Shown here: positions 1 through 64,000 of the stretch, in pieces
How the letters are laid out: each line of letters starts with the position of its first letter
How positions within the stretch are numbered: the first letter of the stretch is position 1
DNA from: an uncultured Gammaproteobacteria bacterium
GTDB lineage: Bacteria; Patescibacteriota; Patescibacteriia; VMEV01; CAYQCH01
Direction: 5' to 3'
NCBI GenBank assembly: GCA_964503955.1
Contig: CAZDCG010000003.1
Coordinates: 626-64,625, forward strand
DNA: 64,000 bases
The notes under the pieces: generated by a model
What the model saw: only the letters and a program-made list of their open reading frames with translations
Databases searched by the model: none
What the model was told of the DNA's origin: nothing
Position numbers and translations under genes: made by a program

Positions 1-112
1 TATTGCTTTGAAAGCCTGCGCATTTGGATGAAGCGCTCGGCCCGTGAAAGCAGATCAAGGCTTGATATTTAGCGATGGATTATCAGTGGGGCAGGGAGCT
101 GTTTCTAAAGAC

Positions 113-135
113 GGGCGGAGATCTAACCTCCGCCC
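113..135. repeat. Hairpin repeat copy 1: GGGCGGAG-ATCTAACC-TCCGCCC
   Basis: Perfect inverted repeat GGCGGAG/CTCCGCC with an 8-nt loop. Similar copies at 689 and 1443. A second hairpin GCGGACA...TGTCCGC follows at 142-167. Confidence 0.5.
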
Positions 136-253
136 GACTTTGCGGACAAAGTACAATATCTGTCCGCCAGCCAACTGAGCTTTTGCAAAGATTTGCGATC
201 AGGGGTATGCTCTGATCCAGTTGTCATCTGCAATTTGCGGAAGGGAGGGAGAG

Positions 254-577
254 ATGGCAGAAGACGATGATTTTGAAAATGGCGTACAACGATACACGGG
301 ACATGAAGTCACCTGCGAAGACTTCGTCAACCATGTGATCGTTGCTATCGACGGTCTGGTTCGTGATGAGTCAGACGAGATGGTCTTCAAGCTCGAGGCG
401 CACCAACGAGCTTGCGAAGAGTGCGAGCAGCGCGTCGAACTAGCGCTTAAGACGCTGGGCATCGACTGCGTAGAGGAGTTGGATGCCCGTCAGGAGGCGC
501 ATCTGATGAACGATCGACTCGAACAGGAACGACAGCGGAAAGAGCAGGAGCAGCTCATTCCGCCAACCGAGGTATAA
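254..577 (+). CDS. Hypothetical small acidic protein
   Basis: ORF-track frame 221..577. Internal ATG at 254 (MAEDDDFENG...) is preceded by a GGGAGGGAGAG Shine-Dalgarno sequence. No recognisable domain. Confidence 0.35.
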   Translation: MAEDDDFENGVQRYTGHEVTCEDFVNHVIVAIDGLVRDESDEMVFKLEAHQRACEECEQRVELALKTLGIDCVEELDARQEAHLMNDRLEQERQRKEQEQLIPPTEV

Positions 578-688
578 CCATCGGTGTTGCTATACAGAGG
601 AGGAAAGCGCGTCCAATCCGGGGGGAAGGGCGCGCTTTCATGTTTACTCAGTGTCAAATGCCAGGTTTGATTTTTCCATCGGGTATAT

Positions 689-711
689 AGGCGGAGATGT
701 AACCTCCGCCT
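689..711. repeat. Hairpin repeat copy 2: GGCGGAG-ATGTAACC-TCCGCC
   Basis: Same inverted-repeat arms as 113..135. Intergenic. Confidence 0.5.
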
Positions 712-788
712 GACCTTATGATCTCGTTTGGCTGGCCTTCCATAAAGCGAAGCGCCGCAATCCCGGAAACAGGACTGCGGCGCGATGA

Positions 789-1343
789 TCAGCCTCTTGG
801 TTGCTCCCAAAAGCCATGCGGGCGGCCGATCATGCCCGAACGGTACTCGATGCTTTCAAAGCTGAGCCGCGCGTCGCGTGACGCATGTTCAGCCAGAAAG
901 CGGATCACATGGCGGCCCTGCGGAAGCGTGATTGTCTCAAGCCCGTCAAAGACGAGCTTGCCGGCATCGTTTGCCGGGGCAAGCGCAGCGACCGGTTCGC
1001 CGTCCAGCTCCATGACCAGGCTGCTGGCTCGTCCCTGAAAGGAGAGGCGAAGCCTGCGCAGCTGCATCTCATCGATGCTGATGATGACATGCAGCTCGCC
1101 AAGGACATGCGGCTCGGCCGGGTTGAGCGGCGCGAACTCGATGCTCACCGGCTGAGGACTCGGCCGCGCGGAAGGTTGTGGCCCACCTCCTTCAGACGGC
1201 ATTTGGAACAGGCAGGCTGGCTCGCTGGCCGTGGGGTATCCGCGCATCAGCGTGATGTGAAAGCCCCGCTGCCCGTATTGAGCGCCCGGCATTGCACAGG
1301 CGCTAAGCAAGGCAGACGCAAGAAAGAGCGAGAAACGACGCAT
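789..1343 (-). CDS. Putative lipoprotein, hypothetical
   Basis: ORF 789..1409 (-). The internal Met MRRFSLFLASALLSAC gives a signal peptide with an LSAC lipobox. GC-rich coding sequence. Start moved to the ATG at 1343. Confidence 0.5.
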   Translation of the reverse strand: MRRFSLFLASALLSACAMPGAQYGQRGFHITLMRGYPTASEPACLFQMPSEGGGPQPSARPSPQPVSIEFAPLNPAEPHVLGELHVIISIDEMQLRRLRLSFQGRASSLVMELDGEPVAALAPANDAGKLVFDGLETITLPQGRHVIRFLAEHASRDARLSFESIEYRSGMIGRPHGFWEQPRG

Positions 1344-1442
1344 CGTTGCCTCTCTGTGGTTTGGCGGTCGTTGATCGATGTTTATAACATGCCAATGCGG
1401 GCAAGTCAAAGGCAGCGTTGTCAGGAGAAGACACGAAAAAAC

Positions 1443-1465
1443 AGACGGAGATAAAACCTCCGCCT
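1443..1465. repeat. Hairpin repeat copy 3 (degenerate): GACGGAG-ATAAAACC-TCCGCC
   Basis: Imperfect copy of the 113/689 motif. Intergenic. Confidence 0.4.
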
Positions 1466-1499
1466 GTCATACACAGCATTCGTTAAGCTCGAGTGAACA

Positions 1500-1766
1500 T
1501 TACATGGCAAAACGCCGGCGCCATTCCTGCGGGTGCATCATCGCCCATTTGATCAGGCTGATAATGGCCAGCAGTTCGGGTATGAAGGTCCAGGAGAACA
1601 AGAAATAGACCACGCCTTTTTTAATGCGGCCAAGATAGAACCAGTGTGCGCCAAAGCCGCCGAGCAGCAGAGCCAAAGCCATGGCCAGGCCGCGTTTCTT
1701 TTCATGCTTTTCGCCTAAATCCCTGGTTTTCCATTTGATCTGTTGTTTTGTAAGCCAATTCATAAA
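1500..1766 (-). CDS. TM2 domain-containing membrane protein
   Basis: Motif GGFGAHWFYLGRIKKG is characteristic of the TM2 domain. GAGGTG Shine-Dalgarno sequence before the ATG at 1766 (MFMNW...). Confidence 0.55.
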   Translation of the reverse strand, partial: FMNWLTKQQIKWKTRDLGEKHEKKRGLAMALALLLGGFGAHWFYLGRIKKGVVYFLFSWTFIPELLAIISLIKWAMMHPQEWRRRFAM

Positions 1767-1875
1767 CATTGTTTGCACCTCGCTGTCCGTACATACTACT
1801 TGAGAAAGAGGATGTTTCAGCAAGTGCCACCCCTTTATACCCCTCCTAAGTTGGGGGGGTGGATCTCACCCCCTA

Positions 1876-1902
1876 GCCCCCTCTCTTCAAAAGAGAGGGG
1901 GC
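1876..1902. repeat. Palindromic repeat family CCCCCTCT-loop-AGAGGGGG, copy 1
   Basis: gCCCCCTCTCTTCAAAAGAGAGGGGGc. Related copies at 13004..13056, 32979..32999 and 45387..45450. Confidence 0.5.
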
Positions 1903-1989
1903 ACGCTCTTCCTTAAGGTCTATTACAAACACGAACGCCGCATACCGCCCGGGAGTGGGCAGCATGCGGCGTATTGATCGGCCGGGACG

Positions 1990-2169
1990 CTAGTCGTCCT
2001 CATCGTTGCGGTCGTTGTCCTCCTCCTCGCGGGGATTGACCGCGTAGCCGCCATGGCAGCGGCAGGTGCAGTCGGGATCCTCGCACTCTTCGCCTTCGCA
2101 GTACTCGTCGTCGCAGCCGCTCAGCGAGAGGCTCTCTTCGTCTTCATCTTCGGGAAATACCTCGGACAT
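1990..2169 (-). CDS. Small acidic Cys-rich protein (59 aa), hypothetical
   Basis: Translated by hand: MSEVFPEDEDEESLSLSGCDDEYCEGEECEDPDCTCRCHGGYAVNPREEEDNDRNDEDD*. GAGGTG Shine-Dalgarno sequence 4 nt upstream. At 59 aa it falls below the ORF-track cutoff. Divergent from mod. Confidence 0.4.
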   Translation of the reverse strand: MSEVFPEDEDEESLSLSGCDDEYCEGEECEDPDCTCRCHGGYAVNPREEEDNDRNDEDD

Positions 2170-2304
2170 AGCTCACCTCGTATGGCTGAAAACTTCCGGT
2201 TCGGGACAGGGTTTTTTACCAAGAAAAAGCCTTGGAGTCAAGGCATTTGCGGCATGTCAAGGATGGGAGAATGTGGTAAGGTATCTGAAGAAATAAATCG
2301 CTAT

Positions 2305-4233
2305 ATGCCTAAGAAACTCAAAGCAGCCAAAAAACTCTCCGGCGAATCCTTCCTGCCACAACAGGAACTTTTGGATCAGCTGAGAAAGAATTTTCCCGAA
2401 ATTTTTTCCGAGGGAAAAATTGATGTTAAGAAACTGAAAAAAACATTTGGCGAGCAGGTTGATGAAAGCGAAGAACGATATGGTTTAACCTGGGCGGGCA
2501 AAACAGATTGCTTTAGAGAGATTCAGGAACCTACAACCTGTACTTTAGTGCCTGATAAAAAAGAATCTGTTGATTTTGATAAAACCGAAAACATTTTTAT
2601 TGAAGGAGATAATCTCGAAGTACTAAAAGTTTTACAAAGATCGTACTACGGTAAGATCAAAATGATCTATATCGATCCTCCATACAATACCGGCAACGAT
2701 TTCGTTTACAATGACAATTTCAAAGAGAGCAAGGCAGATTATCGCGAGCGATCAGGGCAAAATGATAATTGCCGGCAGACGGCTTTGCAAAAGAATACGA
2801 AAGACAGCGGGCATTTTCACTCCAATTGGCTGAACATGATGTATCCGCGTCTGTTTCTGGCAAGAAATCTTCTCCGTCAGGACGGTGTCATTTTCATCTC
2901 CATTGATGACAATGAGGTTCATAATCTTAGGATGATCATGAATGAGATTTTTGGAGAAGAGAATTCTCTGACTGAGTCACCAACTGCTTTGATTTGGCAA
3001 AGATCTGGCACTACTGCAGGTCATTTTTCCAATGCACATGAATACATACTTTGCTATGCAAAAAGTAAGGTTGATACCCCATTCTTCCATTTGAAAGATT
3101 ATGGTTCTGAAAAGATCATTTCTCATGGAGCGTTAAAAAAGATCAGTCGAGCAAATCCAGAAAGTGAGATCACTTTTCCTGCTGGCATGGATTTTGAAGG
3201 AGAAGATGCTACGTTTGAGGGAGTCATTGGTGGCTCTGAAAAGCAAACGATAAATGGAAAGATGATATTCAAAGGAGGGAAATTACAGAAGCCCGTAAGC
3301 ATTTCTGCGGGTTGGGGAATGAAAGAACAAGTTTTATCATGGATTTCAGGCGAAGACACGTTCGACACAAAAGGGCAGAGAGTTCTAAGGTTTTATTTCA
3401 ACAAGGAAGGAATACTTTGGTATGAGAAAGAGCGTGGTACTGTGCACCCAAAAACTATCTTACCGTCAAATCTTGGCTCGACAAAAACGGGAACTCAAGA
3501 GTTGGTAACTTTGTTTGGATCTAAATTCTTTGATTATCCAAAGCCAAGTGCGCTATTACGTTATCTGGCGAGCTTCTCCTCGCATGAAGACGATATCATG
3601 CTTGATTTCTTTGCTGGCACAGGAACAACTGCCCATGCAGTAATGGCTCTAAATGCTGAAGATGGAGGGAATCGAAAATGCATTAGCGTGCAATTGGATG
3701 AGCCGACAGATGAGAATTCAGAAGCGTATAAAGCCGGCTATAAAAATATCGCCCAGCTTGCGCGTGAACGTATTCGCAGGGCAGCCAAAGAGATTAAAAA
3801 GGAGCATAAAGATAAAAAATTGGATCTTGGTTTTAAGGCATTCAAAATTCATAAGAGCAATTTCAAGATCTGGGAAAATAACATTCAAAACGAAAAAGAA
3901 TTGCTTGAGCAGATGAAAATGTCTATCGATAATCTGAAAAAGGGAGCAAAAATGGAAAATGTGCTTTATGAGCTCATCTTAAAGCTTGGTCTGGATTTGA
4001 ATATTCAAACAGAAAAGAAAACTGTGGCCAAGAAAGAATATTTTCTCTTGAACGAGGGAGAAGTGGCTATTTGTCTTGAAGAAAAGATCAATCAGCAGCT
4101 TATTGATGCAATCGTAAAAGATAAACCGGTAAGATTTGTTTGCCTCGAACATGCTTTTGCCAAGAATGATGAACTCAAAACAAATGCTCTCTTGCAAATG
4201 GAGCAGATGGGGATTGATTTCAGGGTGGTATGA
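2305..4233 (+). CDS. mod: Type III restriction-modification methyltransferase (Mod), N6-adenine, beta class
   Basis: DPPYNTG motif IV precedes FFAGTGTT motif I. N-terminus MPKKLKAAKK is typical of Mod. ORF-track frame 2053..4233. The upstream 84 codons were rejected because they overlap the minus-strand small gene. Start uncertain (2263 or 2305). Confidence 0.8.
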   Translation: MPKKLKAAKKLSGESFLPQQELLDQLRKNFPEIFSEGKIDVKKLKKTFGEQVDESEERYGLTWAGKTDCFREIQEPTTCTLVPDKKESVDFDKTENIFIEGDNLEVLKVLQRSYYGKIKMIYIDPPYNTGNDFVYNDNFKESKADYRERSGQNDNCRQTALQKNTKDSGHFHSNWLNMMYPRLFLARNLLRQDGVIFISIDDNEVHNLRMIMNEIFGEENSLTESPTALIWQRSGTTAGHFSNAHEYILCYAKSKVDTPFFHLKDYGSEKIISHGALKKISRANPESEITFPAGMDFEGEDATFEGVIGGSEKQTINGKMIFKGGKLQKPVSISAGWGMKEQVLSWISGEDTFDTKGQRVLRFYFNKEGILWYEKERGTVHPKTILPSNLGSTKTGTQELVTLFGSKFFDYPKPSALLRYLASFSSHEDDIMLDFFAGTGTTAHAVMALNAEDGGNRKCISVQLDEPTDENSEAYKAGYKNIAQLARERIRRAAKEIKKEHKDKKLDLGFKAFKIHKSNFKIWENNIQNEKELLEQMKMSIDNLKKGAKMENVLYELILKLGLDLNIQTEKKTVAKKEYFLLNEGEVAICLEEKINQQLIDAIVKDKPVRFVCLEHAFAKNDELKTNALLQMEQMGIDFRVV

Positions 4234-5012
4234 GGAAGAAGATAAAAAAAGAACTACACTTTTTTGTCGACGAAGCAGGAGACCCTGTTTTCTTTAATCG
4301 AAAGGGGCAATTGATCGTTGGGCAGGAAGGTTGCTCAAAAACTTTGCTTCTCGGGTTCGTTATGACGGAGGATCCAAAAGCGTTGAGAAAATCTCTGTTG
4401 AGTTTGCATAAAGATGTTATAAATGATCCGTATTTGCAAGATATACCTTCGATTCAAAAAACAAAGGTCGGATTTCATGCCAAAGATGATTGCCCGGAGG
4501 TGAGAGAAAAAGTATACAAACGAATAAAAGAAATGGATTTTACTGCCGAGTTCATTATTGCAAGAAAACTGGAAAAGACGTTTCGAAACAGGCACAAATC
4601 AAAAACAACAATTTTTTACGACGACCTTGTCACAAAATTATTCAAAAACAAACTTCATTTGGCTGAAAAAAATTACATAACCTACGCCTCAAGAGGAAAT
4701 AGAAAGAGGGAAGAGCCCTTCTCAGATGCCCTGCAGGTAGCGATCAATGATTTTGAAAAACAGTGGAAGACAAAAGTAGACAGTGAATACAAGGTAGAGG
4801 CGCATCGCCCTTCGGGCGAACCTTGCCTTCAAGTGGTGGATTATATGAATTGGGCGGTACAAAGAGCATTTGAACGAGGAGAAATGAGATATTTCAACTA
4901 TGTAAAAGAGAAGGTCAAATTTCTAGTAGATATTTACGACTTTGATAAGTACCCGACAAATTTCTATAACTCAAAAAACCAATTTGATATAACAAAAATG
5001 AGCCCCCTATAG
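4230..5012 (+). CDS. DUF3800-like protein embedded in the Type III R-M operon
   Basis: N-terminal FFVDEAGD matches the DUF3800 DESG signature. C-terminal LQVVDYMNWAVQR matches the GLQxAD motif. Start overlaps the mod stop (ATGA at 4230-4233). Confidence 0.6.
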   Translation: MRKKIKKELHFFVDEAGDPVFFNRKGQLIVGQEGCSKTLLLGFVMTEDPKALRKSLLSLHKDVINDPYLQDIPSIQKTKVGFHAKDDCPEVREKVYKRIKEMDFTAEFIIARKLEKTFRNRHKSKTTIFYDDLVTKLFKNKLHLAEKNYITYASRGNRKREEPFSDALQVAINDFEKQWKTKVDSEYKVEAHRPSGEPCLQVVDYMNWAVQRAFERGEMRYFNYVKEKVKFLVDIYDFDKYPTNFYNSKNQFDITKMSPL

Positions 5013-5122
5013 CTAGGTCTTTCGGACGCATGGCGTGAAGCCAGCTTTCGCATATAGGAGACTCACTCGTGCTTATATCATATCAGACTTCTCAAGAATT
5101 GTGGAGAGGTTGTGGATAACCT

Positions 5123-7762
5123 ATGAAAATTCAATTTGAATCCAATCAACAGTATCAAATTGATGCTGTAAACGCGGTCGTTAATGTCTTCAAGGGGCAA
5201 CCCGCTGAAGAGAGCTTTTTTCATAGCGAAATGTCGCAGCCGGATGGCCGCTTGCCTTTGAACGGACAGATGGTTGTGGCAAATCGCCTTGTCTTATCGG
5301 ATGAGACCCTGCTAAACAATGTTCAGCAGGTGCAAAAAGAAAATAGCTTAGGTTTATCTGAAAGATTAGGAAAAAGAAATTTCACGGTAGAAATGGAAAC
5401 AGGTACGGGAAAAACCTATGTCTACTTACGAACCATCCATGAGTTAAACCAGCGATACGGTTTTTCAAAATTTATCATTGTTGTTCCAAGCATCGCGATC
5501 AAAGAAGGGATAATCAAGAATCTTGAAATCACCAGAGAACATTTCGACACCCTCTTTGAGCATCCTGAAATGGATTTTTATGTCTGGAATCCGAAGAAAA
5601 AAGGCCAGGCCAGAAACTTTGCCACAGCAAACTCTTTGCAAATTCTTGTCATGAATGTTCAGGCATTCGCCGGGAAGGGAAGAATCATCCATCAAGAAAG
5701 TGACTGGGGCGTGCCGATTGATTTTCTGAAAGCAACCAATCCGATTTTGATTATCGACGAACCTCAGAATATGGAATCGGACATTCGTCGCAATGCCATT
5801 GAAGAGTTAAATCCTCTTTGCACATTACGTTATTCTGCTACCCACAAAGAGCCTTATAATCTGGTGTATAAACTGGATCCCGTAAAGGCGTATGATTTGG
5901 GCCTTGTGAAGAAAATTGAAGTTGATTCCATTATTGAAGAAGATAATCAAAACGGAGCCTTTGTGCAGCTCATTGATGTTGTCATGAAAGGGCGCATTCC
6001 AAAAGCGAAAATCAGAATCAAATCGCAGGAAACAGTGGGAATAAAGGATAAGGACGTATCTGTAAAGGTAGAAGACAATCTATTTCACATCACAAATGAA
6101 CATTCCATGTACCGAGATGGATTTATCGTTGAAGAAATCGATGCGCAGGAAAAGAAGATCAAATTCACGAACGGAGTTGTGCTTTACTCCGGAGAAACCA
6201 ACGGAAGAGATCGTGATGAGATTATGAAATTTCAGATTCTTCGAACCGTGCAAAACCATTTCAACAAAGAATTGATGTTGGAAAACAGTGGGGTGAAAGT
6301 TCTCACACTCTTTTTCATTGATAAAGTAGAGAATTATAGAAGCTACGAAAATGGCAGCGCAGTAAAAGGGAAAATCGCGAAATGGTTTGAAGAGGCTTAC
6401 AACGAAGTGACCAAAAATCCTCAATATAAATCATTGTGCCCATTTGACGCTCATGAAGTTCACAATGGGTATTTCTCTCAAGATAAAAAAGGGCTGTTGA
6501 AGAATACGAGCGGGCGCACAGAAGCAGACAATGATACCTACGCGCTTATCATGAAAGATAAGGAAAGGTTGCTTAGCCTTTCTGAACCATTAAGGTTTAT
6601 CTTCTCTCACTCTGCTCTCACCGAAGGCTGGGATAATCCAAATGTTTTTCAGATTTGTACGCTGAATGAAGTAAGTTCTGAAATGAAAAAGCGTCAGCAG
6701 ATCGGGCGAGGACTTCGCTTACCGGTTAATGACGAAGGGAAACGAGTCACAGATTCTGATGTGAATATCTTGACCGTGATTGCAAATGAAAGCTATGAGG
6801 GATTTGCGCGATCTCTACAAAAGGAGATCGAAGAAGAAACAGGGGTCACCTTTTCAGGGCGAATTAAACCAGCTCGGGAACGACGTACCTTGCGTGTGGG
6901 GAAAAAAGCGCTACTTAACCCCGATTTTCAGGAACTTTGGAAAAGAATTAACAAGAAAACGATCTATCGTGTTCAATTCAGCACGGAAGAATTGATTGAA
7001 AAGGCGGCTGAAAAGTTGAAAGAAGATATCGAGGTGAAATCACCAAAGTTCTTAAGTATCCGTGCCTCCATTGATCTGAAATCCGAGGGGGTAAAATCAA
7101 ATGTAAAAGCGGTTCATAGTAGAATCGCTTCTGCATCTAAAGCGGCGGTTCCGGATGTTCTAACCTACATACAAAAGAAAACGAAACTTAGTAAGCAAAC
7201 GGTTTTTGAAATGATTGAAAAGTCCGATACGGCGAAGGAGATCTTGAAGAACCCCCAGCAGTACATGGATCAGGCAGAGAAGTTGATCAAAAATGTTCTG
7301 GGGCAGTTAATGATTGAGGGGATCAAATACGAAAAAATTGCCGGACAATCCTGGGAAATGCGGTTGTTTGAGGAGCAGGAAATTCAGACCTATCTTAGCA
7401 ATCTGTATCACGTACGAAATGAGGAGAAAACAATCTATGATCATGTGGTCATCGATTCAGCGGTGGAAAGCTCCTTTGCGAAAGAATTGGATAGCCGTGA
7501 AGACGTGAAATTCTATCTGAAGCTACCAAACTGGTTCAAGATCCCAACCCCCATCGGAAGCTATAATCCCGACTGGGCTATCGTCTTTCACAAAGATAAA
7601 CGAATCTATTTTGTCGCCGAAACGAAAGGAGATGGCGAATTGCGCCCTTCCGAAGAATTCAAGATTGCATGCGGGAAGAAGCATTTTGAAGAATTGAAGG
7701 GTGTTCACTATCAGAAAGTACTCGTAAAAGGTGATCAATCAAATGTCGATCGGTATCTGTAA
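5123..7762 (+). CDS. res: Type III restriction enzyme Res subunit (SF2 helicase + PD-(D/E)xK)
   Basis: ETGTGKT Walker A and IIDEPQN DEAH-like box. C-terminal YNPDWAIVFH...ETKG nuclease motif. 879 aa. Confidence 0.8.
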   Translation: MKIQFESNQQYQIDAVNAVVNVFKGQPAEESFFHSEMSQPDGRLPLNGQMVVANRLVLSDETLLNNVQQVQKENSLGLSERLGKRNFTVEMETGTGKTYVYLRTIHELNQRYGFSKFIIVVPSIAIKEGIIKNLEITREHFDTLFEHPEMDFYVWNPKKKGQARNFATANSLQILVMNVQAFAGKGRIIHQESDWGVPIDFLKATNPILIIDEPQNMESDIRRNAIEELNPLCTLRYSATHKEPYNLVYKLDPVKAYDLGLVKKIEVDSIIEEDNQNGAFVQLIDVVMKGRIPKAKIRIKSQETVGIKDKDVSVKVEDNLFHITNEHSMYRDGFIVEEIDAQEKKIKFTNGVVLYSGETNGRDRDEIMKFQILRTVQNHFNKELMLENSGVKVLTLFFIDKVENYRSYENGSAVKGKIAKWFEEAYNEVTKNPQYKSLCPFDAHEVHNGYFSQDKKGLLKNTSGRTEADNDTYALIMKDKERLLSLSEPLRFIFSHSALTEGWDNPNVFQICTLNEVSSEMKKRQQIGRGLRLPVNDEGKRVTDSDVNILTVIANESYEGFARSLQKEIEEETGVTFSGRIKPARERRTLRVGKKALLNPDFQELWKRINKKTIYRVQFSTEELIEKAAEKLKEDIEVKSPKFLSIRASIDLKSEGVKSNVKAVHSRIASASKAAVPDVLTYIQKKTKLSKQTVFEMIEKSDTAKEILKNPQQYMDQAEKLIKNVLGQLMIEGIKYEKIAGQSWEMRLFEEQEIQTYLSNLYHVRNEEKTIYDHVVIDSAVESSFAKELDSREDVKFYLKLPNWFKIPTPIGSYNPDWAIVFHKDKRIYFVAETKGDGELRPSEEFKIACGKKHFEELKGVHYQKVLVKGDQSNVDRYL

Positions 7763-7775
7763 ACTCATTCTGCTT

Positions 7776-7988
7776 ATGAGCATTAAAGATTCCCTGAAAG
7801 AGATCAGACGGTTGAGAAGACAATGGCGGGCAAATAGCTTTACAGCCAAAGAGCTGCAGAGAAAATATGGTTTAACTGAACAGCAAATCAGCAGGTTGAC
7901 ACCTGATCATCAATTTGGAGAAGAACGCTATTCTAAACCACATGTGTTATATATGGTGAGCATAATGTGCAAAGAGAAGGGGGAATGA
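7776..7988 (+). CDS. Hypothetical small protein, possible HTH
   Basis: FTAKELQRKYGLTEQQISRL is helix-turn-helix-like. Overlaps the res 3' end. Weak. Confidence 0.2.
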   Translation: MSIKDSLKEIRRLRRQWRANSFTAKELQRKYGLTEQQISRLTPDHQFGEERYSKPHVLYMVSIMCKEKGE

Positions 7989-8014
7989 CCTCTCCCTATC
8001 ATCATATCGAAATT

Positions 8015-8046
8015 CCGCAGCGGCGTATTGCAAAACGCCGCTGCGG
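8015..8046. repeat. REP-like palindrome upstream of the transposase
   Basis: CCGCAGCGGCG-TATTGCAAAA-CGCCGCTGCGG. Its first 19 nt recur inside the transposase gene at 8361..8379. Confidence 0.55.
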
Positions 8047-8055
8047 GCAAAATCA

Positions 8056-8064
8056 TGCTATAAT
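8056..8064 (+). promoter_or_regulatory. Putative extended -10 (TGcTATAAT) for the transposase gene
   Basis: TGCTATAAT lies 34 nt upstream of the ATG at 8098. No clear -35. Confidence 0.25.
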
Positions 8065-8097
8065 ACACATGCCCACACCCCGAACCAGGGGTGTTTT

Positions 8098-8592
8098 ATG
8101 TTGAAAAATCGCCAGTCGTCGAGATTGAAAGGATACGATTATGCGCAGCCGGGATCTTATTTTGTCACCCTCGTGACAAAATTCAGGTACCCGTTCTTTG
8201 GTAGAGTTATCAAAGGAAAAATGCATTTAAGCCGAATGGGATTTGTGGTCAGACGTGAATGGGACCGTACACTCATCATACGAAAAAACGTTGAACTAGA
8301 TGCATTCATCATCATGCCTGATCATCTGCATGGAATCATTCATATCAAATATGCCCATCCCCGCAGCGGCGTATTGCAATGCGCCCCTGCGGGATTTGTT
8401 TCACCGTCGCAAACGTTGGGGGCGATTATTCGAGGCTTTAAATCCGCTGTTACCAAAAAAATTCACGTGATGGGAAACGAAGAATTTTCCTGGCAACGAA
8501 ATTTTCATGATCGTATTATCCGTGATGAACAATCATTGCATCAGATCCGTGAATACATTCGATTAAATCCAAAAAACTGGAAAAGTCTTTAA
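8098..8592 (+). CDS. IS200-like HUH tyrosine transposase (Y1 family, COG1943), possibly REP-associated (RAYT-like)
   Basis: HUH motif MPDHLHGIIH. C-terminal catalytic Tyr context REYIRLNP. N-terminal LKGYDYAQPGSYFVTLVT. Contains the internal palindrome 8359..8393. Confidence 0.7.
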   Translation: MLKNRQSSRLKGYDYAQPGSYFVTLVTKFRYPFFGRVIKGKMHLSRMGFVVRREWDRTLIIRKNVELDAFIIMPDHLHGIIHIKYAHPRSGVLQCAPAGFVSPSQTLGAIIRGFKSAVTKKIHVMGNEEFSWQRNFHDRIIRDEQSLHQIREYIRLNPKNWKSL

Positions 8593-8599
8593 AACGCTT

Positions 8600-8650
8600 C
8601 CACCCCCACCGCCATCCGTCCGGGAAGGACTTCAGGCGATGGGGGTGGTG
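8600..8650. repeat. GC-rich stem-loop element E1, immediately 3' of the 247-aa gene
   Basis: CCACCCCCACCGCC...GGCGATGGGGGTGG gives a ~14-bp stem with a 21-nt loop. About 80% identical to E2 at 9499..9552. Confidence 0.55.
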
Positions 8651-8655
8651 AGTTG

Positions 8656-9399
8656 CTAGGCGCAGGCGAGCTCGGGGGCCTGCTTGCGGACCCAGTCCTC
8701 GCTGGGGCCGCCCGCGAGCAGGAAGCTGTCGAGGAGCTTCTTGCTGAAGGCCTTCGCCAGGATCTTCCCGTACGGCTCGTCGAGCTCGGGGTTGCCGTCG
8801 ATGTCGTTGAAGAACGTCTCGGGCCCCGCGAGATCTCGCTTGAGCACGCGCCGCAGGCGCTTGATGCCGTAGGCCTCGGCGATCTCCCACAGCGCCTGGT
8901 TGAGGAGGCTGTGGTTGTGGTGCACCCAGGCCAGCGAGGGGGAGTCCATGAAGGACTGGTCGCAGTCGCAGTGGAGCTCGGTGAGCCCCATCTGCACGAA
9001 GGCGTTCAGGAACTCCGACGGCTTGGCCTTCTCCGAGACCATCTTCTCGAGGGTCTCGAGCCAGCCGATGACCTCGTTGAGGCCGACGAGCTCGAACTTG
9101 GTCTGGAGCAGGCCTGCCACGCGGCCGGCGTCGGTGCTCATGGCCGGGGCGCTGTACCGCTCCTTGAGCACGAAGTGCTTGGACGCCTCGAGGAGGTCGC
9201 CCTTGGCGCGGGCCGCCTCGAAGGCGTCGCGGCAGGCCTTGGCCTGCTGGCTCTCCAGCATCCACGGATCGCGCAGCCGCTTGGGCGGCTCGAAGTAGCT
9301 GAACGCCTGCTCCTGGCGCTGGATGCGCTTCAGGAAGAAGGTGATGCCGTACTCGAGCTTCTGTCGGGCCTCGTTGCGCAGGTGGTTGAGGGTCTTCAC
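8656..9399 (-). CDS. Hypothetical protein (247 aa), GC-rich, probably horizontally acquired
   Basis: GTG start at 9399 with a perfect AGGAGG 5 nt upstream. About 65% GC. Features HCDCDQ and WVHHNH. The overlapping opposite-strand ORFs are GC-frame artefacts. Confidence 0.5.
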   Translation of the reverse strand: MKTLNHLRNEARQKLEYGITFFLKRIQRQEQAFSYFEPPKRLRDPWMLESQQAKACRDAFEAARAKGDLLEASKHFVLKERYSAPAMSTDAGRVAGLLQTKFELVGLNEVIGWLETLEKMVSEKAKPSEFLNAFVQMGLTELHCDCDQSFMDSPSLAWVHHNHSLLNQALWEIAEAYGIKRLRRVLKRDLAGPETFFNDIDGNPELDEPYGKILAKAFSKKLLDSFLLAGGPSEDWVRKQAPELACA

Positions 9400-9498
9400 G
9401 AGGGCCTCCTTTAATTAGATAAAAGAACAAAAATCAACCTCACTAATATAGCATAAGTGGCCTATTTTGTCAAGTGTTTTAGCAGCCAAAAAACAAAT

Positions 9499-9552
9499 CC
9501 ACCCCAACCGCCGTCGGTCCTTGGATAAGAACTTCGAGCGATGGGGGTGGTC
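9499..9552. repeat. GC-rich stem-loop element E2, immediately 3' of the 112-aa gene
   Basis: CCACCCCAACCGCCGTCGGTCC...GAGCGATGGGGGTGGTC, homologous to E1. Begins 12 nt after the stop of 9565..9903. Confidence 0.55.
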
Positions 9553-9564
9553 AAAGACGAGGCG

Positions 9565-9903
9565 CTAGAGCAGGCTATTGAGCCATTCGTACAGCAACGT
9601 CAGGCTCTCGTCGGTGCTGGAGAAGGTGCCGTCCTGCGTCACGGCGGCGTTCTCGTAGAACACGAAATGGCCGTTGTCCTGCGCGTAACGGACCAGCGCG
9701 AGACGCGGACACCGCATGACGCTTGAGGAGCGGATCATGCTGGGCTCGCTGAGGTTCTTGGCGAGCCACTCCTCCTTGCCGTCCCACTGGCGGATTTCGG
9801 GCAGAAAGCCGCGCTCCTGAACGGCGGCCAGCAGCTTGTCCGAGCCACTCACGACATGGTCGGTCATGCTGGCCGGGTACACGTATACGAACAACTTCTT
9901 CAT
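9565..9903 (-). CDS. Hypothetical small protein, paralog A
   Basis: Paralogous to 9952..10338: YAQDNGHFVFYENAAVTQDG versus FAKRHGHFLFFGRFAILSDE, and both end ...LLYEWL / ...LLSHWL. Confidence 0.5.
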   Translation of the reverse strand: MKKLFVYVYPASMTDHVVSGSDKLLAAVQERGFLPEIRQWDGKEEWLAKNLSEPSMIRSSSVMRCPRLALVRYAQDNGHFVFYENAAVTQDGTFSSTDESLTLLYEWLNSLL

Positions 9904-9951
9904 TGGTCCCCTTTTCAGCAGCGGCCGATTACCGCTGAGTGGGCGATTACA

Positions 9952-10338
9952 TCATAGTTCAGACGGCAAGTCAACGGCGCGGGCAGATTCCCACTGATGC
10001 GCAAGCCAGTGGCTGAGCAGAGCGGCCGCATCTTGATCCATGACATAGGTCTCATCAGAGAGGATCGCAAAACGGCCAAAGAATAAAAAGTGGCCATGCC
10101 TTTTTGCAAAATGTGCGATCTGCGCGACGGTGCAATCCATGGATTGCGAAATGCGTATCAGGCTTGGCGGCGCATGCACAGGAATTGAAGAAAGTTTCCC
10201 ATTCCAGAGATATGCTTCAGGGATAATCCTTTGCTTGCTCAGGGTATCCGCCAGCCAAAAAGACAGAGCGGCCAATTGTTTGAAGCTCATCGGTGACGGC
10301 TGATAGATCCGGACGCGTTTTATCTTCCTGTTAGGCAT
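9952..10338 (-). CDS. Hypothetical small protein, paralog B
   Basis: Paralog of 9565..9903. Same strand, in tandem. Confidence 0.5.
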   Translation of the reverse strand: MPNRKIKRVRIYQPSPMSFKQLAALSFWLADTLSKQRIIPEAYLWNGKLSSIPVHAPPSLIRISQSMDCTVAQIAHFAKRHGHFLFFGRFAILSDETYVMDQDAAALLSHWLAHQWESARAVDLPSEL

Positions 10339-10395
10339 ATCTCAGAGACAAAAATCCCTCCTTTTAAGGAGGGAAGTTGCCGGCACTATGCTTTC

Positions 10396-10536
10396 TTAAA
10401 GATCAATACACCAATCCTTACTAATGATACAAAGATCTTTGTTCTTTTTCGTTGCGCCGGTTGAAGGAATTGCCGCCAGTGCGAATACAGCAGTACCCAG
10501 AACAAAGGATGAAAGCAGTCGTTTCAAATCCATAGA
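10396..10536 (-). CDS. Small secreted Cys-containing peptide, hypothetical
   Basis: MDLKRLLSSFVLGTAVFALAAIPSTGA has a signal-peptide-like N-terminus. The mature ~20 aa carries C..C. Start moved to the internal Met. Confidence 0.3.
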   Translation of the reverse strand, partial: SMDLKRLLSSFVLGTAVFALAAIPSTGATKKNKDLCIISKDWCIDL

Positions 10537-10754
10537 AATAATGCGTTTAAGTGAAATCCCCTCGATTCTATTACACAAAAAGCTGAACAATCTGCCGTAG
10601 GTGGTCTATGAGGTTGTAGGTTTTCGTTGTTCGTTTTTCGTGCCTTCTCACTGTATTTCCTAAGACCTAACACCTAAAACCTAGCTCGTTACCTTTTTCA
10701 AAATGCCTCGTATATACTAGTAGATGCGTAACGTATGACGCACTATCTACACCT

Positions 10755-11315
10755 ATGGATCCACAAGAACAGGCGCTGATCGCGTCTGCCAAAGAGGGGA
10801 ACGCGCAAGCTTTTGGCGAGCTTTATGACCGGTATATCAAGTCCATCTACGACTTCATCTACTATAAGACCTGGCATAAAGAAACCGCCGAAGACCTGAC
10901 GAGTCAAACCTTTTTCAAAGCGCTTCGCCAGCTGGCGAGCTATGCGCCGAAAAAGGCGGAGTTCTCCACCTGGCTCTACAGCATCGCACGCAATACCGTC
11001 ATTGACCATTACCGGACAAACCGTCCGCAAGATCCGATTGAAGATGCGCTTGCCCTTTCATCGCAAGGAGAGACCGACATCAGGCTTGACGCCAGGTTGA
11101 AACTTGAAAAGGTCAAAGAGGCCCTTGCCCGGCTCACACCCATGCAGCGCGAAATTATTTTGCTGAGAGTCTGGCAGGAGAAAAGCCATGAGGAAATCGC
11201 GGCGATTACCGGCAAAACGGAATCGGCCGTAAAAATGGCCTATTCACGGGCAATCAAGCAGCTTCGCTCTTCTGTTCCACTTAGCGCTTATCTTTTCTTC
11301 CTCCTTCACCTATGA
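10755..11315 (+). CDS. ECF-type RNA polymerase sigma factor (sigma-70 regions 2 and 4)
   Basis: Region 2: FGELYDRYIKSIYDFIYY...WLYSIARNTVIDHYR. Region 4: EIILLRVWQEKSHEEIAAITGKTESAVKMAYSRAIKQLR. Confidence 0.8.
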   Translation: MDPQEQALIASAKEGNAQAFGELYDRYIKSIYDFIYYKTWHKETAEDLTSQTFFKALRQLASYAPKKAEFSTWLYSIARNTVIDHYRTNRPQDPIEDALALSSQGETDIRLDARLKLEKVKEALARLTPMQREIILLRVWQEKSHEEIAAITGKTESAVKMAYSRAIKQLRSSVPLSAYLFFLLHL

Positions 11316-12784
11316 AAAAACGCTCGATCCAGGAAATCCTTGAGGAGCTCTATGAGCTGGACGCGTCCTTGCGCGGCCGCGAACGGGAGCTTGAACCTCT
11401 GCTTGAGCAGCTGCTCGCCGCCAAGCCGGATACCCGCCTGAACAAGACATTTATCAATAGACTTAAAAAAGAACTTATGCAGGAAATGCAACCAACAGCA
11501 AAGCCGCTGATTGATTTCAAGTCGGCTTTGGGCGGCGCCCTTGCCACCGGGCTTATTGCCGTCGTGCTCTTTGTGGCTGTCGCGCCGAATCGTTCGCTGA
11601 TGCCGCAGATTTCACAGGATGGCAATCTCTCGTTCTTTGCACCGCAGACAACAAGGCTTGGCGGCAAAGCCTTTGGCGTGCTGACAGGCGATGCCTCGCA
11701 GGAAACTGATCTTTCAAAGATTTCCGCCCGCAATCCGGTTCCGGGCTTTGGCGGAGGCGGAGTCGTGGAAGACAGGGAAATGTCTGGTTTGATCTATCGT
11801 CCGGTTGAAGTACGCTATACCTATACAGGCGAGCCGCTTGAACTCACTCAGGAACAGGGGAATGTCTACCGCCGCCTCAAAGGTGAAGCATCCGCGGCAC
11901 AGCTGGCTTCCCATCTGCGATCTGTGAACCTGTCTGTGCTCAATCTTGGATCATTCAGCAATTTGATGCTCAATACCTTTCAGCTCTCTGAAAACCGCGA
12001 CCTGGGACTGCAGCTCTATGTTGATCTGATGGAAAGCTCCATCTCTATCAATCCAAACTGGGAGCGCTGGGGAAATGACTACAATCCGATTCCGGTTGAC
12101 CGGCTTCCATCCGATGAGGAATTGATCGCCATCGCGAATAATTTTCTGAGCAGCCATGGTGTTTCACTCGCGGCCTATGGACAGCCCCAGGTGAATAAAG
12201 AATTCCGTTACTGGATCGCGCTTGAAGGCCAGCCCGCTCCGGAGATCAACGAAATCAATATTGTCTATCCGCTTCAGCAGGAAGGGTTGGAAACTATGGA
12301 AAGCTATGGCGGCTTCTACGGCATCAATGTCAGCATCAACCTTGCACGCCGCCAGGTATACAGCGTGTCTAACCTGATCGCTCCGCATTGGGAACAGTCT
12401 GCCTACGATCTGGTCACTGACGCAGAGCGCGTGCTGGCCGTGGCGGAGCGCGGAGGACAGCCTATCTACTTCTTTGACCAGCCTGAAGAAAACCAGGAAG
12501 TGGTGGAGGTCCAGCTTGACCGGGCGGAACAAGTGTATGTACGTCACTGGGAATACAAGAATGACAAGTCAGAAGAGCTCTTTGTGCCAGCCATTAGATT
12601 CCACGTGGCAGAGCGGCCGGAGAACGCCCCTTACATTCAGGACTATATCGTCGTGCCGTTGATTGACGAGATTCTGAAGTCGTATGAAACGCAGCCGGAT
12701 GGATCCGTCAGACCGGAGCCTCGGCCATTACCGGTTGAACCGTTGATCGACGCGGACGCGCCGGTCGCGAGCACGGAAGGATAA
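11312..12784 (+). CDS. Putative anti-sigma factor / single-pass membrane protein with large extracytoplasmic domain
   Basis: ATGA overlap with the sigma gene. Architecture is ~80 aa cytoplasmic, TM (GGALATGLIAVVLFVAVA), then ~380 aa outside. Paralogous to 13811..14833. Confidence 0.55.
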   Translation: MKKRSIQEILEELYELDASLRGRERELEPLLEQLLAAKPDTRLNKTFINRLKKELMQEMQPTAKPLIDFKSALGGALATGLIAVVLFVAVAPNRSLMPQISQDGNLSFFAPQTTRLGGKAFGVLTGDASQETDLSKISARNPVPGFGGGGVVEDREMSGLIYRPVEVRYTYTGEPLELTQEQGNVYRRLKGEASAAQLASHLRSVNLSVLNLGSFSNLMLNTFQLSENRDLGLQLYVDLMESSISINPNWERWGNDYNPIPVDRLPSDEELIAIANNFLSSHGVSLAAYGQPQVNKEFRYWIALEGQPAPEINEINIVYPLQQEGLETMESYGGFYGINVSINLARRQVYSVSNLIAPHWEQSAYDLVTDAERVLAVAERGGQPIYFFDQPEENQEVVEVQLDRAEQVYVRHWEYKNDKSEELFVPAIRFHVAERPENAPYIQDYIVVPLIDEILKSYETQPDGSVRPEPRPLPVEPLIDADAPVASTEG

Positions 12785-12794
12785 GCTAACGAGA

Positions 12795-12821
12795 AAAACC
12801 TCCCGCAAGGGAGGTTTTTTT
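12795..12821 (+). terminator. Rho-independent terminator
   Basis: CCTCCC-GCAA-GGGAGG followed by T7. Confidence 0.8.
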
Positions 12822-13003
12822 GATGTCTTGGTTCCTGGTTCCTTCTCCCGCTATTGCGCCCTTCCTCGGCCCTTCCTAATTCCCAATTCTTTCGGCTTTG
12901 GGTCTTTAGGATGTTTAAGAACCAGGGGGAGGAATTAGGTATTAGGAATTGAGAAAGCCAGAACTCGCCCAAGCAAGCATCCGCATTTAGAAGTTTATTT
13001 CGG

Positions 13004-13056
13004 CCCTTCTTTTCTAGAGGGGGGGGGAACTATTTCCTTCCCCCTAAAAAAGAGGG
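13004..13056. repeat. Palindromic repeat family copy 2 (CCCTTCTTTTCTAGAGGGGGGGGGAACTATTTCC...CCCCCTAAAAAAGAGGG)
   Basis: Shares the CTTTTCTAGAGGGGG and GAACTATTT modules with 45387..45450 and 32979..32999. Confidence 0.5.
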
Positions 13057-13166
13057 ACTGGACAAAACACGGATCAATCGAGGACGTGGCGAGGGGGTTC
13101 CGGGATGAGATACGGCAATGGACAGAGCACCACGAAGCTGAGCAGATAGCGCCACCCTGGCCTTTC

Positions 13167-13195
13167 CCGCTCGCAGACAGAGCCTACGACTGACC
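13167..13195. repeat. Repeat TCGCAGACAGAGCCTaCGACtGAC (copy 1)
   Basis: About 25 nt nearly identical to 29263..29288. Both are imperfect palindromes in long intergenic regions. Confidence 0.45.
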
Positions 13196-13334
13196 AGCAC
13201 TAGGTGTAACATGCTGCCGCGGCTGATCTTTCCCAATAAAGGAGGGCGGGTGTCAAAACCATGCAACAAAAACAGAACAGCCTGCCGATTATAGTGTAAT
13301 CATGCAATGAGGAGGTATCGTTAATGCTTTGTCT

Positions 13335-13814
13335 ATGCGAAAAGCCTATTTCCCTGGATTTGAAGAGGAGTATACAGAACGCATTGTCCGCCAGCTGAAT
13401 ACGCTTGTCGGTGATCTTTCGATCCACTATCACAACTTGCGGGGTTTTCATTGGAATGTAAAAGGACCGCACTTTCTTGAAACGCATGACTTTACCCAGC
13501 GCATGTATGAAGAGGCGGCAACCATGGCCGATGACCTGGCCGAGCGGATCAACGCGCTTGGAGGCACGCCCATCCATTCAGCCGATGAATTCGTGGAAGT
13601 GGCAAAGATTCCGTCCAAAAAGAATATCGAGCGGGCAAAAGACATCATGGAAGAAACGTTTGACGACAAAGAACAGATTCTGCAGGGACTGCGCATTGTA
13701 CAGCACCACGCAAGAGATTATGAAGATGATACAACGCTTAGTTTGCTGACGAAGTTGATCGCGAAAACAGAAAAAGAACTTTGGATGATTAAATCCTGGC
13801 TTTCCTATTTATGA
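13335..13814 (+). CDS. dps: Dps (DNA-binding ferritin-like protein)
   Basis: HYHNLRGFHWNVKGPHFLETHDF and ferroxidase-site residues. The ORF track starts at TTG 13329; the first ATG is at 13335. The AGGAGG at 13309-13314 is better placed for an out-of-frame 24-codon ATG ORF at 13324. Confidence 0.8.
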   Translation: MRKAYFPGFEEEYTERIVRQLNTLVGDLSIHYHNLRGFHWNVKGPHFLETHDFTQRMYEEAATMADDLAERINALGGTPIHSADEFVEVAKIPSKKNIERAKDIMEETFDDKEQILQGLRIVQHHARDYEDDTTLSLLTKLIAKTEKELWMIKSWLSYL

Positions 13815-14833
13815 AGAAACATGACGCACAATTTCTGCTCTTGTTTGCGGGCTCCGCCACCTTGCTGATTGTCTTTGCATTCCTGCTGCAGCATCCGATG
13901 CAAAGTTCGGCGCATGAAATCAAGGAGGAAGATTCCTCAGCATTGCAATTGCATCGCATTCCGTCCATGGATGCGAAGTTTGAATACGCGGGCGAAGAGT
14001 TTCAAATTCCCACTTTGCTGCCAATCTATAAGAAGATGACCGGCGGGCTTGAGCTGGCGGGTTTGCTCGGCCAGATTGCGCAAACCGATTTCACGCTGCT
14101 TGATATTGGCAGCTTTGATGCATTATCGATTGATTCGCTTGTGCTGCAGCAGGAACGGACGAAGGGATATACCATTAATATCAGCTTGATCGACGAAACA
14201 ATTTTCATTTCACCAAATTGGAATCAATGGGGCGACCGCGTTTACCAGCCGGTTGAAGAGAAAGATTTGCCGGAAGATTCCGCGCTGATTGCTTCGGCCT
14301 CTGCTTTTCTGGCTGAACACGGAATTGATCTGGAACAGTATGGGGATCCGGTTGTTGATCGCGCTTTTCTGCAGTATCAAACAACCGAACCGCTCATGGC
14401 CCCGGCTGAGCTGAATATTATCTACCCGCTTGCCTTTCATGGCTTGCACACCTACGAGCAATTCGGCTCTTTGTACGGGTTGTCGGTCGGGGTGAATACC
14501 AGGACGCTTGAGATCATGCGGGTTTCAAATCTAACAACGCTTGAATTTGAGGAAACAAAAGGCGACCTGATCAGTTCCATTGACGCATTGATCAAGCAAT
14601 TGAATCAGGATGCGGCTGCGCAGCCTGATGCTCCCGTCATCAAACTTGGCAATCCGCAATTGGTCTATGTCCGTGCCTGGGGCATTGATGATCAAGGGCT
14701 TTCCGTTCAGCAATTCGTTCCCGGTTTGCGGTTTGGCGTGATTGAAAAACCGGAGGAATATCCATGGATGACGGATCATCTGATCGTCCCGTTGAATAAA
14801 GATAATAGCGCGATACGTGTTTTCCCGTCATGA
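13811..14833 (+). CDS. Membrane-anchored protein, paralog of the anti-sigma extracytoplasmic domain
   Basis: ISPNWNQWGDRVYQPVEEKDLPEDSALIASASAFLAEHG and YVRAWGIDD...FVPGLRFGVIEKPEEYPWMTDHLIVPL align with 11312..12784. N-terminal TM only. ATGA overlap with dps. Confidence 0.5.
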   Translation: MKKHDAQFLLLFAGSATLLIVFAFLLQHPMQSSAHEIKEEDSSALQLHRIPSMDAKFEYAGEEFQIPTLLPIYKKMTGGLELAGLLGQIAQTDFTLLDIGSFDALSIDSLVLQQERTKGYTINISLIDETIFISPNWNQWGDRVYQPVEEKDLPEDSALIASASAFLAEHGIDLEQYGDPVVDRAFLQYQTTEPLMAPAELNIIYPLAFHGLHTYEQFGSLYGLSVGVNTRTLEIMRVSNLTTLEFEETKGDLISSIDALIKQLNQDAAAQPDAPVIKLGNPQLVYVRAWGIDDQGLSVQQFVPGLRFGVIEKPEEYPWMTDHLIVPLNKDNSAIRVFPS

Positions 14834-14897
14834 CGGTCCTCCTTTGACCCCCGGACAACTCTGTACTAGTGTATTCTTAGCTGCCATCAGGCGAGCG

Positions 14898-14949
14898 CGG
14901 GGTGTCGTATAACGGTAGGACATGTCTGCGGAGGGCGGGCATGCCCAGG
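14898..14949 (+). repeat. Partial duplicate of the tRNA-Pro 5' half (acceptor + D arm), then divergent palindromic sequence
   Basis: CGGGGTGTCGTATAACGGTAG is identical to 15021..15041. It is followed by the GGGCATGCCC palindrome. No T-arm, so not a functional tRNA. Confidence 0.5.
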
Positions 14950-15020
14950 AAAATTCAAAAAGGATTACCTTTCGGGCCGTAGCGCCCACGCCAGCCCTAG
15001 CGCGCAGCATAAAGTGATGT

Positions 15021-15094
15021 CGGGGTGTCGTATAACGGTAGTATATGCCCATGGGGTGGGTAAGGCCGGAGTTCAATTCTCCGCACCCCGACCA
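15021..15094 (+). tRNA. tRNA-Pro (anticodon GGG) with encoded CCA; unusual short variable loop
   Basis: Manual fold: acceptor CGGGGTG/CACCCCG (C1:G72), U8, D-arm GTAT-AACGGTA-GTAT, anticodon arm TGCCC-ATGGGGT-GGGTA (U33, GGG, G37), 4-nt variable loop, T-arm CGGAG-TTCAATT-CTCCG, A73, CCA. Confidence 0.5.
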
Positions 15095-15120
15095 TTTAAA
15101 TCAATTATTTTTTTCTCATT

Positions 15121-16005
15121 ATGAAAGACAAAAAAGCTGTCATCACGGCGATTCTATCGCTTCTGGTCGTGATTGCTCTGATCGTGGCCATTCCGTATTT
15201 CTTTTTCAATGAACAGGATCCGTCAACGGGCGATCAGCCGCAGACGGGGCAGAATGGCCAGGAGCCGCAGCAACCCGTACAGGATGAACGCATCAATGTC
15301 AGCCAGCCTCGGCCAAATGACACGATTGATATGCCTCTTGTCGTGCGCGGTGAAGCGCGCGGCACCTGGTACTTTGAAGCAAGCTTCCCCGTTGAAGTGC
15401 GCAGCGCATCCGGAGAATTACTGGCCATCAAGCCTGCTCAGGCGCAGGGAGAATGGATGACGGAAGATTTTGTGCCGTTTGAAGTAACCTTTGAACATCT
15501 CAACTGGGGCGATGCCAAAGAAGGAGAATTGATTCTGCGCCGTGACAATCCTTCCGGCCTGCCTGAACATGACGCGCATATCACCATTCCGATCCGGTTC
15601 CCGGCATATGAAACCATGGCGGTGAATGTGTATTTCACCAATATCTATGAAGATCCGGAAATGCTAGATTGCGGAGCGGTTGATGCTTCTTCGCGCGGAA
15701 TCAAAAAGACACAGGCCACGGCTCAAGCCGCACTCCAGGAATTATTGGAGGGGCCGACAGAGGCGGAACTTTCCATGGGATTGCGAACCAATATTCCTGA
15801 GGGAACCAAACTCATCCGCGTGACCATCGATAAAGGGGAAGCACGCGCTTTATTCAGCCCGGAACTGGATCGCGGTATCGGCGGTTCCTGCCTCGTTACG
15901 GCTATTCGCGGCCAAATCGAAGAAACGCTGATGCAATTTGATACTGTCACAAGCGTCGTGATCTCGGTTGAAGGAAAAGATGACGCGGAAGTTTTGCAGC
16001 CGTAA
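15121..16005 (+). CDS. Membrane-anchored GerMN / Gmad2 domain protein
   Basis: N-terminal TM. C-terminal ALQELLEGPTEAE...LIRVTIDKGEARALFS...GGSC...SVVISVEGK is typical of GerMN. Confidence 0.55.
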   Translation: MKDKKAVITAILSLLVVIALIVAIPYFFFNEQDPSTGDQPQTGQNGQEPQQPVQDERINVSQPRPNDTIDMPLVVRGEARGTWYFEASFPVEVRSASGELLAIKPAQAQGEWMTEDFVPFEVTFEHLNWGDAKEGELILRRDNPSGLPEHDAHITIPIRFPAYETMAVNVYFTNIYEDPEMLDCGAVDASSRGIKKTQATAQAALQELLEGPTEAELSMGLRTNIPEGTKLIRVTIDKGEARALFSPELDRGIGGSCLVTAIRGQIEETLMQFDTVTSVVISVEGKDDAEVLQP

Positions 16006-16029
16006 CCAGATTGGGGATCATGTTGTAAA

Positions 16030-16065
16030 CAAAAACCGCCCTAGATGAGAAAAAGGCGGTTTTTG
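16030..16065. terminator. Bidirectional rho-independent terminator
   Basis: AAACCGCC...GGCGGTTT stem flanked by A and T runs, between convergent genes. Confidence 0.65.
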
Positions 16066-16072
16066 ATTTGCT

Positions 16073-17206
16073 TTATTGTCGATTGCCTTTTCGTTTTGAT
16101 GCGTCCGGCTCTTGTCCTCTGTTTTGCATCGAATCTTCGTCTTCATCCTTCTGCTTATCCTCATCCTCGTCTTTGTCCTTATCTTTCTCCTCCTCCTTCT
16201 CTTCTCGATGCTCTTTGCGGCCACGATCTGTTTTGTCTTTGCCTCGCAGAATATCAGGCTGATTCAGCTGCGACTTAGCAAATGCGCTTGCCTGAATAGC
16301 GAGCTTGAAGGATTCCTGAAAGAGCATCCGAGCTTCTTGATGGCGGGCTTCCTGAAAGGAAGATTCAGCGCGGGCAAAAGCCTCTTCTGATTCGAGCAGA
16401 TGCTGGACAGCTTTATCGTTGACCGTGATGGAGCGTTCTTCAATTTTTGCATGCTGCTCTTTGGCAGATGCGATGGCATCGCTTGCGCGTTGCTTGAAGC
16501 GTTCTACAAGCTCAACGGTCTGTTCTTCTTTTTTCTCTATTTCTGATTCAATGATCTCTTGTTCTTCTTCGATTGTGGCGGTTTGTTCTTCAAGATCAGC
16601 CTTGATTTGATGAATCCGGTTTTCGGTTTCATCGCTGATTTCAACAGTTGTTTCAATGACGGCAAAAATATCATTGTGAGCTTTAAATTTCGCTTCCAAT
16701 CGCGCATTGATTTGAGCGGCAGCTTCCAGGTTGCCTTTCTGTTCGAGCTTTTCGGCCAGCCGCGTGCTTTTTTCCGTATGGCGTTCCAGCCGCTTGGTCA
16801 GACGCTGTTTTACGCGCTCATCAAGCCGTCCGATCGCCGCGAGCTGTTCGGCTTCAAGCAGGCGTCGTTCAGCCAATTGCGCCTGCCAGACGGCTTCCTT
16901 GTCTTTGCTCAAGGTAAGGGCAGAAACGACGGGTTCATTCACATACACTTTGTAGGGGTAAAGAGGGTCGCCGGGCAGCGTATGCTCGGCAGCTAGCGCT
17001 GTGCCGCCGCCAAGAGTAAGCACCGCGGCGAAAAGGAGAGAGAGGGTCATAGGCATGGATGTTAATGGCAGCCAGCCTTTATGACGAGGAGCAGGGGAAT
17101 TTCTTACAGGATGCTCCTTGGCATAATGCAGGAGATTGCCGCGAAGCGCATCTCGCTCGTCTCCTTTAAGACGGATGGTTTCAAATTGTTTCCTGAGTTC
17201 TTTCAT
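16073..17206 (-). CDS. Putative anti-sigma factor with DUF5667-like coiled-coil extracytoplasmic domain
   Basis: ATGA overlap with the upstream ECF sigma. TM (LSLLFAAVLTLGGGTALA), LPGDPLYPYKV motif, and a charged KDKDEDEDK tail. Confidence 0.55.
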   Translation of the reverse strand: MKELRKQFETIRLKGDERDALRGNLLHYAKEHPVRNSPAPRHKGWLPLTSMPMTLSLLFAAVLTLGGGTALAAEHTLPGDPLYPYKVYVNEPVVSALTLSKDKEAVWQAQLAERRLLEAEQLAAIGRLDERVKQRLTKRLERHTEKSTRLAEKLEQKGNLEAAAQINARLEAKFKAHNDIFAVIETTVEISDETENRIHQIKADLEEQTATIEEEQEIIESEIEKKEEQTVELVERFKQRASDAIASAKEQHAKIEERSITVNDKAVQHLLESEEAFARAESSFQEARHQEARMLFQESFKLAIQASAFAKSQLNQPDILRGKDKTDRGRKEHREEKEEEKDKDKDEDEDKQKDEDEDSMQNRGQEPDASKRKGNRQ

Positions 17207-17703
17207 AAATGTTGTTGAGCGATTTTTTGCATCTTATCTTTTGCACGATGCAATCGAACAGAAATGACATTGGCCGATTCTTCCATGACCCTGGCTATTT
17301 CTTTTGGCTTGAGGCCCTCCAGATACCGCATGATGATCAGCTGCCGTTCTTCTTCATTGAGTTCTTTCAGCACCGAGGCCACCAGATGAGCGGAGATGAT
17401 TTGGCCGGTATCCATTTCCATGCTTGGCTGAAAACCCTCTTCCTGCATGGTTTCAAGCGAGAGATCTTTTTTCTTGCGATGATAGTCGATAATCAGGTGG
17501 TTTGCGGTTTTATAGAGAAAAGCTTTCGGGTGCTGCACTTCCTTGCCGCTTGAGAGATAATCCCACATTTTCGTAAAGGTTTCTTGCGTGAGCTCAAGCG
17601 CTTTCTCCCGTTCAAAGACGCGAAAATAGCAGTGCCTGAAAATGGCATCCGCTTGTTTGTCGTATAAACGCAGAAAAAATTGTTCAAGTTTTGCAGGTTT
17701 CAT
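17203..17703 (-). CDS. ECF-type RNA polymerase sigma factor
   Basis: Region 2: FLYKTANHLIIDYHRKK. Region 4: LIIMRYLEGLKPKEIARVMEESANVISVRLHRAKDK. Confidence 0.8.
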   Translation of the reverse strand: MKPAKLEQFFLRLYDKQADAIFRHCYFRVFEREKALELTQETFTKMWDYLSSGKEVQHPKAFLYKTANHLIIDYHRKKKDLSLETMQEEGFQPSMEMDTGQIISAHLVASVLKELNEEERQLIIMRYLEGLKPKEIARVMEESANVISVRLHRAKDKMQKIAQQHL

Positions 17704-17762
17704 GCGGGTATGATTATATACGACGTAAACCAGGTCAAATTCTTACAGAGCTGATATTGCTT

Positions 17763-18437
17763 ATGATCATTCCGCTCTACAAACCAAAAGGGCCGACCTC
17801 GCATGACATGATCGATGCGGTGCGAAGAATTACCGGCATCAAAAAAGTCGGGCATGCGGGGACATTGGATCCGCTGGCCAGCGGTGTTTTGGTCGTGGGC
17901 ATTACGCGCGAAGGAACCAGGCAAATGCATGAGCTGGTAAAGAAAGAGAAGGAGTATATCGCAACGATCAAATTAGGACAGACAAGCACGACAGATGATG
18001 AGGAGGGGGAGAAATCAGGCTTGCTAGATGTGCTAAACTTGCCGGACGAAGCGCAAATCCGAGCGATCCTTCCGAATTTTTTGGGCCGTATCCAGCAGGT
18101 TCCTCCCGTTTACAGTGCGGTAAAAATCCAGGGCAAACCAGCCCATCGCCGCGTGCGCAAAGGAGAGGAAATCACTTTGGAGCCGCGCGAGGTGGAAATC
18201 AAAGAAATTGAGCTGCTTTCTTATGCATGGCCTCTGCTTGTCATCCGTGTAGCGACGGGATCGGGTGTTTATATCCGTTCGCTCGCGCGCGATCTTGGCC
18301 AAGCACTTGGCTGCGGAGGATATTTGGCAGATCTTGAGCGCACGCGGGTGGGGCAATGGTCTAAAGAGGAAGCACTCACCCTTGAAGCATTTGAACGGAA
18401 ATGGGAGGATGAACTTGCCAAGCAAATCACTCTATGA
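17763..18437 (+). CDS. truB: tRNA pseudouridine(55) synthase TruB
   Basis: KPKGPTSHDMIDAVRRITGIKKVGHAGTLDPLASGVLVVGI contains the catalytic Asp motif. Start set to the ATG at 17763 (MIIPLYKP). Confidence 0.85.
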   Translation: MIIPLYKPKGPTSHDMIDAVRRITGIKKVGHAGTLDPLASGVLVVGITREGTRQMHELVKKEKEYIATIKLGQTSTTDDEEGEKSGLLDVLNLPDEAQIRAILPNFLGRIQQVPPVYSAVKIQGKPAHRRVRKGEEITLEPREVEIKEIELLSYAWPLLVIRVATGSGVYIRSLARDLGQALGCGGYLADLERTRVGQWSKEEALTLEAFERKWEDELAKQITL

Positions 18438-19249
18438 AATCGATACTTGCCATTCACGGCGTGGGCATGGTGGGCGGCGCGCATGCGCGCTATTTTTTAG
18501 AGCAGGGGCATGAAGTCCGGCAAATTGATCCGGCAAAGCGGCTTGATGATCCCATTCATGATGTCGCCCTGCACTTTATCTGCGTGCCCACCCCGTATCA
18601 AACAGAGGGAAACGGATTTGATTTGTCTTTTGTGCGCGCCGCGCTCTCTTTTATCGCGACGAACCGTGCGTCTCTGCCAACCCTGGTGGTGATCAAATCC
18701 ACGGTCTTGCCAGGGACAACGGCCGCTCTGCAAAAGGAGTATCCGGATTTTTCCTTATTCTTCTCTCCGGAATTTCTGACCGAGAAGAATGCGGATCATG
18801 ATTTGCGCCATCCCGACCGGGTGATTGTCGGTTCTGCACAAACCGCATCTGCTCACCGAGCAAAGGAAATTCTTGATCTCTTTCCTGAGGCGCCGTTTCG
18901 TGAAACGATGTCCGCCACGGAAGCGGAACTCGTCAAGTACTTTGGCAATGCCTTTCTGGCGACAAAGGTCATCTTTTCAAATCTCATATTCGATTTTTGC
19001 GAAAAACTTGGCCTTGATTATGAGCGCGTTTCGCAAGCTGCCGGCTATGATCGGCGCATCGGCCATAGCCATATGAATGTTTTGCATGACGGATACCGGG
19101 GATATGGCGGTTCCTGTTTTCCAAAAGATGTCCGCGCGCTGATCCAAAAAGCCCGCGAACTTGGCCTTGATGCCGGTTTGCTTGAAGAAGCGGAGCGGCT
19201 GAATGCCGTATACCGTTCTAAGAGCATTAGAAGAGAGAAAGCAGAATGA
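18434..19249 (+). CDS. UDP-glucose/GDP-mannose dehydrogenase family protein, C-terminally truncated (possible pseudogene)
   Basis: N-terminal NAD-binding GVGMVGGAHA and catalytic GGSCFPKD. Only 271 aa, with no UDP-sugar-binding C-domain. The 3' end overlaps the convergent mgtE. Confidence 0.55.
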   Translation: MKSILAIHGVGMVGGAHARYFLEQGHEVRQIDPAKRLDDPIHDVALHFICVPTPYQTEGNGFDLSFVRAALSFIATNRASLPTLVVIKSTVLPGTTAALQKEYPDFSLFFSPEFLTEKNADHDLRHPDRVIVGSAQTASAHRAKEILDLFPEAPFRETMSATEAELVKYFGNAFLATKVIFSNLIFDFCEKLGLDYERVSQAAGYDRRIGHSHMNVLHDGYRGYGGSCFPKDVRALIQKARELGLDAGLLEEAERLNAVYRSKSIRREKAE

Positions 19250-20216
19250 GCGCGGAAAGAAAGTAGACAATGATGCTGCCCGTATCGCGCAAAATCGTGG
19301 CAAAGGGACCGGCGCTGACTGCCGGATCTTTTTTGAATTTGAAGAGGAGAACCGGCACCACCATGCCGATGATGACAGCCAGGATAATGGTTGCAAAGAC
19401 AGACAAGCCAAGCACGGCTGACGTAAAGGGATTTGCAAAAAGCAGCCAGGTGATTGACGCAATCGTCAAACTCAAAAGAAGCGCGATGCCGCTTCCAACC
19501 AGCAATTCCTTCTTTGCGTATTTTTTCAATCCATTATACTCGCCAAGCGTAAACGCGCGGATAATGAGCGTTTGCGTCTGCCCGCCAGCGGCATCTCCCA
19601 GATAGACAACTAAAGGAATGAAAGCGGCCAGCAGCAATTCCTGCTCAAGCGCGAAATGAAAATAGTCGATAATGCGCGCGGTGATCAGCCCGCCGCCCAC
19701 TCCCATGAGCAGCCACGGGATGCGGGCAAGAACAAGCACTTTCACCGAGGCCTTTTGCGGGGAGAGAATCGATTCATTGTCCACAAAGACACCCTTGGAA
19801 TGCAATAAATCGCGGGCATGCGCGTCATTGAGAATCTGCAGAATGCTGTCGGAAGGCACCACGCCAAGGAAGCGATTATGTTTGTCGACCAGTGGAATCG
19901 CTTTGAGATTGCGCTTGAGCGCGAGCTGGACAACGCGTTCTTTATCCGAATGCAGGCGGGCCAGGACCAGCTCTTTGGTCATGACATCTTCCACGCGGGC
20001 AGAGGCAGGATGGCGAAACACGTCTTTGACTGACAAAACACCTACCGGATGCCGAGCCTTGTCCAGCACATAGACGTAGTTGATGGTGTCAAACGATTTT
20101 GTTTTTTGTTTGAGCAGCCTGGCGACATCTTCCAACGTGCGCTCATGGTCCGTGACAGGGACATCCGTCATCAAATAATGTCCGGCTAGCTTTGAAGGGA
20201 GCGGTTTCATATGCAC
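19227..20216 (-). CDS. mgtE: Magnesium transporter MgtE (CBS pair + TM domain)
   Basis: Tandem CBS domains followed by five TM helices with the conserved GDAAGGQTQTLIIRAF segment. Confidence 0.7.
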   Translation of the reverse strand: MHMKPLPSKLAGHYLMTDVPVTDHERTLEDVARLLKQKTKSFDTINYVYVLDKARHPVGVLSVKDVFRHPASARVEDVMTKELVLARLHSDKERVVQLALKRNLKAIPLVDKHNRFLGVVPSDSILQILNDAHARDLLHSKGVFVDNESILSPQKASVKVLVLARIPWLLMGVGGGLITARIIDYFHFALEQELLLAAFIPLVVYLGDAAGGQTQTLIIRAFTLGEYNGLKKYAKKELLVGSGIALLLSLTIASITWLLFANPFTSAVLGLSVFATIILAVIIGMVVPVLLFKFKKDPAVSAGPFATILRDTGSIIVYFLSALILLSLF

Positions 20217-20266
20217 TCAGTGTAGCATGGAGCGCCTGGTTTCTTCGATGAGATTCTTCTGATAGG

Positions 20267-21961
20267 ATGAAGCCAATCGATAAGCAATCTATGAAACGAT
20301 TCCTGGCCATTGCCGTCCTCATGCTTCTTTACCCTCTTCAGGGTGCTTTTGCGCAATCTTCCTTTTGGACGATTGAAGACTTTCATGCTGATATCGCGAT
20401 CCGCCAAGACGGTTCTCTGCTTGTGCGTGAATCCATTCTGGCGGATTTCAATATGGACCGCCATGGAATTTACCGCGATATCCCGGTCAAATACACCGAT
20501 GATCATGGGCAGCGGACAAGCATCAAACTCAATGTGCTCTCCGTGCATGATGCGGACGGAAACGCGTATGAAGTAAAGCAAGAGCGAAACGGGGATTATC
20601 TGCGTCTGCGCATCGGCGATCCTGATCGTACGGTGATTGGAGAACAGCTCTATGTCATTGAATATGAAGCAGACCGCGCGTTGCGGTTTTTTCAAGATCA
20701 CGATGAGCTCTACTGGAATGTCACGGGTGACGCGTGGGATACAACGATCAAACAGGCAAGCGCGCGCGTAACGATCTTTGCCGATCCGGGCGAACCCATG
20801 CAAACCCGCTGCTTCACCGGTGCGTATGGCAGCCAGGACGAGGCTTGCGAAATCACGGTGTCGTCCAATACCCAGGTTGAGTATGACGCAAATGATTTTC
20901 TGACCATTATCGCCGGCTGGCCCAAAGGATTAATCCCTGAGCCCACGGCAGCAGATAAGTGGTTTGCCTTTCTTCTGGATAATTACGGGTATGTGCTTTT
21001 GCCGTTGATGGCCTTTGCGTTAATGTTTGGCCTTTGGAAACGGTATGGCGATGATCCTGACGATCCGCCGGGGCTAGTTGTACAGTATGATCCTCCGGCT
21101 GATCTGACTCCTGCTGAAGTGAGTTATCTCATGCATCAATCGGTGAAACCGGAAGCTCTGCCGGCTGAGATCGTTCATTTGGCAGCCAAGGGGTATCTGC
21201 AAATCGAAGAGCTGAAATCCGACGCCTGGTTGAAAAAAGAAGATTATCTTCTCAAACGATTAAAACGGGACAAAGAGAGCAGATTACCGGCGCATCAACG
21301 TGCTTTGCTTGACTACGTCTTTGGCGAAAGCGGTGAAAGAAAGATTTCAGATCTCAAACCAAGCGAAGCTAAGCTCAAAACCATCCGCGATCGGCTGCAT
21401 GAGCGTGAAAAAGAAAAAGGATACTTCGTTGGAAGGCCGTCAAGAATCAAAGGCATCTATTTCAGCATCGGCAACTTCCTCATCTGGGGAGGGGCCATCT
21501 TTTTTGAGGTGTTCCCCATGCATCTGGCAATCGGTATTATTCTTTCAGGCGTAGTGGTAACGATCTTCTCGTTTTTCATGTCGAAGATGACACAGGAAGG
21601 GGTGCTTGCCAAAGAGCATGCGCTTGGATTTAAGCGGTATATCGACCAGGCAGAAACCAGACGCGTTCAATGGCAGGAAACGCAAAAAATCTTTTTTGAC
21701 GTGCTTCCTTATGCCATGGTATTTGGCATAGCCAAAAAATGGGCCAAAGCGTTTGAGGGAAGCTTTACCAATCCGCCTGAGTGGTATACAAGCCATTCAG
21801 GAAGTTTTAATAGCATCACCTTTGCCGATTCGCTCAGCAGCTTTTCTTCCGCCACCATTTCATCTGTGACACCGAAATCGTCAAGCAGTTCAAGCGGATT
21901 TAGCAGCGGCGGCGGTTTTTCCGGCGGGGGATCTGGCGGCGGAGGAGGAGGCTCCTGGTAA
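20267..21961 (+). CDS. DUF2207 domain membrane protein
   Basis: Signal peptide, beta-rich ectodomain, TM helices and a Gly-rich C-terminus GGGFSGGGSGGGGGGSW typical of DUF2207. Confidence 0.65.
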   Translation: MKPIDKQSMKRFLAIAVLMLLYPLQGAFAQSSFWTIEDFHADIAIRQDGSLLVRESILADFNMDRHGIYRDIPVKYTDDHGQRTSIKLNVLSVHDADGNAYEVKQERNGDYLRLRIGDPDRTVIGEQLYVIEYEADRALRFFQDHDELYWNVTGDAWDTTIKQASARVTIFADPGEPMQTRCFTGAYGSQDEACEITVSSNTQVEYDANDFLTIIAGWPKGLIPEPTAADKWFAFLLDNYGYVLLPLMAFALMFGLWKRYGDDPDDPPGLVVQYDPPADLTPAEVSYLMHQSVKPEALPAEIVHLAAKGYLQIEELKSDAWLKKEDYLLKRLKRDKESRLPAHQRALLDYVFGESGERKISDLKPSEAKLKTIRDRLHEREKEKGYFVGRPSRIKGIYFSIGNFLIWGGAIFFEVFPMHLAIGIILSGVVVTIFSFFMSKMTQEGVLAKEHALGFKRYIDQAETRRVQWQETQKIFFDVLPYAMVFGIAKKWAKAFEGSFTNPPEWYTSHSGSFNSITFADSLSSFSSATISSVTPKSSSSSSGFSSGGGFSGGGSGGGGGGSW

Positions 21962-22004
21962 ACGCAAAGCACCCCTCAAGCGTAAACTTTCGGGGTGCCG
22001 ACGC

Positions 22005-22715
22005 TCAGGAAGCAACCTTGAGCGGGATGGTGAAATGAAACGATGAACCCGAGCCCGGGATGCTGTTCGCCCAGATTCTGCCGCCCATGTGCAATACGAG
22101 CAGCTTGCAAATGTAGAGGCCCAATCCTTCGCCCAGGTAGAATTCACTGGCCGTGCGCTCCGCGCGAACGGATTTATCAAAGATCCGCGGCAGATCTTCA
22201 GGCTTGATTCCGATCCCATCGTCGCTGACGGCCATGTGCAGCATCGATTCCGCCAACCCGTAAGAAGCTTCAACGGAGATGGTGCCGCGTTCGCTGTATT
22301 TCAGCGCATTGCTGATGAATTCAGCAAGGATCCTGCTGATGGCGTATTCATCACCGATGAAACGGTCCGGGCAGCCCGGATGGACTCTGCATGCAAGGAA
22401 CATGTGTTTGACCGCCGCGCTTGCGGCATACAGGTCTTCGATGCGGCGCAGCAGCGTGAACAATGAGAAGGGCTCGGCGCGCAGGTCAAAATGACCTCTC
22501 TTGTAATGCGCTCTGGTGAAGATATCTTCCATCAAGGCACGCAGGCTTTCGATGCTGCGGATGGAAGATTGCGCGGCTCTTCGCACGTCTTCATTCTCGA
22601 TTTTGGCTAAAACGCTTTGCAAAGGAATAAGCGCCGCGTAGAGATAATTGCGCGCTTCATGCGAGAGCAGCTTGAGAAATTCTACGCTTTCCGTATCATT
22701 TTCTTCTTGACTCAT
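22005..22715 (-). CDS. Orphan cytoplasmic sensor histidine kinase
   Basis: H-box LSHEARNYL. HATPase_c G-boxes DDGIGI and GEGLGL. Start set to the ATG at 22715 with a GGGAGA Shine-Dalgarno sequence. No adjacent response regulator. Confidence 0.7.
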   Translation of the reverse strand: MSQEENDTESVEFLKLLSHEARNYLYAALIPLQSVLAKIENEDVRRAAQSSIRSIESLRALMEDIFTRAHYKRGHFDLRAEPFSLFTLLRRIEDLYAASAAVKHMFLACRVHPGCPDRFIGDEYAISRILAEFISNALKYSERGTISVEASYGLAESMLHMAVSDDGIGIKPEDLPRIFDKSVRAERTASEFYLGEGLGLYICKLLVLHMGGRIWANSIPGSGSSFHFTIPLKVAS

Positions 22716-22819
22716 GAGCTCTTCTCCCCACTTGTTCCAGCCCCAAAGAACCTGTATATCGTAAAAAGCAAACTTAGCCATGTCAACGCAAACGTCAATG
22801 TTTGTTGACACCTGATCAC

Positions 22820-23497
22820 ATGAACAAAATGAAAGAACGCCAAGCACGTATGATGCAATTGCTCAAAAAGCTGAAGGAATTGTATCCAAAACCTGCGATG
22901 GCTTTACACTATACGAACGATTGGGAATTGTTAGTGGCCATTATCCTGTCTGCGCAATGCACGGACAAAAAGGTTAATGAAGTCACTGCTTCCTTGTTTA
23001 AGAAATACAAGGCAATGGAGGACTATGCGGCTGCTGATCTGAACGAATTTGGGCAGGATATACGCCAGACCGGGTTTTACCGGAGCAAGGCCAAAAATAT
23101 TATCGCGTCTGCAAAGCTTTTGATGGAGCACTACCATGGCCGGATTCCCTGTGAAATGGATCAGCTGCTTGCGCTGCCTGGAGTAGCACGCAAAACAGCA
23201 AATGTGTACATGGCGCAAGCCTGCGGAAAAGCGGAAGGGATCGCGGTGGACACGCATGTTCGGAGATTTGTTTATCGATTTGATTTAAGCGATTCAATAG
23301 ATCCAAAGCGGATTGAACAGGATCTCATGCGTATCACCCCTCAAGATGAATGGGCGCATCTCACCTTGCGGTTTATCGATTATGGACGGGATTATTGTCC
23401 TGCGCGCAAACACGATTGCGACAACCACCCCCTGACCTTAATCTGGCCAGAGGCGGCGAGCCGCTGGATCTGGTCAGACGGCCGCAAAAATCATTGA
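22820..23497 (+). CDS. nth: Endonuclease III (Nth) DNA glycosylase
   Basis: HhH-GPD fold with LPGVARKTANVY. C-terminal Cys cluster C-x6-C-x2-C-x5-C (YCPARKHDCDNHPL). Confidence 0.8.
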   Translation: MNKMKERQARMMQLLKKLKELYPKPAMALHYTNDWELLVAIILSAQCTDKKVNEVTASLFKKYKAMEDYAAADLNEFGQDIRQTGFYRSKAKNIIASAKLLMEHYHGRIPCEMDQLLALPGVARKTANVYMAQACGKAEGIAVDTHVRRFVYRFDLSDSIDPKRIEQDLMRITPQDEWAHLTLRFIDYGRDYCPARKHDCDNHPLTLIWPEAASRWIWSDGRKNH

Positions 23498-23541
23498 GCG
23501 CCGTCCGGAAGCAGGCCGCGGTGTGCTAAAATACACCTACT

Positions 23542-25584
23542 ATGTCCAAAACGGAGCGGCCCACACTTGAATCACCTCGCAAACAGGAAAGCGCCATCGG
23601 CAAAAAGCCCGAGGCCTGGCTTGCTTCAGGAATGCTCTTTGAGCAAAACGAGCAGGTAAAGACTGAGCTGGAGGCAATCAGCGAGGCGATTGCGCAAGAA
23701 GGGGGGCTCTCGACCCGATCATCCGAGCAGATCCGCGCATTGGTTGAGCTCATCGTGCAAGCGGAAGCTGATCTTGGAAAACAGCGAATCGCTTTGCGCC
23801 ATGCCTCATTGCAGGTATTACAGGCTCTCGGGTACGAAGACCGGCTGGCAGAAAGCATCAGCCGGAAGTATCTGCTTACCGAAGCGGTTGGCAAAGGCGG
23901 GGCGGCCGAAGTGTATGCTGCCCGTTCCGTGGTTGATCCAACGGGGCATGAAGATGTCGTTAAAATCGTGGGCGGACGCATGGTGCGCGATGCCAGCGGA
24001 GAAGCGAAAAATTTTGTTACGCCGGTTTTTGCTGAAATGCTGAAAGACGAGATGAAGCAAATGGCCAAGGTCCGGCATCAGAATGTCGTGCCGATTTATT
24101 TTGGCGAGCTGATCGAAACCGAGCAGAGTTACGGAGAAGTTGAAATTGAAGGCTGGTATGCCATGCCTAAAATTGAAGGAGGCGATCTGGAGTCGTTCAG
24201 CCGGGATGCATCCGGCGAGCCAAGGCCGCTTGCAACGGAGGAGGGGATTGAATTAGCGGTGCAGATTGCCGATGCTGTTGCGGCGATCCATGAAGCCGGA
24301 GTCGTGCATAATGATCTAAAGCCGGCGAATATTTTTGTTCAGCAGCATGAGGGCCAGCTCAGAGCCATGGTCGGAGATTTCGGACTGGCAAGAATGATTT
24401 TGGAACAAACACATTCGGTAATCGCGGGCTTTGATCAAGACAGATTCGGACAGGGAACGCCGGGCTACGCGGCTCCGGAGCAGGTGACAAGCAAGTACGA
24501 TCTTGATGATCCTCATTCCATCGAGCGTTTTATTCCAAAGCGCGATATTTTTGCGATGGGAGCAATGTTCTACCGGTTCTTTGCCGGCAAGGAAGCGTTC
24601 AAAGAACAGGGGGAGGGATATTATCGCGTGCTGGAACGCGTGCTTCAGGATGAACGCCAGGGCCTTGCGAGCCTGCGTCCTGATCTGCCGCCGGAGCTGG
24701 CCAGACTTGTCGACCGCATGCTTGATCGCGATCCAAGCCAGCGGCCGGATAGCGGGGAAGTTGCCATGCAGCTCAAACATATCCGTCTGATAGCCAAATC
24801 CGAACAGGCTCGCAAACAGCTGCTGGCGCAATGGCCTGAAGTAGAAAGCACGCAGCCCCAGCCTAAACGCCGGGAAGTATCGCCGACGCAATCTTCTCAA
24901 TCAAAACCAAGCTTGATTGCGCGGGGAAGACAATTTTTGCGCAAATTGCTTGGTCGAACTGAGACAACGCAGCCTATCCTTACGCAAAAATCTGATCCGG
25001 CTCAACCCGTCGAAGAAGTTCGCGACCAAGCGCCTGAAGTGCTGATTCCTCCAACCGTTGATCCGCAGGATCTGCTCGATGATCTGGAAGCATCATTAGA
25101 TCGGGAGCATCCGAAAACGGAATCGCCGGTTAAGGAAACCACTTGGCCAAAAGACAAAGAGGCGCAGCGGCTGCTCATTCGCGACGCAGTCAATTACGCG
25201 CAGGAACTCTCGCTTGAAGACTTGGAACAGCAAATGGGCGTTTCGCGTTCACGGCTGGCGCCAAGACTTGCGGAACTTATCCGCGACGGGGTATTGTTGC
25301 GCGATCCGGAAACCAAACGATATCGCCGCCGCGACTTGCAAACCGAGATTCTTGATGTTTTACATGAAATGCTTAGCGCCAAAGTTCCGGCTGAACGGGT
25401 AAGCGTGCATGATCTCATGGACGAGCTTGATCTTTCAAAAGAGAGGGCGGCCGATATCCTTGCGGCGCTTAACGAGCAGGGAATAGGGACGTTTTCGAAT
25501 ACGGAACAAACCTGGCTGGCATTTTCCCAGGAAGCCAAAGCATATCCGGCCCAAGCACTCGAGGAATTCTTTTACATGGCATGA
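23542..25584 (+). CDS. Hanks-type Ser/Thr protein kinase with C-terminal winged-helix-like extension
   Basis: HNDLKPANIF, DFGLAR and APE motifs. About 250 aa C-terminal of the kinase domain contain two wHTH-like segments. Confidence 0.8.
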   Translation: MSKTERPTLESPRKQESAIGKKPEAWLASGMLFEQNEQVKTELEAISEAIAQEGGLSTRSSEQIRALVELIVQAEADLGKQRIALRHASLQVLQALGYEDRLAESISRKYLLTEAVGKGGAAEVYAARSVVDPTGHEDVVKIVGGRMVRDASGEAKNFVTPVFAEMLKDEMKQMAKVRHQNVVPIYFGELIETEQSYGEVEIEGWYAMPKIEGGDLESFSRDASGEPRPLATEEGIELAVQIADAVAAIHEAGVVHNDLKPANIFVQQHEGQLRAMVGDFGLARMILEQTHSVIAGFDQDRFGQGTPGYAAPEQVTSKYDLDDPHSIERFIPKRDIFAMGAMFYRFFAGKEAFKEQGEGYYRVLERVLQDERQGLASLRPDLPPELARLVDRMLDRDPSQRPDSGEVAMQLKHIRLIAKSEQARKQLLAQWPEVESTQPQPKRREVSPTQSSQSKPSLIARGRQFLRKLLGRTETTQPILTQKSDPAQPVEEVRDQAPEVLIPPTVDPQDLLDDLEASLDREHPKTESPVKETTWPKDKEAQRLLIRDAVNYAQELSLEDLEQQMGVSRSRLAPRLAELIRDGVLLRDPETKRYRRRDLQTEILDVLHEMLSAKVPAERVSVHDLMDELDLSKERAADILAALNEQGIGTFSNTEQTWLAFSQEAKAYPAQALEEFFYMA

Positions 25585-25652
25585 TCTATTCCTGAAACGG
25601 GCATATTGCCCGTCTCGGGAATAGCGATGACAACGGACCGGTAAGTCCATGG

Positions 25653-25964
25653 TCACCGCCGCGCGAATTCCTGGATCTGGCGGGCAAGCTCTCTCAGCTG
25701 AGCAATGCTGAGCTTAGGTGAGCCGAGCTCGCCGAAAAGGTCGCTCGTATGGTCGTCGAGGGTGAGGTATTCGTCCTTGTCTTGGGCCTTGATTCTCAGA
25801 ATCACCCGCAAATCCTGCTGTCCCTCCTCGCCCGCGACATGGAACAAGACAGCCTTTTTGCCTTGCTTCTTGAGGCGGGCGATGATTGCTGCGCACGAAT
25901 CGTCATCGGTATAAGACGTCAGCAGCTCAATTTGCGCCCTGCGTTCTTCGGTATCGTCGCGCAT
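25653..25964 (-). CDS. Hypothetical protein
   Basis: ORF only. Lies between the two kinase genes on the opposite strand. Confidence 0.3.
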   Translation of the reverse strand: MRDDTEERRAQIELLTSYTDDDSCAAIIARLKKQGKKAVLFHVAGEEGQQDLRVILRIKAQDKDEYLTLDDHTSDLFGELGSPKLSIAQLRELARQIQEFARR

Positions 25965-26043
25965 TTGTCCTCCTTTCAAATGACGACTTAGTCTTTTACA
26001 ATATATATACCATGCACGTCAACATTGACAAAAGTGCAAAAAA

Positions 26044-27366
26044 ATGTTAATGTGGTCATTGTTTAAGACCGTGATTATGATGAGCGCAGAAGAATCCAAT
26101 ACATTTGAACAGAGGGCGAATCATCAAGATGATATTGCTCTTATTTCAGAGCCTGGGCAGAAACCAGATCAGATAGGAGTTAATGATCTATTGGCCTCTG
26201 AGCTGAAGGGAGATCCTTCAGAGGAGAAGACGCAAGTCAACTCAACACCTCTTCCGGCACCTGACTTTGAAGATGACAGTCATTTCGCCGATCATGCATT
26301 GGCGGCCATTGAGCAGGTTAAAAAAGAGAAGCCGCTTCAGCAAAGAAACGAAGCATTTGAACAGCTCGCTCGTGAATCCGCGTCCGTATACGGAATTCCT
26401 GAGTCGCTGCACCAACATTTAACAAGGAGATTTGTTTTAGTCCGCCCTATGGCACAGGGAGGCATGGGAAAAGTATTCGAAGCCTATGACGCGAATCTGG
26501 ACATGCCCGTTGTGGTGAAATTTCTGAAAGTGCCTAGCTCTAACTGGCTTGAACGCTTCAAACGGGAAGCGAAGGCTACGGCGAAATTTGCTTCTCCATA
26601 TGTGGTTCGCATTTTCGATGCCGGCTGGTCTGAAGATGGCGCTTGGTATGCCATGGAAAAAGTTGAAGGCACTGATCTAAAAACCAGATTGGAGCAGGGG
26701 CAGATGCAAACTGCCGGAGACGCTGTAAAGGCCGCTTCTGATATTGCAAAAGGTCTGGTCCAGCTTGAAAAAGAAGGTATGGTGCATCGCGATCTTAAAC
26801 CGGCGAATATTTTGTATCGTGAAGAAACGGATACATATCAGCTCACGGATCTGGGATTGGTACATGTGAAGGAAAAGCCTAGTCTGGAACAGGGAGGCAT
26901 CGCTCTTGGCACGCCTTTCTACATGTCACCTGAATTGGCAAAGGGGCGTCATGATGAAGTAACTATCAAATCCGATGTCTGGGCTTTGGGGGTAACGCTT
27001 TATGAAATGCTTTCAGGTGAAATGCCTTTTAACGGAGAAAACAACATGAAAATACTGGAGCAGGTTCTCAGATCAACTCCTGCACGGCTTTCACATTTGT
27101 ATGATGTTCCAAAGGAACTAAGCGATCTCATCGCTCGCATGCTGGACAAAGACATAAGGAAGCGCCCCACACCGCAGGAAATCGTTGTTGAGCTGGCTCC
27201 ATTCCTGCAGCTGGAAACTCGCCTTCAGCAGAAAAAAGATATTTCGCGGGATGAAACCAATATCATCAACCCGGCGCATCAGCCAACCAAAGCCAAACCA
27301 TCGGACCGGGCCAAAAAAATTGATGAACGAGCCGATACGGTTACAAGAGTGAATATCAGCGAATAA
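26044..27366 (+). CDS. Hanks-type Ser/Thr protein kinase
   Basis: HRDLKPANILY, DLGLVH, GTPFYMSPE. Start may be an internal Met (26077). Confidence 0.75.
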   Translation: MLMWSLFKTVIMMSAEESNTFEQRANHQDDIALISEPGQKPDQIGVNDLLASELKGDPSEEKTQVNSTPLPAPDFEDDSHFADHALAAIEQVKKEKPLQQRNEAFEQLARESASVYGIPESLHQHLTRRFVLVRPMAQGGMGKVFEAYDANLDMPVVVKFLKVPSSNWLERFKREAKATAKFASPYVVRIFDAGWSEDGAWYAMEKVEGTDLKTRLEQGQMQTAGDAVKAASDIAKGLVQLEKEGMVHRDLKPANILYREETDTYQLTDLGLVHVKEKPSLEQGGIALGTPFYMSPELAKGRHDEVTIKSDVWALGVTLYEMLSGEMPFNGENNMKILEQVLRSTPARLSHLYDVPKELSDLIARMLDKDIRKRPTPQEIVVELAPFLQLETRLQQKKDISRDETNIINPAHQPTKAKPSDRAKKIDERADTVTRVNISE

Positions 27367-27393
27367 AAAAACCGCCCCTCAGGGCGGTTTTTC
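27365..27393. terminator. Bidirectional rho-independent terminator
   Basis: A6-ACCGCCC-CTCA-GGGCGGT-T5 between convergent genes. Confidence 0.8.
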
Positions 27394-28179
27394 TTAGAGG
27401 CTTGCTTCGGTTTCGAGCGCCTCTTCGTAGTCTACATAAACATACCGTTCAACGATTCCATCCGCATTTTCCGCGGTCAAGATGAATTCAAGATACGGTT
27501 CTTCTTCTGAGTAGGCCGGAGCAATAAAGGCCGCGTCGGTCAAAGAATCTGTATTGAGCCAGGTTACTTCAGGTCCATACGCCTGTTCCCAGGCAAATGA
27601 CGTGCTTGCAAGGTCAGCTTCGGTTTCCGCTTTGAGCCAGACAATATTTCCAGCCTGCACATAGGCCGGTTCAGCCCATGCGTCCAGGACAAACGCGTCG
27701 CCTTCATAGTAGTAATCCTCCTCATCCCAGCTGAAGTCATTCAAGCCCTGGAAAAAACCAAGAAGGAAGAACGCGGAAAGTGATTCATCAAGATCGAAAT
27801 TCATCAGCTCCGCTTCAATTTCCGCTTTCGCGTTTTTTAACTCGGCAATCTGTTCGGGTGAAAGGCTGCCAAAAGCGGCCTCAAAGCGCGGGTCGTTCAC
27901 CTGCGCTCCAAGTTCAATCATGTCAAAAGAATCAGAAAGTACCTTGATGAACGCGTCGGAGAGCTGGCGGTAGCCTGCTTCCACTTCTTTCTGCTTGCTG
28001 ATAAAGGCCACAAAATCCTGCTGAGACCACAGGTATTCAGTTGGTTCCACGTGGATGTCGATTGATTCAAGAAAATCAATCACATTTTCATCATACGGAT
28101 TGATGGTGTCCTGCGCCTTGACCAGCAGAGGCGTGAAGGCCAGAACCGCGCTGAGAAGTCCCAGAAGGGGTTTTTTCAT
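27394..28179 (-). CDS. Secreted hypothetical protein
   Basis: Signal peptide MKKPLLGLLSAVLAFTPLLVKAQD. Acidic. Confidence 0.5.
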   Translation of the reverse strand: MKKPLLGLLSAVLAFTPLLVKAQDTINPYDENVIDFLESIDIHVEPTEYLWSQQDFVAFISKQKEVEAGYRQLSDAFIKVLSDSFDMIELGAQVNDPRFEAAFGSLSPEQIAELKNAKAEIEAELMNFDLDESLSAFFLLGFFQGLNDFSWDEEDYYYEGDAFVLDAWAEPAYVQAGNIVWLKAETEADLASTSFAWEQAYGPEVTWLNTDSLTDAAFIAPAYSEEEPYLEFILTAENADGIVERYVYVDYEEALETEASL

Positions 28180-28371
28180 AGGATAGAGTTAACGGCTTAA
28201 TGGCTAACGCGTTTTCGGGTTATTTCGCTGCTTAGGCAACTCGTAACTTGCCGCGCGTTAACATGTTAAGAGATACATTATCCTGAGAGGGTGCAAAATG
28301 GCAAATGCTTGAATCCGGGATGAGCCCGTGCTAGATTGCCCACTGTTCGGCGACAGAGCCAAGGAGGAAAC

Positions 28372-29142
28372 ATGTCTATTGTCGCTTCCCGGCTTGAGCC
28401 GGAAACGCAGGAACCTGTTCGCAGCCTGTTCCAGCATCTCGCGTACAAGCTTCAGCTCGCCAATGTGCTGACCATCATCCGCATCCCGCTGACGCTTCTG
28501 GCCTTGCCGTCTTTCCTGCAGCTGGCCATGCCCGGCTGGTGGTGGGGGTTCGGCCTCGTGCCGGTGGCGTCTGACTGGGGCCGTTTCTGGCAGGGGGGAT
28601 TGCTGTTCACAGCCGCCGCGCTTTGCGATCTGTTCGACGGCATGATTGCGCGCTGGTCCAAATCCACGAGCGCGTTCGGCCAGTTCGGGGATCCGCTCGC
28701 GGACAAGCTGATGAATTGGACGGTCTTTGCGGCCGCGTCAATCATCTTCTTTCCGCCGTCGTGGAAGTGGCTTGCGTTCTGGTATCTCCCGCTCTGGGAG
28801 ATGGCCAAGCTCGACCTTGCTTCACAGCGCAAGCACTGGCGCAATTACCGGGAAGCGCGGCGGACCGGGATCCGCTGCGACGGGCATGGCGCCAATATGT
28901 ATGGCAAGATCAAGATGTGGGCGCAGCTTGCCGCCATTATTGTCTGCCTTGCCGCGCTCTGTCCGATCTCGCAAGGGAAAGACCCGTTCTCGGTTCTGTC
29001 CAACCGGTTTGTTGCCGGCATCCTTGCGGCCGGGCAGCCATTCGCCTGGGCATTTCTCGTGCTGGCCTGCGCGCTTGGACACTTCTCGGTCCGCGTGCGC
29101 ATACAGGCGCCCTCGCGCTTTGCCGAAGCAGCAACAGCATGA
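28372..29142 (+). CDS. CDP-alcohol phosphatidyltransferase family protein
   Basis: DGMIARWSKSTSAFGQFGDPLADK matches D-G-x2-A-R-x8-G-x3-D-x3-D. AGGAGGA Shine-Dalgarno sequence before the ATG at 28372. GC-rich. Confidence 0.65.
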   Translation: MSIVASRLEPETQEPVRSLFQHLAYKLQLANVLTIIRIPLTLLALPSFLQLAMPGWWWGFGLVPVASDWGRFWQGGLLFTAAALCDLFDGMIARWSKSTSAFGQFGDPLADKLMNWTVFAAASIIFFPPSWKWLAFWYLPLWEMAKLDLASQRKHWRNYREARRTGIRCDGHGANMYGKIKMWAQLAAIIVCLAALCPISQGKDPFSVLSNRFVAGILAAGQPFAWAFLVLACALGHFSVRVRIQAPSRFAEAATA

Positions 29143-29262
29143 ATCAAGGAGGGAGACGCGTTCATCTGGCAGAAGCCGGGTGAGCGCGTTTTCCGTTGAA
29201 AATGTGCCTTTTCAACATCATGATCGTCGGACGGGGGCTCTGTCCCCGTCCTGTGCCCGCAG

Positions 29263-29288
29263 GTCGCAGACAGAGCCTGCGACCGACT
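29263..29288. repeat. Repeat GTCGCAGACAGAGCCTGCGACCGAC (copy 2)
   Basis: Perfect palindrome GTCGCAG...CTGCGAC. Matches 13171..13195. Confidence 0.45.
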
Positions 29289-29356
29289 TGGTTCGTAACA
29301 GATTTGTAATTTGCAGGAGTTATCTGATAACTTGCTCATAATAAAATGTTCAACGT

Positions 29357-30085
29357 ATGAAAAAGTTTTTAATCCTGCAGCTTCGTCCAAACCGCGCGGG
29401 AGATTTTGAGTACAAAGCATTTTGCGAATACGGCGGGCTGCGTGAAGAAGAAACGCATCGTATTGAGTTGACGCAAGAGAGTATTGCGGGCATCGATCTT
29501 GATGCTTATGCCGGCGTTATCGTTGGCGGAGGAGCGCCTTGCGTAAGCGACAAAGACAAGTCTGATATTCAGAAACGGTTTGAAGGCGAGCTGGCGAATC
29601 TGTTTGCAGAGATGGTCAAACGGGATGTTCCATATCTTGGCGCCTGCTATGGATTTGGCATTTTTGCCGACTATCTTCAGGGTGTCGTTGAAAAGAATCC
29701 CGCCTGCGCCGAAGATGTTTCTGCTGTTGACATTACGCTGACGGAAGAAGGGAAAAAGGATCCGTTAACCTCCGGTTTGCCTGAAACGTTCAAAGCCTTT
29801 GTCGGCCATAAAGAATCCTGCACGAGCCTGCCCCAGGGAGCCGTGCTATTGGCAAGTTCAAAGCGCTGCGCAAATCACATGTTCCGGTATCAGAACAATA
29901 TGTATGCTACCCAATTTCATCCTGAGCTGGACGTTGAAAATATGCTGGTGCGCATTGAGGTATACAAACATGACGGCTATTTCAAGCCGGAAGACGCGCA
30001 GAAGCTGACCGATATGGTAAAACAGGAGCAGGTGCATGTACCTATGCTGATCATGAAACAGTGGGTGGATCGGTACCGCTCGTGA
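29357..30085 (+). CDS. Class I glutamine amidotransferase-like protein
   Basis: Nucleophile elbow LGACYGFG. Downstream FHPE histidine. Confidence 0.55.
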   Translation: MKKFLILQLRPNRAGDFEYKAFCEYGGLREEETHRIELTQESIAGIDLDAYAGVIVGGGAPCVSDKDKSDIQKRFEGELANLFAEMVKRDVPYLGACYGFGIFADYLQGVVEKNPACAEDVSAVDITLTEEGKKDPLTSGLPETFKAFVGHKESCTSLPQGAVLLASSKRCANHMFRYQNNMYATQFHPELDVENMLVRIEVYKHDGYFKPEDAQKLTDMVKQEQVHVPMLIMKQWVDRYRS

Positions 30086-30150
30086 GGTTGACAGCGCCGC
30101 GTAAAAGAGGTACTTTGATCAGCCGTCCAGATGCGGCAAAGGGGGCTATC

Positions 30151-30813
30151 ATGAGAACAATACGAGTCACCCCCAAAGATCGCCGATCCGAAGTCTGGAT
30201 CGGGATCTTCACGCGGGTGCTCAAGGATAAGGCGCGCAGGGCCGGAGCTTCAGAAGACAGCGTGAAGCTGAGCGCACAGCGCGAGGCGGACAGGCTTTAC
30301 GCCAAGCTGAAGAGCGCCCAGGCTCTTGCTGAGGATCCGGAAGCGTGTTCGCGGTTGGCCAGCAGGCTGGTTGCCGACAAGGATCCGGCGGGGCGGATGG
30401 CGCTGGATGCGGCAATGGCCGGTTTGCTCGAAGAGCAAGATAAGGAAGACAGGATGATTTCCATAGCCCGCGCCTCGGATGATTGCCCGTCATGGGATAC
30501 GTCTGAGGCGGTCAGGATCTGGTTTCGCCGGTGGAAAGTGCTGGCGGCTGCCGGCCTTGCCTCCGAGATGGATGGACGAGAGTACGAGTTCGAGGCCCAT
30601 GCTCTGCAAGGCGGGATCTGCCACTCCGAGCGGTGCGAGCTTCTCGCGGACTGGATCGACGCGTACGTCGAAGCGTACAACGGCGAGGGAAAACAACCCA
30701 TGCCGGAGAAGTACCGGGTCAGTACGATCGACCCGCTGTCGACCACGCCGGAGGAGATGGTTACCATTGCAGCCTGGATCGAGTGGCGGATGCAGACCAT
30801 CCGTGTGAAGTGA
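30151..30813 (+). CDS. Hypothetical protein (GC-rich)
   Basis: AAGGGGG Shine-Dalgarno sequence before the ATG at 30151 (MRTIRVTP...). No recognised motif. Confidence 0.4.
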   Translation: MRTIRVTPKDRRSEVWIGIFTRVLKDKARRAGASEDSVKLSAQREADRLYAKLKSAQALAEDPEACSRLASRLVADKDPAGRMALDAAMAGLLEEQDKEDRMISIARASDDCPSWDTSEAVRIWFRRWKVLAAAGLASEMDGREYEFEAHALQGGICHSERCELLADWIDAYVEAYNGEGKQPMPEKYRVSTIDPLSTTPEEMVTIAAWIEWRMQTIRVK

Positions 30814-30946
30814 GAGTGAGTGAAGGATCATAGGAAGGGGCGCGGACCGCGAGAGTCGTCTGCGCCCCCTTCGCATTTACAGAGAAGCGATTGTCTGTAG
30901 GTGTGGCGGAATCACTTCCTGGTTCCGATACGAAAAGGGGTAAAAC

Positions 30947-31447
30947 ATGAATATCGATCGTTTTTCGGAATGGGGGCTTTCTCGCTCGGGGAGCCTCAGG
31001 CCTGTCACGCCGATCAAGGACACGGAAGTCCATAAGCCGGTCAAGTTCAGGATCGGCACGAGCGAGTTCAAGTGCGGGTGTGTGGAGCACGTCGTCAAGC
31101 TCTTCCTGCTTATGGAGTGGGGCGGGAAGGAACGGATCAAGACCGAGCGCAGGTTCTGCCTGTCCGGCCTTCTTCACATCGGGCGGCAGCTCTACATGGA
31201 GCGCACGGGAACGGGCTGCCAGCTCTGCAAGCAGATCCTGCTGTCCATGCGCGTGTACGCGGAGCAGCACCGAGACTGCAGGGGGCTGAAGCCCAAGGAG
31301 CGGGTCCGCAGCCTCGATCGCACCTGTGTCACGCAGGAAGATGTTCTGCGCATTGCGGGCGTCATCAACAAGCGGCTGGATGCTCTGCGCAAGCTTGAAA
31401 CGCCTCCGCGCAAGCCGCCTCGCCGCAAGAAGGCCAAGTCGGCCTAA
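30947..31447 (+). CDS. Hypothetical protein with basic C-terminal tail (GC-rich)
   Basis: Shine-Dalgarno sequence AAAAGGGG. C-terminal PPRKPPRRKKAKSA. Confidence 0.4.
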   Translation: MNIDRFSEWGLSRSGSLRPVTPIKDTEVHKPVKFRIGTSEFKCGCVEHVVKLFLLMEWGGKERIKTERRFCLSGLLHIGRQLYMERTGTGCQLCKQILLSMRVYAEQHRDCRGLKPKERVRSLDRTCVTQEDVLRIAGVINKRLDALRKLETPPRKPPRRKKAKSA

Positions 31448-31546
31448 GCAGGGGTGTGGACGGGGAAAACCTGTCCACGCCCGCCTCTCTCTGCTTTCCT
31501 GTATAGTGAAGGTAGAGAAGGGTCAGCAACAAGAAGGAGGAGAATG

Positions 31547-31792
31547 AAAGAGGTGGAGACCCCGCTGAGGCGTTGCCAGTTCTGCAACCAGATCAATGAT
31601 CCTCTAGACGGGGATGATTGGGAGAACGGGGAGCGCTTTCGCGAAGAACATGGAGATGACCAGCGGGTCATTTTCGCCATCTACGATGAAGTGGACTTCT
31701 GCCCCGATTGCAGGCAGACATTTCATACGGATGAAGACTTCGGATCTTCCTGGGAAGGGGATCTGGAGTCCGACGAGCCGGTAGGACCGTAA
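31547..31792 (+). CDS. Small acidic zinc-ribbon-like protein
   Basis: AAGGAGGAG before the ATG at 31547. Two CxxC pairs (CQFCNQ...CPDCRQ). Confidence 0.35.
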   Translation, partial: KEVETPLRRCQFCNQINDPLDGDDWENGERFREEHGDDQRVIFAIYDEVDFCPDCRQTFHTDEDFGSSWEGDLESDEPVGP

Positions 31793-31895
31793 TGGTCTGC
31801 CGGCTCTTGTCATTTCTATCTGAATGATTCATTCCTAACAATGGCGCCTGGCCTTGCTGTTTTTCTGCACTTGATCCTGATACAATATGCTCTGT

Positions 31896-32858
31896 ATGAA
31901 GCAGAGCGCATCAAAACTCATTTTGGCGATCGACGGAGGCGGAACAAAAACCGATCTGGTTTTGGCAAATGACCAGGGAAGGATTCTTGCAAAAGTAAAA
32001 ACCGGGCAGGGAAATATTCATAACGATTCGCCGGCTTCCATCACCAGGGAATTTTCTCGTGGCATCCAGCAGCTCTATCGAAAAGCAAAAATTGCAAGAA
32101 CGAGAAAACTTTCCGCGCTAGCTGTTGGCCTGGCAGGCATCGACAGTACGGCCGATGCCGAGGTTGCCAAACGCATTATTGTCCGCGCTTGCAAAGGCAT
32201 TCTGCCGCCGGCGAGCAAGCAGGCCATTGTGAATGACACGATTATCGGCTATTGGTCGGGAACGGACGCAAAAACCGGCATGTGCCTGATCGGTGGAACC
32301 GGTTCGAATTGCTATGGGCGAACCGCTTCAGGCAAAGAGGCCTGGGCTGGCGGACTAGGACATATTCTCGCGGATGAGGGCGGAGGATACTATCAGGGAA
32401 TGCGCGCTCTGCAGGCAGCCGCGAAAAGTTATGACGGGCGTGGGCCAAAAACCATGTTGGAGAAAATGATCGTGAAACATTACGGCGTTTCCTCTATCCG
32501 CGATTTGATGCGGATTGTGTATCAGCCCGCGTACGGCAAAACGCAAATCGGGGAGCTTGGGTATTTAGTGGAGGAAGCCGCGATCAAGGGAGACAAAGTT
32601 GCATTGCAGATAGCCAATGATTCAGCGGATGAGCTTGCGCGGCTTGCCGTTACTGTCGGGAAAAAGCTGAAATTTGAACAGATTGCTTTTGATTTTGTTC
32701 TCATCGGCGGGGTGATCCAAAAAGATCCCGTGGTGCAGCGCCGTTTTAAGCGCCAGGTAAAAAAACAATTTCCAAACGTGCGCTTTATTATTCCCGAACA
32801 AAAACCCGTGATGGGGGCGGTTCGGCTGGCGCTTTCGCTTCTAAAAGCAAGAGCGTAA
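31896..32858 (+). CDS. BadF/BadG/BcrA/BcrD-type ATPase (N-acetylglucosamine kinase-like)
   Basis: N-terminal LILAIDGGGTKTD phosphate-1 motif. Actin-fold kinase family. Confidence 0.6.
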   Translation: MKQSASKLILAIDGGGTKTDLVLANDQGRILAKVKTGQGNIHNDSPASITREFSRGIQQLYRKAKIARTRKLSALAVGLAGIDSTADAEVAKRIIVRACKGILPPASKQAIVNDTIIGYWSGTDAKTGMCLIGGTGSNCYGRTASGKEAWAGGLGHILADEGGGYYQGMRALQAAAKSYDGRGPKTMLEKMIVKHYGVSSIRDLMRIVYQPAYGKTQIGELGYLVEEAAIKGDKVALQIANDSADELARLAVTVGKKLKFEQIAFDFVLIGGVIQKDPVVQRRFKRQVKKQFPNVRFIIPEQKPVMGAVRLALSLLKARA

Positions 32859-32978
32859 AGTTCGCGCTCAAAGCTAAAGCTCGAACGAAAACCTGAGCTT
32901 GGGCCAAGTCAAGATCCTGGTGCAAATGTATCTATACGAGCCCCCCTTCAAGGTGGTCACGATATATTTGGAAGCTAT

Positions 32979-32999
32979 CCCCCCTCTTTTCTAGAGGGG
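32979..32999. repeat. Palindromic repeat family copy 3 (CCCCCCTCTTTTCTAGAGGGG)
   Basis: Same hairpin module as 13011..13027 and 45421..45441 (reverse orientation). Confidence 0.5.
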
Positions 33000-33226
33000 A
33001 GAAGTTGCTTTTCTTCCTTCCTTCCGTAACACACACGGTAACTTGCAACTCATTCGTAAGTTTGGTGGAAAGTTCGTAAATCTCGCGTTCAAGTTCAGGC
33101 TAGGGCTGAGTCTCGAACAGAAATTTAAACAAAACTACTCTTTAAGTGGCTGGAGTGCTCCTCCTTCCATTGCCAATTTCACATAAATTGCTATACTCGG
33201 CTCCACCCTCACAAAGGAGCGCATGG

Positions 33227-34321
33227 ATGCAGTCTTCGGGTAATCTGACGCTAACGTTTCGTGGTATCGAGTTCAAAGTACAGCTGTTCCCGACGCACGG
33301 CAATCAGCCGGTCGGGCGCAAGGATGTCCACACCGGCTGCGAGAAGCCGGTGGCCGTCCGGGATGCCTGCCCGTACTGTCTGAAGGGGTGCATCGAGGAG
33401 CGGGAAGAGCGCGAGGCCGAGACCGGTACGCCGGCCATGCCTCACCCCATTCCCGTCATGACCGGGAAGAGGGGTCGGGAGCGGATCGCCTGCGCCGACG
33501 CGCAGGACATGCCGCTCTTCAACCAGAAGGTGGTCGGTTCGCCGAGCGCGCCTCCCCTCAAGCAGACCTACTGCTCGGATCCTTCCTGCGGCAAGGTGAT
33601 CAAGGACAAGGCGGTTTCCGCCTGGGAGTGCGCGAACTGCAACAAGGTCGTCAACCGCGATGAAGTGGCCAAGGCCTACGTCGTTGAGGGCAGGATCTTC
33701 CTGTTCTCGCAGGAGGAGCAGGACGCTCTGGCCGCGCTCGAGGTCGGCCAGCGGCTGATGATCATCGAGTCGCTCGCACCCGACCAGGAGCCGTGGTTTG
33801 GCGAGCAGGGGGAAACCTACGCCGTCGTTCCGGAGAAGCGAGCGGAGTATCCGTTCGCGGTGTTCCGTAACGGAACGCTGATGCATGGCCATACGTGGCT
33901 CGCCGCCATGCGATTCAAGGAGGGGTACGAGCACGCGGTGCTGCTGCGCGCCAAGAGCGAGTACGGCTACATGCTCATGACGCTGCTCAAGCCGCGCCGC
34001 CACAGGCGCAACTTCGAAGTGCTTCTTCCCGAGATCGCGGAGCAAGACGCTCTGCTGATGGGGCAGGTCATGGCCACGGCCCGCCGTGTGGGCGCGCCTT
34101 CGGCGGAGTCCCACAAGCTCGAGTCGTCGCGGCAGGCGCATTTCGCCGAGCTCATCGCCGCCAAGACCGCCAGCAAGGCGTACGTCATTCCGCCGCCACA
34201 GGCGCTGGACGAGCAGACCGCGGCGGCCGCAGCTCAGCTGCTCGATTCGTTCGCCGAGTACGAGATGGCGAAGAAGAAGGGCAAGAAGAAGGCCGCCCGG
34301 AAGCAGGAAGCAGCTTCTTAG
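33227..34321 (+). CDS. Ku-like DNA end-binding protein (divergent, with Cys-rich insertion and Lys-rich tail)
   Basis: LTLTFRGIEFKVQLFPT, VAKAYVVEGRIFLFSQEEQDALAAL and YAVVPEK...HAVLLRAKSE resemble the bacterial Ku core. About 90 aa insert with a C-x2-C...C-x2-C cluster. C-terminal KKKGKKKAARK. AAAGGAG Shine-Dalgarno sequence. Confidence 0.5.
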   Translation: MQSSGNLTLTFRGIEFKVQLFPTHGNQPVGRKDVHTGCEKPVAVRDACPYCLKGCIEEREEREAETGTPAMPHPIPVMTGKRGRERIACADAQDMPLFNQKVVGSPSAPPLKQTYCSDPSCGKVIKDKAVSAWECANCNKVVNRDEVAKAYVVEGRIFLFSQEEQDALAALEVGQRLMIIESLAPDQEPWFGEQGETYAVVPEKRAEYPFAVFRNGTLMHGHTWLAAMRFKEGYEHAVLLRAKSEYGYMLMTLLKPRRHRRNFEVLLPEIAEQDALLMGQVMATARRVGAPSAESHKLESSRQAHFAELIAAKTASKAYVIPPPQALDEQTAAAAAQLLDSFAEYEMAKKKGKKKAARKQEAAS

Positions 34322-34431
34322 CACAATATCGCTTCATTCGTGTCCTCCCTTGCCTTGGCCGGCGGGGGAGGACACTTCCGTTTCAGGCCGGAAAATGGTA
34401 CGTTTCAGGAAAAGCGCGTCGCGCGATTGTT

Positions 34432-36120
34432 ATGCTTGTCAACCGTCCATCACTTCAGGAATTTGCTTTGCAGCAGAAACTGCTCACGGCCAAAGAACTT
34501 GAGCAGGTAAATGAGTTTGCGCGCAAAGAAAAGGTTTCCTTTGAAGAAGCCTTGCGCCTGCGCGCGAAATGGAAGGAGAAAGAAGTGTCTCAACTGCTCG
34601 CGGATTACTGGGAAGTCCCGCCTGTCAATCTTTCATCGCAAAAAATCCAACAGGAAACCCTGCAGCTGCTTCCCCCGCTGCTGGCCAGAACCCAGAAAGT
34701 CATTCCCTTTCGAAAAGATCAAAAGGGCATCCATGTCGCCATGGCAAATCCTTCCAATCTCGAGGTACGCCGCCAATTGGAAAAGAAATTCGATGAAAAC
34801 GTCCTGTTTTACTACACGCCCGCATCGGAAATGGAAGATGTGCTGCGCCTGTACGATACCACGCTCAGCCAGGCGCTTGATGAAATCATTGCCCAGGATA
34901 TCAGCAAGCTGCATAGCGTTGACGAAGATAATATCGAACTTCCGATTATCAGGATCACAGATGCGATCTTAAGTTACGCCGCCAGCAATAATGCATCGGA
35001 TATCCATATCGAGCCACTGGAAAACTATGTTCAGGTGCGCTACCGCATCGACGGCATGCTGCATGATGTCGTGCAATTGCCAAAACTGATCCTTGGGCCT
35101 GTCGTGACCCGCATCAAGATTCTGTCAAAACTCCGCATCGATGAACATTTTTCCGCGCAGGACGGACGATTTGATTATGTCTTTCAGGACAATAAAGTTG
35201 ATGCGCGCGTTTCCATTGTTCCAATCACGGAAGGGGAAAAGGTCGTCATCCGTTTGTTTACGGACAGGTCAAGGCGCCTGAGCCTGGAGGATCTTGGCAT
35301 GTCTGAAAAGGATTTGCGCACATTGAGAGCGGCGCTCAAAAAACCCTACGGGATGATTCTTTCCTCCGGTCCGACCGGATCCGGTAAAACAACAACCATG
35401 TATGCCATCATGCAAATGGTTAATAGCAGAGAAATCAATATTTCCACCATTGAAGATCCGGTGGAATACGATTTGCCAGGCGTAAATCAGATTCAGGTAA
35501 ATGAACGCACAAACCTGACATTTGCCCGCGGGTTGCGCTCCATTCTGCGCCAGGATCCGGACATTATCATGGTCGGAGAAATCCGCGATGAAGACGCCGC
35601 CGGCATTGCGGTGAATGCCGCGATGACCGGGCATCTTGTCTTGTCCACCTTGCATGCGAACAATGCGGCAACCACGATTCCGCGATTATTGGATTTGAAA
35701 ATAAAACCTTTTTTGCTGGCATCTTCTTTGAACTTAATCATTTCACAACGCCTTGTGCGCCGTATTTGCGCGCGCTGTAAAGTCACGTTAAGATTGGATA
35801 AGCAAACGCTGGCACAGCTTGATGCCCAGCTTCCTTCAACGGATTTGCAGGCGCATGTGCGGCACAAGAACCTGAAATTTTTCAAAGGAGACGGATGCAC
35901 GGTTTGCGCGCAAACAGGCTATCTTGGGCGTATCGGTATTTATGAAATGTACGAAGTAGACGAAGATATGCGCGAACTGATCATGGCCGGCGCGAGCGCG
36001 AAGGAAATAGAAGACGCGGCCGTGAAAAAAGGCATGACAACCATGCTTCAAGACGGATTGCAAAAAGTCGCCAATGGCGTAACGACCATTGAAGAAATCG
36101 TCCGGGTGATGTCCATCTAA
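34432..36120 (+). CDS. pilB: Type IV pilus assembly ATPase PilB/GspE family
   Basis: Walker A GPTGSGKTTT, Asp/His boxes and a C-terminal tetracysteine (CARC...CTVC). The ORF-track 5' extension from 33895 was rejected because it overlaps the Ku gene. Confidence 0.85.
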   Translation: MLVNRPSLQEFALQQKLLTAKELEQVNEFARKEKVSFEEALRLRAKWKEKEVSQLLADYWEVPPVNLSSQKIQQETLQLLPPLLARTQKVIPFRKDQKGIHVAMANPSNLEVRRQLEKKFDENVLFYYTPASEMEDVLRLYDTTLSQALDEIIAQDISKLHSVDEDNIELPIIRITDAILSYAASNNASDIHIEPLENYVQVRYRIDGMLHDVVQLPKLILGPVVTRIKILSKLRIDEHFSAQDGRFDYVFQDNKVDARVSIVPITEGEKVVIRLFTDRSRRLSLEDLGMSEKDLRTLRAALKKPYGMILSSGPTGSGKTTTMYAIMQMVNSREINISTIEDPVEYDLPGVNQIQVNERTNLTFARGLRSILRQDPDIIMVGEIRDEDAAGIAVNAAMTGHLVLSTLHANNAATTIPRLLDLKIKPFLLASSLNLIISQRLVRRICARCKVTLRLDKQTLAQLDAQLPSTDLQAHVRHKNLKFFKGDGCTVCAQTGYLGRIGIYEMYEVDEDMRELIMAGASAKEIEDAAVKKGMTTMLQDGLQKVANGVTTIEEIVRVMSI

Positions 36121-36209
36121 ATAGGTGCGAGTTTCTCGTTGACGGGTTGCGGGGAATACCCAAAGCTCGTAACGCATAACTCGTCATCCGCAACCCTAAA
36201 CCCAAACAA

Positions 36210-37427
36210 ATGCGTTACCGTTTTACCGCTCATACGAGCAAAGGCGAGCCGATCACGGCCAGCATCGAAGCCAGGAACAAGGAGGAAGCAACCGGCAGGC
36301 TGGTGAACAAAGGCTATGTGGTCGATTCGCTTCAAGCTGACTGGTTTCATACGATTTCACGGCTGAATATCGGGAGAGCCGGGGCTGTTTCTTTGCGCGA
36401 AAAGCTGATTTTCACACGCAACCTTGCGCTCATGATCCGCGCAGGTATTACGATTGATTCAGCGCTTTCCATTTTGTCCCAGCAGGCGGCCGGCCCGGTT
36501 TTACGGCGACTTCTGACCCGCATTCAGGAAGAAGTGGAGTCAGGCAATACCTTTTCTGAAGCCATGGCCGGCTATCCGCGCGTATTTGACGAATTGTATG
36601 TCAATATCATTGCCGCGTCGGAAAAATCCGGAACGCTGGCGGAAAGCCTTGAACATCTCGCCTGGCAGATCAAACGGCAGAATGATCTAAAATCAAAAAT
36701 CCAGGCGGCATTGTTTTATCCTCTCATCGTGATTGTTTCCACCATGGCCGTAGGGCTTGCCTTGTCTATTTTTGTTTTGCCAAAGATTACAAGCCTCTTT
36801 GTTACGTTTGATACCCAGCTTCCACTGACAACGCGTATTGTCGTCAAGTTGGCCGACCTGATGCAAAATAACAAATTGCTGGTCGTTGTGCTTCTCGCCG
36901 GCATGTTGGCGTTTTTCTACGCATTGGTAAAAATCAAATATTTGCGGCCGCTCTGGCATCGTTTGTTTTTGCGTTTGCCCGGCATTGGAAAAATCATGCG
37001 AGATTTTAACCTGGCCTTGTTTACAAGAACGCTTGGCACCTTGCTTGTCAGCGGTGTTCCCGTTAATCAGGCGCTTGAAATCACTTCAAAAACATTGAGA
37101 AATATCCGTTACCGCCAGGCGCTGGCGGAGATGGTGGTAAAGCAGCAATCAGGCACGAGCATGGGCTTGCTGCTCTCCGAACGGGAAGATCTTTTTCCTC
37201 CTATTGTGCATCGCATGATCCAGGTGGGGGAGGAAAGCGGAAACCTGGATGAATCGCTTTCTTTTCTGGCGGATTTTCATGAAGAAGAGCTTGATTATGC
37301 CACAAAGAATATTTCAACCATTATCGAGCCGGTTCTGCTGATTCTTGTCGGCATCATGGTCGCAGTTCTGGCGCTGGCTATTATCACTCCTATTTACCAG
37401 ATCACAGGCAGTTTCCAGCCGCGCTAA
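36210..37427 (+). CDS. pilC: Type IV pilus inner-membrane platform protein PilC/GspF family
   Basis: Two GspF repeats and three TM segments. Confidence 0.85.
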   Translation: MRYRFTAHTSKGEPITASIEARNKEEATGRLVNKGYVVDSLQADWFHTISRLNIGRAGAVSLREKLIFTRNLALMIRAGITIDSALSILSQQAAGPVLRRLLTRIQEEVESGNTFSEAMAGYPRVFDELYVNIIAASEKSGTLAESLEHLAWQIKRQNDLKSKIQAALFYPLIVIVSTMAVGLALSIFVLPKITSLFVTFDTQLPLTTRIVVKLADLMQNNKLLVVVLLAGMLAFFYALVKIKYLRPLWHRLFLRLPGIGKIMRDFNLALFTRTLGTLLVSGVPVNQALEITSKTLRNIRYRQALAEMVVKQQSGTSMGLLLSEREDLFPPIVHRMIQVGEESGNLDESLSFLADFHEEELDYATKNISTIIEPVLLILVGIMVAVLALAIITPIYQITGSFQPR

Positions 37428-37428
37428 T

Positions 37429-37884
37429 ATGGTAAAACGCTTGGGATTTACGATCATCGAGCTTATCGTGACCCTTGTCATCATGGGGTTGATCACTCTG
37501 GCGGTCTATCCTTTTCTGCAATCCGCCATCGGCCGCTCGGAATTGAAACGCTCTACCTGGGAAGTGGCCGATACCATCCGCCGCGCGCAAGTGCAATCCA
37601 TGGCCGGGCTGATGAATGATGTCTGGGGAGTGCGGATTGAAACAAACGGGTACACGCTTTTTAAAGGAAGCGTCTTTAATCCCGCTGAACCGGAAAATAT
37701 TTCGTTTGTGTTCTCAAGCCAGATCACGGTTTCATCGTTGAATCTCAACGGCGGTGTGTCTGATCTTCTCTTTGCTTCAACGGGAAGAACCGATGCGTAC
37801 GGAACAATTACTTTGCAAGATGCCAGTACCACGCTCACGTCAACCATTACCGTGACCGAGGCGGGAAAAATCACCCATGACTAA
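37429..37884 (+). CDS. Prepilin-type N-terminal cleavage/methylation domain pseudopilin
   Basis: MVKRLGFTIIELIVTLVIMGLI matches the class III signal G|FTIIE. Confidence 0.6.
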   Translation: MVKRLGFTIIELIVTLVIMGLITLAVYPFLQSAIGRSELKRSTWEVADTIRRAQVQSMAGLMNDVWGVRIETNGYTLFKGSVFNPAEPENISFVFSSQITVSSLNLNGGVSDLLFASTGRTDAYGTITLQDASTTLTSTITVTEAGKITHD

Positions 37885-40800
37885 ACGAATCACTCAATGC
37901 GGACAGGCTTTAGTCGAACTGCTCATCGCGGTCGGCTTATTTGCCTTGTTCGGTTTGGCCATCGCTGCTTTGGGATTTGAAGGGTTGATCGACGCGCAAG
38001 GCGGGGAACAGCGGTCACGCGCTTCCTTTTTGGCACAGGAAGGCATTGAAGCGGCTAAAAGCATCCGAGACCGCGGATGGCAGCATTTGGCCGTCGGCGC
38101 GCATGGGTTGGCCACCTCCAATGGCTATTGGGAATTTTCAGGAAGTTCTGAGACAATTGACGATCTCTATACCCGCACGATCCAGGTCAGCGAGGTGAAC
38201 CGTGACGAGGGAGAAATTGTTCTGGTTGGGGGAGAACTTGATCCGCGCATGAGGCTGGTTGTTTCCACTGTGGCGTGGAATCCTGTATTCGGTCCGGAGC
38301 AAACATTAGAAATCCAAACATATCTGAGCGACTGGAATGTGTATGACTGGTTTGAAACAACGGACGATGAGTTTGATGAGGGGGAGGCCGTCGATACGGT
38401 TGTGGCTGGTTCAGGCGATGAGGCCCTTGTGGAGCTTGCAGCAGGAAGCGGAGGAGGGGGAGGAAGCGGAGAAGCAGAATGGGTTGAAGGCGGAGGACCG
38501 TATCTGACCGATACCACGGATACTGATTTTGCGCAGGGAACATTGTCTCAGACGGTGGTATCCGGAACCGGGGTAAATGGAAGAGTCCTGCTTGACACCG
38601 AAGAAAAATGGGATTTGTTCAACTTTGCTTTTGGCACTATTGACATGGAATATGCTGCCGAGCACTGGGCGGCGGGAGCAGGCGGTGCGCTATTTGAATG
38701 GACCGGGTCTGCCTGGGTACAGGCTGATTCCCCGGTCACGGAGGATTTGTACTATGTGCATGAGGTGGACGACGATGAAGTCTATGTTGTGGGCGAAAAT
38801 GGCACGGCCATCCGTTATAACGGACAGATATGGGAAAACATTGAAACACCCACGTCGGAACATCTCAATTCCGTCGCCATGTTTTCAACGGATGATGGAA
38901 TTGCAGTGGGGGACGGGGGAACGATTCTGCGCTGGAATGGCAGCGTCTGGACGGTATTGCCATCGCCTACCACAAGAGATTTAAATGACATTACATTATT
39001 CAGCAATTCCTTTGGTGTCATTGTCGGCGATAATGGAACAATTCTTCACTGGGATGGCACCGCCTGGAATAGCGTCACATCTCCAACGCCGCAGACTCTG
39101 TACGGAGTGGAATTGTTTTCCGCTATTGATGGTTTTGCCGTTGGCAATTCAGGGACCATTCTGCGCTGGAACGGCACGAACTGGCTGACCTTTTCTTCGC
39201 CGATTAACAGACGGCTTGATTCGGTATCATTCAGCTCGCCTACACGCGGATTTACCGTGGGGGACGGGGGAGTGAATTTGCTGTGGGATGGCAATGCCTG
39301 GACAGAATTTTTATCGCCAACCAATAAGTTTCTGCAGAGCGTATTTATGATTTCCGCTTCCAATGGCTGGGCGGTCGGCCAAGACGGAACTGTCATCCGT
39401 TGGAACGGAACGCAATGGATTCCATATATTCAGGATACAGGGGAAAATTACACGGCGGTTGATCTGGTCTCCGCGACCGACGCATTTGCCGTTGGGCAAT
39501 CCCTTGGGAAAGGCATCATCAGGCATTGGGATGGGGATACCTGGACATCTCAGAGTTCTCCAGTGAATAAGGCGCTTTACGGCGTCGATATGGTCGCATC
39601 AAATGACGTTTGGGCAGTCGGAAATAACGCGGCCATAATCTTCTATGACGGAAATTCCTGGTCTGAAGTCAACTCGCCGGTAAATTCCTCCTTTTATGAC
39701 GTGTCCATGGTCAGCGCGATTGACGGGTTTATTGTTGGCAGCGGCAAAGCAATTCTGCGCTGGAACGGTTCTGTCTGGTCGTCAGTCAGTTCGCCAGGAT
39801 CGAATGTGAATTACAATTCGATCGACATGCTTTCCGCAATCGATGGGTTTATCGCCGGAGAAAAAAGCACCATTCTCAGATGGAATGGCACTCAGTGGAC
39901 GCTGATGTCAGCACCCGCCACCAATAAAAATCTGAACGGGGTAGACGCTCTGTCGGCGAATGAAGCCTGGATCGTGGGGGATGCGGGATTGATCTGGCGA
40001 TGGGATGGGAGTGCGTGGTCATCCGTTACCTCGCCCACGGCCAAAGATTTGCTTGATGTATCATTTGTCTCTTCTTCCCTGGGGTACGCTTCAGGAGAGG
40101 ACGGAACATTGTTGAAATGGGATGGACTGTCATGGTCAATTGTCAATTCAGGAACGAGCGAAGATTTGCCTGGGCTTTCCATTCTTGATGCGAATACCGG
40201 CTGGGGAGTAGCAAATGGAGGTACCTTCATCCGATTAGGGCTTTTCTATAAAACGGCGGGAACCTTTGTCTCCCGCGTCTTTGACAGCGGCGATCCGTCC
40301 ACCTTTTGGAGCTTTATCCGCTGGTCGGAAAATTCCTATTCGGTCGCCTCGCTGAGCATTGCAACAAGATCTGGCAATACGCCTGTACCGGATGGATCCT
40401 GGTCGGCCTGGAGTTCGGAGCTGTCCGATCACCTTGGCGATCAAATCCCATCGCCAGACGGGCGATACCTGCAATATCGAGCAACATTTTCCACAAGCGC
40501 GCTTTACATTTCCGCTGAGCTGCTCGATGTAACGATCACCTATAATGATCCGGCTATTCCTTACGATTTGCATGATATTGACATGGTTTCTGCGAGCGAA
40601 GGCTGGGCGGTTGGCGATAATGCGACCATGTTGTATCTGGACGGCGATACATGGGAAGACGTGAGCGTGCCTTCTACTGCGCATTTATACGGCATCGATA
40701 TGGTCAGTGCATCGGAAGGCTGGGCCGTTGGCGCATCAGGCAATCTGCTTCGCTATGCCGGCAATGTTTGGACATCGATTGGCTCGCCAACAACCGAGCA

Positions 40801-41677
40801 TCTGTACGATGTCTTCATGCTTTCCTCATCCCAGGGCTGGGCTGTAGGAGCCGGGGGTACCATTTTGGAATATGACGGCGTTTCCTGGTCTGCTATCCCT
40901 TCGCCGACGGCAGATACCTTGTACGGTGTTTATCTCGTCGACGCGAATGAAGGCTGGGCCGTAGGAGCCGGCGGTGTTATCATCTTGTGGAATGGCACAT
41001 CCTGGTCAACCGCTTCATCTCCTGTTTTGGAAGATTTATACGCGATTTCCATGGTGAGCTCCGATGAAGGCTGGGCAGTTGGAGGTTCGGGCAAAATTCT
41101 TCGTTACCTCGGGGCCGGCTGGACCGAATTTGCCGACGCGGGATCAAATGCGCTGCGGGACATAGACATGGAATCATCAACGCAAGGGCGGGTTGTCATG
41201 GATGGAGGAAGAATTCTGCGCTGGGATACCGTCACCTGGGTGCTTGATCCATCGCCGGTGACAACTGATCTGAACGCGGTTGCTTTAGCATCTGAAGATG
41301 AAGGCTGGATCATGGGTGATGGCGGAGTTATTCTTCATTTCACCATTGTCGGCGGTGTCGGGGACGGTGCGTATGTTTCGGAAGGAGAATTTCTCTCGCA
41401 TGTATTTGATTCGGATAATGCAAACACGCAATGGGAAAGGATTTACTGGCGCGAGATTCTGCCTGAAGGCACACAGGCTACGCTTGCGGTGAGAGTGGGA
41501 GATACGGCGGTACCGGACGGCACCTGGAGTGCTTTTACATCCGAATTTGATAATCCTGTTTCCATCAATTTGATCAACCTGCAGGGTAGATACGCTCAAT
41601 ACCGCATTACGCTCAGCACGACAAATACGGATTTCACTCCCCAGGTGGAGGATGTTCTGTTAACCTATAAGCCATGA
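37877..41677 (+). CDS. Giant pilin-like protein: prepilin-like N-terminus fused to ~25 beta-propeller blade repeats
   Basis: N-terminal QALVELLIAVGLFAL helix. A ~45-aa blade repeat (ILRWNGSVWT..SPT..L..V.....G.AVGD.GT) recurs throughout 1266 aa. DNA-level tandem repeats across ~40560-41100. Confidence 0.6.
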   Translation: MTKRITQCGQALVELLIAVGLFALFGLAIAALGFEGLIDAQGGEQRSRASFLAQEGIEAAKSIRDRGWQHLAVGAHGLATSNGYWEFSGSSETIDDLYTRTIQVSEVNRDEGEIVLVGGELDPRMRLVVSTVAWNPVFGPEQTLEIQTYLSDWNVYDWFETTDDEFDEGEAVDTVVAGSGDEALVELAAGSGGGGGSGEAEWVEGGGPYLTDTTDTDFAQGTLSQTVVSGTGVNGRVLLDTEEKWDLFNFAFGTIDMEYAAEHWAAGAGGALFEWTGSAWVQADSPVTEDLYYVHEVDDDEVYVVGENGTAIRYNGQIWENIETPTSEHLNSVAMFSTDDGIAVGDGGTILRWNGSVWTVLPSPTTRDLNDITLFSNSFGVIVGDNGTILHWDGTAWNSVTSPTPQTLYGVELFSAIDGFAVGNSGTILRWNGTNWLTFSSPINRRLDSVSFSSPTRGFTVGDGGVNLLWDGNAWTEFLSPTNKFLQSVFMISASNGWAVGQDGTVIRWNGTQWIPYIQDTGENYTAVDLVSATDAFAVGQSLGKGIIRHWDGDTWTSQSSPVNKALYGVDMVASNDVWAVGNNAAIIFYDGNSWSEVNSPVNSSFYDVSMVSAIDGFIVGSGKAILRWNGSVWSSVSSPGSNVNYNSIDMLSAIDGFIAGEKSTILRWNGTQWTLMSAPATNKNLNGVDALSANEAWIVGDAGLIWRWDGSAWSSVTSPTAKDLLDVSFVSSSLGYASGEDGTLLKWDGLSWSIVNSGTSEDLPGLSILDANTGWGVANGGTFIRLGLFYKTAGTFVSRVFDSGDPSTFWSFIRWSENSYSVASLSIATRSGNTPVPDGSWSAWSSELSDHLGDQIPSPDGRYLQYRATFSTSALYISAELLDVTITYNDPAIPYDLHDIDMVSASEGWAVGDNATMLYLDGDTWEDVSVPSTAHLYGIDMVSASEGWAVGASGNLLRYAGNVWTSIGSPTTEHLYDVFMLSSSQGWAVGAGGTILEYDGVSWSAIPSPTADTLYGVYLVDANEGWAVGAGGVIILWNGTSWSTASSPVLEDLYAISMVSSDEGWAVGGSGKILRYLGAGWTEFADAGSNALRDIDMESSTQGRVVMDGGRILRWDTVTWVLDPSPVTTDLNAVALASEDEGWIMGDGGVILHFTIVGGVGDGAYVSEGEFLSHVFDSDNANTQWERIYWREILPEGTQATLAVRVGDTAVPDGTWSAFTSEFDNPVSINLINLQGRYAQYRITLSTTNTDFTPQVEDVLLTYKP

Positions 41678-42201
41678 CCGCATCACGCGCGCAATCCGGA
41701 TTTTCCCTGATCGAGTTGATCATTTACGTCGCACTGGTAAGTATCATCGTGACGGGATTTGTCAGTTTCGCGATTGATTTAGCAGCTTCATCGCAAAAAG
41801 CAAAGGTGCAGCTGCAGGTGCAGCAAAACGCGCGCTTTGCCATGGAAACGATCTTGCGGGAAATCAGGCAAGCGCAAGGTTTAGACGAGCTCAATTCCAC
41901 CTTTGGCGCGCATCCCGGCGCCATAACGCTTGAACAGGCTGATCCTCTGAACGATCCGACTGTCATAGACGTGGAAAATGGTATACTGAGAATCATGCGA
42001 GGTGCTCAAGGTACGGAGGAAATCACCGACGAATCGCTTGAGATTACAGATCTTGTCTTTGAAAATCTCAGCACCCCCGGCCGCGTGCAAGTTCTCCGTG
42101 TCGCATTGACCTTGCGGCATGCAAATCCGGATCAGTCTGAAATTTTTGAGGCTGACTCCACGCTTTATGGAACAGCTGTTATCCGTACTCAGCAAGAATA
42201 A
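41674..42201 (+). CDS. Prepilin-type pseudopilin
   Basis: GFSLIELIIYVALVSIIV. Confidence 0.6.
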   Translation: MTASRAQSGFSLIELIIYVALVSIIVTGFVSFAIDLAASSQKAKVQLQVQQNARFAMETILREIRQAQGLDELNSTFGAHPGAITLEQADPLNDPTVIDVENGILRIMRGAQGTEEITDESLEITDLVFENLSTPGRVQVLRVALTLRHANPDQSEIFEADSTLYGTAVIRTQQE

Positions 42202-42586
42202 GCCCGCGGGGTATCTCGGCGTCGTTTCGGTATTGATTATCGCGATCATCTCGCTTGCCGTCGTGATCGGCGTTACGATTTTAGGCAATAATGAATTGTT
42301 CTACGGCTACCAGTTTGATCAGTCAAACCAGGCCCTGCAGCTGGCGGATGCTTGCGCGGAGGAAGCGTATCTTCGTTTGAAGTTGGATGCCTCATACACC
42401 GGAGGAGCGCTTTCCTTTACAAACGGGGAATGCGAAGTGTCGGTCATGGGTATTGGCACCAGCCGGACGCTTACCGCTGAGGCGGTTGTGGGCGCGGCAA
42501 CAAGGACGCTTGAATTGGAGGTTGATTTACTCGCTAATGCAGACGCGACGGCTGAGGGCATTGATCTTACGCAGTGGAAAGAATAA
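42167..42586 (+). CDS. Pilus-associated membrane-anchored protein (minor-pilin/PilN-like), start uncertain
   Basis: TM LGVVSVLIIAIISLAVVIGV. Overlaps the upstream gene by 35 nt if the ATG at 42167 is used. Confidence 0.3.
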   Translation: MEQLLSVLSKNKPAGYLGVVSVLIIAIISLAVVIGVTILGNNELFYGYQFDQSNQALQLADACAEEAYLRLKLDASYTGGALSFTNGECEVSVMGIGTSRTLTAEAVVGAATRTLELEVDLLANADATAEGIDLTQWKE

Positions 42587-43710
42587 GTATGAAATGGATT
42601 CATGTATTTTCGAAACGAAAGGGATATATCGGTCTGCATATCACATCCGATATGCTTACGGCTGTCCAGCTGATCGGCAAACCATCCGGCAATGAATATG
42701 CCATTGCGGGGTGGTCCAAAGTTCCGCTTCACCGCGACACCATTGTTTCAGGCAAGCTCGCCGACAGCGATGCCTTGGTAGAAGCGTTGCGCCGGTTCAG
42801 AGAAAAACCGGATTTCGGATCCTTTACAAATGCGCCGGTGATTTTTTCTTTTCCCGAACACCAGTGTTTCCATACGACGTTTCAGATGAAAAAGGCTGAA
42901 GTCAAATCGCCAAGAGCGTCCGCGCTTGAAAAAACAACCTTGTCAGTGCCGTTCGCCGCAGATGATCTCTTCTGGGATTGGACCATTGTCCGGCAGAATC
43001 AATCGTTCAGTTCTTTTTACTCGATCGCTATTCCCCGCGATGTATTGATGCCGTACCGTGCCGCGTTTGCAAAAGCGCAAATCGATGTGAAAGTTGTCGA
43101 GCCCGAAATACTTTCTTCAACAAGATTCTATTTCCGTCGTTCCGTTTTCCCCGAACCTGTTTTATACGCGACCATTGGCCGGGAAGAAGTGGCTGTTGCC
43201 ACGCTCGATGAAAACGGCATTCACCAATCATCCGTTATTGAAGATGAAGGGATCGACCACTGGGCCGGCAGGATTGCCGCTGATCTGGGCGTGAAGCAAG
43301 AAGCCGCGGAAAAAGCATTGTTCAAAGCGGGGGTGCGGCCGCTCAGCCACCCTAAAGCCAAGCCGATTCAGAAATGCCTGTCTGCGGCGCAAAAGCGCAT
43401 CTTGCAGGAATTTGTGGAACACAAAGAATTTTATGATCAGCTTGCTCATGAGCAGAAAAAACAAATCACGAGAATTCTGTTGAACGGAGAAGGTGTCTTT
43501 ATTCCTGAATTTATCCAGTCTTTGCAAAAGCAATCGGGAATGCATCTGGTTCAGCTCACGCCCTGGGCAAAGTACAAACCTGAGCTGACGCTGGTGCAGG
43601 AAGGGGTAATGTCTCAGGCATTCGGCGCGGCAATAAGAGGCATTTATCGCGAGAATGCGTCAAAAGGCATTAATGTGCTTCGTTCCGCTCTGCCGATTGA
43701 ACCGGTCTAG
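42574..43710 (+). CDS. PilM-like actin-fold pilus assembly protein
   Basis: N-terminal IGLHITSDMLTAVQL and C-terminal ILLNGEGVFIPEFIQSLQKQSGMHL resemble PilM/FtsA. Confidence 0.5.
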   Translation: MERISMKWIHVFSKRKGYIGLHITSDMLTAVQLIGKPSGNEYAIAGWSKVPLHRDTIVSGKLADSDALVEALRRFREKPDFGSFTNAPVIFSFPEHQCFHTTFQMKKAEVKSPRASALEKTTLSVPFAADDLFWDWTIVRQNQSFSSFYSIAIPRDVLMPYRAAFAKAQIDVKVVEPEILSSTRFYFRRSVFPEPVLYATIGREEVAVATLDENGIHQSSVIEDEGIDHWAGRIAADLGVKQEAAEKALFKAGVRPLSHPKAKPIQKCLSAAQKRILQEFVEHKEFYDQLAHEQKKQITRILLNGEGVFIPEFIQSLQKQSGMHLVQLTPWAKYKPELTLVQEGVMSQAFGAAIRGIYRENASKGINVLRSALPIEPV

Positions 43711-43767
43711 TCCACAGGTTGGGTTGCCGTTCATTTCGTGATTTTGGTATACTTAGGCACAAGGATT

Positions 43768-44241
43768 ATGCAAAATAGCCGAAAAGGATTTACGCTCATT
43801 GAACTGCTGGTTGTCATCGTCATTATTGGCTTGCTTGCATCCATTGTCTTTGTCGCCATTGATCCTGCGCAGCGATTTGCCGATGTGCGCGACGCGAGGA
43901 GAAGGGCGGAAACGGTTTCGCTGTTGAATGCGATTCTGAAATATCAGATTGACCATGACGGCGACTTGCCGGCCGGGATCGATTCCGATCCGGGTACGGC
44001 GCAGGTGCTGGGGACCGCACCTTCCGGCTGCGACGCCTCATGCACGGCCATTGCGACCGAAGAAGCTTGTCTTGATGTAACCGCGGCTCTGGTTGATGAA
44101 TACCTTGCTTCTATTCCAATGGATCCAGATACAGGCACGGTCACAAATACGGATTATTATGTGAATCGTTCCGCGACCGGGCGCATCACGATAGGAGCTT
44201 GTGATCCTGAAAGCGCGCCGCAAATCAGCATTTCCCGATAA
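43768..44241 (+). CDS. Type IV major pilin paralog 1
   Basis: KGFTLIELLVVIVIIGLLA prepilin signal. Conserved N-terminal ~80 aa, variable Cys-containing C-terminus. Confidence 0.8.
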   Translation: MQNSRKGFTLIELLVVIVIIGLLASIVFVAIDPAQRFADVRDARRRAETVSLLNAILKYQIDHDGDLPAGIDSDPGTAQVLGTAPSGCDASCTAIATEEACLDVTAALVDEYLASIPMDPDTGTVTNTDYYVNRSATGRITIGACDPESAPQISISR

Positions 44242-44264
44242 CTAAACGTCCTAATCTTATTCCT

Positions 44265-44756
44265 ATGCATGACAAAAAACAAAAAGGGTTCACCCTCATT
44301 GAACTTCTGGTGGTGATCGTCATCATCGGTCTTTTGGCCGCAATCATTTTCGTGGCGGTTGACCCGGCTCAGCGATTCGGTGACGCGCGAGACGCGCGGC
44401 GCCGCGCGGAAGTGGTCTCTATTTTGAATGCGGTATTGAAGTACCAGGTCGATCATGACGGTGACCTGCCGGCTGATATTGATGCGACACCTGGAACCTA
44501 TCAGATACTTGGAATAGATGCTTCGGGCTGCAGTGCGGCTTGTGGGGGCTTTCTTGCCGCCGCAGTGGAAGATGAGTGTCTTGATCTTACCGATGATCTT
44601 GTGACGACGGGAGGGTATCTGGCTTCCATTCCAATGGATCCGGATACCGGTGACGCGAATAATACGCGATATTATCTTAACCAGACAACAAACGGTCGTA
44701 TCACCGTTGGAGCGTGCGATCCTGAAAACGCTACGGCAATCAGTGTATCGCGTTAA
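44265..44756 (+). CDS. Type IV major pilin paralog 2
   Basis: Same N-terminal 80 aa as paralogs 1 and 3. Divergent C-terminal half. Confidence 0.8.
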   Translation: MHDKKQKGFTLIELLVVIVIIGLLAAIIFVAVDPAQRFGDARDARRRAEVVSILNAVLKYQVDHDGDLPADIDATPGTYQILGIDASGCSAACGGFLAAAVEDECLDLTDDLVTTGGYLASIPMDPDTGDANNTRYYLNQTTNGRITVGACDPENATAISVSR

Positions 44757-44768
44757 TCTTAGATCTCT

Positions 44769-45239
44769 ATGTACAAATCTGAACAAAAAGGTTTCACTCT
44801 CATCGAATTATTGGTTGTGATCGTCATTATCGGGCTTTTAGCTGCGATCATTTTCGTAGCGGTAGATCCGGCAAAACGTTTCGGAGATGCACGTGATGCA
44901 CGCCGCCGCGCGGAAGTGGTCTCTATTTTGAATGCGGTATTGAAACATCAGGTAGACCATGACGGCGATTTGCCGGCGGGAATCGATGCTACAGTGAGGC
45001 AGCTTGGTACCGGTTCTGCATGCGATACCTGTCCAAAAGGAGGTGCTACCCCAGCTACATGTTTGAATTTGGCAGGTGATTTAGTTGATGAATATCTCGC
45101 TTCGATTCCGATGGACCCTGACGCAGCTTTTGGTTCTGCAGCAGCAACTGGTTATTATATCCAACGTACCGCCAATGGACGCCTGACCGTCGGTTCGTGC
45201 AATACTGATAATGCAACCGCGATCAGCGTGTCTCGATAA
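44769..45239 (+). CDS. Type IV major pilin paralog 3
   Basis: Same N-terminal 80 aa. Divergent C-terminal half. Confidence 0.8.
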   Translation: MYKSEQKGFTLIELLVVIVIIGLLAAIIFVAVDPAKRFGDARDARRRAEVVSILNAVLKHQVDHDGDLPAGIDATVRQLGTGSACDTCPKGGATPATCLNLAGDLVDEYLASIPMDPDAAFGSAAATGYYIQRTANGRLTVGSCNTDNATAISVSR

Positions 45240-45265
45240 GACGCCAAACCACTTACAAACAAAAG

Positions 45266-45293
45266 AGCCTCCTGACCATCAGGGGGCTTTTTG
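45266..45293 (+). terminator. Rho-independent terminator after the pilin array
   Basis: CCTCCTGA-CCA-TCAGGGGG followed by T5. Confidence 0.75.
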
Positions 45294-45386
45294 TTCTTTG
45301 TTAACGTGTTGATGGGTTGAGATTTGTGGGTGTTTATATCGAGAACCCCCTTTGTATGTTTTCTGATGCTTGATAGTAGATTCAAT

Positions 45387-45450
45387 CCCCCTTTTCTAGG
45401 GGGAGGAGAGAGTAACTTCCCCCTCTAGAAAAGAGGGGGCGAACTATTTT
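45387..45450. repeat. Palindromic repeat family copy 4 (CCCCCTTTTCTAGGGGG ... CCCCCTCTAGAAAAGAGGGGGCGAACTATTTT)
   Basis: Two hairpin modules plus the GAACTATTT tail shared with 13021..13034. Confidence 0.5.
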
Positions 45451-45497
45451 ACGAACAGGCATAAATATGGCGGGGAGTTCTGGGTGCGTTGCTTTAC

Positions 45498-46259
45498 CTA
45501 ACCCGCCTGATCAAAAGGACCGTTTTTTAAGCCAAGCGCTTTAGCCGCGTTTCCGCCCTGGCAGACGATTTCAAGAAATCGTTTATTGCCGATGCCCGAA
45601 CTTCCCGTAACAATGGCGCATTCGCCGTCAGGTACGTCTTTGAGGCGTTCATAATGCGGCAAGTCGATTGGCATTTCTTCTCCGTGCAGCAGAGATGTTT
45701 TTGCATTGCCAAAATTATCAATCCACCAGACGCCTGGTATTGGATCAGCAATCTCGCTGACCGGCATTGGCGTGGCGGGCAAATCAATGCCGTTTAACAG
45801 CCAGGCTGCAGCGCGCGGAGTGAATTGAAAACTGCGGAATTGGGTCTGGCTGATCTCATTTGCCAATTCAGCAGACAAGCTGCCGGATTCCGCAAGGCTG
45901 TTTACCACGGTTGGAATGTCAAAGACATGAATCGTATCGACCAGGCCAAGCTTTTTCACCAGGGACAGCGTCTGCCCGTCGATGCTTGTCACACAAAGCG
46001 TTTTGCCATGGAAAAAGTATCCAAACGGCGTTCCATTGGGCCATTTCTTTGCCTTGCCGTTTCGGGGTGCCACGTTCACAAGAACAACGCCTTTGCCGCC
46101 TTCAGCGGCGTCCAGCATATCGATGAGATTTCCCGCCGCTTCAAGATCCGTTTTCACGCCAACGGTCTGAACAGGGCAGCCAAGCAAAGCAGCTGCGCGG
46201 GTTGCCTGGCGCCCGAACGCGTTTTCATCCTTGCAATCATTGATAATGGTGCAAAACAT
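45498..46259 (-). CDS. SAM hydroxide adenosyltransferase-like (DUF62) protein, tentative
   Basis: C-terminal VTGSSGIGNKRFLEIVCQGGNAAKALGLKNG resembles the DUF62 C-domain. Weak. Confidence 0.4.
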   Translation of the reverse strand: MFCTIINDCKDENAFGRQATRAAALLGCPVQTVGVKTDLEAAGNLIDMLDAAEGGKGVVLVNVAPRNGKAKKWPNGTPFGYFFHGKTLCVTSIDGQTLSLVKKLGLVDTIHVFDIPTVVNSLAESGSLSAELANEISQTQFRSFQFTPRAAAWLLNGIDLPATPMPVSEIADPIPGVWWIDNFGNAKTSLLHGEEMPIDLPHYERLKDVPDGECAIVTGSSGIGNKRFLEIVCQGGNAAKALGLKNGPFDQAG

Positions 46260-46548
46260 AGAAATAAAAACAGCCGTTTTCGGCTGAGCTAATGATCAAA
46301 CGAGAGGATCACCAATCTCAACCGCAAAGCGGCCGGGACATCATTGTCATCATGTTGTATGAAAGCTTGTTCATAAGACGATCGGATCATACCAAGGCAA
46401 AAAGCTTTTGACAATGTGGAAATAGTTTTCTGCCAGAGACACTGGCGTATGATGATCAAACCTCATTGATGAAACAGCCGGATCAACTACCTCCAAAGGG
46501 TGCGCGATCCGGCCGCTGAACTGTTTCTGACGAATACAAAGGGAGATG

Positions 46549-48255
46549 CTACTTTTGTTTGAATTTTGTTTTTTTGCGGGCAGGTTTTTTAGACAATTGC
46601 GCGATCTGAACCATAGAGATAGGACAGCCAATTGACTGCAGCGCTTCATGCGTATGGTCAAAAACCTCGCCTGAGGCGGCTTTACGCTGATACCAGTTTT
46701 CCTGAGACAAAAGCGGCAGAATCAGCGGGCCGGGCGCGCTGATCAGCACGGTGATTTTGCGGTCTTCAAGCATTTGAACAATTTCCGCCAAATGATCCAG
46801 CCCGTCCACGTCAAGATAAAAGAGGCTGCGCAAGCTCAGAACAATGGTTTGAACCGAAGATGGAACCTGCCGCAACGTTTCAAGATGCGACTGCGCGTTG
46901 ATATAGGTCATCTGCCCCGAAAAGCGGTAGACCAGCAGATCGGCGCAACTTGATTCCAACTCTTCATTGGATAGGGGCGGAGTAAGGCGCGCGATGATTT
47001 CCTTGTTTTTGTTTAAGGTCAGTTCGCTTTGCGCGCGCGAAAGCTTTTTGACAAAGAACAGCAATGAAGCCGTTGAGCCGACGAGAATACCAATGATCGG
47101 GTCTTCCACCACGGTAATCAAGGCCACCAGCAGCGAGAGTCCAAAGGCCACGCGGTCGTATTTGAACAAATGCGCGAAATGCTGGGCTTCAATCATGCGC
47201 ACCGCCACATACACAAGAATTGCCGCCACAAAAGACAGGGGCAGATACTTAAAGCTTGTCAGCAAAAGCAAGGAGATCAGCCCGATCATGATGCTTGAGA
47301 CCATGGATGAAGTCCGGTGATTCGCGCCGCTTTTTACATTCAGGGCCGTGCGCGCAAGGGCTGCCGTGGCAGGAATGCCTCCTGCTAAACCGCTCGCCAT
47401 ATTAGCCATGCCAAGGCCGAACATTTCCTTGCGGGGTTGAAATTTCGTTTTCGTCATCCCATCGGCAATTTTTGCAGATAGCAGGGTTTCAATAATGGCG
47501 ATCAGAGCCACGGCCATTGCCGTGACAAAGAGCTGCTTGGAAAATCCAGACATGCTTAGAACAGGCATTTGCCAGAGATTTGCGGAAATATCGCCGAATT
47601 TTGTTGAAAGCGTCTGCAGGGTAAACGGCAGCGCGCCAATGGAAGACAAATATCCTAGCAGAATACCAACGGGAGCAAGCAGGATCGGGCCGGGGAATTT
47701 CGGCGCGATTTTCAGCCACACAAAGAGAAAGGTTGTGCTGAGCGCAAAAATAGCAAAGGTAACCGGGTCAATAGATCCAAGATGCCGCAGGGATTCAATC
47801 AGATTGGAGATGAATTTCTCATGCGACGGCAAGGCAGGCAGACCCAAGGCGAAATTGAGCTGTCCAAGCGCGATAATACAAGCCACGCCAAGGGTAAAGC
47901 CATGAATCACGCTTGAGGGGATAAAAATGATATAGCGTTCAAGCCGCAACAGGAAGCTGACAAAAATCATCGCCCCGCTGACAATCGCCAGCATAGGCAG
48001 GCTTTGCGCTCCATTGGTAATGGCATAGGCAGCCAGTATTCCGGACAATGCGCCGGTCGGCCCCACGATATTGTAATGGCTTCCTCCAAGAAAAGCGGCC
48101 ACAAGTCCCGCCCAGAAGGCGGTGATAATACCCATGGTCGGGGTGGCATTGGCCGCGATTGCCAGCGAGATGGAAAGAGGGATGGAGACCAGAGAAACAG
48201 TAAGTCCTGACTTCCAGTTCTGTTTCAATCTCGTGGCGATAGTATGTGCATGCAT
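46549..48255 (-). CDS. SulP family anion transporter with C-terminal STAS domain
   Basis: Multi-TM with the GPTGALSGI SulP signature, plus a STAS domain. Confidence 0.8.
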   Translation of the reverse strand: MHAHTIATRLKQNWKSGLTVSLVSIPLSISLAIAANATPTMGIITAFWAGLVAAFLGGSHYNIVGPTGALSGILAAYAITNGAQSLPMLAIVSGAMIFVSFLLRLERYIIFIPSSVIHGFTLGVACIIALGQLNFALGLPALPSHEKFISNLIESLRHLGSIDPVTFAIFALSTTFLFVWLKIAPKFPGPILLAPVGILLGYLSSIGALPFTLQTLSTKFGDISANLWQMPVLSMSGFSKQLFVTAMAVALIAIIETLLSAKIADGMTKTKFQPRKEMFGLGMANMASGLAGGIPATAALARTALNVKSGANHRTSSMVSSIMIGLISLLLLTSFKYLPLSFVAAILVYVAVRMIEAQHFAHLFKYDRVAFGLSLLVALITVVEDPIIGILVGSTASLLFFVKKLSRAQSELTLNKNKEIIARLTPPLSNEELESSCADLLVYRFSGQMTYINAQSHLETLRQVPSSVQTIVLSLRSLFYLDVDGLDHLAEIVQMLEDRKITVLISAPGPLILPLLSQENWYQRKAASGEVFDHTHEALQSIGCPISMVQIAQLSKKPARKKTKFKQK

Positions 48256-48378
48256 AAAAAAAGAAACGCGAGGGCGTATGCCTTGCGCTTCAGAAAAGTA
48301 AATTGTACGAGACGAGATTGTGAAGCAAGCTTAGCGCAAGGTTGGGAAAAAGGGAAGAGAGGATTCTGCAGACCTAAA

Positions 48379-48897
48379 TCAAACAACCACGATGTCTGTT
48401 GGGTCGATTTGAACGGGAGCCTTTACAAGGACGTGGGCAACAAAGGGAAAGAGAAGCGGTCTCAGTCTCTTTACATAGGCTTCTTTGTAGTAAACTTTTG
48501 TGCGTTCAGGAAGAATCGCGGCCTGTGCAAGGGTTGTGGCATCCAGCGGCACAATTTCCTCTTCATCGATGTGATCCTGTTCTTCTTTGTAAAGATAGAT
48601 CATTGAAGACTCAGGCAATGTGGAGGGATCAATCTCAAAGAACCGCATCTCAGGAGGATTGCCACCGGCTACAATCAGCGCCTGCTTGATGACCCGCGGA
48701 TCAATCGCGGTAAAGTGTAAAACATCATTCCATTTACAATTCAGTTTTGGAATGAATTGTTCCATGACCTCTTTACGCCCTTCATATTTAGAAATCTCTT
48801 CACGATAAAGATCAGGATACAAATCCTTCAGCTGATTAAGCGGGTAAAGCGTATCTCCCCGCATGTTATCGGGGACGAGATGGAAGATGTGGGGCAT
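48379..48897 (-). CDS. Hypothetical protein
   Basis: ORF only. Confidence 0.4.
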   Translation of the reverse strand: MPHIFHLVPDNMRGDTLYPLNQLKDLYPDLYREEISKYEGRKEVMEQFIPKLNCKWNDVLHFTAIDPRVIKQALIVAGGNPPEMRFFEIDPSTLPESSMIYLYKEEQDHIDEEEIVPLDATTLAQAAILPERTKVYYKEAYVKRLRPLLFPFVAHVLVKAPVQIDPTDIVVV

Positions 48898-48954
48898 AGG
48901 GTAGAACCTGGTTTAGATCTAGATGTGGATTTAGAAACGAGAGATAGATTTCCA

Positions 48955-48986
48955 TAAAAAACTCCAGCATCTGCTGGAGTTTTTTA
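48955..48986. terminator. Bidirectional terminator hairpin 3' of tRNA-Ala
   Basis: A5-CTCCAGCA-TCT-GCTGGAG-T6. Confidence 0.75.
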
Positions 48987-49063
48987 TGGTGGACCTGAGG
49001 GGACTTGAACCCCTGGCCTCTTCCATGCCATGGAAGCGCTCTAGCCAACTGAGCTACAGGCCC
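48987..49063 (-). tRNA. tRNA-Ala (anticodon GGC), CCA encoded
   Basis: Manual fold: GGGCCTG acceptor with G3:U70, anticodon arm CTTCC-ATGGCAT-GGAAG, T-arm GGGGTTCAAGTCCCC, ACCA 3' end. Confidence 0.85.
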
Positions 49064-49088
49064 ATGGTGCGGGGCTTGCACAACTCAG

Positions 49089-49160
49089 TGGGGCTAGATG
49101 GATTCGAACCATCGCCTTCCATGTTATAAGCATGGTGCTCTACCGCTGAGCTATAGCCCC
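49089..49160 (-). tRNA. tRNA-Ile with UAU anticodon (no encoded CCA)
   Basis: Manual fold: acceptor GGGGCTA/TAGCCCC, anticodon arm CCATG-CTTATAA-CATGG (U33, UAU, A37), T-arm GATGGTTCGAATCCATC, A73. Confidence 0.75.
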
Positions 49161-49238
49161 ATTGAATTGTTCAAGCTGAAAAACAAAACTTGCCTGATGG
49201 CAAGAATCTGTGGGCAAGATCATCTTAAGGGAATAAAG

Positions 49239-50447
49239 CTACTTTTTCAAGACAGAATAGAGGCGGTCTTTGACGGTCTTTACCACGGTTTCTTCAGCCT
49301 GCGAGAGGCTTATATTGCGCAAAATAGCTAAGGCACGGCGTTCACTGCCCACCGGCTGCCAGTCTTTAAGCAAGTCTTTGGCATTAAGCGGCGGCGTGGT
49401 TTGCGCTTCAAGCTCCACGGTATTTTTTTCTTCGCCATCCATGAAGATGAGTACGGTTCTAGCTTCCGGGCTATGGCTGAGAATTTCATCCATCAGGTCA
49501 TTGACTTCGCGCTTGGTTGTGCCTGTGCTTTCAAAAACGGATTTAGGAATCAGGCTCCAGGCGAGCGCGTGTTCGCGGTCGGCCTGAAGATGGTCAAGCG
49601 CGTAGCCCCACAATCGCAAAAGTCCCACGCTTTTCGTGCGATACAAATGATTGACCAGCTGTTCATGTTCGGCGCCTGCCTGCAGCAGATTGCTGACAAT
49701 GGCCAGCGTCTCCGAGCTCAGATTCTTGGAACGGAATGCATGCGTTGCGTCCATGATGCCGGCCAGAAGAAGAGTCGCAAGCCGTTTTGACGGTGTCGTG
49801 TCTTTATAAAACAAGTTGTACAGCATTTGCGAAGTGGATGAAGAAGTCAGCTCAATCCAGTTCAAATGTCCATACTGTTCATTCTCAGCCCGGTGATCGA
49901 TATTGACCAGCGGGATCTGTTCAAAAAATTCTTTGTGCTCTTTGGCCATTTCTCCAAGCGCGGCGAGTTCAACTGCGTTGATGGCAATAATCAGGTCGAA
50001 TTGATACGGTCCGCTTTCAAAACGAAACGCGTTTGGCATGAGAGCCTTGTCTTTTGGCGTGAGCACAACGCGCAATACGTCGTCGTGCTTTTGATAGCTC
50101 AAATCGGCGACAGGGAATTGTTTTGTGTCGATCTCAATGAAGGTTTGCTTTTTCAAATTGAGCTTTGATTCAACAACGGTATCTTCAAGCAGGAAAGCAA
50201 GTTTGTCATTCATTTGAAATTGTTCGGAAACAATTTGCGCCTGCTTATTTTTTTCCTGGCACCAATGCTGCAAGACCATCGCGCTGGCAAGTGCGTCGAT
50301 GGATGGCGTCTGAGGCAAAACAATCGCGATGGATGTGCGTTCCTCAAGCAGCTGCAAAATTTGTTGCTGAATCGGTTTTGCCATAGAAAGAAAAAACCCG
50401 CTCTGGCAAAGACCAATAGGGTATAGACTTTTTAGAGCCATAGACAT
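49239..50447 (-). CDS. DHH-family phosphoesterase-like protein (NrnA-like) with variant DHR motif
   Basis: VNIDHRAENEQYG sits where NrnA has DHH. DHHA1-like C-terminus. Tentative. Confidence 0.4.
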   Translation of the reverse strand: MSMALKSLYPIGLCQSGFFLSMAKPIQQQILQLLEERTSIAIVLPQTPSIDALASAMVLQHWCQEKNKQAQIVSEQFQMNDKLAFLLEDTVVESKLNLKKQTFIEIDTKQFPVADLSYQKHDDVLRVVLTPKDKALMPNAFRFESGPYQFDLIIAINAVELAALGEMAKEHKEFFEQIPLVNIDHRAENEQYGHLNWIELTSSSTSQMLYNLFYKDTTPSKRLATLLLAGIMDATHAFRSKNLSSETLAIVSNLLQAGAEHEQLVNHLYRTKSVGLLRLWGYALDHLQADREHALAWSLIPKSVFESTGTTKREVNDLMDEILSHSPEARTVLIFMDGEEKNTVELEAQTTPPLNAKDLLKDWQPVGSERRALAILRNISLSQAEETVVKTVKDRLYSVLKK

Positions 50448-50742
50448 ATTCGCGTCAGCGCTTGTCTATTGATCTATGAATTCCGAGAAGTCTATTGGTC
50501 TTCTCTTGGCGGCAGAGGGAATCTAAATGATCTTATGTTTCTCTCGCCAAGCATGCGGATTCTTAGAGAATCAAATCAATATAGGCCCGATTTCATTGGC
50601 TGTCAAGCCTTTCCTGGTTGATTGTCAGGCAGTAGTGACATGTATTTGAAAATTGGCTGTGTTCAGGTCAAAAGCCCTGTTAGGAGTAAATAGCAAACAG
50701 CGGGGTACAGACGCGTGGAACGTCCATACCCCGCCATGCGGG

Positions 50743-52146
50743 TTACCGCTCGAGCATGAGCAGTTGGCTTGGAAGCGGCCGAGCCGGCGACCTTGCACCC
50801 ATTGGGATTCTGAGAGGTTCGCGGTGAAGCGGCCCCTCAAGATCGATGAGAACGAGTTCGTCAGCCAGGTTGCGGCCTTGCGATCTCGTATCCCAGGCGA
50901 TCCAGCTTGGTCCGGCTGCCAGGCCATTGCTGATGGCCGATGCTTCAAACGAATGGAATCCGTTTTCCGCGGCCACGATCAGCCGTGAAGCAAGGCTAGC
51001 GTCGGCTTGCGTCGCTTGCACGGTGAAGGCGAAGAGGCCTCTGCCTCGCGTGAGAGGAACAGCCTGCCGGACTTCGAGCTGAGTTCCCCCTGCTTCAAAG
51101 AATCGGCTGAGGTCCAGGCTTGATTCCTGCTTTGCTTCGTCCAGGTTGAATCTACGCATGAACGGATCGTCCCAGAAGAAGAGCGAGGCAATGCGCTTGC
51201 CGTCTTCTTCATGAACGAAGGCCTGTCCGATGCCGGCACTCGCTGGAGCCGGATCACAGAACAAGACGCGGGTTCCTTCGTAGAGCAGGGTTTGATTCGC
51301 CCGCACACGAAAGAAACTCACGCTGGGTTTGCCATCAGCGGTCATGCCAAAGGCAAAGAGGCGCGCCTCGTCATGCTCTTGCTGTACGGCCAGGCTCTGC
51401 ACGAAGAGCTGGTTTCTCAGACGCGTATGTCCCTGGCTCTGTCCGTTCGTGCCGAGGAGGTAGACGCCGGCCGGATCGACACTGCCGAAAGCGGCGCCAA
51501 GAACCGTACCTTGAGCGTCCTTGACGGCGATCAACGGCGTAAGCGAAGCCCGTCCAAGCTGAGACGCGTGAAACGTGCTGGCCGTTGATCCGCTTTTGAC
51601 GATGGTATGGATCCAGCCCTCAAGCGTTGAGCGAGCCCTGACATAGAACATGTCGCGGTTCAGGTTCAGTACCTCAGTCACATGAGAGCCGTCGTGAATT
51701 GGCGTTTCCTTTAGCGCTCCGTCCGCTTGGAGCGGGGAGTACTGGACCAGCGATTGCTGGTTGCTCGCAAGATCCATCACGTACCAGTACGCCGAAGGAA
51801 AATCCGGCGCTCCGGCCAGTCCCATGGTGGTGAACCGCCTGCCGCTCGCGCGCTGCATCAGCGTGCTTGAGGGGGTCACCGAGATCCGGCCGTTAAGCTC
51901 CCGCTTGATCCCGTAGTTGATCAGCTGGCCGATCCCGCCCGCTTGCTCGTAGGGGATAAGCACGTAGGCATCTGCTTCCAGAGGCGGGGCGGACTGAGTG
52001 CGGGGACCCGTTTGCGAAGCAACGGCGGCCGGAGCGCTCGGTACGATCTTGGAGGGCGGATTTGAGATACGCACGCCCAGGGCAAAGAGAGCGGCAACGA
52101 TGAGAACCAGCAGCAGGGAACAGCCATAGAACATGCGGTCCGTCAT
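50743..52146 (-). CDS. Membrane-anchored hypothetical protein (GC-rich)
   Basis: N-terminal TM LLLVLIVAALFALGV. 467 aa. Confidence 0.45.
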   Translation of the reverse strand: MTDRMFYGCSLLLVLIVAALFALGVRISNPPSKIVPSAPAAVASQTGPRTQSAPPLEADAYVLIPYEQAGGIGQLINYGIKRELNGRISVTPSSTLMQRASGRRFTTMGLAGAPDFPSAYWYVMDLASNQQSLVQYSPLQADGALKETPIHDGSHVTEVLNLNRDMFYVRARSTLEGWIHTIVKSGSTASTFHASQLGRASLTPLIAVKDAQGTVLGAAFGSVDPAGVYLLGTNGQSQGHTRLRNQLFVQSLAVQQEHDEARLFAFGMTADGKPSVSFFRVRANQTLLYEGTRVLFCDPAPASAGIGQAFVHEEDGKRIASLFFWDDPFMRRFNLDEAKQESSLDLSRFFEAGGTQLEVRQAVPLTRGRGLFAFTVQATQADASLASRLIVAAENGFHSFEASAISNGLAAGPSWIAWDTRSQGRNLADELVLIDLEGPLHREPLRIPMGARSPARPLPSQLLMLER

Positions 52147-52368
52147 GCCAAACTCCTATTTTGAAGGTTCGTAATGCTTTTAGAAAAAGCGGCGGAACCA
52201 TACCGAAAAAACCAGATTTTGTCTAGCATTTGATTGTCATAACCCCTTGTTTTTGATAGGTTTAGGACGTATCGGAGTTTATCGAATTCCGGGCCGAAGG
52301 TGACGGGAAAAAGCCTGAAAACCTTCGCTCGTTGTTGTCTTTCCCCAATCGGGGCCTTTTTTTCTGCT

Positions 52369-55008
52369 ATGGAATTGCCAAAAACCTACGACGCAAAACA
52401 ATTTGAAGACAGGATTTATAAAGAATGGGAAGAGAAAAAACTCTTCAAGCCTGAAGTGCATCCAGATGGCAAACCGTTCAGCATTGTCCTGCCTCCGCCA
52501 AATGCCACGGGGACTTTGCATGTAGGGCATGCCACCATGCTTGCGATTCAGGATTTGATGATCCGCCAGCACCGCATGATGGGGGACGCTGCTTTATGGT
52601 TGCCCGGCACTGATCACGCGGCTATTGCCACGCAATCCAAAGTCGAGGGCATTCTCAAAAAAGAAGAAGGAAAGTCTCGCCATGATCTTGGCCGCGAAGC
52701 ATTCCTTGAGCGCGTCAAAGCATTCGTGGCGGATTCACAAGACACCATCCGCAATCAAATGCGCAAAATAGGATCAAGCGTGGACTGGGACCGCGAGGCC
52801 TATACCATGGATGAAGTCCGCAATAAGGCGGTGCGCGAAGTATTCGTCAAAATGTACAATGACGATTTGATCTATCGCGGGCATCGCATCGTCAACTGGG
52901 ATCCGATCGGCCAGACAACCGTGGCCGATGACGAAATCGAGTACAGCGAAGAGAAAGCAAAGTTCTATACCTTCAAGTATGGTCCTTTTGAAATCGGCAC
53001 CGCGCGCCCTGAAACAAAGTTCGGCGACAAATACGTCGTCATGCATCCAAACGATGAGCGCTACAAAGCATATCAGCATGGACAGCAAATCGAAGTGGAA
53101 TGGATCAACGGTCCGATCACGGCGACCATCATCAAAGATGAAGCGGCCGATCCTGAATTTGGAACCGGAGTCATGACCATTACGCCTTGGCATAGTGTCA
53201 TCGACTTTGAAATTGCCGAGCGGCACAATCTTGATAAAGAACAGATCATTGATTTGAATGGCAGGCTCTTGCCGATCGCGCAGGAATTTGCCGGTATGAG
53301 CATTGATGAAGCGCGCGATGAAATTGTTGAAAAGCTTGAAAAGAAAGGCTTGCTGATCAGCATTGATGAAGACTACAAGCATAATGTCGCGCGCGGCGAC
53401 CGCTTTAAGGGAATCATCGAGCCGCAAATCATGGAACAGTGGTTTGTGAATGTCAAAAAAGAAGCGATCCAGTACAAAGGAGAAACACATTCCTTGCGTT
53501 CGATGATGCAGGACATGGTACGTTCCGGTGATGTGAAAATCATTCCTGAGCGTTTTGAAAAAACCTATTTCCACTGGGTTGATAATTTGCGCGACTGGTG
53601 CATCAGCCGCCAGCTTTGGTGGGGGCACAGAATTCCTGTTTGGTACAAAGACAAAACTGAAAATCTGAAAAGCTCAAAAACTGAAAAAGACATGTATGTC
53701 GGTGTTGTGCCTCCTGAAGGAGAGAGTTGGACACAAGACCCGGACACGCTCGATACCTGGTTTTCTTCCGCACTTTGGACCTGGTCAACCTTGCTTGATC
53801 CGGAGAAAAAAGATTTGTCTCTTGATGCGTGGTTGAAACAAAGCCCGGACCTTCGTTTCCATCCTACCAATGTCATGGAAACAGGATATGACATTCTCTT
53901 TTTCTGGGTGGCACGCATGATTCTGATGACCGGTTACGTTCTTGGCGAGCGTCCATTTGAGCATGTCTACCTCCATGGTCTTGTTCGCGACGAAAAGGGG
54001 AGAAAGATGTCCAAATCGCTTGGCAATATCATCGATCCGCTGGACATGATCGACAAATACGGAGCCGATGCGGTTCGTCTCAGCCTTGTTATTGGCACGA
54101 CACCGGGCAATGATACGCGCCTGAACGAAGAAAAAATTGCAAGCTATCGCAATTTCGTGAATAAGCTTTGGAACATCGCGCGCTTTATTCTCATGCAGGT
54201 CAAGGAACCACGCTTGGTGCATGACGCGCCGCAGCCAAAAACCTTGTCTGACAAATGGATTTTATCCCGCTTCCAGCAGCTGATCGCGTCAACCAATCAT
54301 CATATCGAGCAATTTCGATTCTCGCCCGCTGGGGAAAATCTCTACGCGTTTACCTGGTCTGAACTGGCAGACTGGTATGTTGAAGATGCCAAAGTCGAAG
54401 GCGAAAAAGATGAGATTTTGTTGTACATGCTGACAAATCTCCTCAAACTCTGGCATCCATATATGCCGTATATCACCGAAGTTCTCTATAAGCAGATTGG
54501 CGGGGAAGAGCGGCATCTTATTACGGCAAAATGGCCGGAAGTACAGAGCGGCTTGATTGATGAAGCTGCCGAAAAAGAATATGGTCTGTATAAAGAAATC
54601 TTGACGGCCGTTCGAAATGCGCATGCCGAGTTTAAGATCCAGTTCTCCACGGAATTGCAGGTGAGCCTGAAGGGGGCGGCGGATATGAATATCGAACTTT
54701 TGACCAAGCGAGGCAAGCTTGCCGTCATTGAACAGGGAACAGGCAAGGCTGTGACTTATCATCTTTCAGGAGGCGCGCAGCTGATCCTGTATGTGGAAGG
54801 CCTGATCGACTTTGCCAAAGAAGTGGAACGGCTCAAGAAAGAACTTGCCGGCGTTGAAAAGTACATGGCAGGCCTTGAAAAGAAATTGAGTAATAAAGAA
54901 TTTACCAAAAACGCGCCCGAAGAGATTGTCTCCGCCGAACGTGCTAGACTGGAAGAAGCGAAAATGAAGTCTGAATCAATCAAGCAACAGATAACGGCAT
55001 TGTCATAA
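52369..55008 (+). CDS. valS: Valyl-tRNA synthetase
   Basis: HIGH motif PPPNATGTLHVGHA, KMSKS motif KMSKSLGN, C-terminal coiled coil. Confidence 0.9.
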   Translation: MELPKTYDAKQFEDRIYKEWEEKKLFKPEVHPDGKPFSIVLPPPNATGTLHVGHATMLAIQDLMIRQHRMMGDAALWLPGTDHAAIATQSKVEGILKKEEGKSRHDLGREAFLERVKAFVADSQDTIRNQMRKIGSSVDWDREAYTMDEVRNKAVREVFVKMYNDDLIYRGHRIVNWDPIGQTTVADDEIEYSEEKAKFYTFKYGPFEIGTARPETKFGDKYVVMHPNDERYKAYQHGQQIEVEWINGPITATIIKDEAADPEFGTGVMTITPWHSVIDFEIAERHNLDKEQIIDLNGRLLPIAQEFAGMSIDEARDEIVEKLEKKGLLISIDEDYKHNVARGDRFKGIIEPQIMEQWFVNVKKEAIQYKGETHSLRSMMQDMVRSGDVKIIPERFEKTYFHWVDNLRDWCISRQLWWGHRIPVWYKDKTENLKSSKTEKDMYVGVVPPEGESWTQDPDTLDTWFSSALWTWSTLLDPEKKDLSLDAWLKQSPDLRFHPTNVMETGYDILFFWVARMILMTGYVLGERPFEHVYLHGLVRDEKGRKMSKSLGNIIDPLDMIDKYGADAVRLSLVIGTTPGNDTRLNEEKIASYRNFVNKLWNIARFILMQVKEPRLVHDAPQPKTLSDKWILSRFQQLIASTNHHIEQFRFSPAGENLYAFTWSELADWYVEDAKVEGEKDEILLYMLTNLLKLWHPYMPYITEVLYKQIGGEERHLITAKWPEVQSGLIDEAAEKEYGLYKEILTAVRNAHAEFKIQFSTELQVSLKGAADMNIELLTKRGKLAVIEQGTGKAVTYHLSGGAQLILYVEGLIDFAKEVERLKKELAGVEKYMAGLEKKLSNKEFTKNAPEEIVSAERARLEEAKMKSESIKQQITALS

Positions 55009-55143
55009 GATTCGTCATCCCGAGCGTCAGCCGAGGGATCTCATACCTAGAGACGGGGCATGTAGAGAGCGTTTTTTGCGAGAGAAGAGATCCCGCCGCT
55101 CCGCTGGCCCCCCGATCGGGATGACAGAACACAGAAACATTAT

Positions 55144-56346
55144 ATGCAACCAACACAACAACAAATAAACGAATTCCTCACCCGCGGCGTGAGCGAGGTT
55201 ATTGACCGTGAGAAACTTGAAAAAGATCTGGTTGATGGCAAGCAAATCCGTGTTTATCTCGGTATTGATCCGACCGGCTCGGACATTCATATCGGACACG
55301 CGATTGCTTTGCGCAAACTTCGCCAGCTGCAGGATTGGGGGCATCACGTTATTTTGCTTATTGGCGATTTCACCGCTTTGATCGGCGATCCAACCGGCAA
55401 AGATGAAATGCGCAAGGTGCTGACCACCGAACAGGTACTTGAAAACGCCAAAGACTATCAGCAGCAGGCCGCAAAAGTTCTCCGCTTTGAGGGAGAAAAT
55501 CCTGTTGAACTCAAATACAATAGCCATTGGCTGGCCAAGCTTTCCTTTGCCGATGTGATTGAGTTGGCTGCCAATTTCACCGTGCAGCAAATGCTGGAGC
55601 GTGACATGTTTGAAAAGCGCATCAACGAAGGTCGCCCCGTCAGTCTGCACGAATTCCTTTACCCATTGATGCAGGGATATGATTCGGTTGCGTTGGATGT
55701 TGATCTTGAGCTTGGCGGATCAGACCAGCTTTTCAATATGCTTGCCGGCCGCACGCTCAAGTCAAAGCTTCGCAATGAGGAAAAGCATGTCATGACCATG
55801 GCGCTGCTTGAGGGAACCGACGGCCGCAAAATGAGCAAGACATTTAACAACCATATCCCGATTACGGCCGAGGCAAATGACATGTACGGCAAAGTCATGT
55901 CCATCAAAGATGACCTGATCGTCCAGTACTTCACGTTGGCAACCGATATATCTATGGAAGAAATTGCGGCCATTGAAGCGGATATGAAGAATGGGGCCAA
56001 TCCACGTGACGCGAAAATGCGCCTGGCTCGCGAAATTGTAAAAATGTATCACGATGAAAAGGCCGCGCAGGCAGCCGAACAGGCATTTATCAACCAGTTC
56101 CAAAAAGGCGCGTTGCCAGAAGAAATGGAAGCATTCACCCCGGCTTCAAAAATGATGATGCTTGTTGACGTGCTTGTTGATTCAGGACTTTGTTCAAGCA
56201 AAGGCGATGCCCGCCGCATGATTGAGCAGGGGGCGGTGAAATTGAACGGGGAAGTGATGAAAAGCACGGAGGCAAAAATCGAGCTGAAAGACGGCGACGT
56301 GTTGCAAAAAGGGAAGAGAGGGTTTAGAAAGATAACACTCTCGTAG
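55144..56346 (+). CDS. tyrS: Tyrosyl-tRNA synthetase with C-terminal S4 domain
   Basis: GIDPTGSDIHIGHA, KMSKT, and a C-terminal S4-like GAVKLNGEV. Confidence 0.85.
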   Translation: MQPTQQQINEFLTRGVSEVIDREKLEKDLVDGKQIRVYLGIDPTGSDIHIGHAIALRKLRQLQDWGHHVILLIGDFTALIGDPTGKDEMRKVLTTEQVLENAKDYQQQAAKVLRFEGENPVELKYNSHWLAKLSFADVIELAANFTVQQMLERDMFEKRINEGRPVSLHEFLYPLMQGYDSVALDVDLELGGSDQLFNMLAGRTLKSKLRNEEKHVMTMALLEGTDGRKMSKTFNNHIPITAEANDMYGKVMSIKDDLIVQYFTLATDISMEEIAAIEADMKNGANPRDAKMRLAREIVKMYHDEKAAQAAEQAFINQFQKGALPEEMEAFTPASKMMMLVDVLVDSGLCSSKGDARRMIEQGAVKLNGEVMKSTEAKIELKDGDVLQKGKRGFRKITLS

Positions 56347-56520
56347 GATCAGAACGACCACAAACGCGCCAAACGTTTCCAAACCTGCTCAGAGAATGTT
56401 TGGCAACGTTGATTCCTTTGGCATATTTGGTACGTTCGGAAAAACTGACCTGAAGGCTGGCATTGAATGTGTTCAGAACCATCCTTCCGGGCGGTTTTTT
56501 GTAAAAAACTAGGAGGGAAA

Positions 56521-57156
56521 AACATGATCCGGAATTTGCCGACATCCAATGATCGGCTTTTGTTTGATCTTCGCTGGTGCGAGGGCGGCGAAGACTGGCC
56601 GGTAATCGATCGCAAAGAGCTGATGGGCATGCTTGTTCGAAAGCTCTGCCTGATCCCCGTCGAGATCGACATTGTGCAGGAAGCAAAGCAGCTGGTCGGA
56701 ACCGGCTGCTATCGTCTTTCTGCGGGTACAACCGAAGCGCCGCAGAGTGTTGATTGTTCAAGCTTCGTCAAATATCTCTTCACGCTGATGGGGATCCGAC
56801 TTCCTCGCTACTCGGCGGATCAGCGCGGCGCGGGCGCTCCGGTCGGCATGGACGAATTACTTCCCGGAGACCTCGTCTTTGCGACCGGCCCGCAGAATTT
56901 CCACGCGGATGATCCGGAAAACGGCGTGGGGCATGTCGGGCTCTATGCCGGCGAGCAGACCGTTATTCACGCGAGCCCGGGAAAGCCGGCAATCACGCAG
57001 GTTCCGCTCAAGGAGTTCTATACCGGGCGTAAGATGCGCGGAGCCTGCCGGATTCTGCCCCCAAAGCAGTACCAGCAGGTTTTTTCCCTGAAGGGGGCGC
57101 GCTACGACTATGCCGTCGACCTTCTCAGGCAGGTTCAGCGCAAGCTAAAGGCTTGA
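56521..57156 (+). CDS. NlpC/P60 (C40) family peptidase
   Basis: Catalytic DCSSFVKYLF and HVGLYAGEQTVIHAS. Confidence 0.7.
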   Translation, partial: NMIRNLPTSNDRLLFDLRWCEGGEDWPVIDRKELMGMLVRKLCLIPVEIDIVQEAKQLVGTGCYRLSAGTTEAPQSVDCSSFVKYLFTLMGIRLPRYSADQRGAGAPVGMDELLPGDLVFATGPQNFHADDPENGVGHVGLYAGEQTVIHASPGKPAITQVPLKEFYTGRKMRGACRILPPKQYQQVFSLKGARYDYAVDLLRQVQRKLKA

Positions 57157-57213
57157 CCGATGCTTTGCCACATGCTACGGTCCTCAGTCCCTCAAGAACA
57201 AGGAGGTGGGGAC

Positions 57214-57573
57214 ATGAAGAAGCATCGGTCGCGAAAGCCCAAGTGGGTTCATCTCAGCTTTGCCGACCTCGAACAGAGGCGCAAGCTTCATCGTCTCAAC
57301 ATCCGCTCGATGGCGGACCAGCTGGAGGTCACTCCCTCCACCTACTACAATTGGAGGAAGGGAAGGGTGGTTCCGCCTTTCAACCGCCAGCTCATGCTCA
57401 AGAAGAAGATCGCGGAGATGGCGGACCTCGCACAAAAGGATGCCCCTGTGCTGACCCCGGAGGGCATCGAGGCGACGGCCAGCATCGTCAAGGCGTACCT
57501 GGCCAACGGCATGTGCAAGCCCGGCGATCTCCCCAGGCTCATCCACGGTGTCCGCCGCGCGCTCGCCGTCTGA
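57214..57573 (+). CDS. Putative HTH DNA-binding protein (GC-rich)
   Basis: AAGGAGGTGG Shine-Dalgarno sequence. LNIRSMADQLEVTPSTYYNWRKG is HTH-like. Confidence 0.4.
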   Translation: MKKHRSRKPKWVHLSFADLEQRRKLHRLNIRSMADQLEVTPSTYYNWRKGRVVPPFNRQLMLKKKIAEMADLAQKDAPVLTPEGIEATASIVKAYLANGMCKPGDLPRLIHGVRRALAV

Positions 57574-57690
57574 TCCTCGTCGCGGCATCAAGCGCCCCGG
57601 CAAGCCTTTCAGGGCTTGCCGGGGCGTGTTCGTTTTAAGGAAGATTTACAAACAAAAACCCCTCCCGGAGGGAGGGGCAGGAATACATCC

Positions 57691-58128
57691 TTACACGGCA
57701 GCTTCGTCTTTCTTTTCCTCGGTTGGTGTTTCTGTTTCAGTAGGTGTTTCTGCTGGAGCTTCGGCTGCTTCTTTGGCAGCTTTTTCGGCTTCGGCCTTTG
57801 CCTTGGCTTCTTCTTTTGCCTTTTCTGCTGCTTCTTTGATCGCTGTCTTGGCTGCTTTTCCAAGTTTAGAAACATTGCGTTTCTTGTCTTTGATCAGGCC
57901 GGCTTCAACCAGGATATTGTGAACGGAATCCGTTGGCTGCGCGCCTTGCGACATCCAGTGTTTCACTCGGTCTTCTTTGAGTGTTACCGTTGCTGGATTT
58001 GTCAGTGGGTTATAAGTGCCGACATTTTCGAGGTAATTTCCCCATGGATCTTTGGTATGTTCCATGACAAGAATTCTGTAGATCGGCTGCTTCTTTTTCC
58101 CCACGCGAGAGAGTTTAATCTTCAGCAT
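57691..58128 (-). CDS. rpsP: 30S ribosomal protein S16 with Lys/Ala-rich C-terminal extension
   Basis: MLKIKLSRVGKKKQPIYRILV is the canonical S16 N-terminus. About 60-aa KAEAK-rich tail. Confidence 0.85.
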   Translation of the reverse strand: MLKIKLSRVGKKKQPIYRILVMEHTKDPWGNYLENVGTYNPLTNPATVTLKEDRVKHWMSQGAQPTDSVHNILVEAGLIKDKKRNVSKLGKAAKTAIKEAAEKAKEEAKAKAEAEKAAKEAAEAPAETPTETETPTEEKKDEAAV

Positions 58129-58366
58129 GTGATTTCATTTTAATGCAAAACGAGGATAGACCTCGTTTTTATAAGAGTGCCTTGAGAGAATTGACGGTAC
58201 CCTCAAGAGCATCAGAGCATGGCCGTATTTAACCAAGAATTTCAGAAAAGGTCAATAGAATGCAGGTGAAAAGAATACAAAATGGCATGATTGACTAGTT
58301 CGAAAAATAATGGTATACATAGGTGTCAGTTTTGTTGTGATTGGATGAAATTCAGAAGAGGTAAGC

Positions 58367-58987
58367 ATGACCGTACGTTTCAGCAAGGATCTCCGCGTGG
58401 ATGCCGATGTCGAGCTCGATCAGCTGAAGGCCAACCTCGAGCGGGGTGTGACCACCATCCAGAAGATGTGGCTCGCGGCCTGGCTGGGCAACGAGCCCGC
58501 CCAGAAGCTCCTCGAGTCCGGCCCCGTGCACCGCGCGCTCGCGAACCTGGGCAACGGCCCCATCGGCCCTGTGCTCCAGTCCTTCGACAACGACAACAGC
58601 TTCACCCGCCGGGTGCTGCTGGTGGTCGCCAAGAAACTCCTGCCCGCCTGGCAGGTGCTCTTCCCGGACGATCCGCTCGGCCAACACGTGGTCGACAGCA
58701 TCGAGCACGCGATCAGCCACGGTCCCAACCCCGACATCAAGCAGCACCTGGGCGACAAGATCGGGTGCGGCCGGTACGGCATGGTCAGCGAGAGCAGCTG
58801 GCTGGCGGCCCTGCTCCGGAAGGCGCACGAGCCCAAGCCCAGCCTCAACTTCAAGGACGAGGTGGTCGTGCCGCTGATCGGGACCGATCAGAACATCCAG
58901 GACAACGCGCTGGCGCTGGACATCCTCAACCAGGAGCTGTCCATGTGGCTCCTGACGGGCCGCGAGATCAGCATCAGCCAGCGCTAG
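58367..58987 (+). CDS. Hypothetical protein (GC-rich, ~65% GC)
   Basis: Clear ORF with a GAAGAGGTAAG Shine-Dalgarno sequence. The overlapping minus-strand ORFs are artefacts. Confidence 0.4.
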   Translation: MTVRFSKDLRVDADVELDQLKANLERGVTTIQKMWLAAWLGNEPAQKLLESGPVHRALANLGNGPIGPVLQSFDNDNSFTRRVLLVVAKKLLPAWQVLFPDDPLGQHVVDSIEHAISHGPNPDIKQHLGDKIGCGRYGMVSESSWLAALLRKAHEPKPSLNFKDEVVVPLIGTDQNIQDNALALDILNQELSMWLLTGREISISQR

Positions 58988-59279
58988 AGGCCGGCTTGGC
59001 CGCTTGGCCAACAACAAGGCCCCCGAGACGAGAGATTGTCTTCGGGGGCTGTTTGTTTACGATCCGTGGGGAGAAGGAGAATTGTGCGATGAAATTCATT
59101 ATTGCAGCTTAGCTTTGGTTTGTGCGTGGGGTTTGTGACATGAAGAAATTTTGTGATAGATTAGCGATGGTTTACTGCCATGCGCCGGTACCGTTCTTAG
59201 ATGTGTGGTGATTTGAGAGGTGTTTATGGGTGGCAAGAACCACCAGCCGTGCCGGTCTTGGTTGCCGGAGTCTACGAAG

Positions 59280-59462
59280 ATGTCGCGGGCTTTGAGCGAA
59301 CTCACGGCACAGATCGAGTTTGCGAACCTTGCGCTTGAGGACGCGATCATCACTGAGGACGAGGGGGAGGGGAAGAGCCTGTCAACGGTTATCGAACGCT
59401 TCTCCCTGTCGGAAGAGGCCGCGGCTGTGAAGCCCCCGCGCGAGCTAATTTCAATTCTATGA
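59280..59462 (+). CDS. Hypothetical small protein
   Basis: ORF 59220..59462. Internal Met at 59280. Weak. Confidence 0.2.
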   Translation: MSRALSELTAQIEFANLALEDAIITEDEGEGKSLSTVIERFSLSEEAAAVKPPRELISIL

Positions 59463-59908
59463 ACCAATCATTTTCTATCAAACAAGTTCTCGAGATTCTC
59501 AAAAACGAAGTGGATGGCGATGTCCAAGCAGCTCTTGGTAAAATGGCGTCTGGTTATACTATGACGTGGATGTACAAATCACCGAAACGGGAAGAGCTTT
59601 TTCCGGCAACCGAGATGGATATCAAAGCCGAAATGGAGGATGTCTACCGTATCAAGGGACGCAGCTATGATATTCGCAATATTGCCGAGGGAGAAAATAC
59701 GGTGATGGTGGAGCTGATCGAGAGTTATCCGGACCCGGAAACGGGTCAAGTGTACCGTACGCCGTTGGTGCTCGTTTTGGAAATGGAGGATGGAAAAATA
59801 AAAACGGGACGCCATTATTGCGACCCGAATTTATCGTATGAGAATCTCAACATGGAACAGATTAATGCGGCATACCGGGGGACAACGACAAAGCTCATGA
59901 TTGATTAG
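59459..59908 (+). CDS. NTF2-like/SnoaL-like fold protein, tentative
   Basis: Size and hydrophobic pattern only. Confidence 0.3.
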   Translation: MNQSFSIKQVLEILKNEVDGDVQAALGKMASGYTMTWMYKSPKREELFPATEMDIKAEMEDVYRIKGRSYDIRNIAEGENTVMVELIESYPDPETGQVYRTPLVLVLEMEDGKIKTGRHYCDPNLSYENLNMEQINAAYRGTTTKLMID

Positions 59909-62694
59909 AGTCTTGTTGTATGCTTATCAACATCTTCCAGCTTCACAGACAACAACTTTGAAACACCCTCTTTGCCCATGGTCACGCCGTAAATGGTGTC
60001 GGCGATATTCATGATGGTGCGGTTGTGGGTGATGATAATGAACTGGCTCTGCTTGGTCAGCTCTTTTAGAACGTTGGCCATGCGGGTGGAATTTGCTTCA
60101 TCCAAAGCTGCGTCAACCTCGTCCATCAAAATAAATGGAGCCGGATTGTGATGGATAATGGCGGCAATCAGAGCCAATGAGGTCAGCGAGCGTTCACCGC
60201 CGGAAAGCATGGCAATGGTCGAAAGCTTTTTGCCGGCAGGGGATGCATAGATGTCAATACCTTTGATATCGCTGCGGCGGTATTTTTTCGCCCGGGTCAT
60301 TGGTTTTTCGTCTTGCGCGTCATCTGTCATCCCGTCTTGCTGTTCCTCGGTTTCATCCGTGGACGGGTTTTGCGCCGCCGCGTCGTTTTCATCATCTGGA
60401 AGAATCTTGATCAATTTGGCTCTGCCGCCGCCAAAGAGAATCTGGAAATAACGCTCAAATTCCCGGTTGATGAAATTAAACGCGCGGTCAAATTGTTTCA
60501 CAATGGTTTTATCAAGTTCCTGGATCACTTCTTCAATATGCTTGATCGCCTTGTCCAGATCTTCGACCTGCGTTGAAAGAAAATCATGCCGTTCTTTTAC
60601 CTGTTCGTATTCTGAAACCGTTTCAGGGTCAATACCGCCAATCAATTCCAGCTGGTATTTAAACTTTTCAATCTGGGAAAAGAGATGCTCGGTCGGCAGC
60701 GCGTCCAGATCGTTTTCCGTATCTTCCGGACGCTTTTCTACCACGGTGATTTCGCCAAGCTCTTTACGGATTTCAGATTCGAGATCTTCAAGCTTGGTTT
60801 CCGTGCGGGCCTTCTCGACCTGAATAAGATGCTGCTTTTGCTGCACCTGGGTCATCTGCTGCTGCAATTCGCGGTACTGATGCTCAAGCTGGAAAATGCG
60901 GCTCTGTTTTTCTTCCTCTTCCGCGTTGAAGCTCTGAAGTTTCTGCTGCAAACCGGCAATATCCGCGTCCAGCGCGTCGATTTGGTGCTGCAGTTTTTCC
61001 TGTTGCTCCTGCTGGGCGGATTTGTCGAGCTTGCCTTTCTCAGCCTGCTGCTGCGTGGAAAGATCCTGTTTGATGCGTCCAAGCTCCTGCTGGATCTGAT
61101 TGTGGTCGCGTTCTTTCAAACGGAGTTTTTCTTCAAGAACCTGTAATTTGATTTGCAGCTGGGTTCGTTCAGGCAGCAGCCGTTCCTGTTCCTCGGTTTT
61201 GGCGGAAAGGGCTTGCTGTAAATTCCAGAGCTCCTGGGATTCGGAGAGCTTGACATCTTCTTCTTTGCTTAAGCCTCCGATTTCCGTTGAAACAAAGTCC
61301 GACAATTCATTGATTTGCGCCTGGATCATTTCCGCCTGCGCCTGCAGCTGCGGCAATTCTTCCGCTGACGCTTTCACCAGTTTGGAACTGAATTTCTGCA
61401 CGAGAAGATACAGCTCTTTGAGCCGGCGTGCGATGACATTGAGCGGACCTTTGGCCGCTTCATTTTTTAATTCTTCTTTCAGGCGGGAAAGACTCGTCTG
61501 GGTTTCCTCAATCGTCTGTTTAAGCCCCTGCAGCAATTCGTCTTTCATTTTCAGATCCGCCGCGGCAGACGAGCGTTCCTGTTTGATCTGATCCATTTCT
61601 TTCTGTACCTCAACCAGCCGCGCGGTAACTTCTTCTTCCTGGCGGTAGAGCCAGGCGAGATTCAGCTTGCCTTGTTTTTCAAGATCAATTTCAAGCCGTC
61701 CTTTGATGACGGTCAAATCACGCAAGAGCTTATTGCGTTCCTGGTTTTTCTGTTCGACTTCCTGCTGCAATTGGTCAAATACCTGGCTTCGTTTGTCAGA
61801 CTTTTCAATGGCTTCAAGCTGCGCGCGCTTGTCTTGCAGGCCTAATGTCAGCTCGTCAATCTGTTTTTGCAAATTCTCGATCTGAGCGGCCTGGGCGGCT
61901 TTTGTTCGGCGCAATTCATTGAGCAGCCGGTTATAGTATTCCTGCTGATAATTGCGCAGGGAAGCCTGCACCGCTTCACGCTGTTCCAGTCGTTTTACCT
62001 GTCTGGTCAGTGATCTGAGCTGCGGCTCAATCTCTTTAATGAGGAGCGTTGCCTGATGCAGGTTTTCCTCACTGCGTTCAAGCTTGTTCAAAGCCTGGTG
62101 CCGCTTGATCTGATGCTCTTTTACACCGACCGCTTCGTCAAAAAAGGATTTTCGTTCCAAAGGCGTAGCCAAAAGCACGGAATCGATCATGCCCTGGCTG
62201 ATGATGGAAAAGCTTTTTGTTCCAAAACGAGCTTTGGCGAGTAGCAATTGAATATCAAAAAGCCGCACCGGATTTTTATTGATCATGTACTCGCTTTGCC
62301 CGTCGCGGTAGAGGCGGCGCGAGAGCACAAGTTCGGCATAATCAATCGGCGCGGTTTTGTCTTCATTATTGAGATACAGAGAAACTTCGGCGTATCCAAG
62401 TCGCGCGCGCTTGTCTGATCCGGCAAAAATCACGTCTTCTGATTTTTTCCCGCGGATATTCTTGATGCTCTGTTCGCCAAGCACCCACTTGATCGCGTCA
62501 GAAACATTCGATTTTCCTGATCCATTCGGTCCGACAATGATGGTCACGCTATTGCGGCCCGAATGCGGTTTAGGAAATTCTAAAATCGTTCGGTCCGCGA
62601 ACGATTTGAAACCCTGGATTTCGATTTTTTCTAAATACATGTCTGCTGCATGCGCCTTAACGTGTTTCTGGAGTATACCACAGGGGCCTTTCAA
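59905..62694 (-). CDS. smc: Chromosome segregation protein SMC (short form)
   Basis: N-terminal Walker A GPNGSGKSN. Long coiled coils. C-terminal signature LSGGERSLTSLALIAAI and Walker B ILMDEVDAALD. Confidence 0.8.
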   Translation of the reverse strand: MKGPCGILQKHVKAHAADMYLEKIEIQGFKSFADRTILEFPKPHSGRNSVTIIVGPNGSGKSNVSDAIKWVLGEQSIKNIRGKKSEDVIFAGSDKRARLGYAEVSLYLNNEDKTAPIDYAELVLSRRLYRDGQSEYMINKNPVRLFDIQLLLAKARFGTKSFSIISQGMIDSVLLATPLERKSFFDEAVGVKEHQIKRHQALNKLERSEENLHQATLLIKEIEPQLRSLTRQVKRLEQREAVQASLRNYQQEYYNRLLNELRRTKAAQAAQIENLQKQIDELTLGLQDKRAQLEAIEKSDKRSQVFDQLQQEVEQKNQERNKLLRDLTVIKGRLEIDLEKQGKLNLAWLYRQEEEVTARLVEVQKEMDQIKQERSSAAADLKMKDELLQGLKQTIEETQTSLSRLKEELKNEAAKGPLNVIARRLKELYLLVQKFSSKLVKASAEELPQLQAQAEMIQAQINELSDFVSTEIGGLSKEEDVKLSESQELWNLQQALSAKTEEQERLLPERTQLQIKLQVLEEKLRLKERDHNQIQQELGRIKQDLSTQQQAEKGKLDKSAQQEQQEKLQHQIDALDADIAGLQQKLQSFNAEEEEKQSRIFQLEHQYRELQQQMTQVQQKQHLIQVEKARTETKLEDLESEIRKELGEITVVEKRPEDTENDLDALPTEHLFSQIEKFKYQLELIGGIDPETVSEYEQVKERHDFLSTQVEDLDKAIKHIEEVIQELDKTIVKQFDRAFNFINREFERYFQILFGGGRAKLIKILPDDENDAAAQNPSTDETEEQQDGMTDDAQDEKPMTRAKKYRRSDIKGIDIYASPAGKKLSTIAMLSGGERSLTSLALIAAIIHHNPAPFILMDEVDAALDEANSTRMANVLKELTKQSQFIIITHNRTIMNIADTIYGVTMGKEGVSKLLSVKLEDVDKHTTRL

Positions 62695-62731
62695 AAATCT
62701 ATGCTACAATAGGTGAACAAGTGTCAATGTT

Positions 62732-63772
62732 ATGGCGTATAATCGCTCTTCCATCATCCTGCTGGCCGAGGACTCGGCTTTGCGCGCGCTGCAGCTTCAA
62801 CAAGAGGGAGGCGGTTTTCGCGTATCTGCGAGAGCAGAGGCACAGCTGCCTTCCGGTGTGATCGAAAAAGGAAGTCTTTTGCGCAAGTCGTATTTTACGG
62901 ATGTGCTGTCTTCCATGCTCAATGAGCCGCAGGAAGGATCCTTTCAGGGAAGCAGCATCGTTTTGAGTCTTTGCGACCGCCTCTTTGTTCAGCGCCAGAT
63001 CAGAGCTCAAGCCAGTCATGACAAACGCCATGCTTTGCTCAAGCGCATCGCCTGCGCGCATTTTGGTGGAGATAAGCCGCTGTTCTGCGTGCAAGGCCAT
63101 GACGAGGATCATTTTTCCATGACGGCTGTTCATCCCTCGGAGCTTGATACCTATCGCAGCAGTCTTGAAGATGCCGGACTTGATATTGACCAGGTTTTGT
63201 CTCACTCCGCTTCCTTGCTGCATGGCTTGTATGAAGATCAGCAGGTTTCAGAACCGGTATTAGGCTTGTATATCGGCGCGAACCGCACCAATGCTTTTTT
63301 AGCCGATGCCTTTGGATTGCATCAGACTGACCATGTGCCGTTTGGAACGTCTTTGCTTGAGCAGACACTTGCCCGAGCTTTTCAGGTGCATCCGCTTTCC
63401 GCGCGTGCGGCTTTGCGCCGAGCAGGTCTTGACCGGCAGCATGAAGGTCCGCAGGTTTACTATGAAACGATTCAGGATCAGCTCAAGCCGGTACTTCGCG
63501 CGTTAACGGATTTGCGGACGCTCGCGCAACTGTATCAATATGGAGATCTTTCGCTTGTCGTCACGGGGCAGGGAGCTGCTTTGCCTGGATTGGCGGAATT
63601 CTTGCAAGAGGAAACAGGGCTTCCGTTACGAAGGCAGACCTCGTCTGTTCCTTTGAATCATCAATGCGAGCTGGCTGATCGTCTGGAACTTGAGCCGCTG
63701 CTTGGTGCTGCGATGACATCGTTCCGCCGGTCGGCAATTCCGCATTTCACCACGGATCATTTGTTTGAGTAA
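62732..63772 (+). CDS. PilM/FtsA-like actin-fold protein
   Basis: N-terminal SIILLAEDSALRALQL...LPSGVIEKGSL. C-terminal LSLVVTGQGAALPGLAEFLQEETGLPL. Confidence 0.35.
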   Translation: MAYNRSSIILLAEDSALRALQLQQEGGGFRVSARAEAQLPSGVIEKGSLLRKSYFTDVLSSMLNEPQEGSFQGSSIVLSLCDRLFVQRQIRAQASHDKRHALLKRIACAHFGGDKPLFCVQGHDEDHFSMTAVHPSELDTYRSSLEDAGLDIDQVLSHSASLLHGLYEDQQVSEPVLGLYIGANRTNAFLADAFGLHQTDHVPFGTSLLEQTLARAFQVHPLSARAALRRAGLDRQHEGPQVYYETIQDQLKPVLRALTDLRTLAQLYQYGDLSLVVTGQGAALPGLAEFLQEETGLPLRRQTSSVPLNHQCELADRLELEPLLGAAMTSFRRSAIPHFTTDHLFE

Positions 63773-63790
63773 TCACCAAAAAGAAAAAGC

Positions 63791-63826
63791 GCGGATGTGC
63801 TCCGCGCTTTTTTGTTTGAACGATTT
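63791..63826. terminator. Bidirectional rho-independent terminator
   Basis: A-run-AAGCGCGGA-TGTGC-TCCGCGCTT-T6. Confidence 0.8.
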
Positions 63827-63828
63827 TA

Positions 63829-64000
<172 letters not shown>

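What the first reader, a model, noticed from the sequence alone, without database searches (positions are those of the whole stretch)
1990..7762. Type III R-M operon with an embedded, translationally coupled DUF3800-like gene (mod-X-res)
mod (DPPYNTG / FxGxG, beta-class) and res (SF2 helicase + PD-(D/E)xK) are interrupted by a 260-aa ORF. Its ATG overlaps the mod stop codon (ATGA at 4230-4233). Its N-terminus (FFVDEAGD) and C-terminus (LQVVDYMNWAVQR) match the DUF3800 signatures. DUF3800 is a predicted RNase H-like module seen in defence islands. A canonical Type III system needs only Mod and Res, so a coupled third gene suggests a modified or hybrid defence system, for example an added effector/abortive-infection module or a regulator of Res loading. 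A divergently transcribed 59-aa acidic Cys-rich ORF (1990..2169) shares the promoter region.
Basis: partly seen in the sequence, partly recalled or inferred. Interest (0 to 1): 0.72.

Follow-up and report, generated by a model that had tools for sequence, protein, structure and literature searches.

The report
Nuclease gene with antisense RNA partner
The extra gene inside this restriction-modification operon is a self-contained cargo module, an RNase H-like DUF3800 nuclease always paired with a previously uncatalogued structured antisense small RNA, sitting in a slot where related operons carry other defence genes.

Summary
In detail: mod (2305-4233), a 260-aa DUF3800 gene X (4230-5012, ATGA overlap) and res (5123-7762) form one co-oriented block on a low-GC island in a probable Patescibacteria genome.

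X is not a Type III component. Of 80 close relatives in other genomes, only 5-6 lie in Type III operons. About 17 sit in or beside R-M/BREX/DISARM-like systems of several classes, and the rest sit among unrelated genes. Conversely, 39 of 68 related Type III operons carry other cargo between mod and res.

The main new result is a ~78-nt structured RNA on the opposite strand (about 4992-5070). It overlaps X's stop codon and has its own promoter and U-tract. It is present in 78 of 78 assessable X loci and in two 32%-identical relatives. Covariation is strong (98% of cells paired against 37-50% in controls). It matches no Rfam 15 family.

Best reading: an autonomous nuclease plus small-RNA module, probably toxin-antitoxin-like defence, embedded as cargo. 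The mechanism is inferred, not shown.

The parts
2305..4233 (+). Type III R-M methyltransferase gene mod (alternative start 2254; the ORF is open from 2053)
   Evidence: Pfam N6_N4_Mtase 4.5e-34; PADLOC MTase_III 3.1e-192, covering 15-640 of 642 aa. DPPYNTG and FAGTG motifs are in the translation. The gene call in the source contig is 659 aa.
4230..5012 (+). Gene X: 260-aa DUF3800 protein with a predicted RNase HII-like fold. Its start overlaps the mod stop (ATGA).
4992..5070 (-). Predicted ~78-nt structured small RNA, antisense to the last ~7 codons and stop codon of X. It is a three-helix junction: a closing stem P0, hairpins P2 and P1, and invariant junction bases GAAAG, UGC and CUAG, followed by UUUUU. 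The covariance-model match is 4996-5068.
   Evidence: Model R1: 78.2 bits, E=6e-17. Present antisense at the X 3' end in 78 of 80 loci, and the other two contigs end at X. Also present at two 32%-identical relatives. RNAalifold -27.8 (minus strand) against -13.8 (plus strand). 98.1% of cells paired against 37-50% in slid controls, and 224 double-compensatory cells against 3-35. Window copy MFE -31.8, z=-3.69. No Rfam match. Transcript ends are predicted, not measured.
5077..5105 (-). Candidate promoter of the small RNA: TCCACA-N17-TATGAT with an extended -10 TG, pointing towards X
   Evidence: Found by the promoter scan. In related loci a TTGACA-N16-18-TATAAT match of at least 10/12 lies on this strand at a fixed offset in 43 of 68 loci, against 2 of 68 on the other strand. 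Eight loci match 12/12.
5123..7762 (+). Type III R-M restriction subunit gene res (SF2 helicase plus C-terminal endonuclease)
   Evidence: Pfam ResIII 4.9e-15, DEAD 1e-8, RE_endonuc 2.2e-36; PADLOC REase_III 1.2e-291; NCBIfam type III endonuclease 6.9e-101, below its cut-off.
2250..8250 (.). Low-GC island (about 39-43% GC against 48-57% elsewhere in the window) carrying mod-X-sRNA-res
   Evidence: Composition profile and 2-kb bins across the whole window. No flanking direct repeats, tRNA or integrase were found.

Best explanation
**Shown**
- The window carries a Type III R-M operon on a horizontally acquired low-GC island.
- The mod-res junction of this operon holds a cargo module made of two parts that are always inherited together.
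  - Gene X encodes a 260-aa DUF3800 protein whose model has an RNase HII-like fold.
  - A convergently oriented ~78-nt structured element overlaps X's stop codon. It has promoter-like and terminator-like signals of its own.
- The module occurs in at least 441 species-level genomes in many genomic contexts.
- In this Type III lineage the mod-res junction is a general cargo slot.

**Inferred (mechanism)**
- X is a latent nuclease effector.
- The abundant small RNA binds X or otherwise holds it inactive. This is like an RNA antitoxin, and like the msDNA that restrains effectors in retrons; X is homologous to the retron type VII effector.
- Because the RNA is fully complementary to the 3' end of the X message, it probably also lowers X expression in cis.
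- Loss or alteration of the RNA during phage infection would release X, which would then degrade nucleic acid and abort the infection.
- Inside the operon, X is translated by coupling to mod and acts as an independent second line of defence behind restriction. It is not a subunit of the restriction enzyme.
For: **Anatomy and domains**
-.

**Strict protein-RNA linkage**
- The RNA is present in 78 of 78 assessable loci and at relatives of only 32% protein identity.
- It gives no hits in 0.8 Mb of Type III loci that lack X.

**A real structured RNA on the minus strand**
- 13 of 20 pairs show double compensatory changes, and 98.1% of cells are paired against 37-50% in slid controls.
- G.U pairs are abundant on the minus strand, for example 51 U.G at one pair. 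These would be A.C mismatches on the plus strand.
- Sixteen nucleotides are invariant, mostly in junctions and loops. That argues for protein or tertiary contacts rather than simple antisense pairing.

**Its own strong promoter and a terminator-like stem plus U-tract**
-.

**No conserved promoter or leader upstream of X**
- The conserved unit runs from the X ATG to the small-RNA promoter.

**X fold and homology**
- RNase HII-like fold.
- Full-length match to the PADLOC retron type VII DUF3800 effector model.

**Literature**
- DUF3800 is a predicted RNase H-fold nuclease in retron type VII (PMC7736814) and in class 2 CRISPR loci (PMC10910872, PMC12669027).
[quoted passage not shown] This favours an RNA partner acting in trans.

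**Embedding**
- About 17 of 80 X loci are nested in or beside Type I, IIG/BREX-like, III or Snf2-PLD systems.
- 39 of 68 related Type III operons carry other defence-type cargo in the same slot.
- This matches the published 'guilt-by-embedding' pattern (bioRxiv 10.1101/2024.01.29.577857).
Against: - There is no experimental evidence that X is toxic, that it is a nuclease, or that it binds the RNA.
- Catalytic residues could not be mapped onto RNase HII by sequence. Fold matches have modest TM-scores of 0.4-0.5.
- The RNA is a single copy, not a tandem array, so it does not fit classical type III antitoxins.
- About three quarters of X loci are next to unrelated or housekeeping genes. That is compatible with a non-defence role.
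- In the window the small-RNA promoter is weaker than in most loci: 9/12 plus TG, with no good -35.
- Transcript ends are predictions.
- I could not read the supplementary consensus drawings of PMC5737381. Prior description of this RNA outside Rfam is therefore not fully excluded.
Confidence: 0.5

Rival explanations
1. Pure cis-antisense control, like a type I toxin-antitoxin system. The small RNA works only by pairing with the 3' end of the X (or mod-X-res) message, triggering RNase III cleavage or blocking expression. It does not bind X protein.
For: The RNA is perfectly complementary to the X 3' end and 3' UTR by construction, and is convergently transcribed from a strong promoter. From my own knowledge, 3'-overlapping antisense antitoxins exist in type I systems such as txpA/RatA and bsrG/SR4.
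Against: The three-way junction, with 16 invariant nucleotides in junctions and loops, is conserved across phyla. That is more than pairing in cis requires. Other DUF3800-associated RNAs are not antisense to the gene and lie on either side of it (PMC5737381; in L063 a DUF3800-VIII RNA lies beyond the gene). X is a 260-aa enzyme-like protein, not a small membrane peptide.
Confidence: 0.2
2. One reading: X is a dedicated accessory of the Type III enzyme, making a hybrid system in which X regulates Res loading or acts as an extra subunit.
For: Stop/start overlap with mod. Five other loci have Type III MTase-X-Res in the same order, with gaps between mod and X of -4 to +1 nt in four of them.
Against: 74-75 of 80 relatives are not in Type III operons. 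X also sits in Type I M-X-S, Eco57I-like MTase-X-Snf2/PLD, DUF6079-X-MTase and housekeeping contexts. X is more conserved (52-61%) than the flanking Mod (29-53%). The slot carries unrelated cargo in 39 of 68 relatives, and 29 of 68 work with no cargo.
Confidence: 0.05
3. A non-defence ribonucleoprotein. X and the RNA carry out a housekeeping or RNA/DNA-processing task, for example removal of RNA-DNA hybrids with the RNA as cofactor or substrate. Their presence in the operon is incidental.
For: Most X loci have ordinary neighbours such as SHMT, transketolase, tRNA synthetase and peptidase M24. The closest fold is RNase HII, a housekeeping enzyme. X is common in small-genome Patescibacteria.
Against: Distribution is patchy across many phyla with about 50-60% identity, which suggests horizontal transfer. 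X lies on a low-GC island here. Methyltransferase, helicase-nuclease and BREX/DISARM-type neighbours are far more frequent than expected for a housekeeping gene. X is homologous to a retron effector model.
Confidence: 0.15
4. A selfish mobile cassette. The conserved structured element is a DNA-level recombination or transposition site (attC-like or IS200/IS605-end-like), not an RNA gene.
For: The gene is promoterless and carries a structured element at its 3' end, and it is found in many contexts. A Y1-transposase-like (RAYT) ORF lies 3 kb away in the window.
Against: The element has a consensus sigma-70 promoter at a fixed distance and a U-tract. Wobble pairs are strand-specific. No recombinase travels with the module, and the RAYT-like ORF recurs in none of 170 loci. 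No flanking direct repeats were found. It is almost absent from phage, plasmid and viral-contig collections.
Confidence: 0.07

Closest known systems
DUF3800-associated RNA motifs (DUF3800-I to -XI; Weinberg et al. 2017, PMC5737381; Rfam RF02969, RF02968, RF03075 and others)
   Same: A conserved structured non-coding RNA is tightly associated with a DUF3800 gene, often with a terminator. Its function is unknown.
   Different: No Rfam 15 family matches this RNA in the window or in 13 loci that carry it. This one is antisense, overlaps the stop codon so that the last codons of X are also one strand of the closing helix, and belongs to a specific ~260-aa subfamily. In L063 it coexists with a separate DUF3800-VIII RNA.
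Retron type VII (RT plus DUF3800 effector; Mestre et al. 2020, PMC7736814)
   Same: A homologous DUF3800 / RNase H2-like effector (PADLOC DUF3800_VII 1e-26) is paired with a structured nucleic acid encoded next to it.
   Different: There is no reverse transcriptase in or near the module and no msr/msd-type RNA. X keeps the QxxD motif (Q201..D204) that the retron-associated proteins are reported to lack.
Genes embedded in multi-gene defence systems (PrrC in Type I R-M; 'guilt-by-embedding', Payne et al. 2024, bioRxiv 10.1101/2024.01.29.577857)
   Same: A latent nuclease-type gene is nested between subunit genes of an R-M operon. Homologues also occur non-embedded. The slot holds varied cargo.
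   Different: That survey covered Hma, BREX, DISARM and Type I R-M, not Type III. DUF3800 does not appear in that paper's main text. Here the cargo brings its own RNA gene. Unlike PrrC, it is mostly found outside R-M systems.
Type III toxin-antitoxin systems (ToxIN-like) and type I systems with 3'-overlapping antisense RNA
   Same: Under the proposed model a protein effector is controlled by an abundant small RNA encoded beside it. The convergent 3' overlap resembles some type I systems.
   Different: The RNA is single-copy, not a tandem repeat array. The effector has an RNase H fold, not a ToxN/AbiQ fold or a small membrane peptide. Neither toxicity nor neutralisation has been shown.
Canonical Type III R-M (EcoP15I-like mod-res)
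   Same: Mod (beta-class N6/N4 MTase) lies upstream of Res (SF2 helicase plus endonuclease) on one strand.
   Different: An 889-bp cargo (X plus the small RNA) separates mod and res. In 29 of 68 relatives the two genes are less than 60 nt apart.

Membership tests
Type III restriction-modification system | Mod subunit: N6/N4 DNA methyltransferase with DPPY and FxGxG motifs | tested here: met
   Pfam N6_N4_Mtase 4.5e-34; PADLOC MTase_III 3.1e-192. Both motifs are in the translation.
Type III restriction-modification system | Res subunit: SF2 helicase/ATPase plus C-terminal PD-(D/E)xK-type endonuclease | tested here: met
   ResIII 4.9e-15, DEAD 1e-8, RE_endonuc 2.2e-36; PADLOC REase_III 1.2e-291.
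Type III restriction-modification system | Two-gene operon with mod directly followed by res | tested here: not met
   889 bp (X plus the small RNA) separate the two genes. 29 of 68 relatives have gaps under 60 nt and 39 of 68 carry cargo.
Type III restriction-modification system | ATP-dependent cleavage that needs two inversely oriented unmethylated sites, with hemimethylation by Mod | not testable with these tools
   Needs biochemistry and methylome data.
DUF3800 (Pfam PF12686) | Score above the Pfam gathering threshold | tested here: met
   24.4 bits against 21, E=5.1e-5, covering 1-148 of 149 profile positions. Most close homologues are precomputed as PF12686.
DUF3800 (Pfam PF12686) | N-terminal DE motif and C-terminal QxxD motif | tested here: met
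   D14-E15 are invariant. In LQVVD, D204 is invariant and Q201 is at least 90% conserved, in 25 homologues. The motif definition is as cited in PMC7736814.
DUF3800 (Pfam PF12686) | RNase H-like fold, closest to RNase H2 | tested here: met
Retron type VII | DUF3800 effector homologous to the retron-associated clade | tested here: met
   PADLOC DUF3800_VII 1e-26, covering 2-220 of 233 positions.
Retron type VII | Adjacent or fused reverse transcriptase and an msr/msd non-coding RNA | tested here: not met
   The neighbours are mod and res. No RT domain is present in these or in the flanking ORFs that were scanned. No retron RNA or any other Rfam hit.
Rfam DUF3800 RNA motif families | Match to one of the Rfam covariance models | tested here: not met
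   No hit at E<=1 in 1-12000 or at E<=10 in 4900-5200. None at this element in 13 related loci, where the only DUF3800-family hit was DUF3800-VIII at a different position in L063.
Type III toxin-antitoxin (ToxIN-like) | Antitoxin RNA encoded as tandem direct repeats that are processed by the toxin | tested here: not met
   No tandem repeats in 1800-8800 apart from two trivial 11-mers inside res. Each locus has a single RNA copy.
Type III toxin-antitoxin (ToxIN-like) | The protein is toxic and is neutralised by binding the RNA | not testable with these tools
   Needs expression and binding experiments.
Embedded defence cargo ('guilt-by-embedding') | Nested between genes of a known multi-gene defence system, with non-embedded homologues elsewhere | tested here: met
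   Seen in the window, in L003 (Type I), in L006, L013, L015, L035 and L061 (Type III), in L022, L025, L037 and L039 (Eco57I-like MTase) and in L044 (DUF6079). Most of the 80 loci are not embedded.
Embedded defence cargo ('guilt-by-embedding') | Demonstrated anti-phage activity | not testable with these tools
   Needs plaque assays.

The most novel reading that the evidence does not exclude
The X-sRNA pair is a new class of two-component immune or addiction module. It would be an RNase H2-fold nuclease kept latent, or given its specificity, by a dedicated structured small RNA, in effect a retron-type effector system that uses a transcribed RNA instead of RT-made msDNA. If so, this would explain the DUF3800-associated RNAs, whose function has been unknown since 2017. 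They would join HEARO/IscB and IS605-orfB/TnpB as cases where a Weinberg-type RNA motif next to an RNase H-fold nuclease gene proved to be that nuclease's obligate RNA partner.
Probability: 0.35. Interest if true: 0.8.

Novelty: new variant of a known kind. Interest (0 to 1): 0.68.

Why it matters
DUF3800 proteins recur as predicted nucleases in retrons and in class 2 CRISPR loci, and eleven unrelated RNA motifs are known to sit next to DUF3800 genes. No function or mechanism is known for the protein or for any of those RNAs.

This locus defines a compact module of about 0.9 kb in which protein and RNA are linked in every assessable case. The RNA's strand, promoter, terminator and three-helix fold can all be read from comparative data. 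That makes a simple experiment possible: clone the module, remove or recode the RNA, and test for toxicity, binding and phage resistance.

The survey also shows that the mod-res junction of a large Type III R-M lineage is a frequent cargo slot, filled in 39 of 68 operons. This extends the published 'embedding' principle to Type III systems and offers a source of further candidate defence genes.

Finally, the last codons of X are also one strand of an RNA helix. This is a clear example of a coding sequence constrained by the structure of an RNA on the opposite strand.

Tried and rejected
- **Rfam.** The 12-kb region, the 300-nt spacer at E<=10, and 13 related loci gave nothing for this element.
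- **Weinberg 2017 supplement.** I wanted to compare consensus drawings, but no text is held.
- **Catalytic residue mapping.** The profile against all PDB sequences gave no relevant hit. Residue mapping is therefore left at fold level.
- **Second model hit.** The hit at 53517-53585 (21 bits, E=0.01) lies inside valS and is rejected as chance.
- **59-aa acidic Cys-rich ORF as part of the system.** Rejected. It recurs nowhere, sits on the host-GC side and has no named cluster members.
- **85-aa HTH-like ORF and RAYT-like ORF as system components.** Rejected. Neither recurs.
- **Island integration signatures.** No tRNA, no direct repeats, no integrase.
- **Phage or plasmid origin.** No phage hit, one weak plasmid hit and two weak viral-contig hits.
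- **Plus-strand RNA or 3'-UTR element.** Rejected in favour of the minus strand on energy, G.U against A.C counts, and promoter position.
- **Divergent X among similar-sized cargo ORFs in related Type III operons.** Rejected. They are DUF1828/1829 or have no family, and there are no RNA-model hits.
- **RNA-guided nuclease reading.** Judged unlikely. The RNA has no variable single-stranded guide-like segment. Only the P1 stem varies, and it covaries as a helix.
Full report
**1. The observation**

The window contains three co-oriented ORFs: 2053/2305-4233, 4230-5012 and 5123-7762. A 59-aa ORF lies on the other strand at 1990-2169. The ATG of the middle ORF (X) overlaps the mod stop codon as ATGA at 4230-4233.

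- **Mod** hits Pfam N6_N4_Mtase (4.5e-34) and PADLOC MTase_III (3e-192).
- **Res** hits ResIII, DEAD and RE_endonuc, and PADLOC REase_III (1e-291).
- **X** passes the Pfam DUF3800 gathering score (24.4 against 21 bits) and hits PADLOC 'DUF3800_VII' at 1e-26.

The segment from about 2250 to 8250 has 39-43% GC. The rest of the window has 48-57%. The operon therefore sits on an acquired island.

The host is probably a Patescibacteria bacterium. The nearest named TyrRS relatives are Candidatus Peregrinibacteria at 57-58% identity.

**2. X is not specific to Type III systems**

X belongs to a tight family of about 260 aa.
- More than 1,100 clusters at 90% identity match it. The best 120 are 55-64% identical.
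- Relatives were confirmed in at least 441 contigs of the one-genome-per-species collection, across many phyla.
- In the exhaustive search, 1,016 clusters at 50% identity reach E<=1e-3 and 90 reach E<=1e-30.

I scored the 80 best genome loci with the window's Mod and Res.
- Only L006 has close homologues of both.
- L013, L015, L035 and L061 have more distant Type III MTase-X-Res arrangements.

Pfam and PADLOC classification of the neighbours shows other arrangements:
- Type I HsdM-X-HsdS in L003.
- Eco57I/MmeI-like methyltransferase-X, followed by Snf2-PLD in L022 and by an ABC ATPase in L037.
- Snf2-PLD-X in L041 and L064.
- DUF6079-X-methyltransferase in L044.
- Ordinary genes such as SHMT, transketolase and peptidase M24 in most of the remaining loci.

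About 17 of the 80 loci are nested in or directly beside R-M/BREX/DISARM-like systems. X follows a same-strand upstream gene in 60 of 72 loci, and the gap is 10 nt or less in 19 of these.

**3. The mod-res junction is a cargo slot**

The closest Res relatives (56-59% identity) carry other genes between mod and res. Examples are a 74-aa ORF plus a ClpP-like SDH protease, and a HerA-like DUF87 ATPase.

In a survey of 68 related loci in which both genes are visible, 29 have mod and res less than 60 nt apart. The other 39 carry one to three co-oriented cargo genes. These cargo genes include AAA_21/AAA_15/OLD-type ATPases, Schlafen-AlbA_2 with HATPase_c_4, RhuM, DUF1016/YhcG, Vsr with a C5 methyltransferase, and DUF1828/1829.

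None of them is X, and the RNA model described below finds nothing in these 0.8 Mb. In L006 the slot holds an Mrr-type endonuclease as well as X.

Embedding of defence genes within Hma, BREX, DISARM and Type I R-M systems has been described. PrrC is the classic Type I example (bioRxiv 10.1101/2024.01.29.577857). Type III systems were not part of that survey.

**4. The new element: an antisense structured small RNA**

I printed the 170 nt after the X stop codon in all loci. This showed a conserved block of about 60 nt that starts at the stop codon.

*Structure*
- Alignment and RNAalifold on the plus strand recover only two hairpins (-13.8 kcal/mol).
- On the minus strand the full three-helix junction is predicted (-27.8 kcal/mol). 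It has 20 pairs, and 13 of them show compensatory changes on both sides.
- The closing helix P0 pairs non-coding bases with the antisense of the last X codons (..SPL*). Synonymous codon choice at the end of X therefore covaries with bases about 55 nt downstream.
- G.U pairs are frequent on the minus strand, for example 51 U.G at one pair. They would be A.C mismatches on the plus strand.

*Controls*

| Measure | Observed | Slid structures | Shuffles reaching the observed value |
|---|---|---|---|
| Cells paired | 98.1% | 37-50% | 0 of 500 |
| Double-compensatory cells | 224 | 3-35 | 0 of 500 |
| Covariation score | 0.56 | about 0.06-0.13 | 0 of 500 |

*Distribution*
- A covariance model (R1) scores the window copy at 78.2 bits (E=6e-17, 4996-5068, minus strand).
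- It finds exactly one copy, always antisense at the X 3' end, in 78 of 80 loci. The other two contigs end at X.
- It also finds the RNA next to two relatives of only 32% protein identity (44.8 and 25.5 bits).

*Transcription signals*
- On the minus strand a match of at least 10/12 to TTGACA-N16-18-TATAAT lies at a fixed offset in 43 of 68 loci. Eight loci match 12/12. On the plus strand only 2 of 68 loci reach 10/12.
- In the window the scan tool reports TCCACA-N17-TATGAT with an extended -10 TG at 5105-5077.
- The closing stem is followed by a U-tract, which is the antisense of the Lys and Ile/Met codons.
- As a 79-nt transcript the window copy folds to -31.8 kcal/mol (z=-3.7, 0 of 200 shuffles as stable). 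The plus strand gives -22.4 (z=-1.8).

*Not in Rfam*
- No Rfam 15 family matches.
- Rfam does hold Weinberg's DUF3800 motifs. One of them, DUF3800-VIII, is detected at a different position in L063.

*Limits of the unit*
- Nothing conserved lies upstream of X. The inherited unit runs from the X ATG to the small-RNA promoter, about 0.88 kb.

**5. What X is**

AlphaFold2 with 25 homologues gives pLDDT 89.2 and pTM 0.88.
- The top seven Foldseek hits in the PDB are all RNase HII/H3, at probability 1.0 and TM-score 0.4-0.5.
- D14-E15 are invariant and sit in the first strand within VDEAGD. From memory, this resembles the RNase HII DEAGRG motif. D204 of the QxxD motif is invariant and Q201 is at least 90% conserved.
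- Sequence-level alignment to RNase HII failed, so the full catalytic set is not mapped.

The literature agrees on an RNase H2-like fold and reports no function (PMC7736814, PMC10910872, PMC12669027).

**6. Mechanism**

The following are shown: the anatomy, the strict protein-RNA linkage, the RNA structure and its strand, the fold of X, and the cargo-slot pattern.

The following are inferred.
- X is a latent nuclease effector.
- The strongly transcribed small RNA restrains it, acting as an RNA antitoxin. By analogy with retron msDNA, it may also act as a sensor.
- The RNA additionally acts in cis on the X message, to which it is complementary.
- Loss or alteration of the RNA during infection releases X.

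I favour an RNA-protein complex over pure antisense control for two reasons. First, the invariant nucleotides lie in junctions and loops. Second, other DUF3800 RNAs are not antisense to their genes (PMC5737381).

I put the confidence in this mechanism at about 0.5. The rival explanations are pure cis-antisense regulation (0.2), a non-defence ribonucleoprotein (0.15), a DNA-level mobile cassette (0.07) and a true Type III accessory subunit (0.05).

**7. Comparison with what is known, and novelty**

The architecture, a gene embedded in an R-M operon, is a known kind of thing. So are DUF3800 genes with neighbouring RNA motifs.

Four points are new here:
- this particular RNA, which is absent from Rfam;
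- its antisense arrangement, dual-coded with the end of X;
- its complete linkage to a large DUF3800 subfamily;
- the evidence that Type III mod-res junctions are common cargo slots.

I therefore rate the finding a new variant of a known kind, with interest 0.68. Its value lies less in the 'hybrid Type III system' that was proposed than in a compact, testable route into the unexplained DUF3800-RNA association.

Noticed in passing
window 5111-5119 (-); also L003, L007, L013 and L015 just beyond the small-RNA promoter: A perfect DnaA-box-like 9-mer, TTATCCACA, lies between the small-RNA promoter and the res start codon. The same 9-mer, or a one-mismatch variant, recurs in the closest X loci, but in either orientation and at no fixed position.
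   Followed up: partly
L063:1348-1412 (-): A known DUF3800-VIII RNA (Rfam RF03075, 55.6 bits) lies directly beyond the new small RNA at the same X gene. One DUF3800 gene can therefore be flanked by two different structured RNAs on the antisense strand.
   Followed up: no
L003:3339-3374 (-): An abiF RNA motif (RF03085, 42.5 bits) sits between hsdM and X in a Type I M-X-S arrangement, upstream of X and antisense to it.
   Followed up: no
L083-L168 (relatives of the window's Res): In this Type III lineage 39 of 68 operons carry one to three cargo genes between mod and res. These include OLD/ABC-type ATPases, Schlafen-AlbA_2, RhuM, DUF1016, Vsr with a C5 MTase, an SDH protease, HerA, DUF1828/1829, DUF6978, and several ORFs with no family. 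This is a possible source of new defence candidates.
   Followed up: partly
L171 (Annamia dubia plasmid AP025634.1), locus 2974-3553: The X relative (32% identity) matches in only two pieces covering 62% of the query and is annotated as small hypothetical ORFs, so it may be a pseudogene. The antisense RNA is well preserved (44.8 bits), as might be expected if the RNA is the protective partner.
   Followed up: partly
window 1990-2169 (-) and 1935-1972 (-): The 59-aa acidic, Cys-rich ORF is followed by a strong terminator-like hairpin (16-bp stem). It is found only in this genome's contigs, has no family and recurs in none of 170 loci. It may be a real lineage-specific small protein, but it is unrelated to the R-M locus.
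   Followed up: partly
window 2194-2244: Two terminator-like hairpins, 2194-2206 on the plus strand and 2244-2229 on the minus strand, lie in the 135-nt gap between the 59-aa ORF and mod, at the GC break. This region looks more like an insulator at the island edge than a shared divergent promoter.
   Followed up: no
window 8098-8592 (+): This ORF has partial similarity to REP-associated tyrosine (Y1/IS200-like) transposases (NCBIfam 62.8 bits, below the cut-off of 80; Pfam Y1_Tnp 23.3 bits). It lies at the right edge of the low-GC island and is preceded by a terminator-like hairpin at 8075-8094. It does not recur with the module elsewhere.
   Followed up: partly
window 7731-7988 (+): An 85-aa ORF overlaps the last 32 nt of res and has a weak Cro/C1-type HTH hit (E=0.007, below the cut-off). 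It might be a small regulator at the island edge. It was not found in related loci.
   Followed up: partly
window 53517-53585 (+): A weak match to the small-RNA model (21.4 bits, E=0.01) lies inside the valyl-tRNA synthetase coding sequence. I judge it to be chance.
   Followed up: yes

Follow-up and report, generated by a model that had tools for sequence, protein, structure and literature searches.

Atypical base composition is commonly taken as a sign of foreign origin, and compositionally atypical 'alien' genes and genomic islands are the subject of the amelioration model. The locus described here was found in a window of 64 kb (the whole stretch of DNA that was analysed) and resembles such islands in that its orphan genes show a codon usage far from that of the host and are located beside restriction-modification and transposase genes. 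It differs from them in being GC-richer instead of AT-richer and in the limitation of the deviation to synonymous sites, while amino-acid composition and regulatory flanks are host-like and look native. Also unlike in 'alien' genes, distant relatives from genomes that are not related show the deviation again.

A GC excess by gene class has been described for gene-transfer-agent genes and was ascribed to selection, not to transfer; it is found in codon positions 1 and 2, i.e. in the choice of amino acids, and not in GC3 (bioRxiv 10.1101/2020.05.06.081315). The genes studied here share the gene-class-specific GC excess, but show the reverse pattern (GC3 only).

With respect to gene arrangement, the locus is similar to integron cassettes, as two tandem units of the same orientation each comprise an ORF and, directly behind it, an imperfect inverted repeat. 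GC-rich stem-loops on the sense strand right after a stop codon also make it comparable to Rho-independent terminators and REP-type 3' stabilising hairpins, a likeness that includes a U-tract in one of the two elements (E2).

Gene order, neighbourhood and assembly support

The three co-oriented minus-strand genes reported in an earlier note on this DNA were confirmed at positions 9952-10338 (128 aa), 9565-9903 (112 aa) and 8656-9399 (247 aa). The 128-aa and 112-aa orphan genes are paralogs and end in TGA and TAG, respectively. The 247-aa gene starts with GTG, ends in TAG and has a strong ribosome-binding site, the Shine-Dalgarno sequence AAAGGAGG (9405-9412, minus strand), 5 nt upstream of its start codon. 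Its sigma-70-type promoter (9445-9473, minus strand; TTGACA-17-TATATT with extended TG) agrees with the consensus in 11 of 12 positions plus the TG, which makes it the best match of this type in the window. Element E2 (9484-9550, minus strand) follows the 112-aa gene and consists of a hairpin (9499-9550) and a subsequent U-tract (9484-9498); it is terminator-like and would close the 112-aa transcription unit. Element E1 (8600-8648, minus strand) follows the 247-aa gene.

E1 is located between the convergent 247-aa gene and a RAYT/IS200-like HUH-Y1 gene of 164 aa (8098-8592, plus strand), which abuts it, as had been noticed before. The latter scores 23.3 bits against Pfam Y1_Tnp (cut-off 23) and 62.8 against NCBIfam REP_Tyr_transpos (cut-off 80). 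The HUH gene is a neighbour and at most a putative part of the same system. As neighbours, the stretch from 7.7 to 11.3 kb contains an ECF sigma factor, an ORF of 64 aa (45 aa if counted from an internal ATG) and the RAYT-like gene. The locus is set at the edge of a defence island with type III restriction-modification genes and DUF3800. A further orphan gene (206 aa, 58367-58987, plus strand), which ends in TAG, has its own promoter and terminator and adjoins rpsP. Its product is unrelated in sequence to the 128-, 112- and 247-aa proteins, and a viral scan with it found nothing.

Positions 7818-12848 of the window were recovered at 100% identity in four Logan assemblies (runs SRR118438xx). 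The same gene junctions are present in two strain variants from other runs (L005 and L006), and they recur across assemblies from three sequencing-run accession series. Since identical junctions were obtained in these assemblies, the locus is not a chimera or an assembly artefact. It is best explained as a fixed locus of a mid-GC chromosome and not as a mobile cassette array. An identical copy of the 128-aa protein is present in NCBI on a 162-kb contig. Word-indexed protein searches with all three proteins yielded matches from the same organism or from strain variants only.

The hairpins E1 and E2

The arms of E1 (8600-8613 and 8635-8648) form an outer stem of 14 bp (-41.5 kcal/mol, z -4.3), which encloses an inner 4-bp stem-loop. 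The arms of E2 (9499-9511 and 9538-9550) pair over 13 bp, a single mismatch included (-35.9 kcal/mol, z -2.4), and this outer stem likewise contains an inner stem-loop. On the sense strand, the stem begins 7 nt (E1) or 14 nt (E2) 3' of the stop codon. The homology of the two GC-rich stem-loops, claimed before, holds: they are direct repeats (77% identity across 39 nt, 74% across 76 nt), and the similarity reaches the last codons and the TAG stops. The stem of E2 is directly followed by AUUUGUUUUUU, a U-tract. On the 3' side of E1, which reads GAAGCGUUUUAAAG…, the U-rich tail GAAGCGUUUUAAAGACUUUUCCAGUUUUUU is displaced by 5 nt and a canonical U-tract is absent.

Stem pairing was compared across the four available copies and 18 pairs, of which 97% of the cells are paired. 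All one-sided stem changes (5 of 5 cells, at three stem positions) yield G·U on the sense strand; on the opposite strand, the same changes would read as C·A mismatches. The hairpins therefore have the appearance of a duplicated module that terminates transcription or stabilises RNA. The position after the stop codon, the U-tract of E2 and the G·U pattern on the sense strand are in line with the previous suggestion of RNA 3'-end or stability elements, and we infer from these sequence features that E1 and E2 function in the sense RNA, where they would terminate transcription independently of Rho and protect the 3' end. They look like ordinary duplicated transcription terminators and not like mobile-cassette sites. 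Compared to Rho-independent terminators and REP-type hairpins, stems of 13-14 bp with an additional inner stem-loop are unusually long, and the homology of E1 and E2 including the last codons points to a duplicated module. The displaced U-tract of E1 sets it apart from Rho-independent terminators, and the lack of dispersal (two copies in 64 kb) sets both elements apart from REPs. A terminator consensus scan, which allows loops of up to 8 nt, did not call E1 and E2, as both have longer loops. The idea that TAG is read through to yield a conserved peptide was rejected, as E1 and E2 are in different frames relative to their stops.

The E arm motif was found at two sites in the 64 kb, while three further matches (with up to 2 mismatches) are unpaired. 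The search for E1 and E2 beyond the locus brought no support for wider conservation: an exact-pattern scan of 185,579 GTDB species genomes returned six chance-like matches with unrelated loops, the host genome itself being absent among the matches, and the same scan of viral contigs gave no match. Rfam yielded nothing for E1 and E2, neither at gathering thresholds nor at permissive E-values.

The earlier note had compared the layout to a mobile cassette array, in which E1 and E2 would be recombination sites (attC-like, or REP-like and used by the HUH transposase) that delimit cassettes. The ORF-then-hairpin unit indeed occurs twice, direct repeats flank the 247-aa unit and the HUH gene adjoins. 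However, the core sites of attC (RYYYAAC/GTTRRRY) are absent, since the 5' sides read TAGCAAC and CTTTGAC and the 3' sides GTTTTAA and GTTTTTT. The stems lack the extrahelical bases of integron cassettes, and the G·U pattern favours a structure of the sense RNA over one of the bottom DNA strand. No integrase domain was detected among the neighbouring proteins tested, and no copy of E beyond the two in the window was obtained from other collections by the exact-pattern scan. In contrast to an integron cassette, the second unit has a near-consensus promoter of its own. The arrangement is identical in strain variants from two other runs, and the terminators found at relatives of the 247-aa gene are unrelated to E1 and E2. 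The HUH gene carries a different palindrome in its 5' flank (8010-8047), which is repeated inside the gene (8360-8397). A REP/RAYT layout was not observed either, as inverted flanking REPs are missing and E1 is present on the 3' side of the HUH gene only. Taken together, we regard a cassette array as highly improbable.

The encoded proteins

The 247-aa protein had been described as having no recognisable family. This holds for catalogued families, as neither it nor the 112- and 128-aa proteins gave a match in Pfam, PHROGs, PADLOC or PDB-chain profiles (the PDB search used alignment profiles containing the 247-aa and the 112/128-aa proteins against chain sequences, and NCBIfam was run on neighbouring genes only). 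An exhaustive HMMER search, however, found 52 cluster representatives including the query, each standing for a cluster at 50% identity. The 247-aa protein is thus a member of a previously undescribed family with a conserved CxC…WxHxxH motif. Both motifs pointed out earlier, HCDCDQ and WVHHNH (codons 144-163, 8911-8970, minus strand), turned out to be the near-invariant core of the family, in which C144, C146, W158, H160, H163 and N167 are the near-invariant residues. Judged from this residue pattern, the motif is a putative zinc site. The AlphaFold2 model is all-alpha (pLDDT 93.4), and structure comparison gave no specific fold match.

Similar to the SWIM zinc finger (CxCxnCxH), the family combines a CxC dyad with a distant His-containing helix. 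Its second half is WxHxxH instead of CxH, and the motif is embedded in an all-helical domain of about 130 aa that lacks a structural match. Only 1 of 41 family members matches SWIM (PF04434) below threshold (E 0.009), the other 40 showing no match.

Strain variant L005 has a deletion of the N-terminal helical part (codons 26-98, 9106-9324, minus strand), which short family members of 130-160 aa also lack. The L005 allele is a mosaic with 99.3% identity over the first 276 nt, followed by the deletion and then 90% identity. Between the two alleles, codons 99-153 (8941-9105, minus strand) constitute a hypervariable patch with a dN of 0.289 and a dS of 0.111, which corresponds to a ratio of 2.6; for codons 154-240 the values are 0.033 and 0.101. 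The location of this positively selected patch next to the motif suggests a role in molecular conflict, in which the flavodoxin-like 112/128-aa proteins may take part. In view of its changes at codon positions 1 and 2, the patch was also considered as target of a diversity-generating retroelement. This was rejected, as no second copy that could be the template is present in the 64 kb and the changes are not adenine-specific, many differences involving no adenine. A protein family without previous characterisation has thereby been delimited, with a putative zinc site and a patch under positive selection.

Outside the two strain variants, the best match of the 247-aa protein has 38% identity (among 1.84 billion cluster representatives of 15 billion proteins). 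Plasmids and phages gave no match with tblastn, a viral-contig scan with the family found nothing, and a metagenome search with a family sub-alignment yielded no further contig. The relatives have housekeeping genes as neighbours (trmD, rpsP/khpA, ispG-like and rarA-like). A neighbour-joining tree of the family is star-like and uninformative on transfer.

That the two small proteins are paralogs, as proposed before, was confirmed by BLASTP (28% identity over 109 aa, E 1e-13). The AlphaFold2 model of the 112-aa protein (pLDDT 87.6) shows a flavodoxin-like alpha/beta fold. Both paralogs are predicted to have a generic fold of this type and not one of SUKH or immunity proteins. A viral-contig scan with the pair found nothing. 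Some relatives of the 247-aa protein have a REC-like domain in fusion or next to them; a relationship of the 112/128-aa proteins to these domains was discarded, the hhalign probability being below 1%. The 112-aa and 247-aa proteins are possibly linked, given their adjacency and a weak analogy in fold class to the REC-like domains near the relatives.

Tandem diverged paralogs, a fast-evolving neighbouring gene and the defence-island setting would fit a locus of the toxin-immunity or polymorphic-toxin type in which the tandem paralogs confer immunity, as the earlier note had suggested. Against this, no toxin, Rhs, LXG or CdiA-type gene is located nearby (7.7-11.3 kb), the proteins lack matches in Pfam, PADLOC and PHROGs, the predicted fold is flavodoxin-like instead of SUKH/Imm, and the relatives of the 247-aa protein stand alone amid housekeeping genes. 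We consider such a locus to be very unlikely.

Codon composition and its candidate causes

The higher GC content that had been attributed to all three genes applies to the 112-aa gene (GC3 0.88) and the 247-aa gene (GC3 0.98), but not to the 128-aa gene, which has a GC content of 0.51 and a GC3 of 0.56, equal to the window average. Comparison with the synonymous usage of the host, which had been proposed earlier, supports this distinction with z values of 14.9 (247 aa), 7.4 (112 aa) and 0.1 (128 aa). The distant 206-aa gene (GC3 0.94) is shifted as well (z = 11.8). GC1, GC2 and GC3 of the 247-aa gene are 0.64, 0.38 and 0.98, while 25 ordinary host genes have a GC3 of 0.53 and a GC2 of 0.37. 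For the Lys, Glu and Gln codons, the ratio of NNA to NNG is 0:52, compared to 1398:934 in host genes. TTG accounts for none of the 25 G-ending Leu codons of the 247-aa and 206-aa genes (host fraction 0.44). Synonymous first positions of Leu and Arg are shifted too, with avoidance of TTG and AGG. The amino-acid composition of the 247-aa protein (Lys 7.7%, Arg 6.0%) is host-like, and the GC-richness of the shifted genes is purely synonymous. Promoter and 5'UTR have GC contents of 0.35 (247-aa gene, 9400-9483) and 0.33 (206-aa gene), compared to 0.49 in pooled intergenic DNA. What the clue of a higher GC content indicates is an anomaly at the level of codons, not mobility.

The gene rpsP is unshifted, with a GC3 of 0.44 and a TAA stop. 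The codons of the shifted genes are therefore not the high-expression codons of the host, and an explanation by optimal host codons was ruled out. Explanations that concern the wobble position only (avoidance of A in the third position, e.g. against HigB-like toxins) are weakened by the avoidance of TTG and AGG.

Relatives of the 247-aa protein at six low- to mid-GC loci show the same GC3 excess. Expressed as ln-odds over neighbouring genes, the GC3 shift is 3.75 in the window and 2.10, 1.83, 1.79, 1.61 and 1.28 at other low- to mid-GC loci; the seven independent loci that were read are mostly on contigs of only 1-3 kb, which offer few codons of neighbouring genes. One locus (L018) features low-GC flanks only and no neighbouring genes. 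The member in a genome with 69% GC (L022) has a shift of 0.45, i.e. no comparable excess. At the family loci, GC2 of the gene is close to that of its neighbours, the GC2 range across the low- to mid-GC loci being narrow. TAG is the stop codon of 8 of 10 GC3-rich genes and of 4 of 25 host genes (the genes are not phylogenetically independent); it is not universal, as two family members end in TAA. Synonymous divergence between the strains (dS about 0.10) is not visibly suppressed, which counts against selection for the codon pattern.

Based on these results, the best explanation is a fixed locus with terminator-like hairpins, in which G/C-ending codons are held by selection; as a whole, we give it slightly less than even chances. 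The 112-aa and 247-aa genes would be separate transcription units, and each gene's duplicated hairpin of about 50 nt would end the sense RNA and protect its 3' end. The regime of G/C-ending codons would be held in place by selection that acts on the coding portion of transcript or DNA, and it would concern a class of strongly promoted, fast-evolving orphan genes. Its likely purpose would be a stable, structure-rich message without A/U-rich stretches, resisting A/U-directed RNases or silencing, and TAG may have been preferred because, of both stop codons with a G, it is the tighter one. A private regime in this sense, with G/C at nearly all synonymous sites plus TAG, held by selection across hosts (over a host GC3 range of 0.36 to 0.66) as 'GC armour' of transcript or gene against A/U-directed attack, is doubtful. 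Candidates for such an attack would be RNases, ribosome-dependent mRNA interferases, depletion of tRNAs reading A-ending codons and silencing of AT-rich DNA. The CxC…WxHxxH family would be the first marker of 'GC armour'; a full-text literature search for such a gene-specific phenomenon turned up no description.

Import from high-GC donors is a serious rival, although we consider it somewhat unlikely. The 112-aa and 247-aa genes and the relatives would have been acquired from donors in which the family is native and would now be at different stages of amelioration; the GC-rich hairpins would have come along and host promoters would have been recruited later. The member in the 69%-GC genome sits at that host's own composition, several relatives are Arg-rich, and GC3 of the relatives drops with host GC (from 0.92 to 0.67), as amelioration would give. 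The GC-rich E1 and E2 and the neighbourhood of defence island and transposase also fit an import. However, the least ameliorated gene (GC3 0.98) encodes the most low-GC-like protein (Lys 7.7%, GC2 0.38), with a K/(K+R) of 0.69 in the conserved domain compared to 0.00 in the member from the high-GC genome. The composition is also not that of a high-GC donor, as GC2 is 0.38 against 0.37 in the host and Arg is rarer than Lys. Furthermore, the GC excess ends at the start codon, and of the non-coding flanks only the hairpins are GC-rich. TGA predominates as stop in high-GC bacteria, while the usual stop here is TAG. Two strains at a dS of about 0.1 have both kept a GC3 of 0.98, all six low- to mid-GC loci with readable neighbours are shifted and none is fully ameliorated, and three unrelated orphan families in one genome have the same trait. 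Plasmid or phage copies and, among the 1.84 billion cluster representatives, homologs above 38% identity outside the strain variants were not found, the latter being absence of evidence only.

GC-biased gene conversion at a recombination hot spot would be a second way to raise GC, with frequent exchange between strains and a repair bias acting where selection allows. The mosaic L005 allele, the shifted first positions of Leu and Arg and the fact that 3 of 6 purely synonymous differences are G/C transversions are in line with it. Yet the effect stops at the ORF boundaries, with adjacent 5'UTR and promoter sequences that are AT-richer than average intergenic DNA, and the 128-aa gene, 48 nt away, is unaffected. 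The recombination-linked GC effects known in bacteria are far smaller than a ln-odds shift of 2-3.7, the size observed here. Gene conversion is hence an improbable explanation.

If the codon regime is maintained in place, as we tentatively prefer, very strong gene-specific synonymous selection (ln-odds 1.3-3.7) is possible in bacteria, in a direction opposite to that of rpsP, the one gene for a ribosomal protein that was examined. Methods that detect horizontal transfer from composition would then mislabel such genes, and the genes would provide a handle on the selective agent, be it mRNA decay, toxins, tRNA supply or silencing. Should the genes be imports instead, we are dealing with an ordinary island in which a terminator has been duplicated.

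A few observations count against maintenance in place. E1 and E2 resemble the terminators of high-GC bacteria in their GC-richness. The family is native in a high-GC genome (L022), which means that a high-GC reservoir exists, and about a quarter of the members have an Arg-rich, high-GC-like composition. In the two hosts with the lowest GC, the members have intermediate GC3 values (0.75 and 0.67), as would likewise be expected of partly ameliorated imports.

Organisation of the locus and its hairpins

The three co-oriented minus-strand genes described in the earlier note, encoding proteins of 128 aa (9952-10338, TGA stop), 112 aa (9565-9903, TAG stop) and 247 aa (8656-9399, GTG start, TAG stop), were confirmed as open reading frames, and the two small proteins are paralogous as proposed (28% identity over 109 aa, E 1e-13). 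The top sigma-70 match of the 64 kb, TTGACA-17-TATATT with an extended TG, is located between hairpin E2, which follows the 112-aa gene, and the 247-aa gene; AAAGGAGG comes after this promoter, ahead of the 247-aa gene. The adjoining HUH transposase is a RAYT-like HUH/Y1 gene (8098-8592), convergent with the 247-aa gene and abutting E1, the hairpin between them. Farther upstream of the HUH/Y1 gene are type III restriction-modification genes (2053-7762, plus strand), with a DUF3800 gene (4230-5012; PADLOC DUF3800_VII, E 1e-26) between mod and res that overlaps the end of the methyltransferase gene by 4 nt. An ECF sigma factor gene flanks the locus on the opposite side. Region 7818-12848 is 100% identical in four Logan assemblies and the strain variants L005 and L006, from other sequencing runs, have the same junctions, indicating that the locus is real.

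The interval from the ECF sigma gene to the 128-aa gene holds a possible 45-aa minus-strand ORF (10396-10533), whose N-terminus resembles a signal peptide and whose short tail contains two cysteines (…TKKNKDLCIISKDWCIDL); a canonical terminator (10355-10374) marks its end. The only SD-like sequence ahead of the 128-aa start (GGAGGG) lies within the 3' arm of this terminator. A 38-nt near-perfect palindrome (CCGCAGCGGCGTATTGCAAAACGCCGCTGCGG, 8010-8047) was observed directly upstream of the RAYT/IS200-like gene, and a second copy (8360-8397, 89-91% identical), encoding ...HPRSGVLQCAPAGF..., lies in frame within that gene, after the HUH motif and ahead of the C-terminal Tyr region. The 64 kb hold no further copies, and the pair may represent a REP-like site that belongs to the transposase and was inserted in frame.

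E1 is located 7 nt past the stop of the 247-aa gene and comprises a 14-bp outer stem (8600-8613/8635-8648) and an inner 4-bp stem-loop (-41.5 kcal/mol, z -4.3). E2, 14 nt past the stop of the 112-aa gene, has arms at 9499-9511/9538-9550 (13 bp, one mismatch, -35.9 kcal/mol). The two are homologous, as claimed: they are direct repeats with 77% identity over 39 nt and 74% over 76 nt, and the likeness extends into the last codons of both genes. Within the window the arm motif occurs at these two sites only. The suggested search against Rfam yielded no family at E1 or E2, and a scan for the exact stem pattern across 185,579 species genomes found only six chance-like matches, whose loops are unrelated; viral contigs gave no match. 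At other loci, the terminator hairpins behind relatives of the 247-aa gene are unrelated to E1/E2.

When the four available copies (both loci from two strains) are aligned, pairing holds in 97% of the cells across 18 pairs. Changes affect five cells at three stem positions (A-U to G-U, C-G to U-G); each leaves a G·U pair on the sense strand and would be a C·A mismatch on the opposite strand. E2 is followed on its 3' side by AUUUGUUUUUU, E1 by a displaced U-rich tail. Based on the sense-strand G·U pairs, the U-tract after E2 and the absence of attC core sites and bulged bases, E1 and E2 are read as a putative duplicated Rho-independent terminator or 3'-stabiliser module. Of the two roles proposed for the stem-loops, RNA stability is thus retained. 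A role as recombination sites was rejected, since attC cores and bulges are missing and the palindrome of the RAYT-like gene differs. The mobile cassette array and the immunity paralogs of a polymorphic toxin locus likewise lack their defining features, as neither an integrase nor a toxin gene was found among the neighbours tested. The best-supported reading of the sequence is that the 112- and 247-aa genes are probably ordinary small genes, transcribed separately, with duplicated terminator hairpins.

Codon composition of the shifted genes

The GC content of the window is 0.51, and the GC3 of its 25 ordinary genes (host genes) is 0.53. For the 247-aa gene we obtained GC1/GC2/GC3 values of 0.64/0.38/0.98, while GC3 is 0.88 for the 112-aa gene and 0.56 for its 128-aa paralog. 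Compared to synonymous codons resampled from host usage, this corresponds to z values of 14.9 (247-aa), 7.4 (112-aa) and 0.1 (128-aa), so that the GC enrichment claimed for all three genes is true of the first two only. Codons for Lys, Glu and Gln in the 247-aa gene end in A in no case and in G in 52 (1398 vs 934 in host genes), Leu is encoded by CTC or CTG only and Arg by CGN only. TTG accounts for none of the 25 G-ending Leu codons in this gene and a 206-aa orphan gene (host fraction 0.44). These patterns indicate that every synonymous site is shifted, beyond the wobble base. The Lys content of the 247-aa protein (7.7%; conserved-domain K/(K+R) 0.69) is as expected for a mid-GC organism. The GC excess ends at the ORF borders, the promoter/5'UTR having a GC of 0.35 vs 0.49 in pooled intergenic DNA. 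On these grounds the 'GC-richness' of these genes is best supported as being a codon-level trait.

The 206-aa gene (58367-58987, plus strand) diverges from rpsP (57691-58128) and has a GC3 of 0.94 (z 11.8), a TAG stop and its own promoter and terminator; its protein had no Pfam match. The GC3 of rpsP is 0.44 (TAA stop), which rules out that the shifted codons are the host's high-expression set. The S16 protein encoded by rpsP (minus strand) carries a ~60-aa C-terminal tail rich in Ala/Glu/Lys, and S16 of L023, a locus with a relative of the 247-aa gene, is likewise extended (139 aa). Raised GC3 was also observed for plus-strand ORFs at 30947-31447 (0.83, TAA stop) and 33146-34321 (0.82, TAG stop), with little or no family match. 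The latter (391 aa) contains two CxxC pairs; its match to the Ku beta-barrel is sub-threshold (E 4e-4), and a promoter-like site within it (33170-33197) suggests a later start. A tRNA-Ile with anticodon UAU (49088-49160, minus strand), an uncommon means of AUA reading in bacteria, lies beside tRNA-Ala(GGC) (48987-49063, minus strand). A tRNA-Pro(GGG) (15021-15094, plus strand) was missed by Rfam at the gathering threshold.

Relatives and alleles of the 247-aa gene

Word-indexed searches with all three proteins matched nothing beyond the same organism and its strain variants. For the 247-aa protein, an exhaustive HMMER search yielded 52 cluster representatives (query counted) sharing a C-terminal domain of ~130 aa, which overturns the claim that the protein lacks a recognisable family; beyond strain variants, this search found no identity above 38%. 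Near-invariant residues are W113, C144, C146, W158, H160, H163, N167, R183, D189, G211, F226, P232 and W236. No family member passed a Pfam model, with a sub-threshold SWIM match in one. AlphaFold2 confidently predicts an all-alpha protein (pLDDT 93.4), for which only generic long-helix structural matches were obtained.

Seven further genomic contexts were readable at the DNA level. At low/mid-GC loci the neighbours are housekeeping genes (after trmD, in the rpsP/khpA interval, beside ispG-like or rarA-like genes), and each family gene is equipped with a promoter close to consensus and with a terminator of its own. GC3 of gene and neighbours is 0.98 and 0.53 in the window (ln-odds shift 3.75), 0.91 and 0.55 in L013 (2.10), 0.92 and 0.65 in L015 (1.83), 0.92 and 0.66 in L017 (1.79), 0.75 and 0.38 in L019 (1.61), 0.67 and 0.36 in L023 (1.28), and 0.90 and 0.85 in L022, a 69%-GC genome (0.45). 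L018 (GC3 0.88, flanks with GC ~0.45) is without neighbour genes for comparison. GC2 of family genes is near that of their neighbours. The L022 member has host composition and no lysine in the domain. TAG stops were found in 8 of 10 GC3-rich genes vs 4 of 25 host genes, counts that are not phylogenetically independent.

L023 carries two GC3-rich orphan genes in the rpsP-khpA interval and L015 a family member after trmD; together with the position of the 206-aa gene, this marks the rpsP-trmD region as a recurrent site of such genes. P0027 (JGI 3300047160, 161-kb contig), a family member with a C-terminal REC-like extension, lies in a run of ~20 genes without Pfam match, near AAA_25 and PIN_12 genes; the region is a candidate mobile or viral island. 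REC-like domains are fused to, or beside, some relatives (L022: 2890-3309). Profile comparison of the 112/128-aa pair with these domains revealed no similarity, and a tie between them is only a lead.

In L005 (202-726), codons 26-98 are deleted, resulting in a natural allele of 174 aa. Its identity to the window is 99% through the first 25 codons and all upstream and ~90% in the remainder, indicating a mosaic allele with the recombination breakpoint at the deletion. Codons 99-153, adjoining and including the CxC dyad, show dN 0.289 and dS 0.111, codons 154-240 dN 0.033 and dS 0.101. A diversity-generating retroelement was rejected, as the window has no template repeat and the changes are not adenine-specific. 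GC3 is 0.98 in both alleles.

Cause of the G/C-ending codons

The composition anomaly, both stronger and stranger than the earlier note described, may reflect either maintenance in place or import. Maintenance in place, the more favoured of the two, is supported by a host-like protein composition at a GC3 close to 1, by the sharp confinement of the excess to ORFs, by its reappearance in diverged relatives located among core genes (host GC3 0.36-0.66), by its absence in the high-GC host L022, by the fact that three orphan families unrelated to each other carry it within one genome, and by the failure to find a close donor (best 38% beyond strain variants). Import from high-GC donors, somewhat less likely but a serious rival, draws support from a family member native to a high-GC genome, Arg-rich composition of several relatives, a GC3 of relatives that falls with host GC, and the small sample with short contigs. 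Two findings speak against biased gene conversion as source of the excess: its borders coincide sharply with the ORFs, and the 128-aa gene, only 48 nt away, is not shifted.

Under maintenance in place, selection on the shifted genes would hold the G/C-ending codon regime. Candidate selective agents could be the stability or structure of the mRNA, escape from A/U-directed nucleases or escape from AT-directed silencing, and TAG might be favoured as tighter than the other G-containing stop codon. Gene-transfer-agent genes were the only precedent for a gene-class-specific GC excess found in full-text searches; their excess is at codon positions 1 and 2, the opposite of the pattern observed here.

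Follow-up and report, generated by a model that had tools for sequence, protein, structure and literature searches.

Gene content and boundaries of the pilus operon

The 64,000-nucleotide window (i.e., the whole stretch of DNA analyzed here) contains an operon on the forward strand, spanning positions 34432 to 45239, whose genes are tightly coupled, with neighbors overlapping or abutting. Strong terminator-like hairpins, also on the forward strand, flank it on both sides: the first (34340 to 34375; 15-bp stem with 10 GC pairs) ends the upstream Ku-like gene and forms the 5' boundary, and the second (45262 to 45292; 14-bp stem followed by a T-run) forms the 3' boundary. The operon encodes PilB, PilC, four minor-pilin-type proteins, including a giant of 1,266 amino acids (aa), PilM, and three paralogous major pilins; Pfam matches (T2SSE plus MshEN, T2SSF, N_methyl, and PilM_2) bore out the gene order and identities proposed in an earlier, sequence-only reading of this DNA. 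We consider this locus likely to be a type IV pilus (T4P) operon of an ultrasmall bacterium of the Patescibacteria (CPR), with the giant as a modular minor pilin.

The first gene (34432 to 36120) encodes a PilB-type assembly ATPase of 562 aa, with an MshEN N-domain (Pfam E = 7.9e-12) and a T2SSE domain (E = 1.3e-128), agreeing in length with its 563-aa ortholog in a relative locus (L012). It is followed by the gene for a 405-aa PilC-type platform protein (36210 to 37427) with two T2SSF domains (E = 9.3e-60). Behind the minor-pilin genes lie a gene for a PilM-like actin-fold assembly protein of 378 aa (42574 to 43710; PilM_2, E = 2.4e-8; NCBIfam pilM, E = 4.6e-11, under its cutoff) and those for the three major-type pilins. 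Paralog 1 (43768 to 44241; N_methyl, E = 1.2e-9) has the N-terminus ...RKG/FTLIELLVVIVIIG (here and below, a slash denotes the predicted cleavage site), and paralogs 2 (44265 to 44756; E = 1.9e-11) and 3 (44769 to 45239; E = 1.1e-9) are 69% and 62% identical to it, respectively. An alternative start of paralog 1 is possible at a GTG at position 43738.

Three small genes surround that of the giant. Minor pilin 1 (37432 to 37884; 150 aa; N-terminus MVKRLG/FTIIE) matches N_methyl (E = 7.9e-6) and is weakly GspH/ComGD-like (NCBIfam GspH, E = 5.7e-7, under its cutoff); its gene overlaps that of the giant by 8 nucleotides (nt). Minor pilin 3 (41674 to 42201; 175 aa; N-terminus ...QSG/FSLIE), the start of which overlaps the stop codon of the giant (ATGA), also matches N_methyl (E = 2.7e-6) and is weakly GspJ/PilW/HpsC-like (NCBIfam HpsC, E = 3e-7, far under the 200-bit cutoff). 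The third product (42167 to 42586; 139 aa; N-terminus ...KPAG/YLGVVSVLIIAI) had been taken for a membrane protein; its N-terminus is indeed hydrophobic, but from its position in relatives it is better read as a putative fourth minor pilin. While it lacks a Glu at +5 and matched no family in profile searches, including those against NCBIfam, its ortholog in L012 occupies the equivalent position and, at 28% overall identity, retains the AG and the hydrophobic segment invariantly, and in all relatives the slot is filled by a gene encoding 134 to 153 aa. The protein is a candidate for the tip-most (GspK/PilX-like) subunit.

The term "competence-like," previously attached to the locus, had to be dropped: NCBIfam ComG scores are far under their cutoffs, the locus has PilM and a PilB of the MshEN type, and ComEA, ComEC, and DprA are all absent from the window, as are PilT, PilN, and PilO. 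The observation that the window encodes no prepilin peptidase (PilD), on the other hand, stands. A tblastn search of the window with Pseudomonas aeruginosa PilD yielded a best E of 0.93, the G-x-G-D-x-K motif is absent from all six frames, and Peptidase_A24 had no Pfam match among the approximately 50 window open reading frames (ORFs) scanned. A pilus locus devoid of pilD has a precedent in Saccharibacteria strain TM7x, in which just one of several T4P loci contains the gene (PMC11623550).

Architecture of the 1,266-aa protein

The gene of the giant (37877 to 41677, including the stop codon) is an intact ORF that starts with a pilin module (aa 1 to 155; 37877 to 38341), consisting of the leader MTKRITQCG with predicted cleavage after G9, an alpha1 helix (aa 8 to 66), and an antiparallel beta-sheet (aa 74 to 151). 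With Gly at -1 and Glu (E14) at +5, the N-terminus MTKRITQCG/QALVELLIAVGLFALF (MTKRITQCG/QALVE at the cleavage site) fits a class III (prepilin) signal. In a 41-sequence alignment of the N-domain family, both residues are kept in at least 90% of members, and 31 of the 41 match Pfam N_methyl (best E, 2.2e-7), with the full-length relatives P0128 and P0134 passing its cutoff. Aligned by hhalign, the family and the window's own major pilins match in register, with G/xxxxE aligned (92.3% probability; E = 5.5e-7). When the N-domain profile was run against PDB sequences, the top match and 6 of the 18 matches listed were alpha1N segments of genuine pilins (two chains of geopilin [E = 0.0099 and 0.026], PilA [E = 0.042], MshA, TcpA, and the CFA/III pilin), the remainder being unrelated proteins with similar E values. 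Finally, AlphaFold2 (AF2) predicts a pilin-like "lollipop" topology for the module, with pLDDT values of >90 over aa 11 to 150. The pilin-like helix recognized in the sequence-only reading is thereby corroborated, and the N-terminus does not look like an ordinary Sec signal peptide devoid of pilin homology. Gene order and a weak match confined to alpha1 hint at a PilV/I-like N-domain.

A protein with such an N-terminus might instead stay in the membrane, its uncleaved helix acting as a signal anchor, and, coexpressed with the pilus, function either as an adhesin on the cell body or as a priming or stator (PilY1-like/assembly) component that is never carried outward. The window copy itself has no N_methyl match at E ≤ 0.01, its single NCBIfam match being PilV (E = 0.083); residue +1 is Gln, where Phe or Met is usual; and the window lacks PilD. 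Likewise counting against a pilin, the large minor pilins of TM7x are not predicted to be PilD substrates (PMC11623550). However, a plain membrane anchor would need neither G-1 nor E+5, both of which are conserved across a very diverse family, most relatives do match N_methyl, the family profile aligns in register with pilins of this very locus, and the gene is always found among minor pilins. We therefore regard the membrane-anchored alternative as unlikely.

Beyond the pilin module, an acidic and Gly-rich linker with a small beta element (aa 156 to 260; 38342 to 38656) includes a 9-nt repeat (38443 to 38475) that was detected by Tandem Repeats Finder (TRF) and encodes GSGGGGGSGE. AF2 pLDDT drops to 50 to 63 over aa 151 to 215, and beta elements of moderate confidence are modeled at aa 201 to 255. 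The rest of the protein is dominated by blades of the Ycf48/PSII_BNR type (PF14870; E = 2e-34; score, 119.6 bits; cutoff, 27), in line with the suggestion to search among Ycf48/BNR-like families. Their period is 117 nt, or 39 aa (rather than the approximately 45 aa estimated before), and their consensus is xxxSxxxGWAVGxxGxILRWxGxxWxxxxSPxxxxLxxV. A blade hidden Markov model (HMM) found 21 of them, not the approximately 25 originally counted, in blocks of 14 (aa 261 to 787; 38657 to 40237) and 7 (aa 902 to 1155), each closing with a half-blade. This arrangement translates into exactly three seven-bladed, Ycf48-like propellers, where "three or more" had been proposed: propellers 1 and 2 in the first block and propeller 3 (aa 898 to 1155; 40568 to 41341) in the second.

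Two all-beta modules of about 110 aa each, overlooked in the sequence-only reading, follow the two blade blocks. Module A (aa 789 to 897; 40241 to 40567) is a family-specific domain, with beta strands in the model and no Pfam or PDB sequence match, and is homologous to module B (aa 1156 to 1266; 41342 to 41674; 38% identity). The latter is the hallmark of the giant's family: it strictly cooccurs with the pilin N-domain and forms the C-terminus of 68 of the 79 family proteins carrying it. In the AF2 model of the entire cargo (mean pLDDT, 89.8), all 21 repeats are predicted to form four-stranded blades, with pLDDT values of about 90 to 97 in propellers 1 and 2, so that the repeats do model as propeller blades. 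Foldseek aligned Ycf48 chain 5ojr_D, matched by propeller 3, over 286 columns (TMt, 0.71; root mean square deviation [rmsd], 3.5 Å; 19% identity), and its best overall matches were double seven-bladed propellers (E about 1e-15), among them several that bind glycans, namely, the heparin sensor BT4663, GH74 xyloglucanases, and PorZ.

Divergence of the blades, variation of the cargo, and proposed role

The blades between 40.56 and 41.10 kb had been described as near identical at the DNA level and as a product of recent tandem amplification, neither of which was confirmed. In-register whole blades in that interval share 43 to 56% of their nucleotides and 33 to 54% of their residues; among 11 gap-free, in-register 39-aa blades compared, the highest whole-blade identity is 58% at the nucleotide level. 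Similarity peaks in local stretches (71% over 51 nt and 75% over 76 nt), the longest exact words common to blades measure 14 to 17 nt, and TRF detected no blade array. The blades are, judging by sequence, old and diverged.

Should the array nevertheless stem from recent, unstable amplification, or from misassembly of a repetitive gene, its copy number would be accidental. Consistent with such an origin are the regular 117-nt spacing, the peptide DMVSASEGWAVG, which occurs in two consecutive blades (surrounding 51 nt, 71% identical), and the variable number of propellers among relatives. Yet the divergence between blades is too large for collapse, misassembly, or ongoing slippage, and four-propeller syntenic relatives are just 43 to 45% identical overall to the giant. 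Moreover, blade counts in the family (7 to 9, 11 to 15, 18 to 22, and 28) group near multiples of seven, which suggests whole propellers, not single blades, as the unit. We thus deem an accidental copy number highly improbable.

The family of the N-terminal pilin module comprises 2,890 clusters, with the match always at the target's N-terminus, targets of 136 to 2,116 aa, and named relatives that all belong to the CPR. Its cargo varies among an LVIVD propeller, a Laminin_G_3/ConA-like lectin, a GH115_C-like domain, and Ycf48 blades, the last forming one to four propellers (about 7, 14, 21, or 28 blades). Whatever the cargo, the homolog of the giant in relatives occupies a fixed slot of the minor-pilin cassette.

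We propose that the pilin module (the first ~155 residues) would be cleaved after Gly9 by a prepilin peptidase presumably encoded elsewhere in the genome and that its alpha1 helix would then insert into the core of the filament, where the three small minor pilins from the surrounding genes would join it. The order of the cassette seems to resemble H-I-J-K, with the giant in the I/PilV-like position. Because minor pilins prime pilus assembly, their complex comes to lie at the tip, as is established for other T4P, and the complex containing the giant would likewise end up at the pilus tip. There, the flexible acidic/Gly-rich linker would display the double propeller, the first beta module, the third propeller, and the second beta module as a ligand-binding head. 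Its ligand would most likely be a glycan or glycoprotein polymer on the surface of the CPR bacterium's host cell, so that the pilus would serve to recognize the host and attach to it. On the basis of the prepilin features, the modeled propellers, and the fixed minor-pilin slot, the pilus-displayed multipropeller adhesin or binding module of the sequence-only reading is probably correct, and the giant is most likely an adhesin displayed at the pilus tip.

The propellers could also make up an enzyme, i.e., a GH74-like head cleaving glycans of the host envelope, or a DNA or nutrient receptor on a competence-type uptake pilus. The Foldseek matches to GH74 xyloglucanases 2cn3, 6mgj, and 5jwz (E about 1e-15 to 1e-14) would fit the former; as to the latter, CPR bacteria are auxotrophic, and T4P have been proposed to take up DNA for them. 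Predicted peptidase modules do occur on some modular pilins (PMC8179133). Then again, the GH74 matches, at 10 to 14% identity, are no better than those to the nonenzymatic double propellers of Aip1, Gemin5, and BT4663, and Pfam places the blades in the Ycf48 family, not in a glycosidase or BNR family. The competence findings for the window (see above) do not favor an uptake pilus, and T4P mutants of TM7x have no competence defect, according to the discussion of that paper (PMC11623550). An enzyme or receptor thus appears slightly less probable still than a membrane anchor, and we retain the adhesin as the preferred reading.

Relation to known systems

The giant's nearest precedents are PilB and PilC, modular pilins of Streptococcus sanguinis, and the propeller-bearing PilX2 of TM7x. 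Like the giant, PilX2, from T4P-2 of Nanosynbacter lyticus TM7x, is a minor pilin of a CPR bacterium that starts with a pilin-like helix, carries a seven-bladed beta-propeller in its C-terminal part, and exceeds the other pilins of its locus in size. Its signal is noncanonical, PilD comes from another locus, and its deletion halves host binding while filaments remain (PMC11623550). It carries one propeller of RCC1 repeats, whereas the giant has three of the Ycf48/PSII_BNR type and two extra beta modules, and it comes with experimental data, whereas the giant is known here from sequence and predicted structure. Compared by description, PilX2 serves here as the functional model for the giant.

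Modular pilins display adhesive modules on T4P, and those of S. sanguinis (PilB with a vWA module; PilC with Ig-like and ConA-lectin modules) are likewise built from a small, class III signal-bearing pilin module that a linker connects to bulky binding modules (PMC8179133, PMC9934059). They are also predicted to sit at the tip, in complex with other minor pilins. The cargo of the giant differs in being a triple propeller framed by a conserved extra C-terminal beta module.

PilY1/PilC of diderm T4aP (Pseudomonas, Neisseria, and Myxococcus) resembles the giant in its size, its seven-bladed beta-propeller, and its place in a minor-pilin operon, and it is a tip adhesin presented by core minor pilins, as proposed here. 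Unlike the giant, it is not a pilin, lacks a class III signal, and depends on the minor-pilin complex to hold it; its propeller is of another family (IPR008707), and the PilY1 family had no Pfam match at the locus. With the photosystem II assembly factor Ycf48/Hcf136 (PF14870; PDB 5ojr), the giant shares the blade sequence family and the seven-bladed fold. Ycf48, however, is a single soluble or lipid-anchored, D1-binding propeller of cyanobacteria and chloroplasts, while the giant fuses three copies to a pilin in a nonphotosynthetic CPR bacterium; the two therefore have their fold in common but not their function. Seven-bladed propellers in tandem, with a beta-sandwich behind them, also occur in the hybrid two-component sensor domain of BT4663 (4a2l/4a2m), GH74 xyloglucanases, and PorZ of the type IX secretion system, which bind glycan chains between or on their propellers. 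At 10 to 14% identity, an rmsd of 12 to 15 Å (i.e., with propellers oriented differently), and no common sequence family, these matches suggest a class of ligand and nothing beyond that.

A 2021 InterPro survey of modular pilins (>1,200 proteins in 264 architectures) includes LVIVD-repeat proteins from the CPR as well as one IPR012902-IPR028203 entry, in which we take IPR028203 to be the Ycf48/Hcf136-like domain. The giant, at 1,266 aa (relatives, up to 2,122 aa), exceeds the 860-aa "most extreme case" of that survey (PMC8179133). The class, in other words, has already been described, and the giant is a large new addition to the modular pilins rather than a new kind of system.

The pilus operon and its minor-pilin genes

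The giant protein, a 1266-aa propeller-bearing protein of the minor-pilin type (37877-41677, plus strand), is co-encoded in one operon with PilB, PilC, PilM and five or six further pilin genes. Ten plus-strand genes, each overlapping or nearly abutting the next, are flanked by strong terminator-like hairpins (34340-34375 and 45262-45292). In order, the genes encode a PilB-type, MshEN-containing ATPase (34432-36120; Pfam T2SSE, E=1.3e-128), the platform protein PilC (36210-37427; Pfam T2SSF, E=9.3e-60), a 150-aa prepilin (37432-37884; Pfam), the giant protein, a 175-aa prepilin (41674-42201; Pfam), a 139-aa protein with a single hydrophobic N-terminal segment (42167-42586), PilM (42574-43710; Pfam) and three pilin paralogs, 62-69% identical to one another, that have the canonical N-terminus KG|FTLIELLVV (43768-45239). 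The start of the giant gene overlaps the upstream stop codon by 8 nt, and its own stop shares the sequence ATGA with the next start. Both the Pfam identities and the gene order agree with the gene list drawn up in the sequence-only reading of this region.

The same reading had called the locus competence-like, a label that we did not retain. Scores for ComGC, ComGD, ComGE and ComGF amounted to 13 to 24 bits against NCBIfam cutoffs of 49 to 80, PilM is present and neither ComEA nor ComEC is encoded within the window; on these scores and this gene content, we rejected a competence (ComG) pilus. The observation that the window lacks the prepilin peptidase PilD did hold, both among the ORFs scanned and in all six frames. 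This absence is not unusual, given that Nanosynbacter lyticus TM7x (Saccharibacteria) encodes PilD in just one of several type IV pilus loci (PMC11623550). Likewise, no PilT and no separate PilN or PilO gene was found within the window.

Core minor pilin genes of type IV filaments follow a characteristic order, as in gspH-I-J-K of type II secretion systems and in the fimU-pilV-W-X operon. The first of the four prepilin-type genes here, encoding the 150-aa prepilin, shows weak similarity to GspH/ComGD, the giant protein to PilV (restricted to alpha1, E=0.083) and the third, encoding the 175-aa prepilin, to proteins of the HpsC/PilW/GspJ type (all NCBIfam). The fourth (42167-42586) matched no family in Pfam or NCBIfam; its N-terminal pattern and conserved position make it a putative pilin-like protein. 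It is without Glu+5, and a missing Glu+5 is typical of the tip-most subunit, GspK. From the gene order, the weak per-gene similarities and the Glu+5-less fourth gene, we infer that the four products would form a tip complex that primes assembly and remains at the pilus tip. The pilin module of the giant protein would then be anchored in the filament core, with a linker allowing some 1,000 residues of cargo (the propellers and all-beta modules that follow it) to project outward.

Several further observations concern the operon and its surroundings. Across the three tandem pilin paralogs, mean DNA column identity is 79%, and paralogs 2 and 3 are identical to each other over some 40 nt (around 44395-44435 and 44899-44939), possibly owing to local gene conversion. 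PilM measures 378 aa in the window, compared with 875 aa and 622 aa in the loci of two relatives (L012, 15294-17921, and L016, 6392-8260), where the longer forms may be fusions to PilN/O-like parts. Upstream of pilB lies a gene that is only weakly Ku-like (33146-34321, plus strand; Pfam Ku, E=4e-4, below cutoff), the product of which has a Lys-rich tail and is considerably extended at its N-terminus; the gene is covered almost entirely by an antisense ORF of 357 aa (33251-34324, minus strand), probably an artefact of GC composition. A DUF2207 membrane protein (20267-21961) is also found upstream of the pilus operon in another relative, L015. Elsewhere in the window, a type III restriction-modification-like block (2053-8592) forms a low-GC island (40-42%, versus 50-57% around it) and was probably acquired horizontally; in it, a DNA methylase (2053-4233) is followed by a DUF3800 protein (4230-5012) and then by a ResIII helicase plus endonuclease (5123-7762), adjoined by an IS200-like transposase fragment (8098-8592). 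With two sigma factors of the ECF type and two Ser/Thr protein kinases (10755-11315; 17203-17703, minus strand; 23542-25584; 26044-27366), the window is rich in regulators for a small-genome organism. Finally, a tRNA-Ile with anticodon TAT (49088-49160, minus strand) adjoins a tRNA-Ala(GGC) (48987-49063, minus strand); UAU-anticodon tRNA-Ile is uncommon in bacteria, where AUA is usually read by a lysidine-modified CAU tRNA.

The pilin module of the giant protein

The N-terminus, MTKRITQCG|QALVELLIAVGLFALFGLAIAALGF, combines a short basic leader with Gly at position -1, Gln at +1 and Glu at +5, and contains a hydrophobic stretch of 23 residues (aa 12-34). In an alignment of 41 sequences of the N-domain, G9 (-1) and E14 (+5, within QALVE) are each kept in at least 90% of the members, and at the predicted cleavage site G-Q-S-L-[IV]-E is common in the family, beside G-F-S-[IL]-[IV]-E. 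While the window copy itself has no match to N_methyl (PF07963) at E<=0.01, 31 of the 41 family members do, and two full-length relatives (P0128 and P0134) even exceed the curated cutoff of 21.2 bits. Additionally, hhalign aligned the N-domain family to the major pilins of the window with a probability of 92.3% (E=5.5e-7) and with G|xxxxE in register. Several database sources already label full-length relatives as 'prepilin-type N-terminal cleavage/methylation domain-containing protein' or 'pseudopilin PulG'.

Comparisons with solved structures were less telling. When the N-domain profile was searched against PDB sequences, the top match and six of the 18 listed matches were pilin alpha1N segments (two geopilin chains, PilA, MshA, TcpA and CFA/III pilin), all of them marginal, and the remainder were unrelated proteins with similar E-values; phmmer with a single N-domain sequence returned nothing relevant from the same collection. 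An AlphaFold2 (AF2) model of aa 1-215, for which 24 homologs were used, predicts one continuous helix (aa 8-66) followed by an antiparallel sheet (aa 74-151), with pLDDT above 90 for aa 11-150 and disorder beyond, i.e., the 'lollipop' topology of a pilin as far as the model goes. Foldseek matches of this model in the PDB were spurious (best E 0.046), perhaps because alpha1N is usually missing from solved pilins.

The sequence-only reading had regarded the N-terminus as that of a prepilin and had named an ordinary Sec signal peptide, lacking pilin homology, as the alternative. A possible AIA|A site (aa 28-31) would suit such a signal; the conserved Gly/Glu pair and the predicted, uninterrupted helix of 59 residues make it unlikely. 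The prepilin reading is supported by the conserved G-1 and E+5 and by the homology detected with hhalign and N_methyl. The class III signal predicted from the sequence is thus well supported, and with most features of the superfamily present, we consider the giant protein to be a member of the pilins.

The propeller array and the all-beta modules

An acidic, Gly-rich linker separates the pilin module from the cargo. Its GSGGGGGSGE segment is encoded by a 9-mer repeat (38443-38475), the sole DNA tandem repeat that Tandem Repeats Finder (TRF) reported in the giant gene. Beyond it, a blade HMM identified 21 units of 117 nt, or 39 aa, each, in blocks of 14 (aa 261-787) and 7 (aa 902-1155), with the consensus xxxSxxxGWAVGxxGxILRWxGxxWxxxxSPxxxxLxxV. 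The earlier estimate, about 25 blades of about 45 aa, was therefore too high in both respects. Each block is closed by a half-blade, as expected for 'velcro' closure, and an AF2 model of aa 201-1266 (mean pLDDT 89.8, with the blades at approximately 90 to 97) has four strands per blade and the same 14 + 7 blades. Since 14 and 7 blades with terminal half-blades correspond to whole propellers, the model predicts exactly three seven-bladed propellers, laid out as two propellers, a module, one propeller and a second module.

In support of the propeller assignment already proposed from the sequence, five stretches matched Pfam PF14870 (PSII_BNR/Ycf48; E=2e-34, 119.6 bits against a cutoff of 27), and Foldseek superimposed the cargo on Ycf48 (5ojr_D) over 286 columns (TMt 0.71, rmsd 3.5 A). 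The best overall Foldseek matches were to two seven-bladed propellers, as in the BT4663 sensor domain, Aip1, GH74 xyloglucanases, Gemin5 and PorZ; the three-propeller protein DDB1 was also among them. We place the giant protein in the Ycf48 fold family and claim nothing more than this. A role in photosystem II assembly (D1 binding) is implausible, considering that no photosynthesis genes were detected among the window ORFs scanned and that the named relatives of the valyl-tRNA synthetase (ValRS) of the window, at 53-57% identity, are all Patescibacteria (CPR): Buchananbacteria, Magasanikbacteria, Parcubacteria, Peregrinibacteria, Uhrbacteria, Moranbacteria and 'Patescibacteria group'. The ValRS itself is 100% identical to a public protein (P0263) encoded on a 162-kb NCBI contig. 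A Logan contig (L014, SRR11843830) begins at the DHH gene, just past the two tRNA genes and downstream of the pilus operon.

Blades at 40.56-41.10 kb had been described as nearly identical at the DNA level and taken as a sign of recent tandem amplification. In-register whole blades in this interval share only 43-56% of their nucleotides and 33-54% of their residues, and whole-blade nucleotide identity peaks at 58% among the 11 gap-free blades compared in register. Local ungapped stretches reach at best 71% (over 51 nt) and 75% (over 76 nt), the longest exact words in common measure 14 to 17 nt, and TRF reported no blade array in the gene. On this low DNA identity, we rejected a recent amplification; taken together with the short exact words and the missing TRF array, the low identity indicates that the blade array is old, and the same divergence argues against an assembly artefact. 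Save for this amplification and the competence label, the overall interpretation reached in the sequence-only reading was largely right.

Each block of blades is followed by an all-beta module of about 110 aa (module A, 40241-40567, aa 789-897; module B, 41342-41674, aa 1156-1266), the two being 38% identical. No match to this module was found in Pfam, NCBIfam or PDB sequences, and a database search with its profile yielded 12 short fragments among the 368 candidates that passed the word filter. It is nevertheless present in 80 of the 89 family members of at least 500 aa, and it occupies the very C-terminus in 68 of 79 proteins carrying it. Among the 120 best propeller homologs, 31 contain both the module and the pilin N-domain and 89 contain neither; not one has either of them alone. 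The module may be of the same kind as the unannotated 'beta-jelly-roll-like' domain of PilX1 from TM7x (PMC11623550).

A family with variable cargo and its relation to known systems

A search with aa 1-215 against 1.84 billion representative proteins, clustered at 50% identity, returned 2,890 clusters at E<=1e-3, of which 1,157 reach E<=1e-10, with the match always located at the extreme N-terminus of the target. Named full-length relatives are proteins from Patescibacteria metagenome-assembled genomes (MAGs), and one N-domain relative stems from a Parcubacteria bacterium. An exact look-up in the protein collection found no identical copy. When the entire giant protein was used as a query against GTDB genomes, propeller-only proteins alone were recovered, from Chloroflexia, Myxococcales and others.

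The operon context recurs in these relatives. One contig (that of P0002) encodes PilC, a 157-aa prepilin, a 2122-aa giant protein, a 181-aa prepilin, a 134-aa protein and two pilins, followed, as in the window, by DHH, ValRS and TyrRS. Locus L017, with a 2116-aa relative (P0001), has the same order and then the same SAM_HAT_C gene, on the opposite strand. In L012 (NCBI Patescibacteria), PilT, a kinase, two response regulators, PilB, PilC and a 175-aa protein precede a giant protein of 1396 aa (P0005), which is followed by a 181-aa prepilin, a 145-aa protein, PilM and a pilin. The cargo itself differs. In L015, PilB, PilC and a 154-aa prepilin are followed by a 1676-aa protein with an LVIVD propeller and ConA-like lectin domains, and then by 174-aa and 135-aa proteins, PilM and a pilin, while L016 encodes a 1438-aa family member with four Laminin_G_3 domains. 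The same operon slot is, in other words, used by family members with LVIVD/ConA-like, Laminin_G_3 or Ycf48 cargo. Ycf48-blade counts across the family lie near multiples of seven (7-9, 11-15, 18-22 and 28), and stand-alone forms of 136 to 300 aa exist as well.

We tentatively consider, as a possibility that we hold to be rather doubtful, that the giant protein is one allele-like form of a 'cassette' minor-pilin family, so far from CPR-named sources only. With the same reserve, the conserved pilin N-module and the conserved C-terminal beta module might frame exchangeable receptor-binding cargo at one fixed slot, and this cargo could, just as speculatively, comprise between one and four propellers of the Ycf48 type, or else LVIVD propellers, lectins of the ConA type or other modules. 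If this were true, host range in episymbiotic ultrasmall bacteria would be determined mainly by this family, in a manner comparable to that of phage receptor-binding proteins; reach or avidity would depend on propeller number, and the C-terminal module would serve a specific purpose, for instance capping the tip complex or docking back onto it.

CPR bacteria make up a large, mostly uncultured share of bacterial diversity and live attached to other microbes. We know of no CPR attachment organelle tested genetically so far other than type IV pili, in one saccharibacterium only. The locus described here provides a clean and complete example from another CPR lineage, with a predicted triple-propeller head on a pilus. 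Because very different binding modules are found on one pilin scaffold and in one operon slot, the family supplies concrete candidates for determinants of host specificity, for which metagenomes can be mined.

Among the closest known systems is PilX2 of TM7x, a propeller-bearing minor pilin that is required for efficient host binding and not for filament formation, in an organism for which host cell-wall glycans have been implicated in binding (PMC11623550). Like the giant protein, PilX2 is encoded in a CPR type IV pilus locus and combines a pilin-like N-terminus with a C-terminal seven-bladed propeller. Compared by description, PilX2 differs in having a single propeller of the RCC1 type (PMC11623550), whereas the giant protein has Ycf48-type blades and no Pfam match to RCC1; by these features, it falls outside the RCC1/PilX2 family. 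On the strength of this host-binding role, the glycan-binding double-propeller analogues and the lectin domains in sibling proteins, the most likely function of the giant protein would, by analogy, be host recognition and attachment via a surface polymer.

In diderms, PilY1 is an analogous propeller adhesin that is not itself a pilin. It is held by minor pilins, whereas the giant protein bears a pilin module of its own; additionally, Pfam detected no PilY1-type propeller domain (IPR008707/Neisseria_PilC) in the giant protein, the blades of which score as PSII_BNR. On the basis of the missing IPR008707 match and the pilin module, we rejected membership in the PilY1/PilC family.

A more general comparison is with pilins carrying additional domains, for which we take IPR028203 to be the Ycf48/Hcf136-like domain. 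Raynaud et al. (2021) defined 'modular pilins' as a set of more than 1,200 proteins with 264 architectures; LVIVD-repeat proteins of CPR bacteria are among them, the architecture IPR012902-IPR028203 is listed once, and the 'most extreme case' named has 860 aa (PMC8179133). The modular pilins PilB and PilC of S. sanguinis are experimentally proven adhesins (PMC8179133, PMC9934059). By analogy, the giant protein would work like these known adhesins, and it is an unusually large further case of the modular pilins already described, extending a known principle to a larger, multi-propeller form while leaving the picture of pilus biology unchanged. The pattern of the family, with a pilin module, a C-terminal module and swappable cargo at a fixed slot, goes beyond what we found described.
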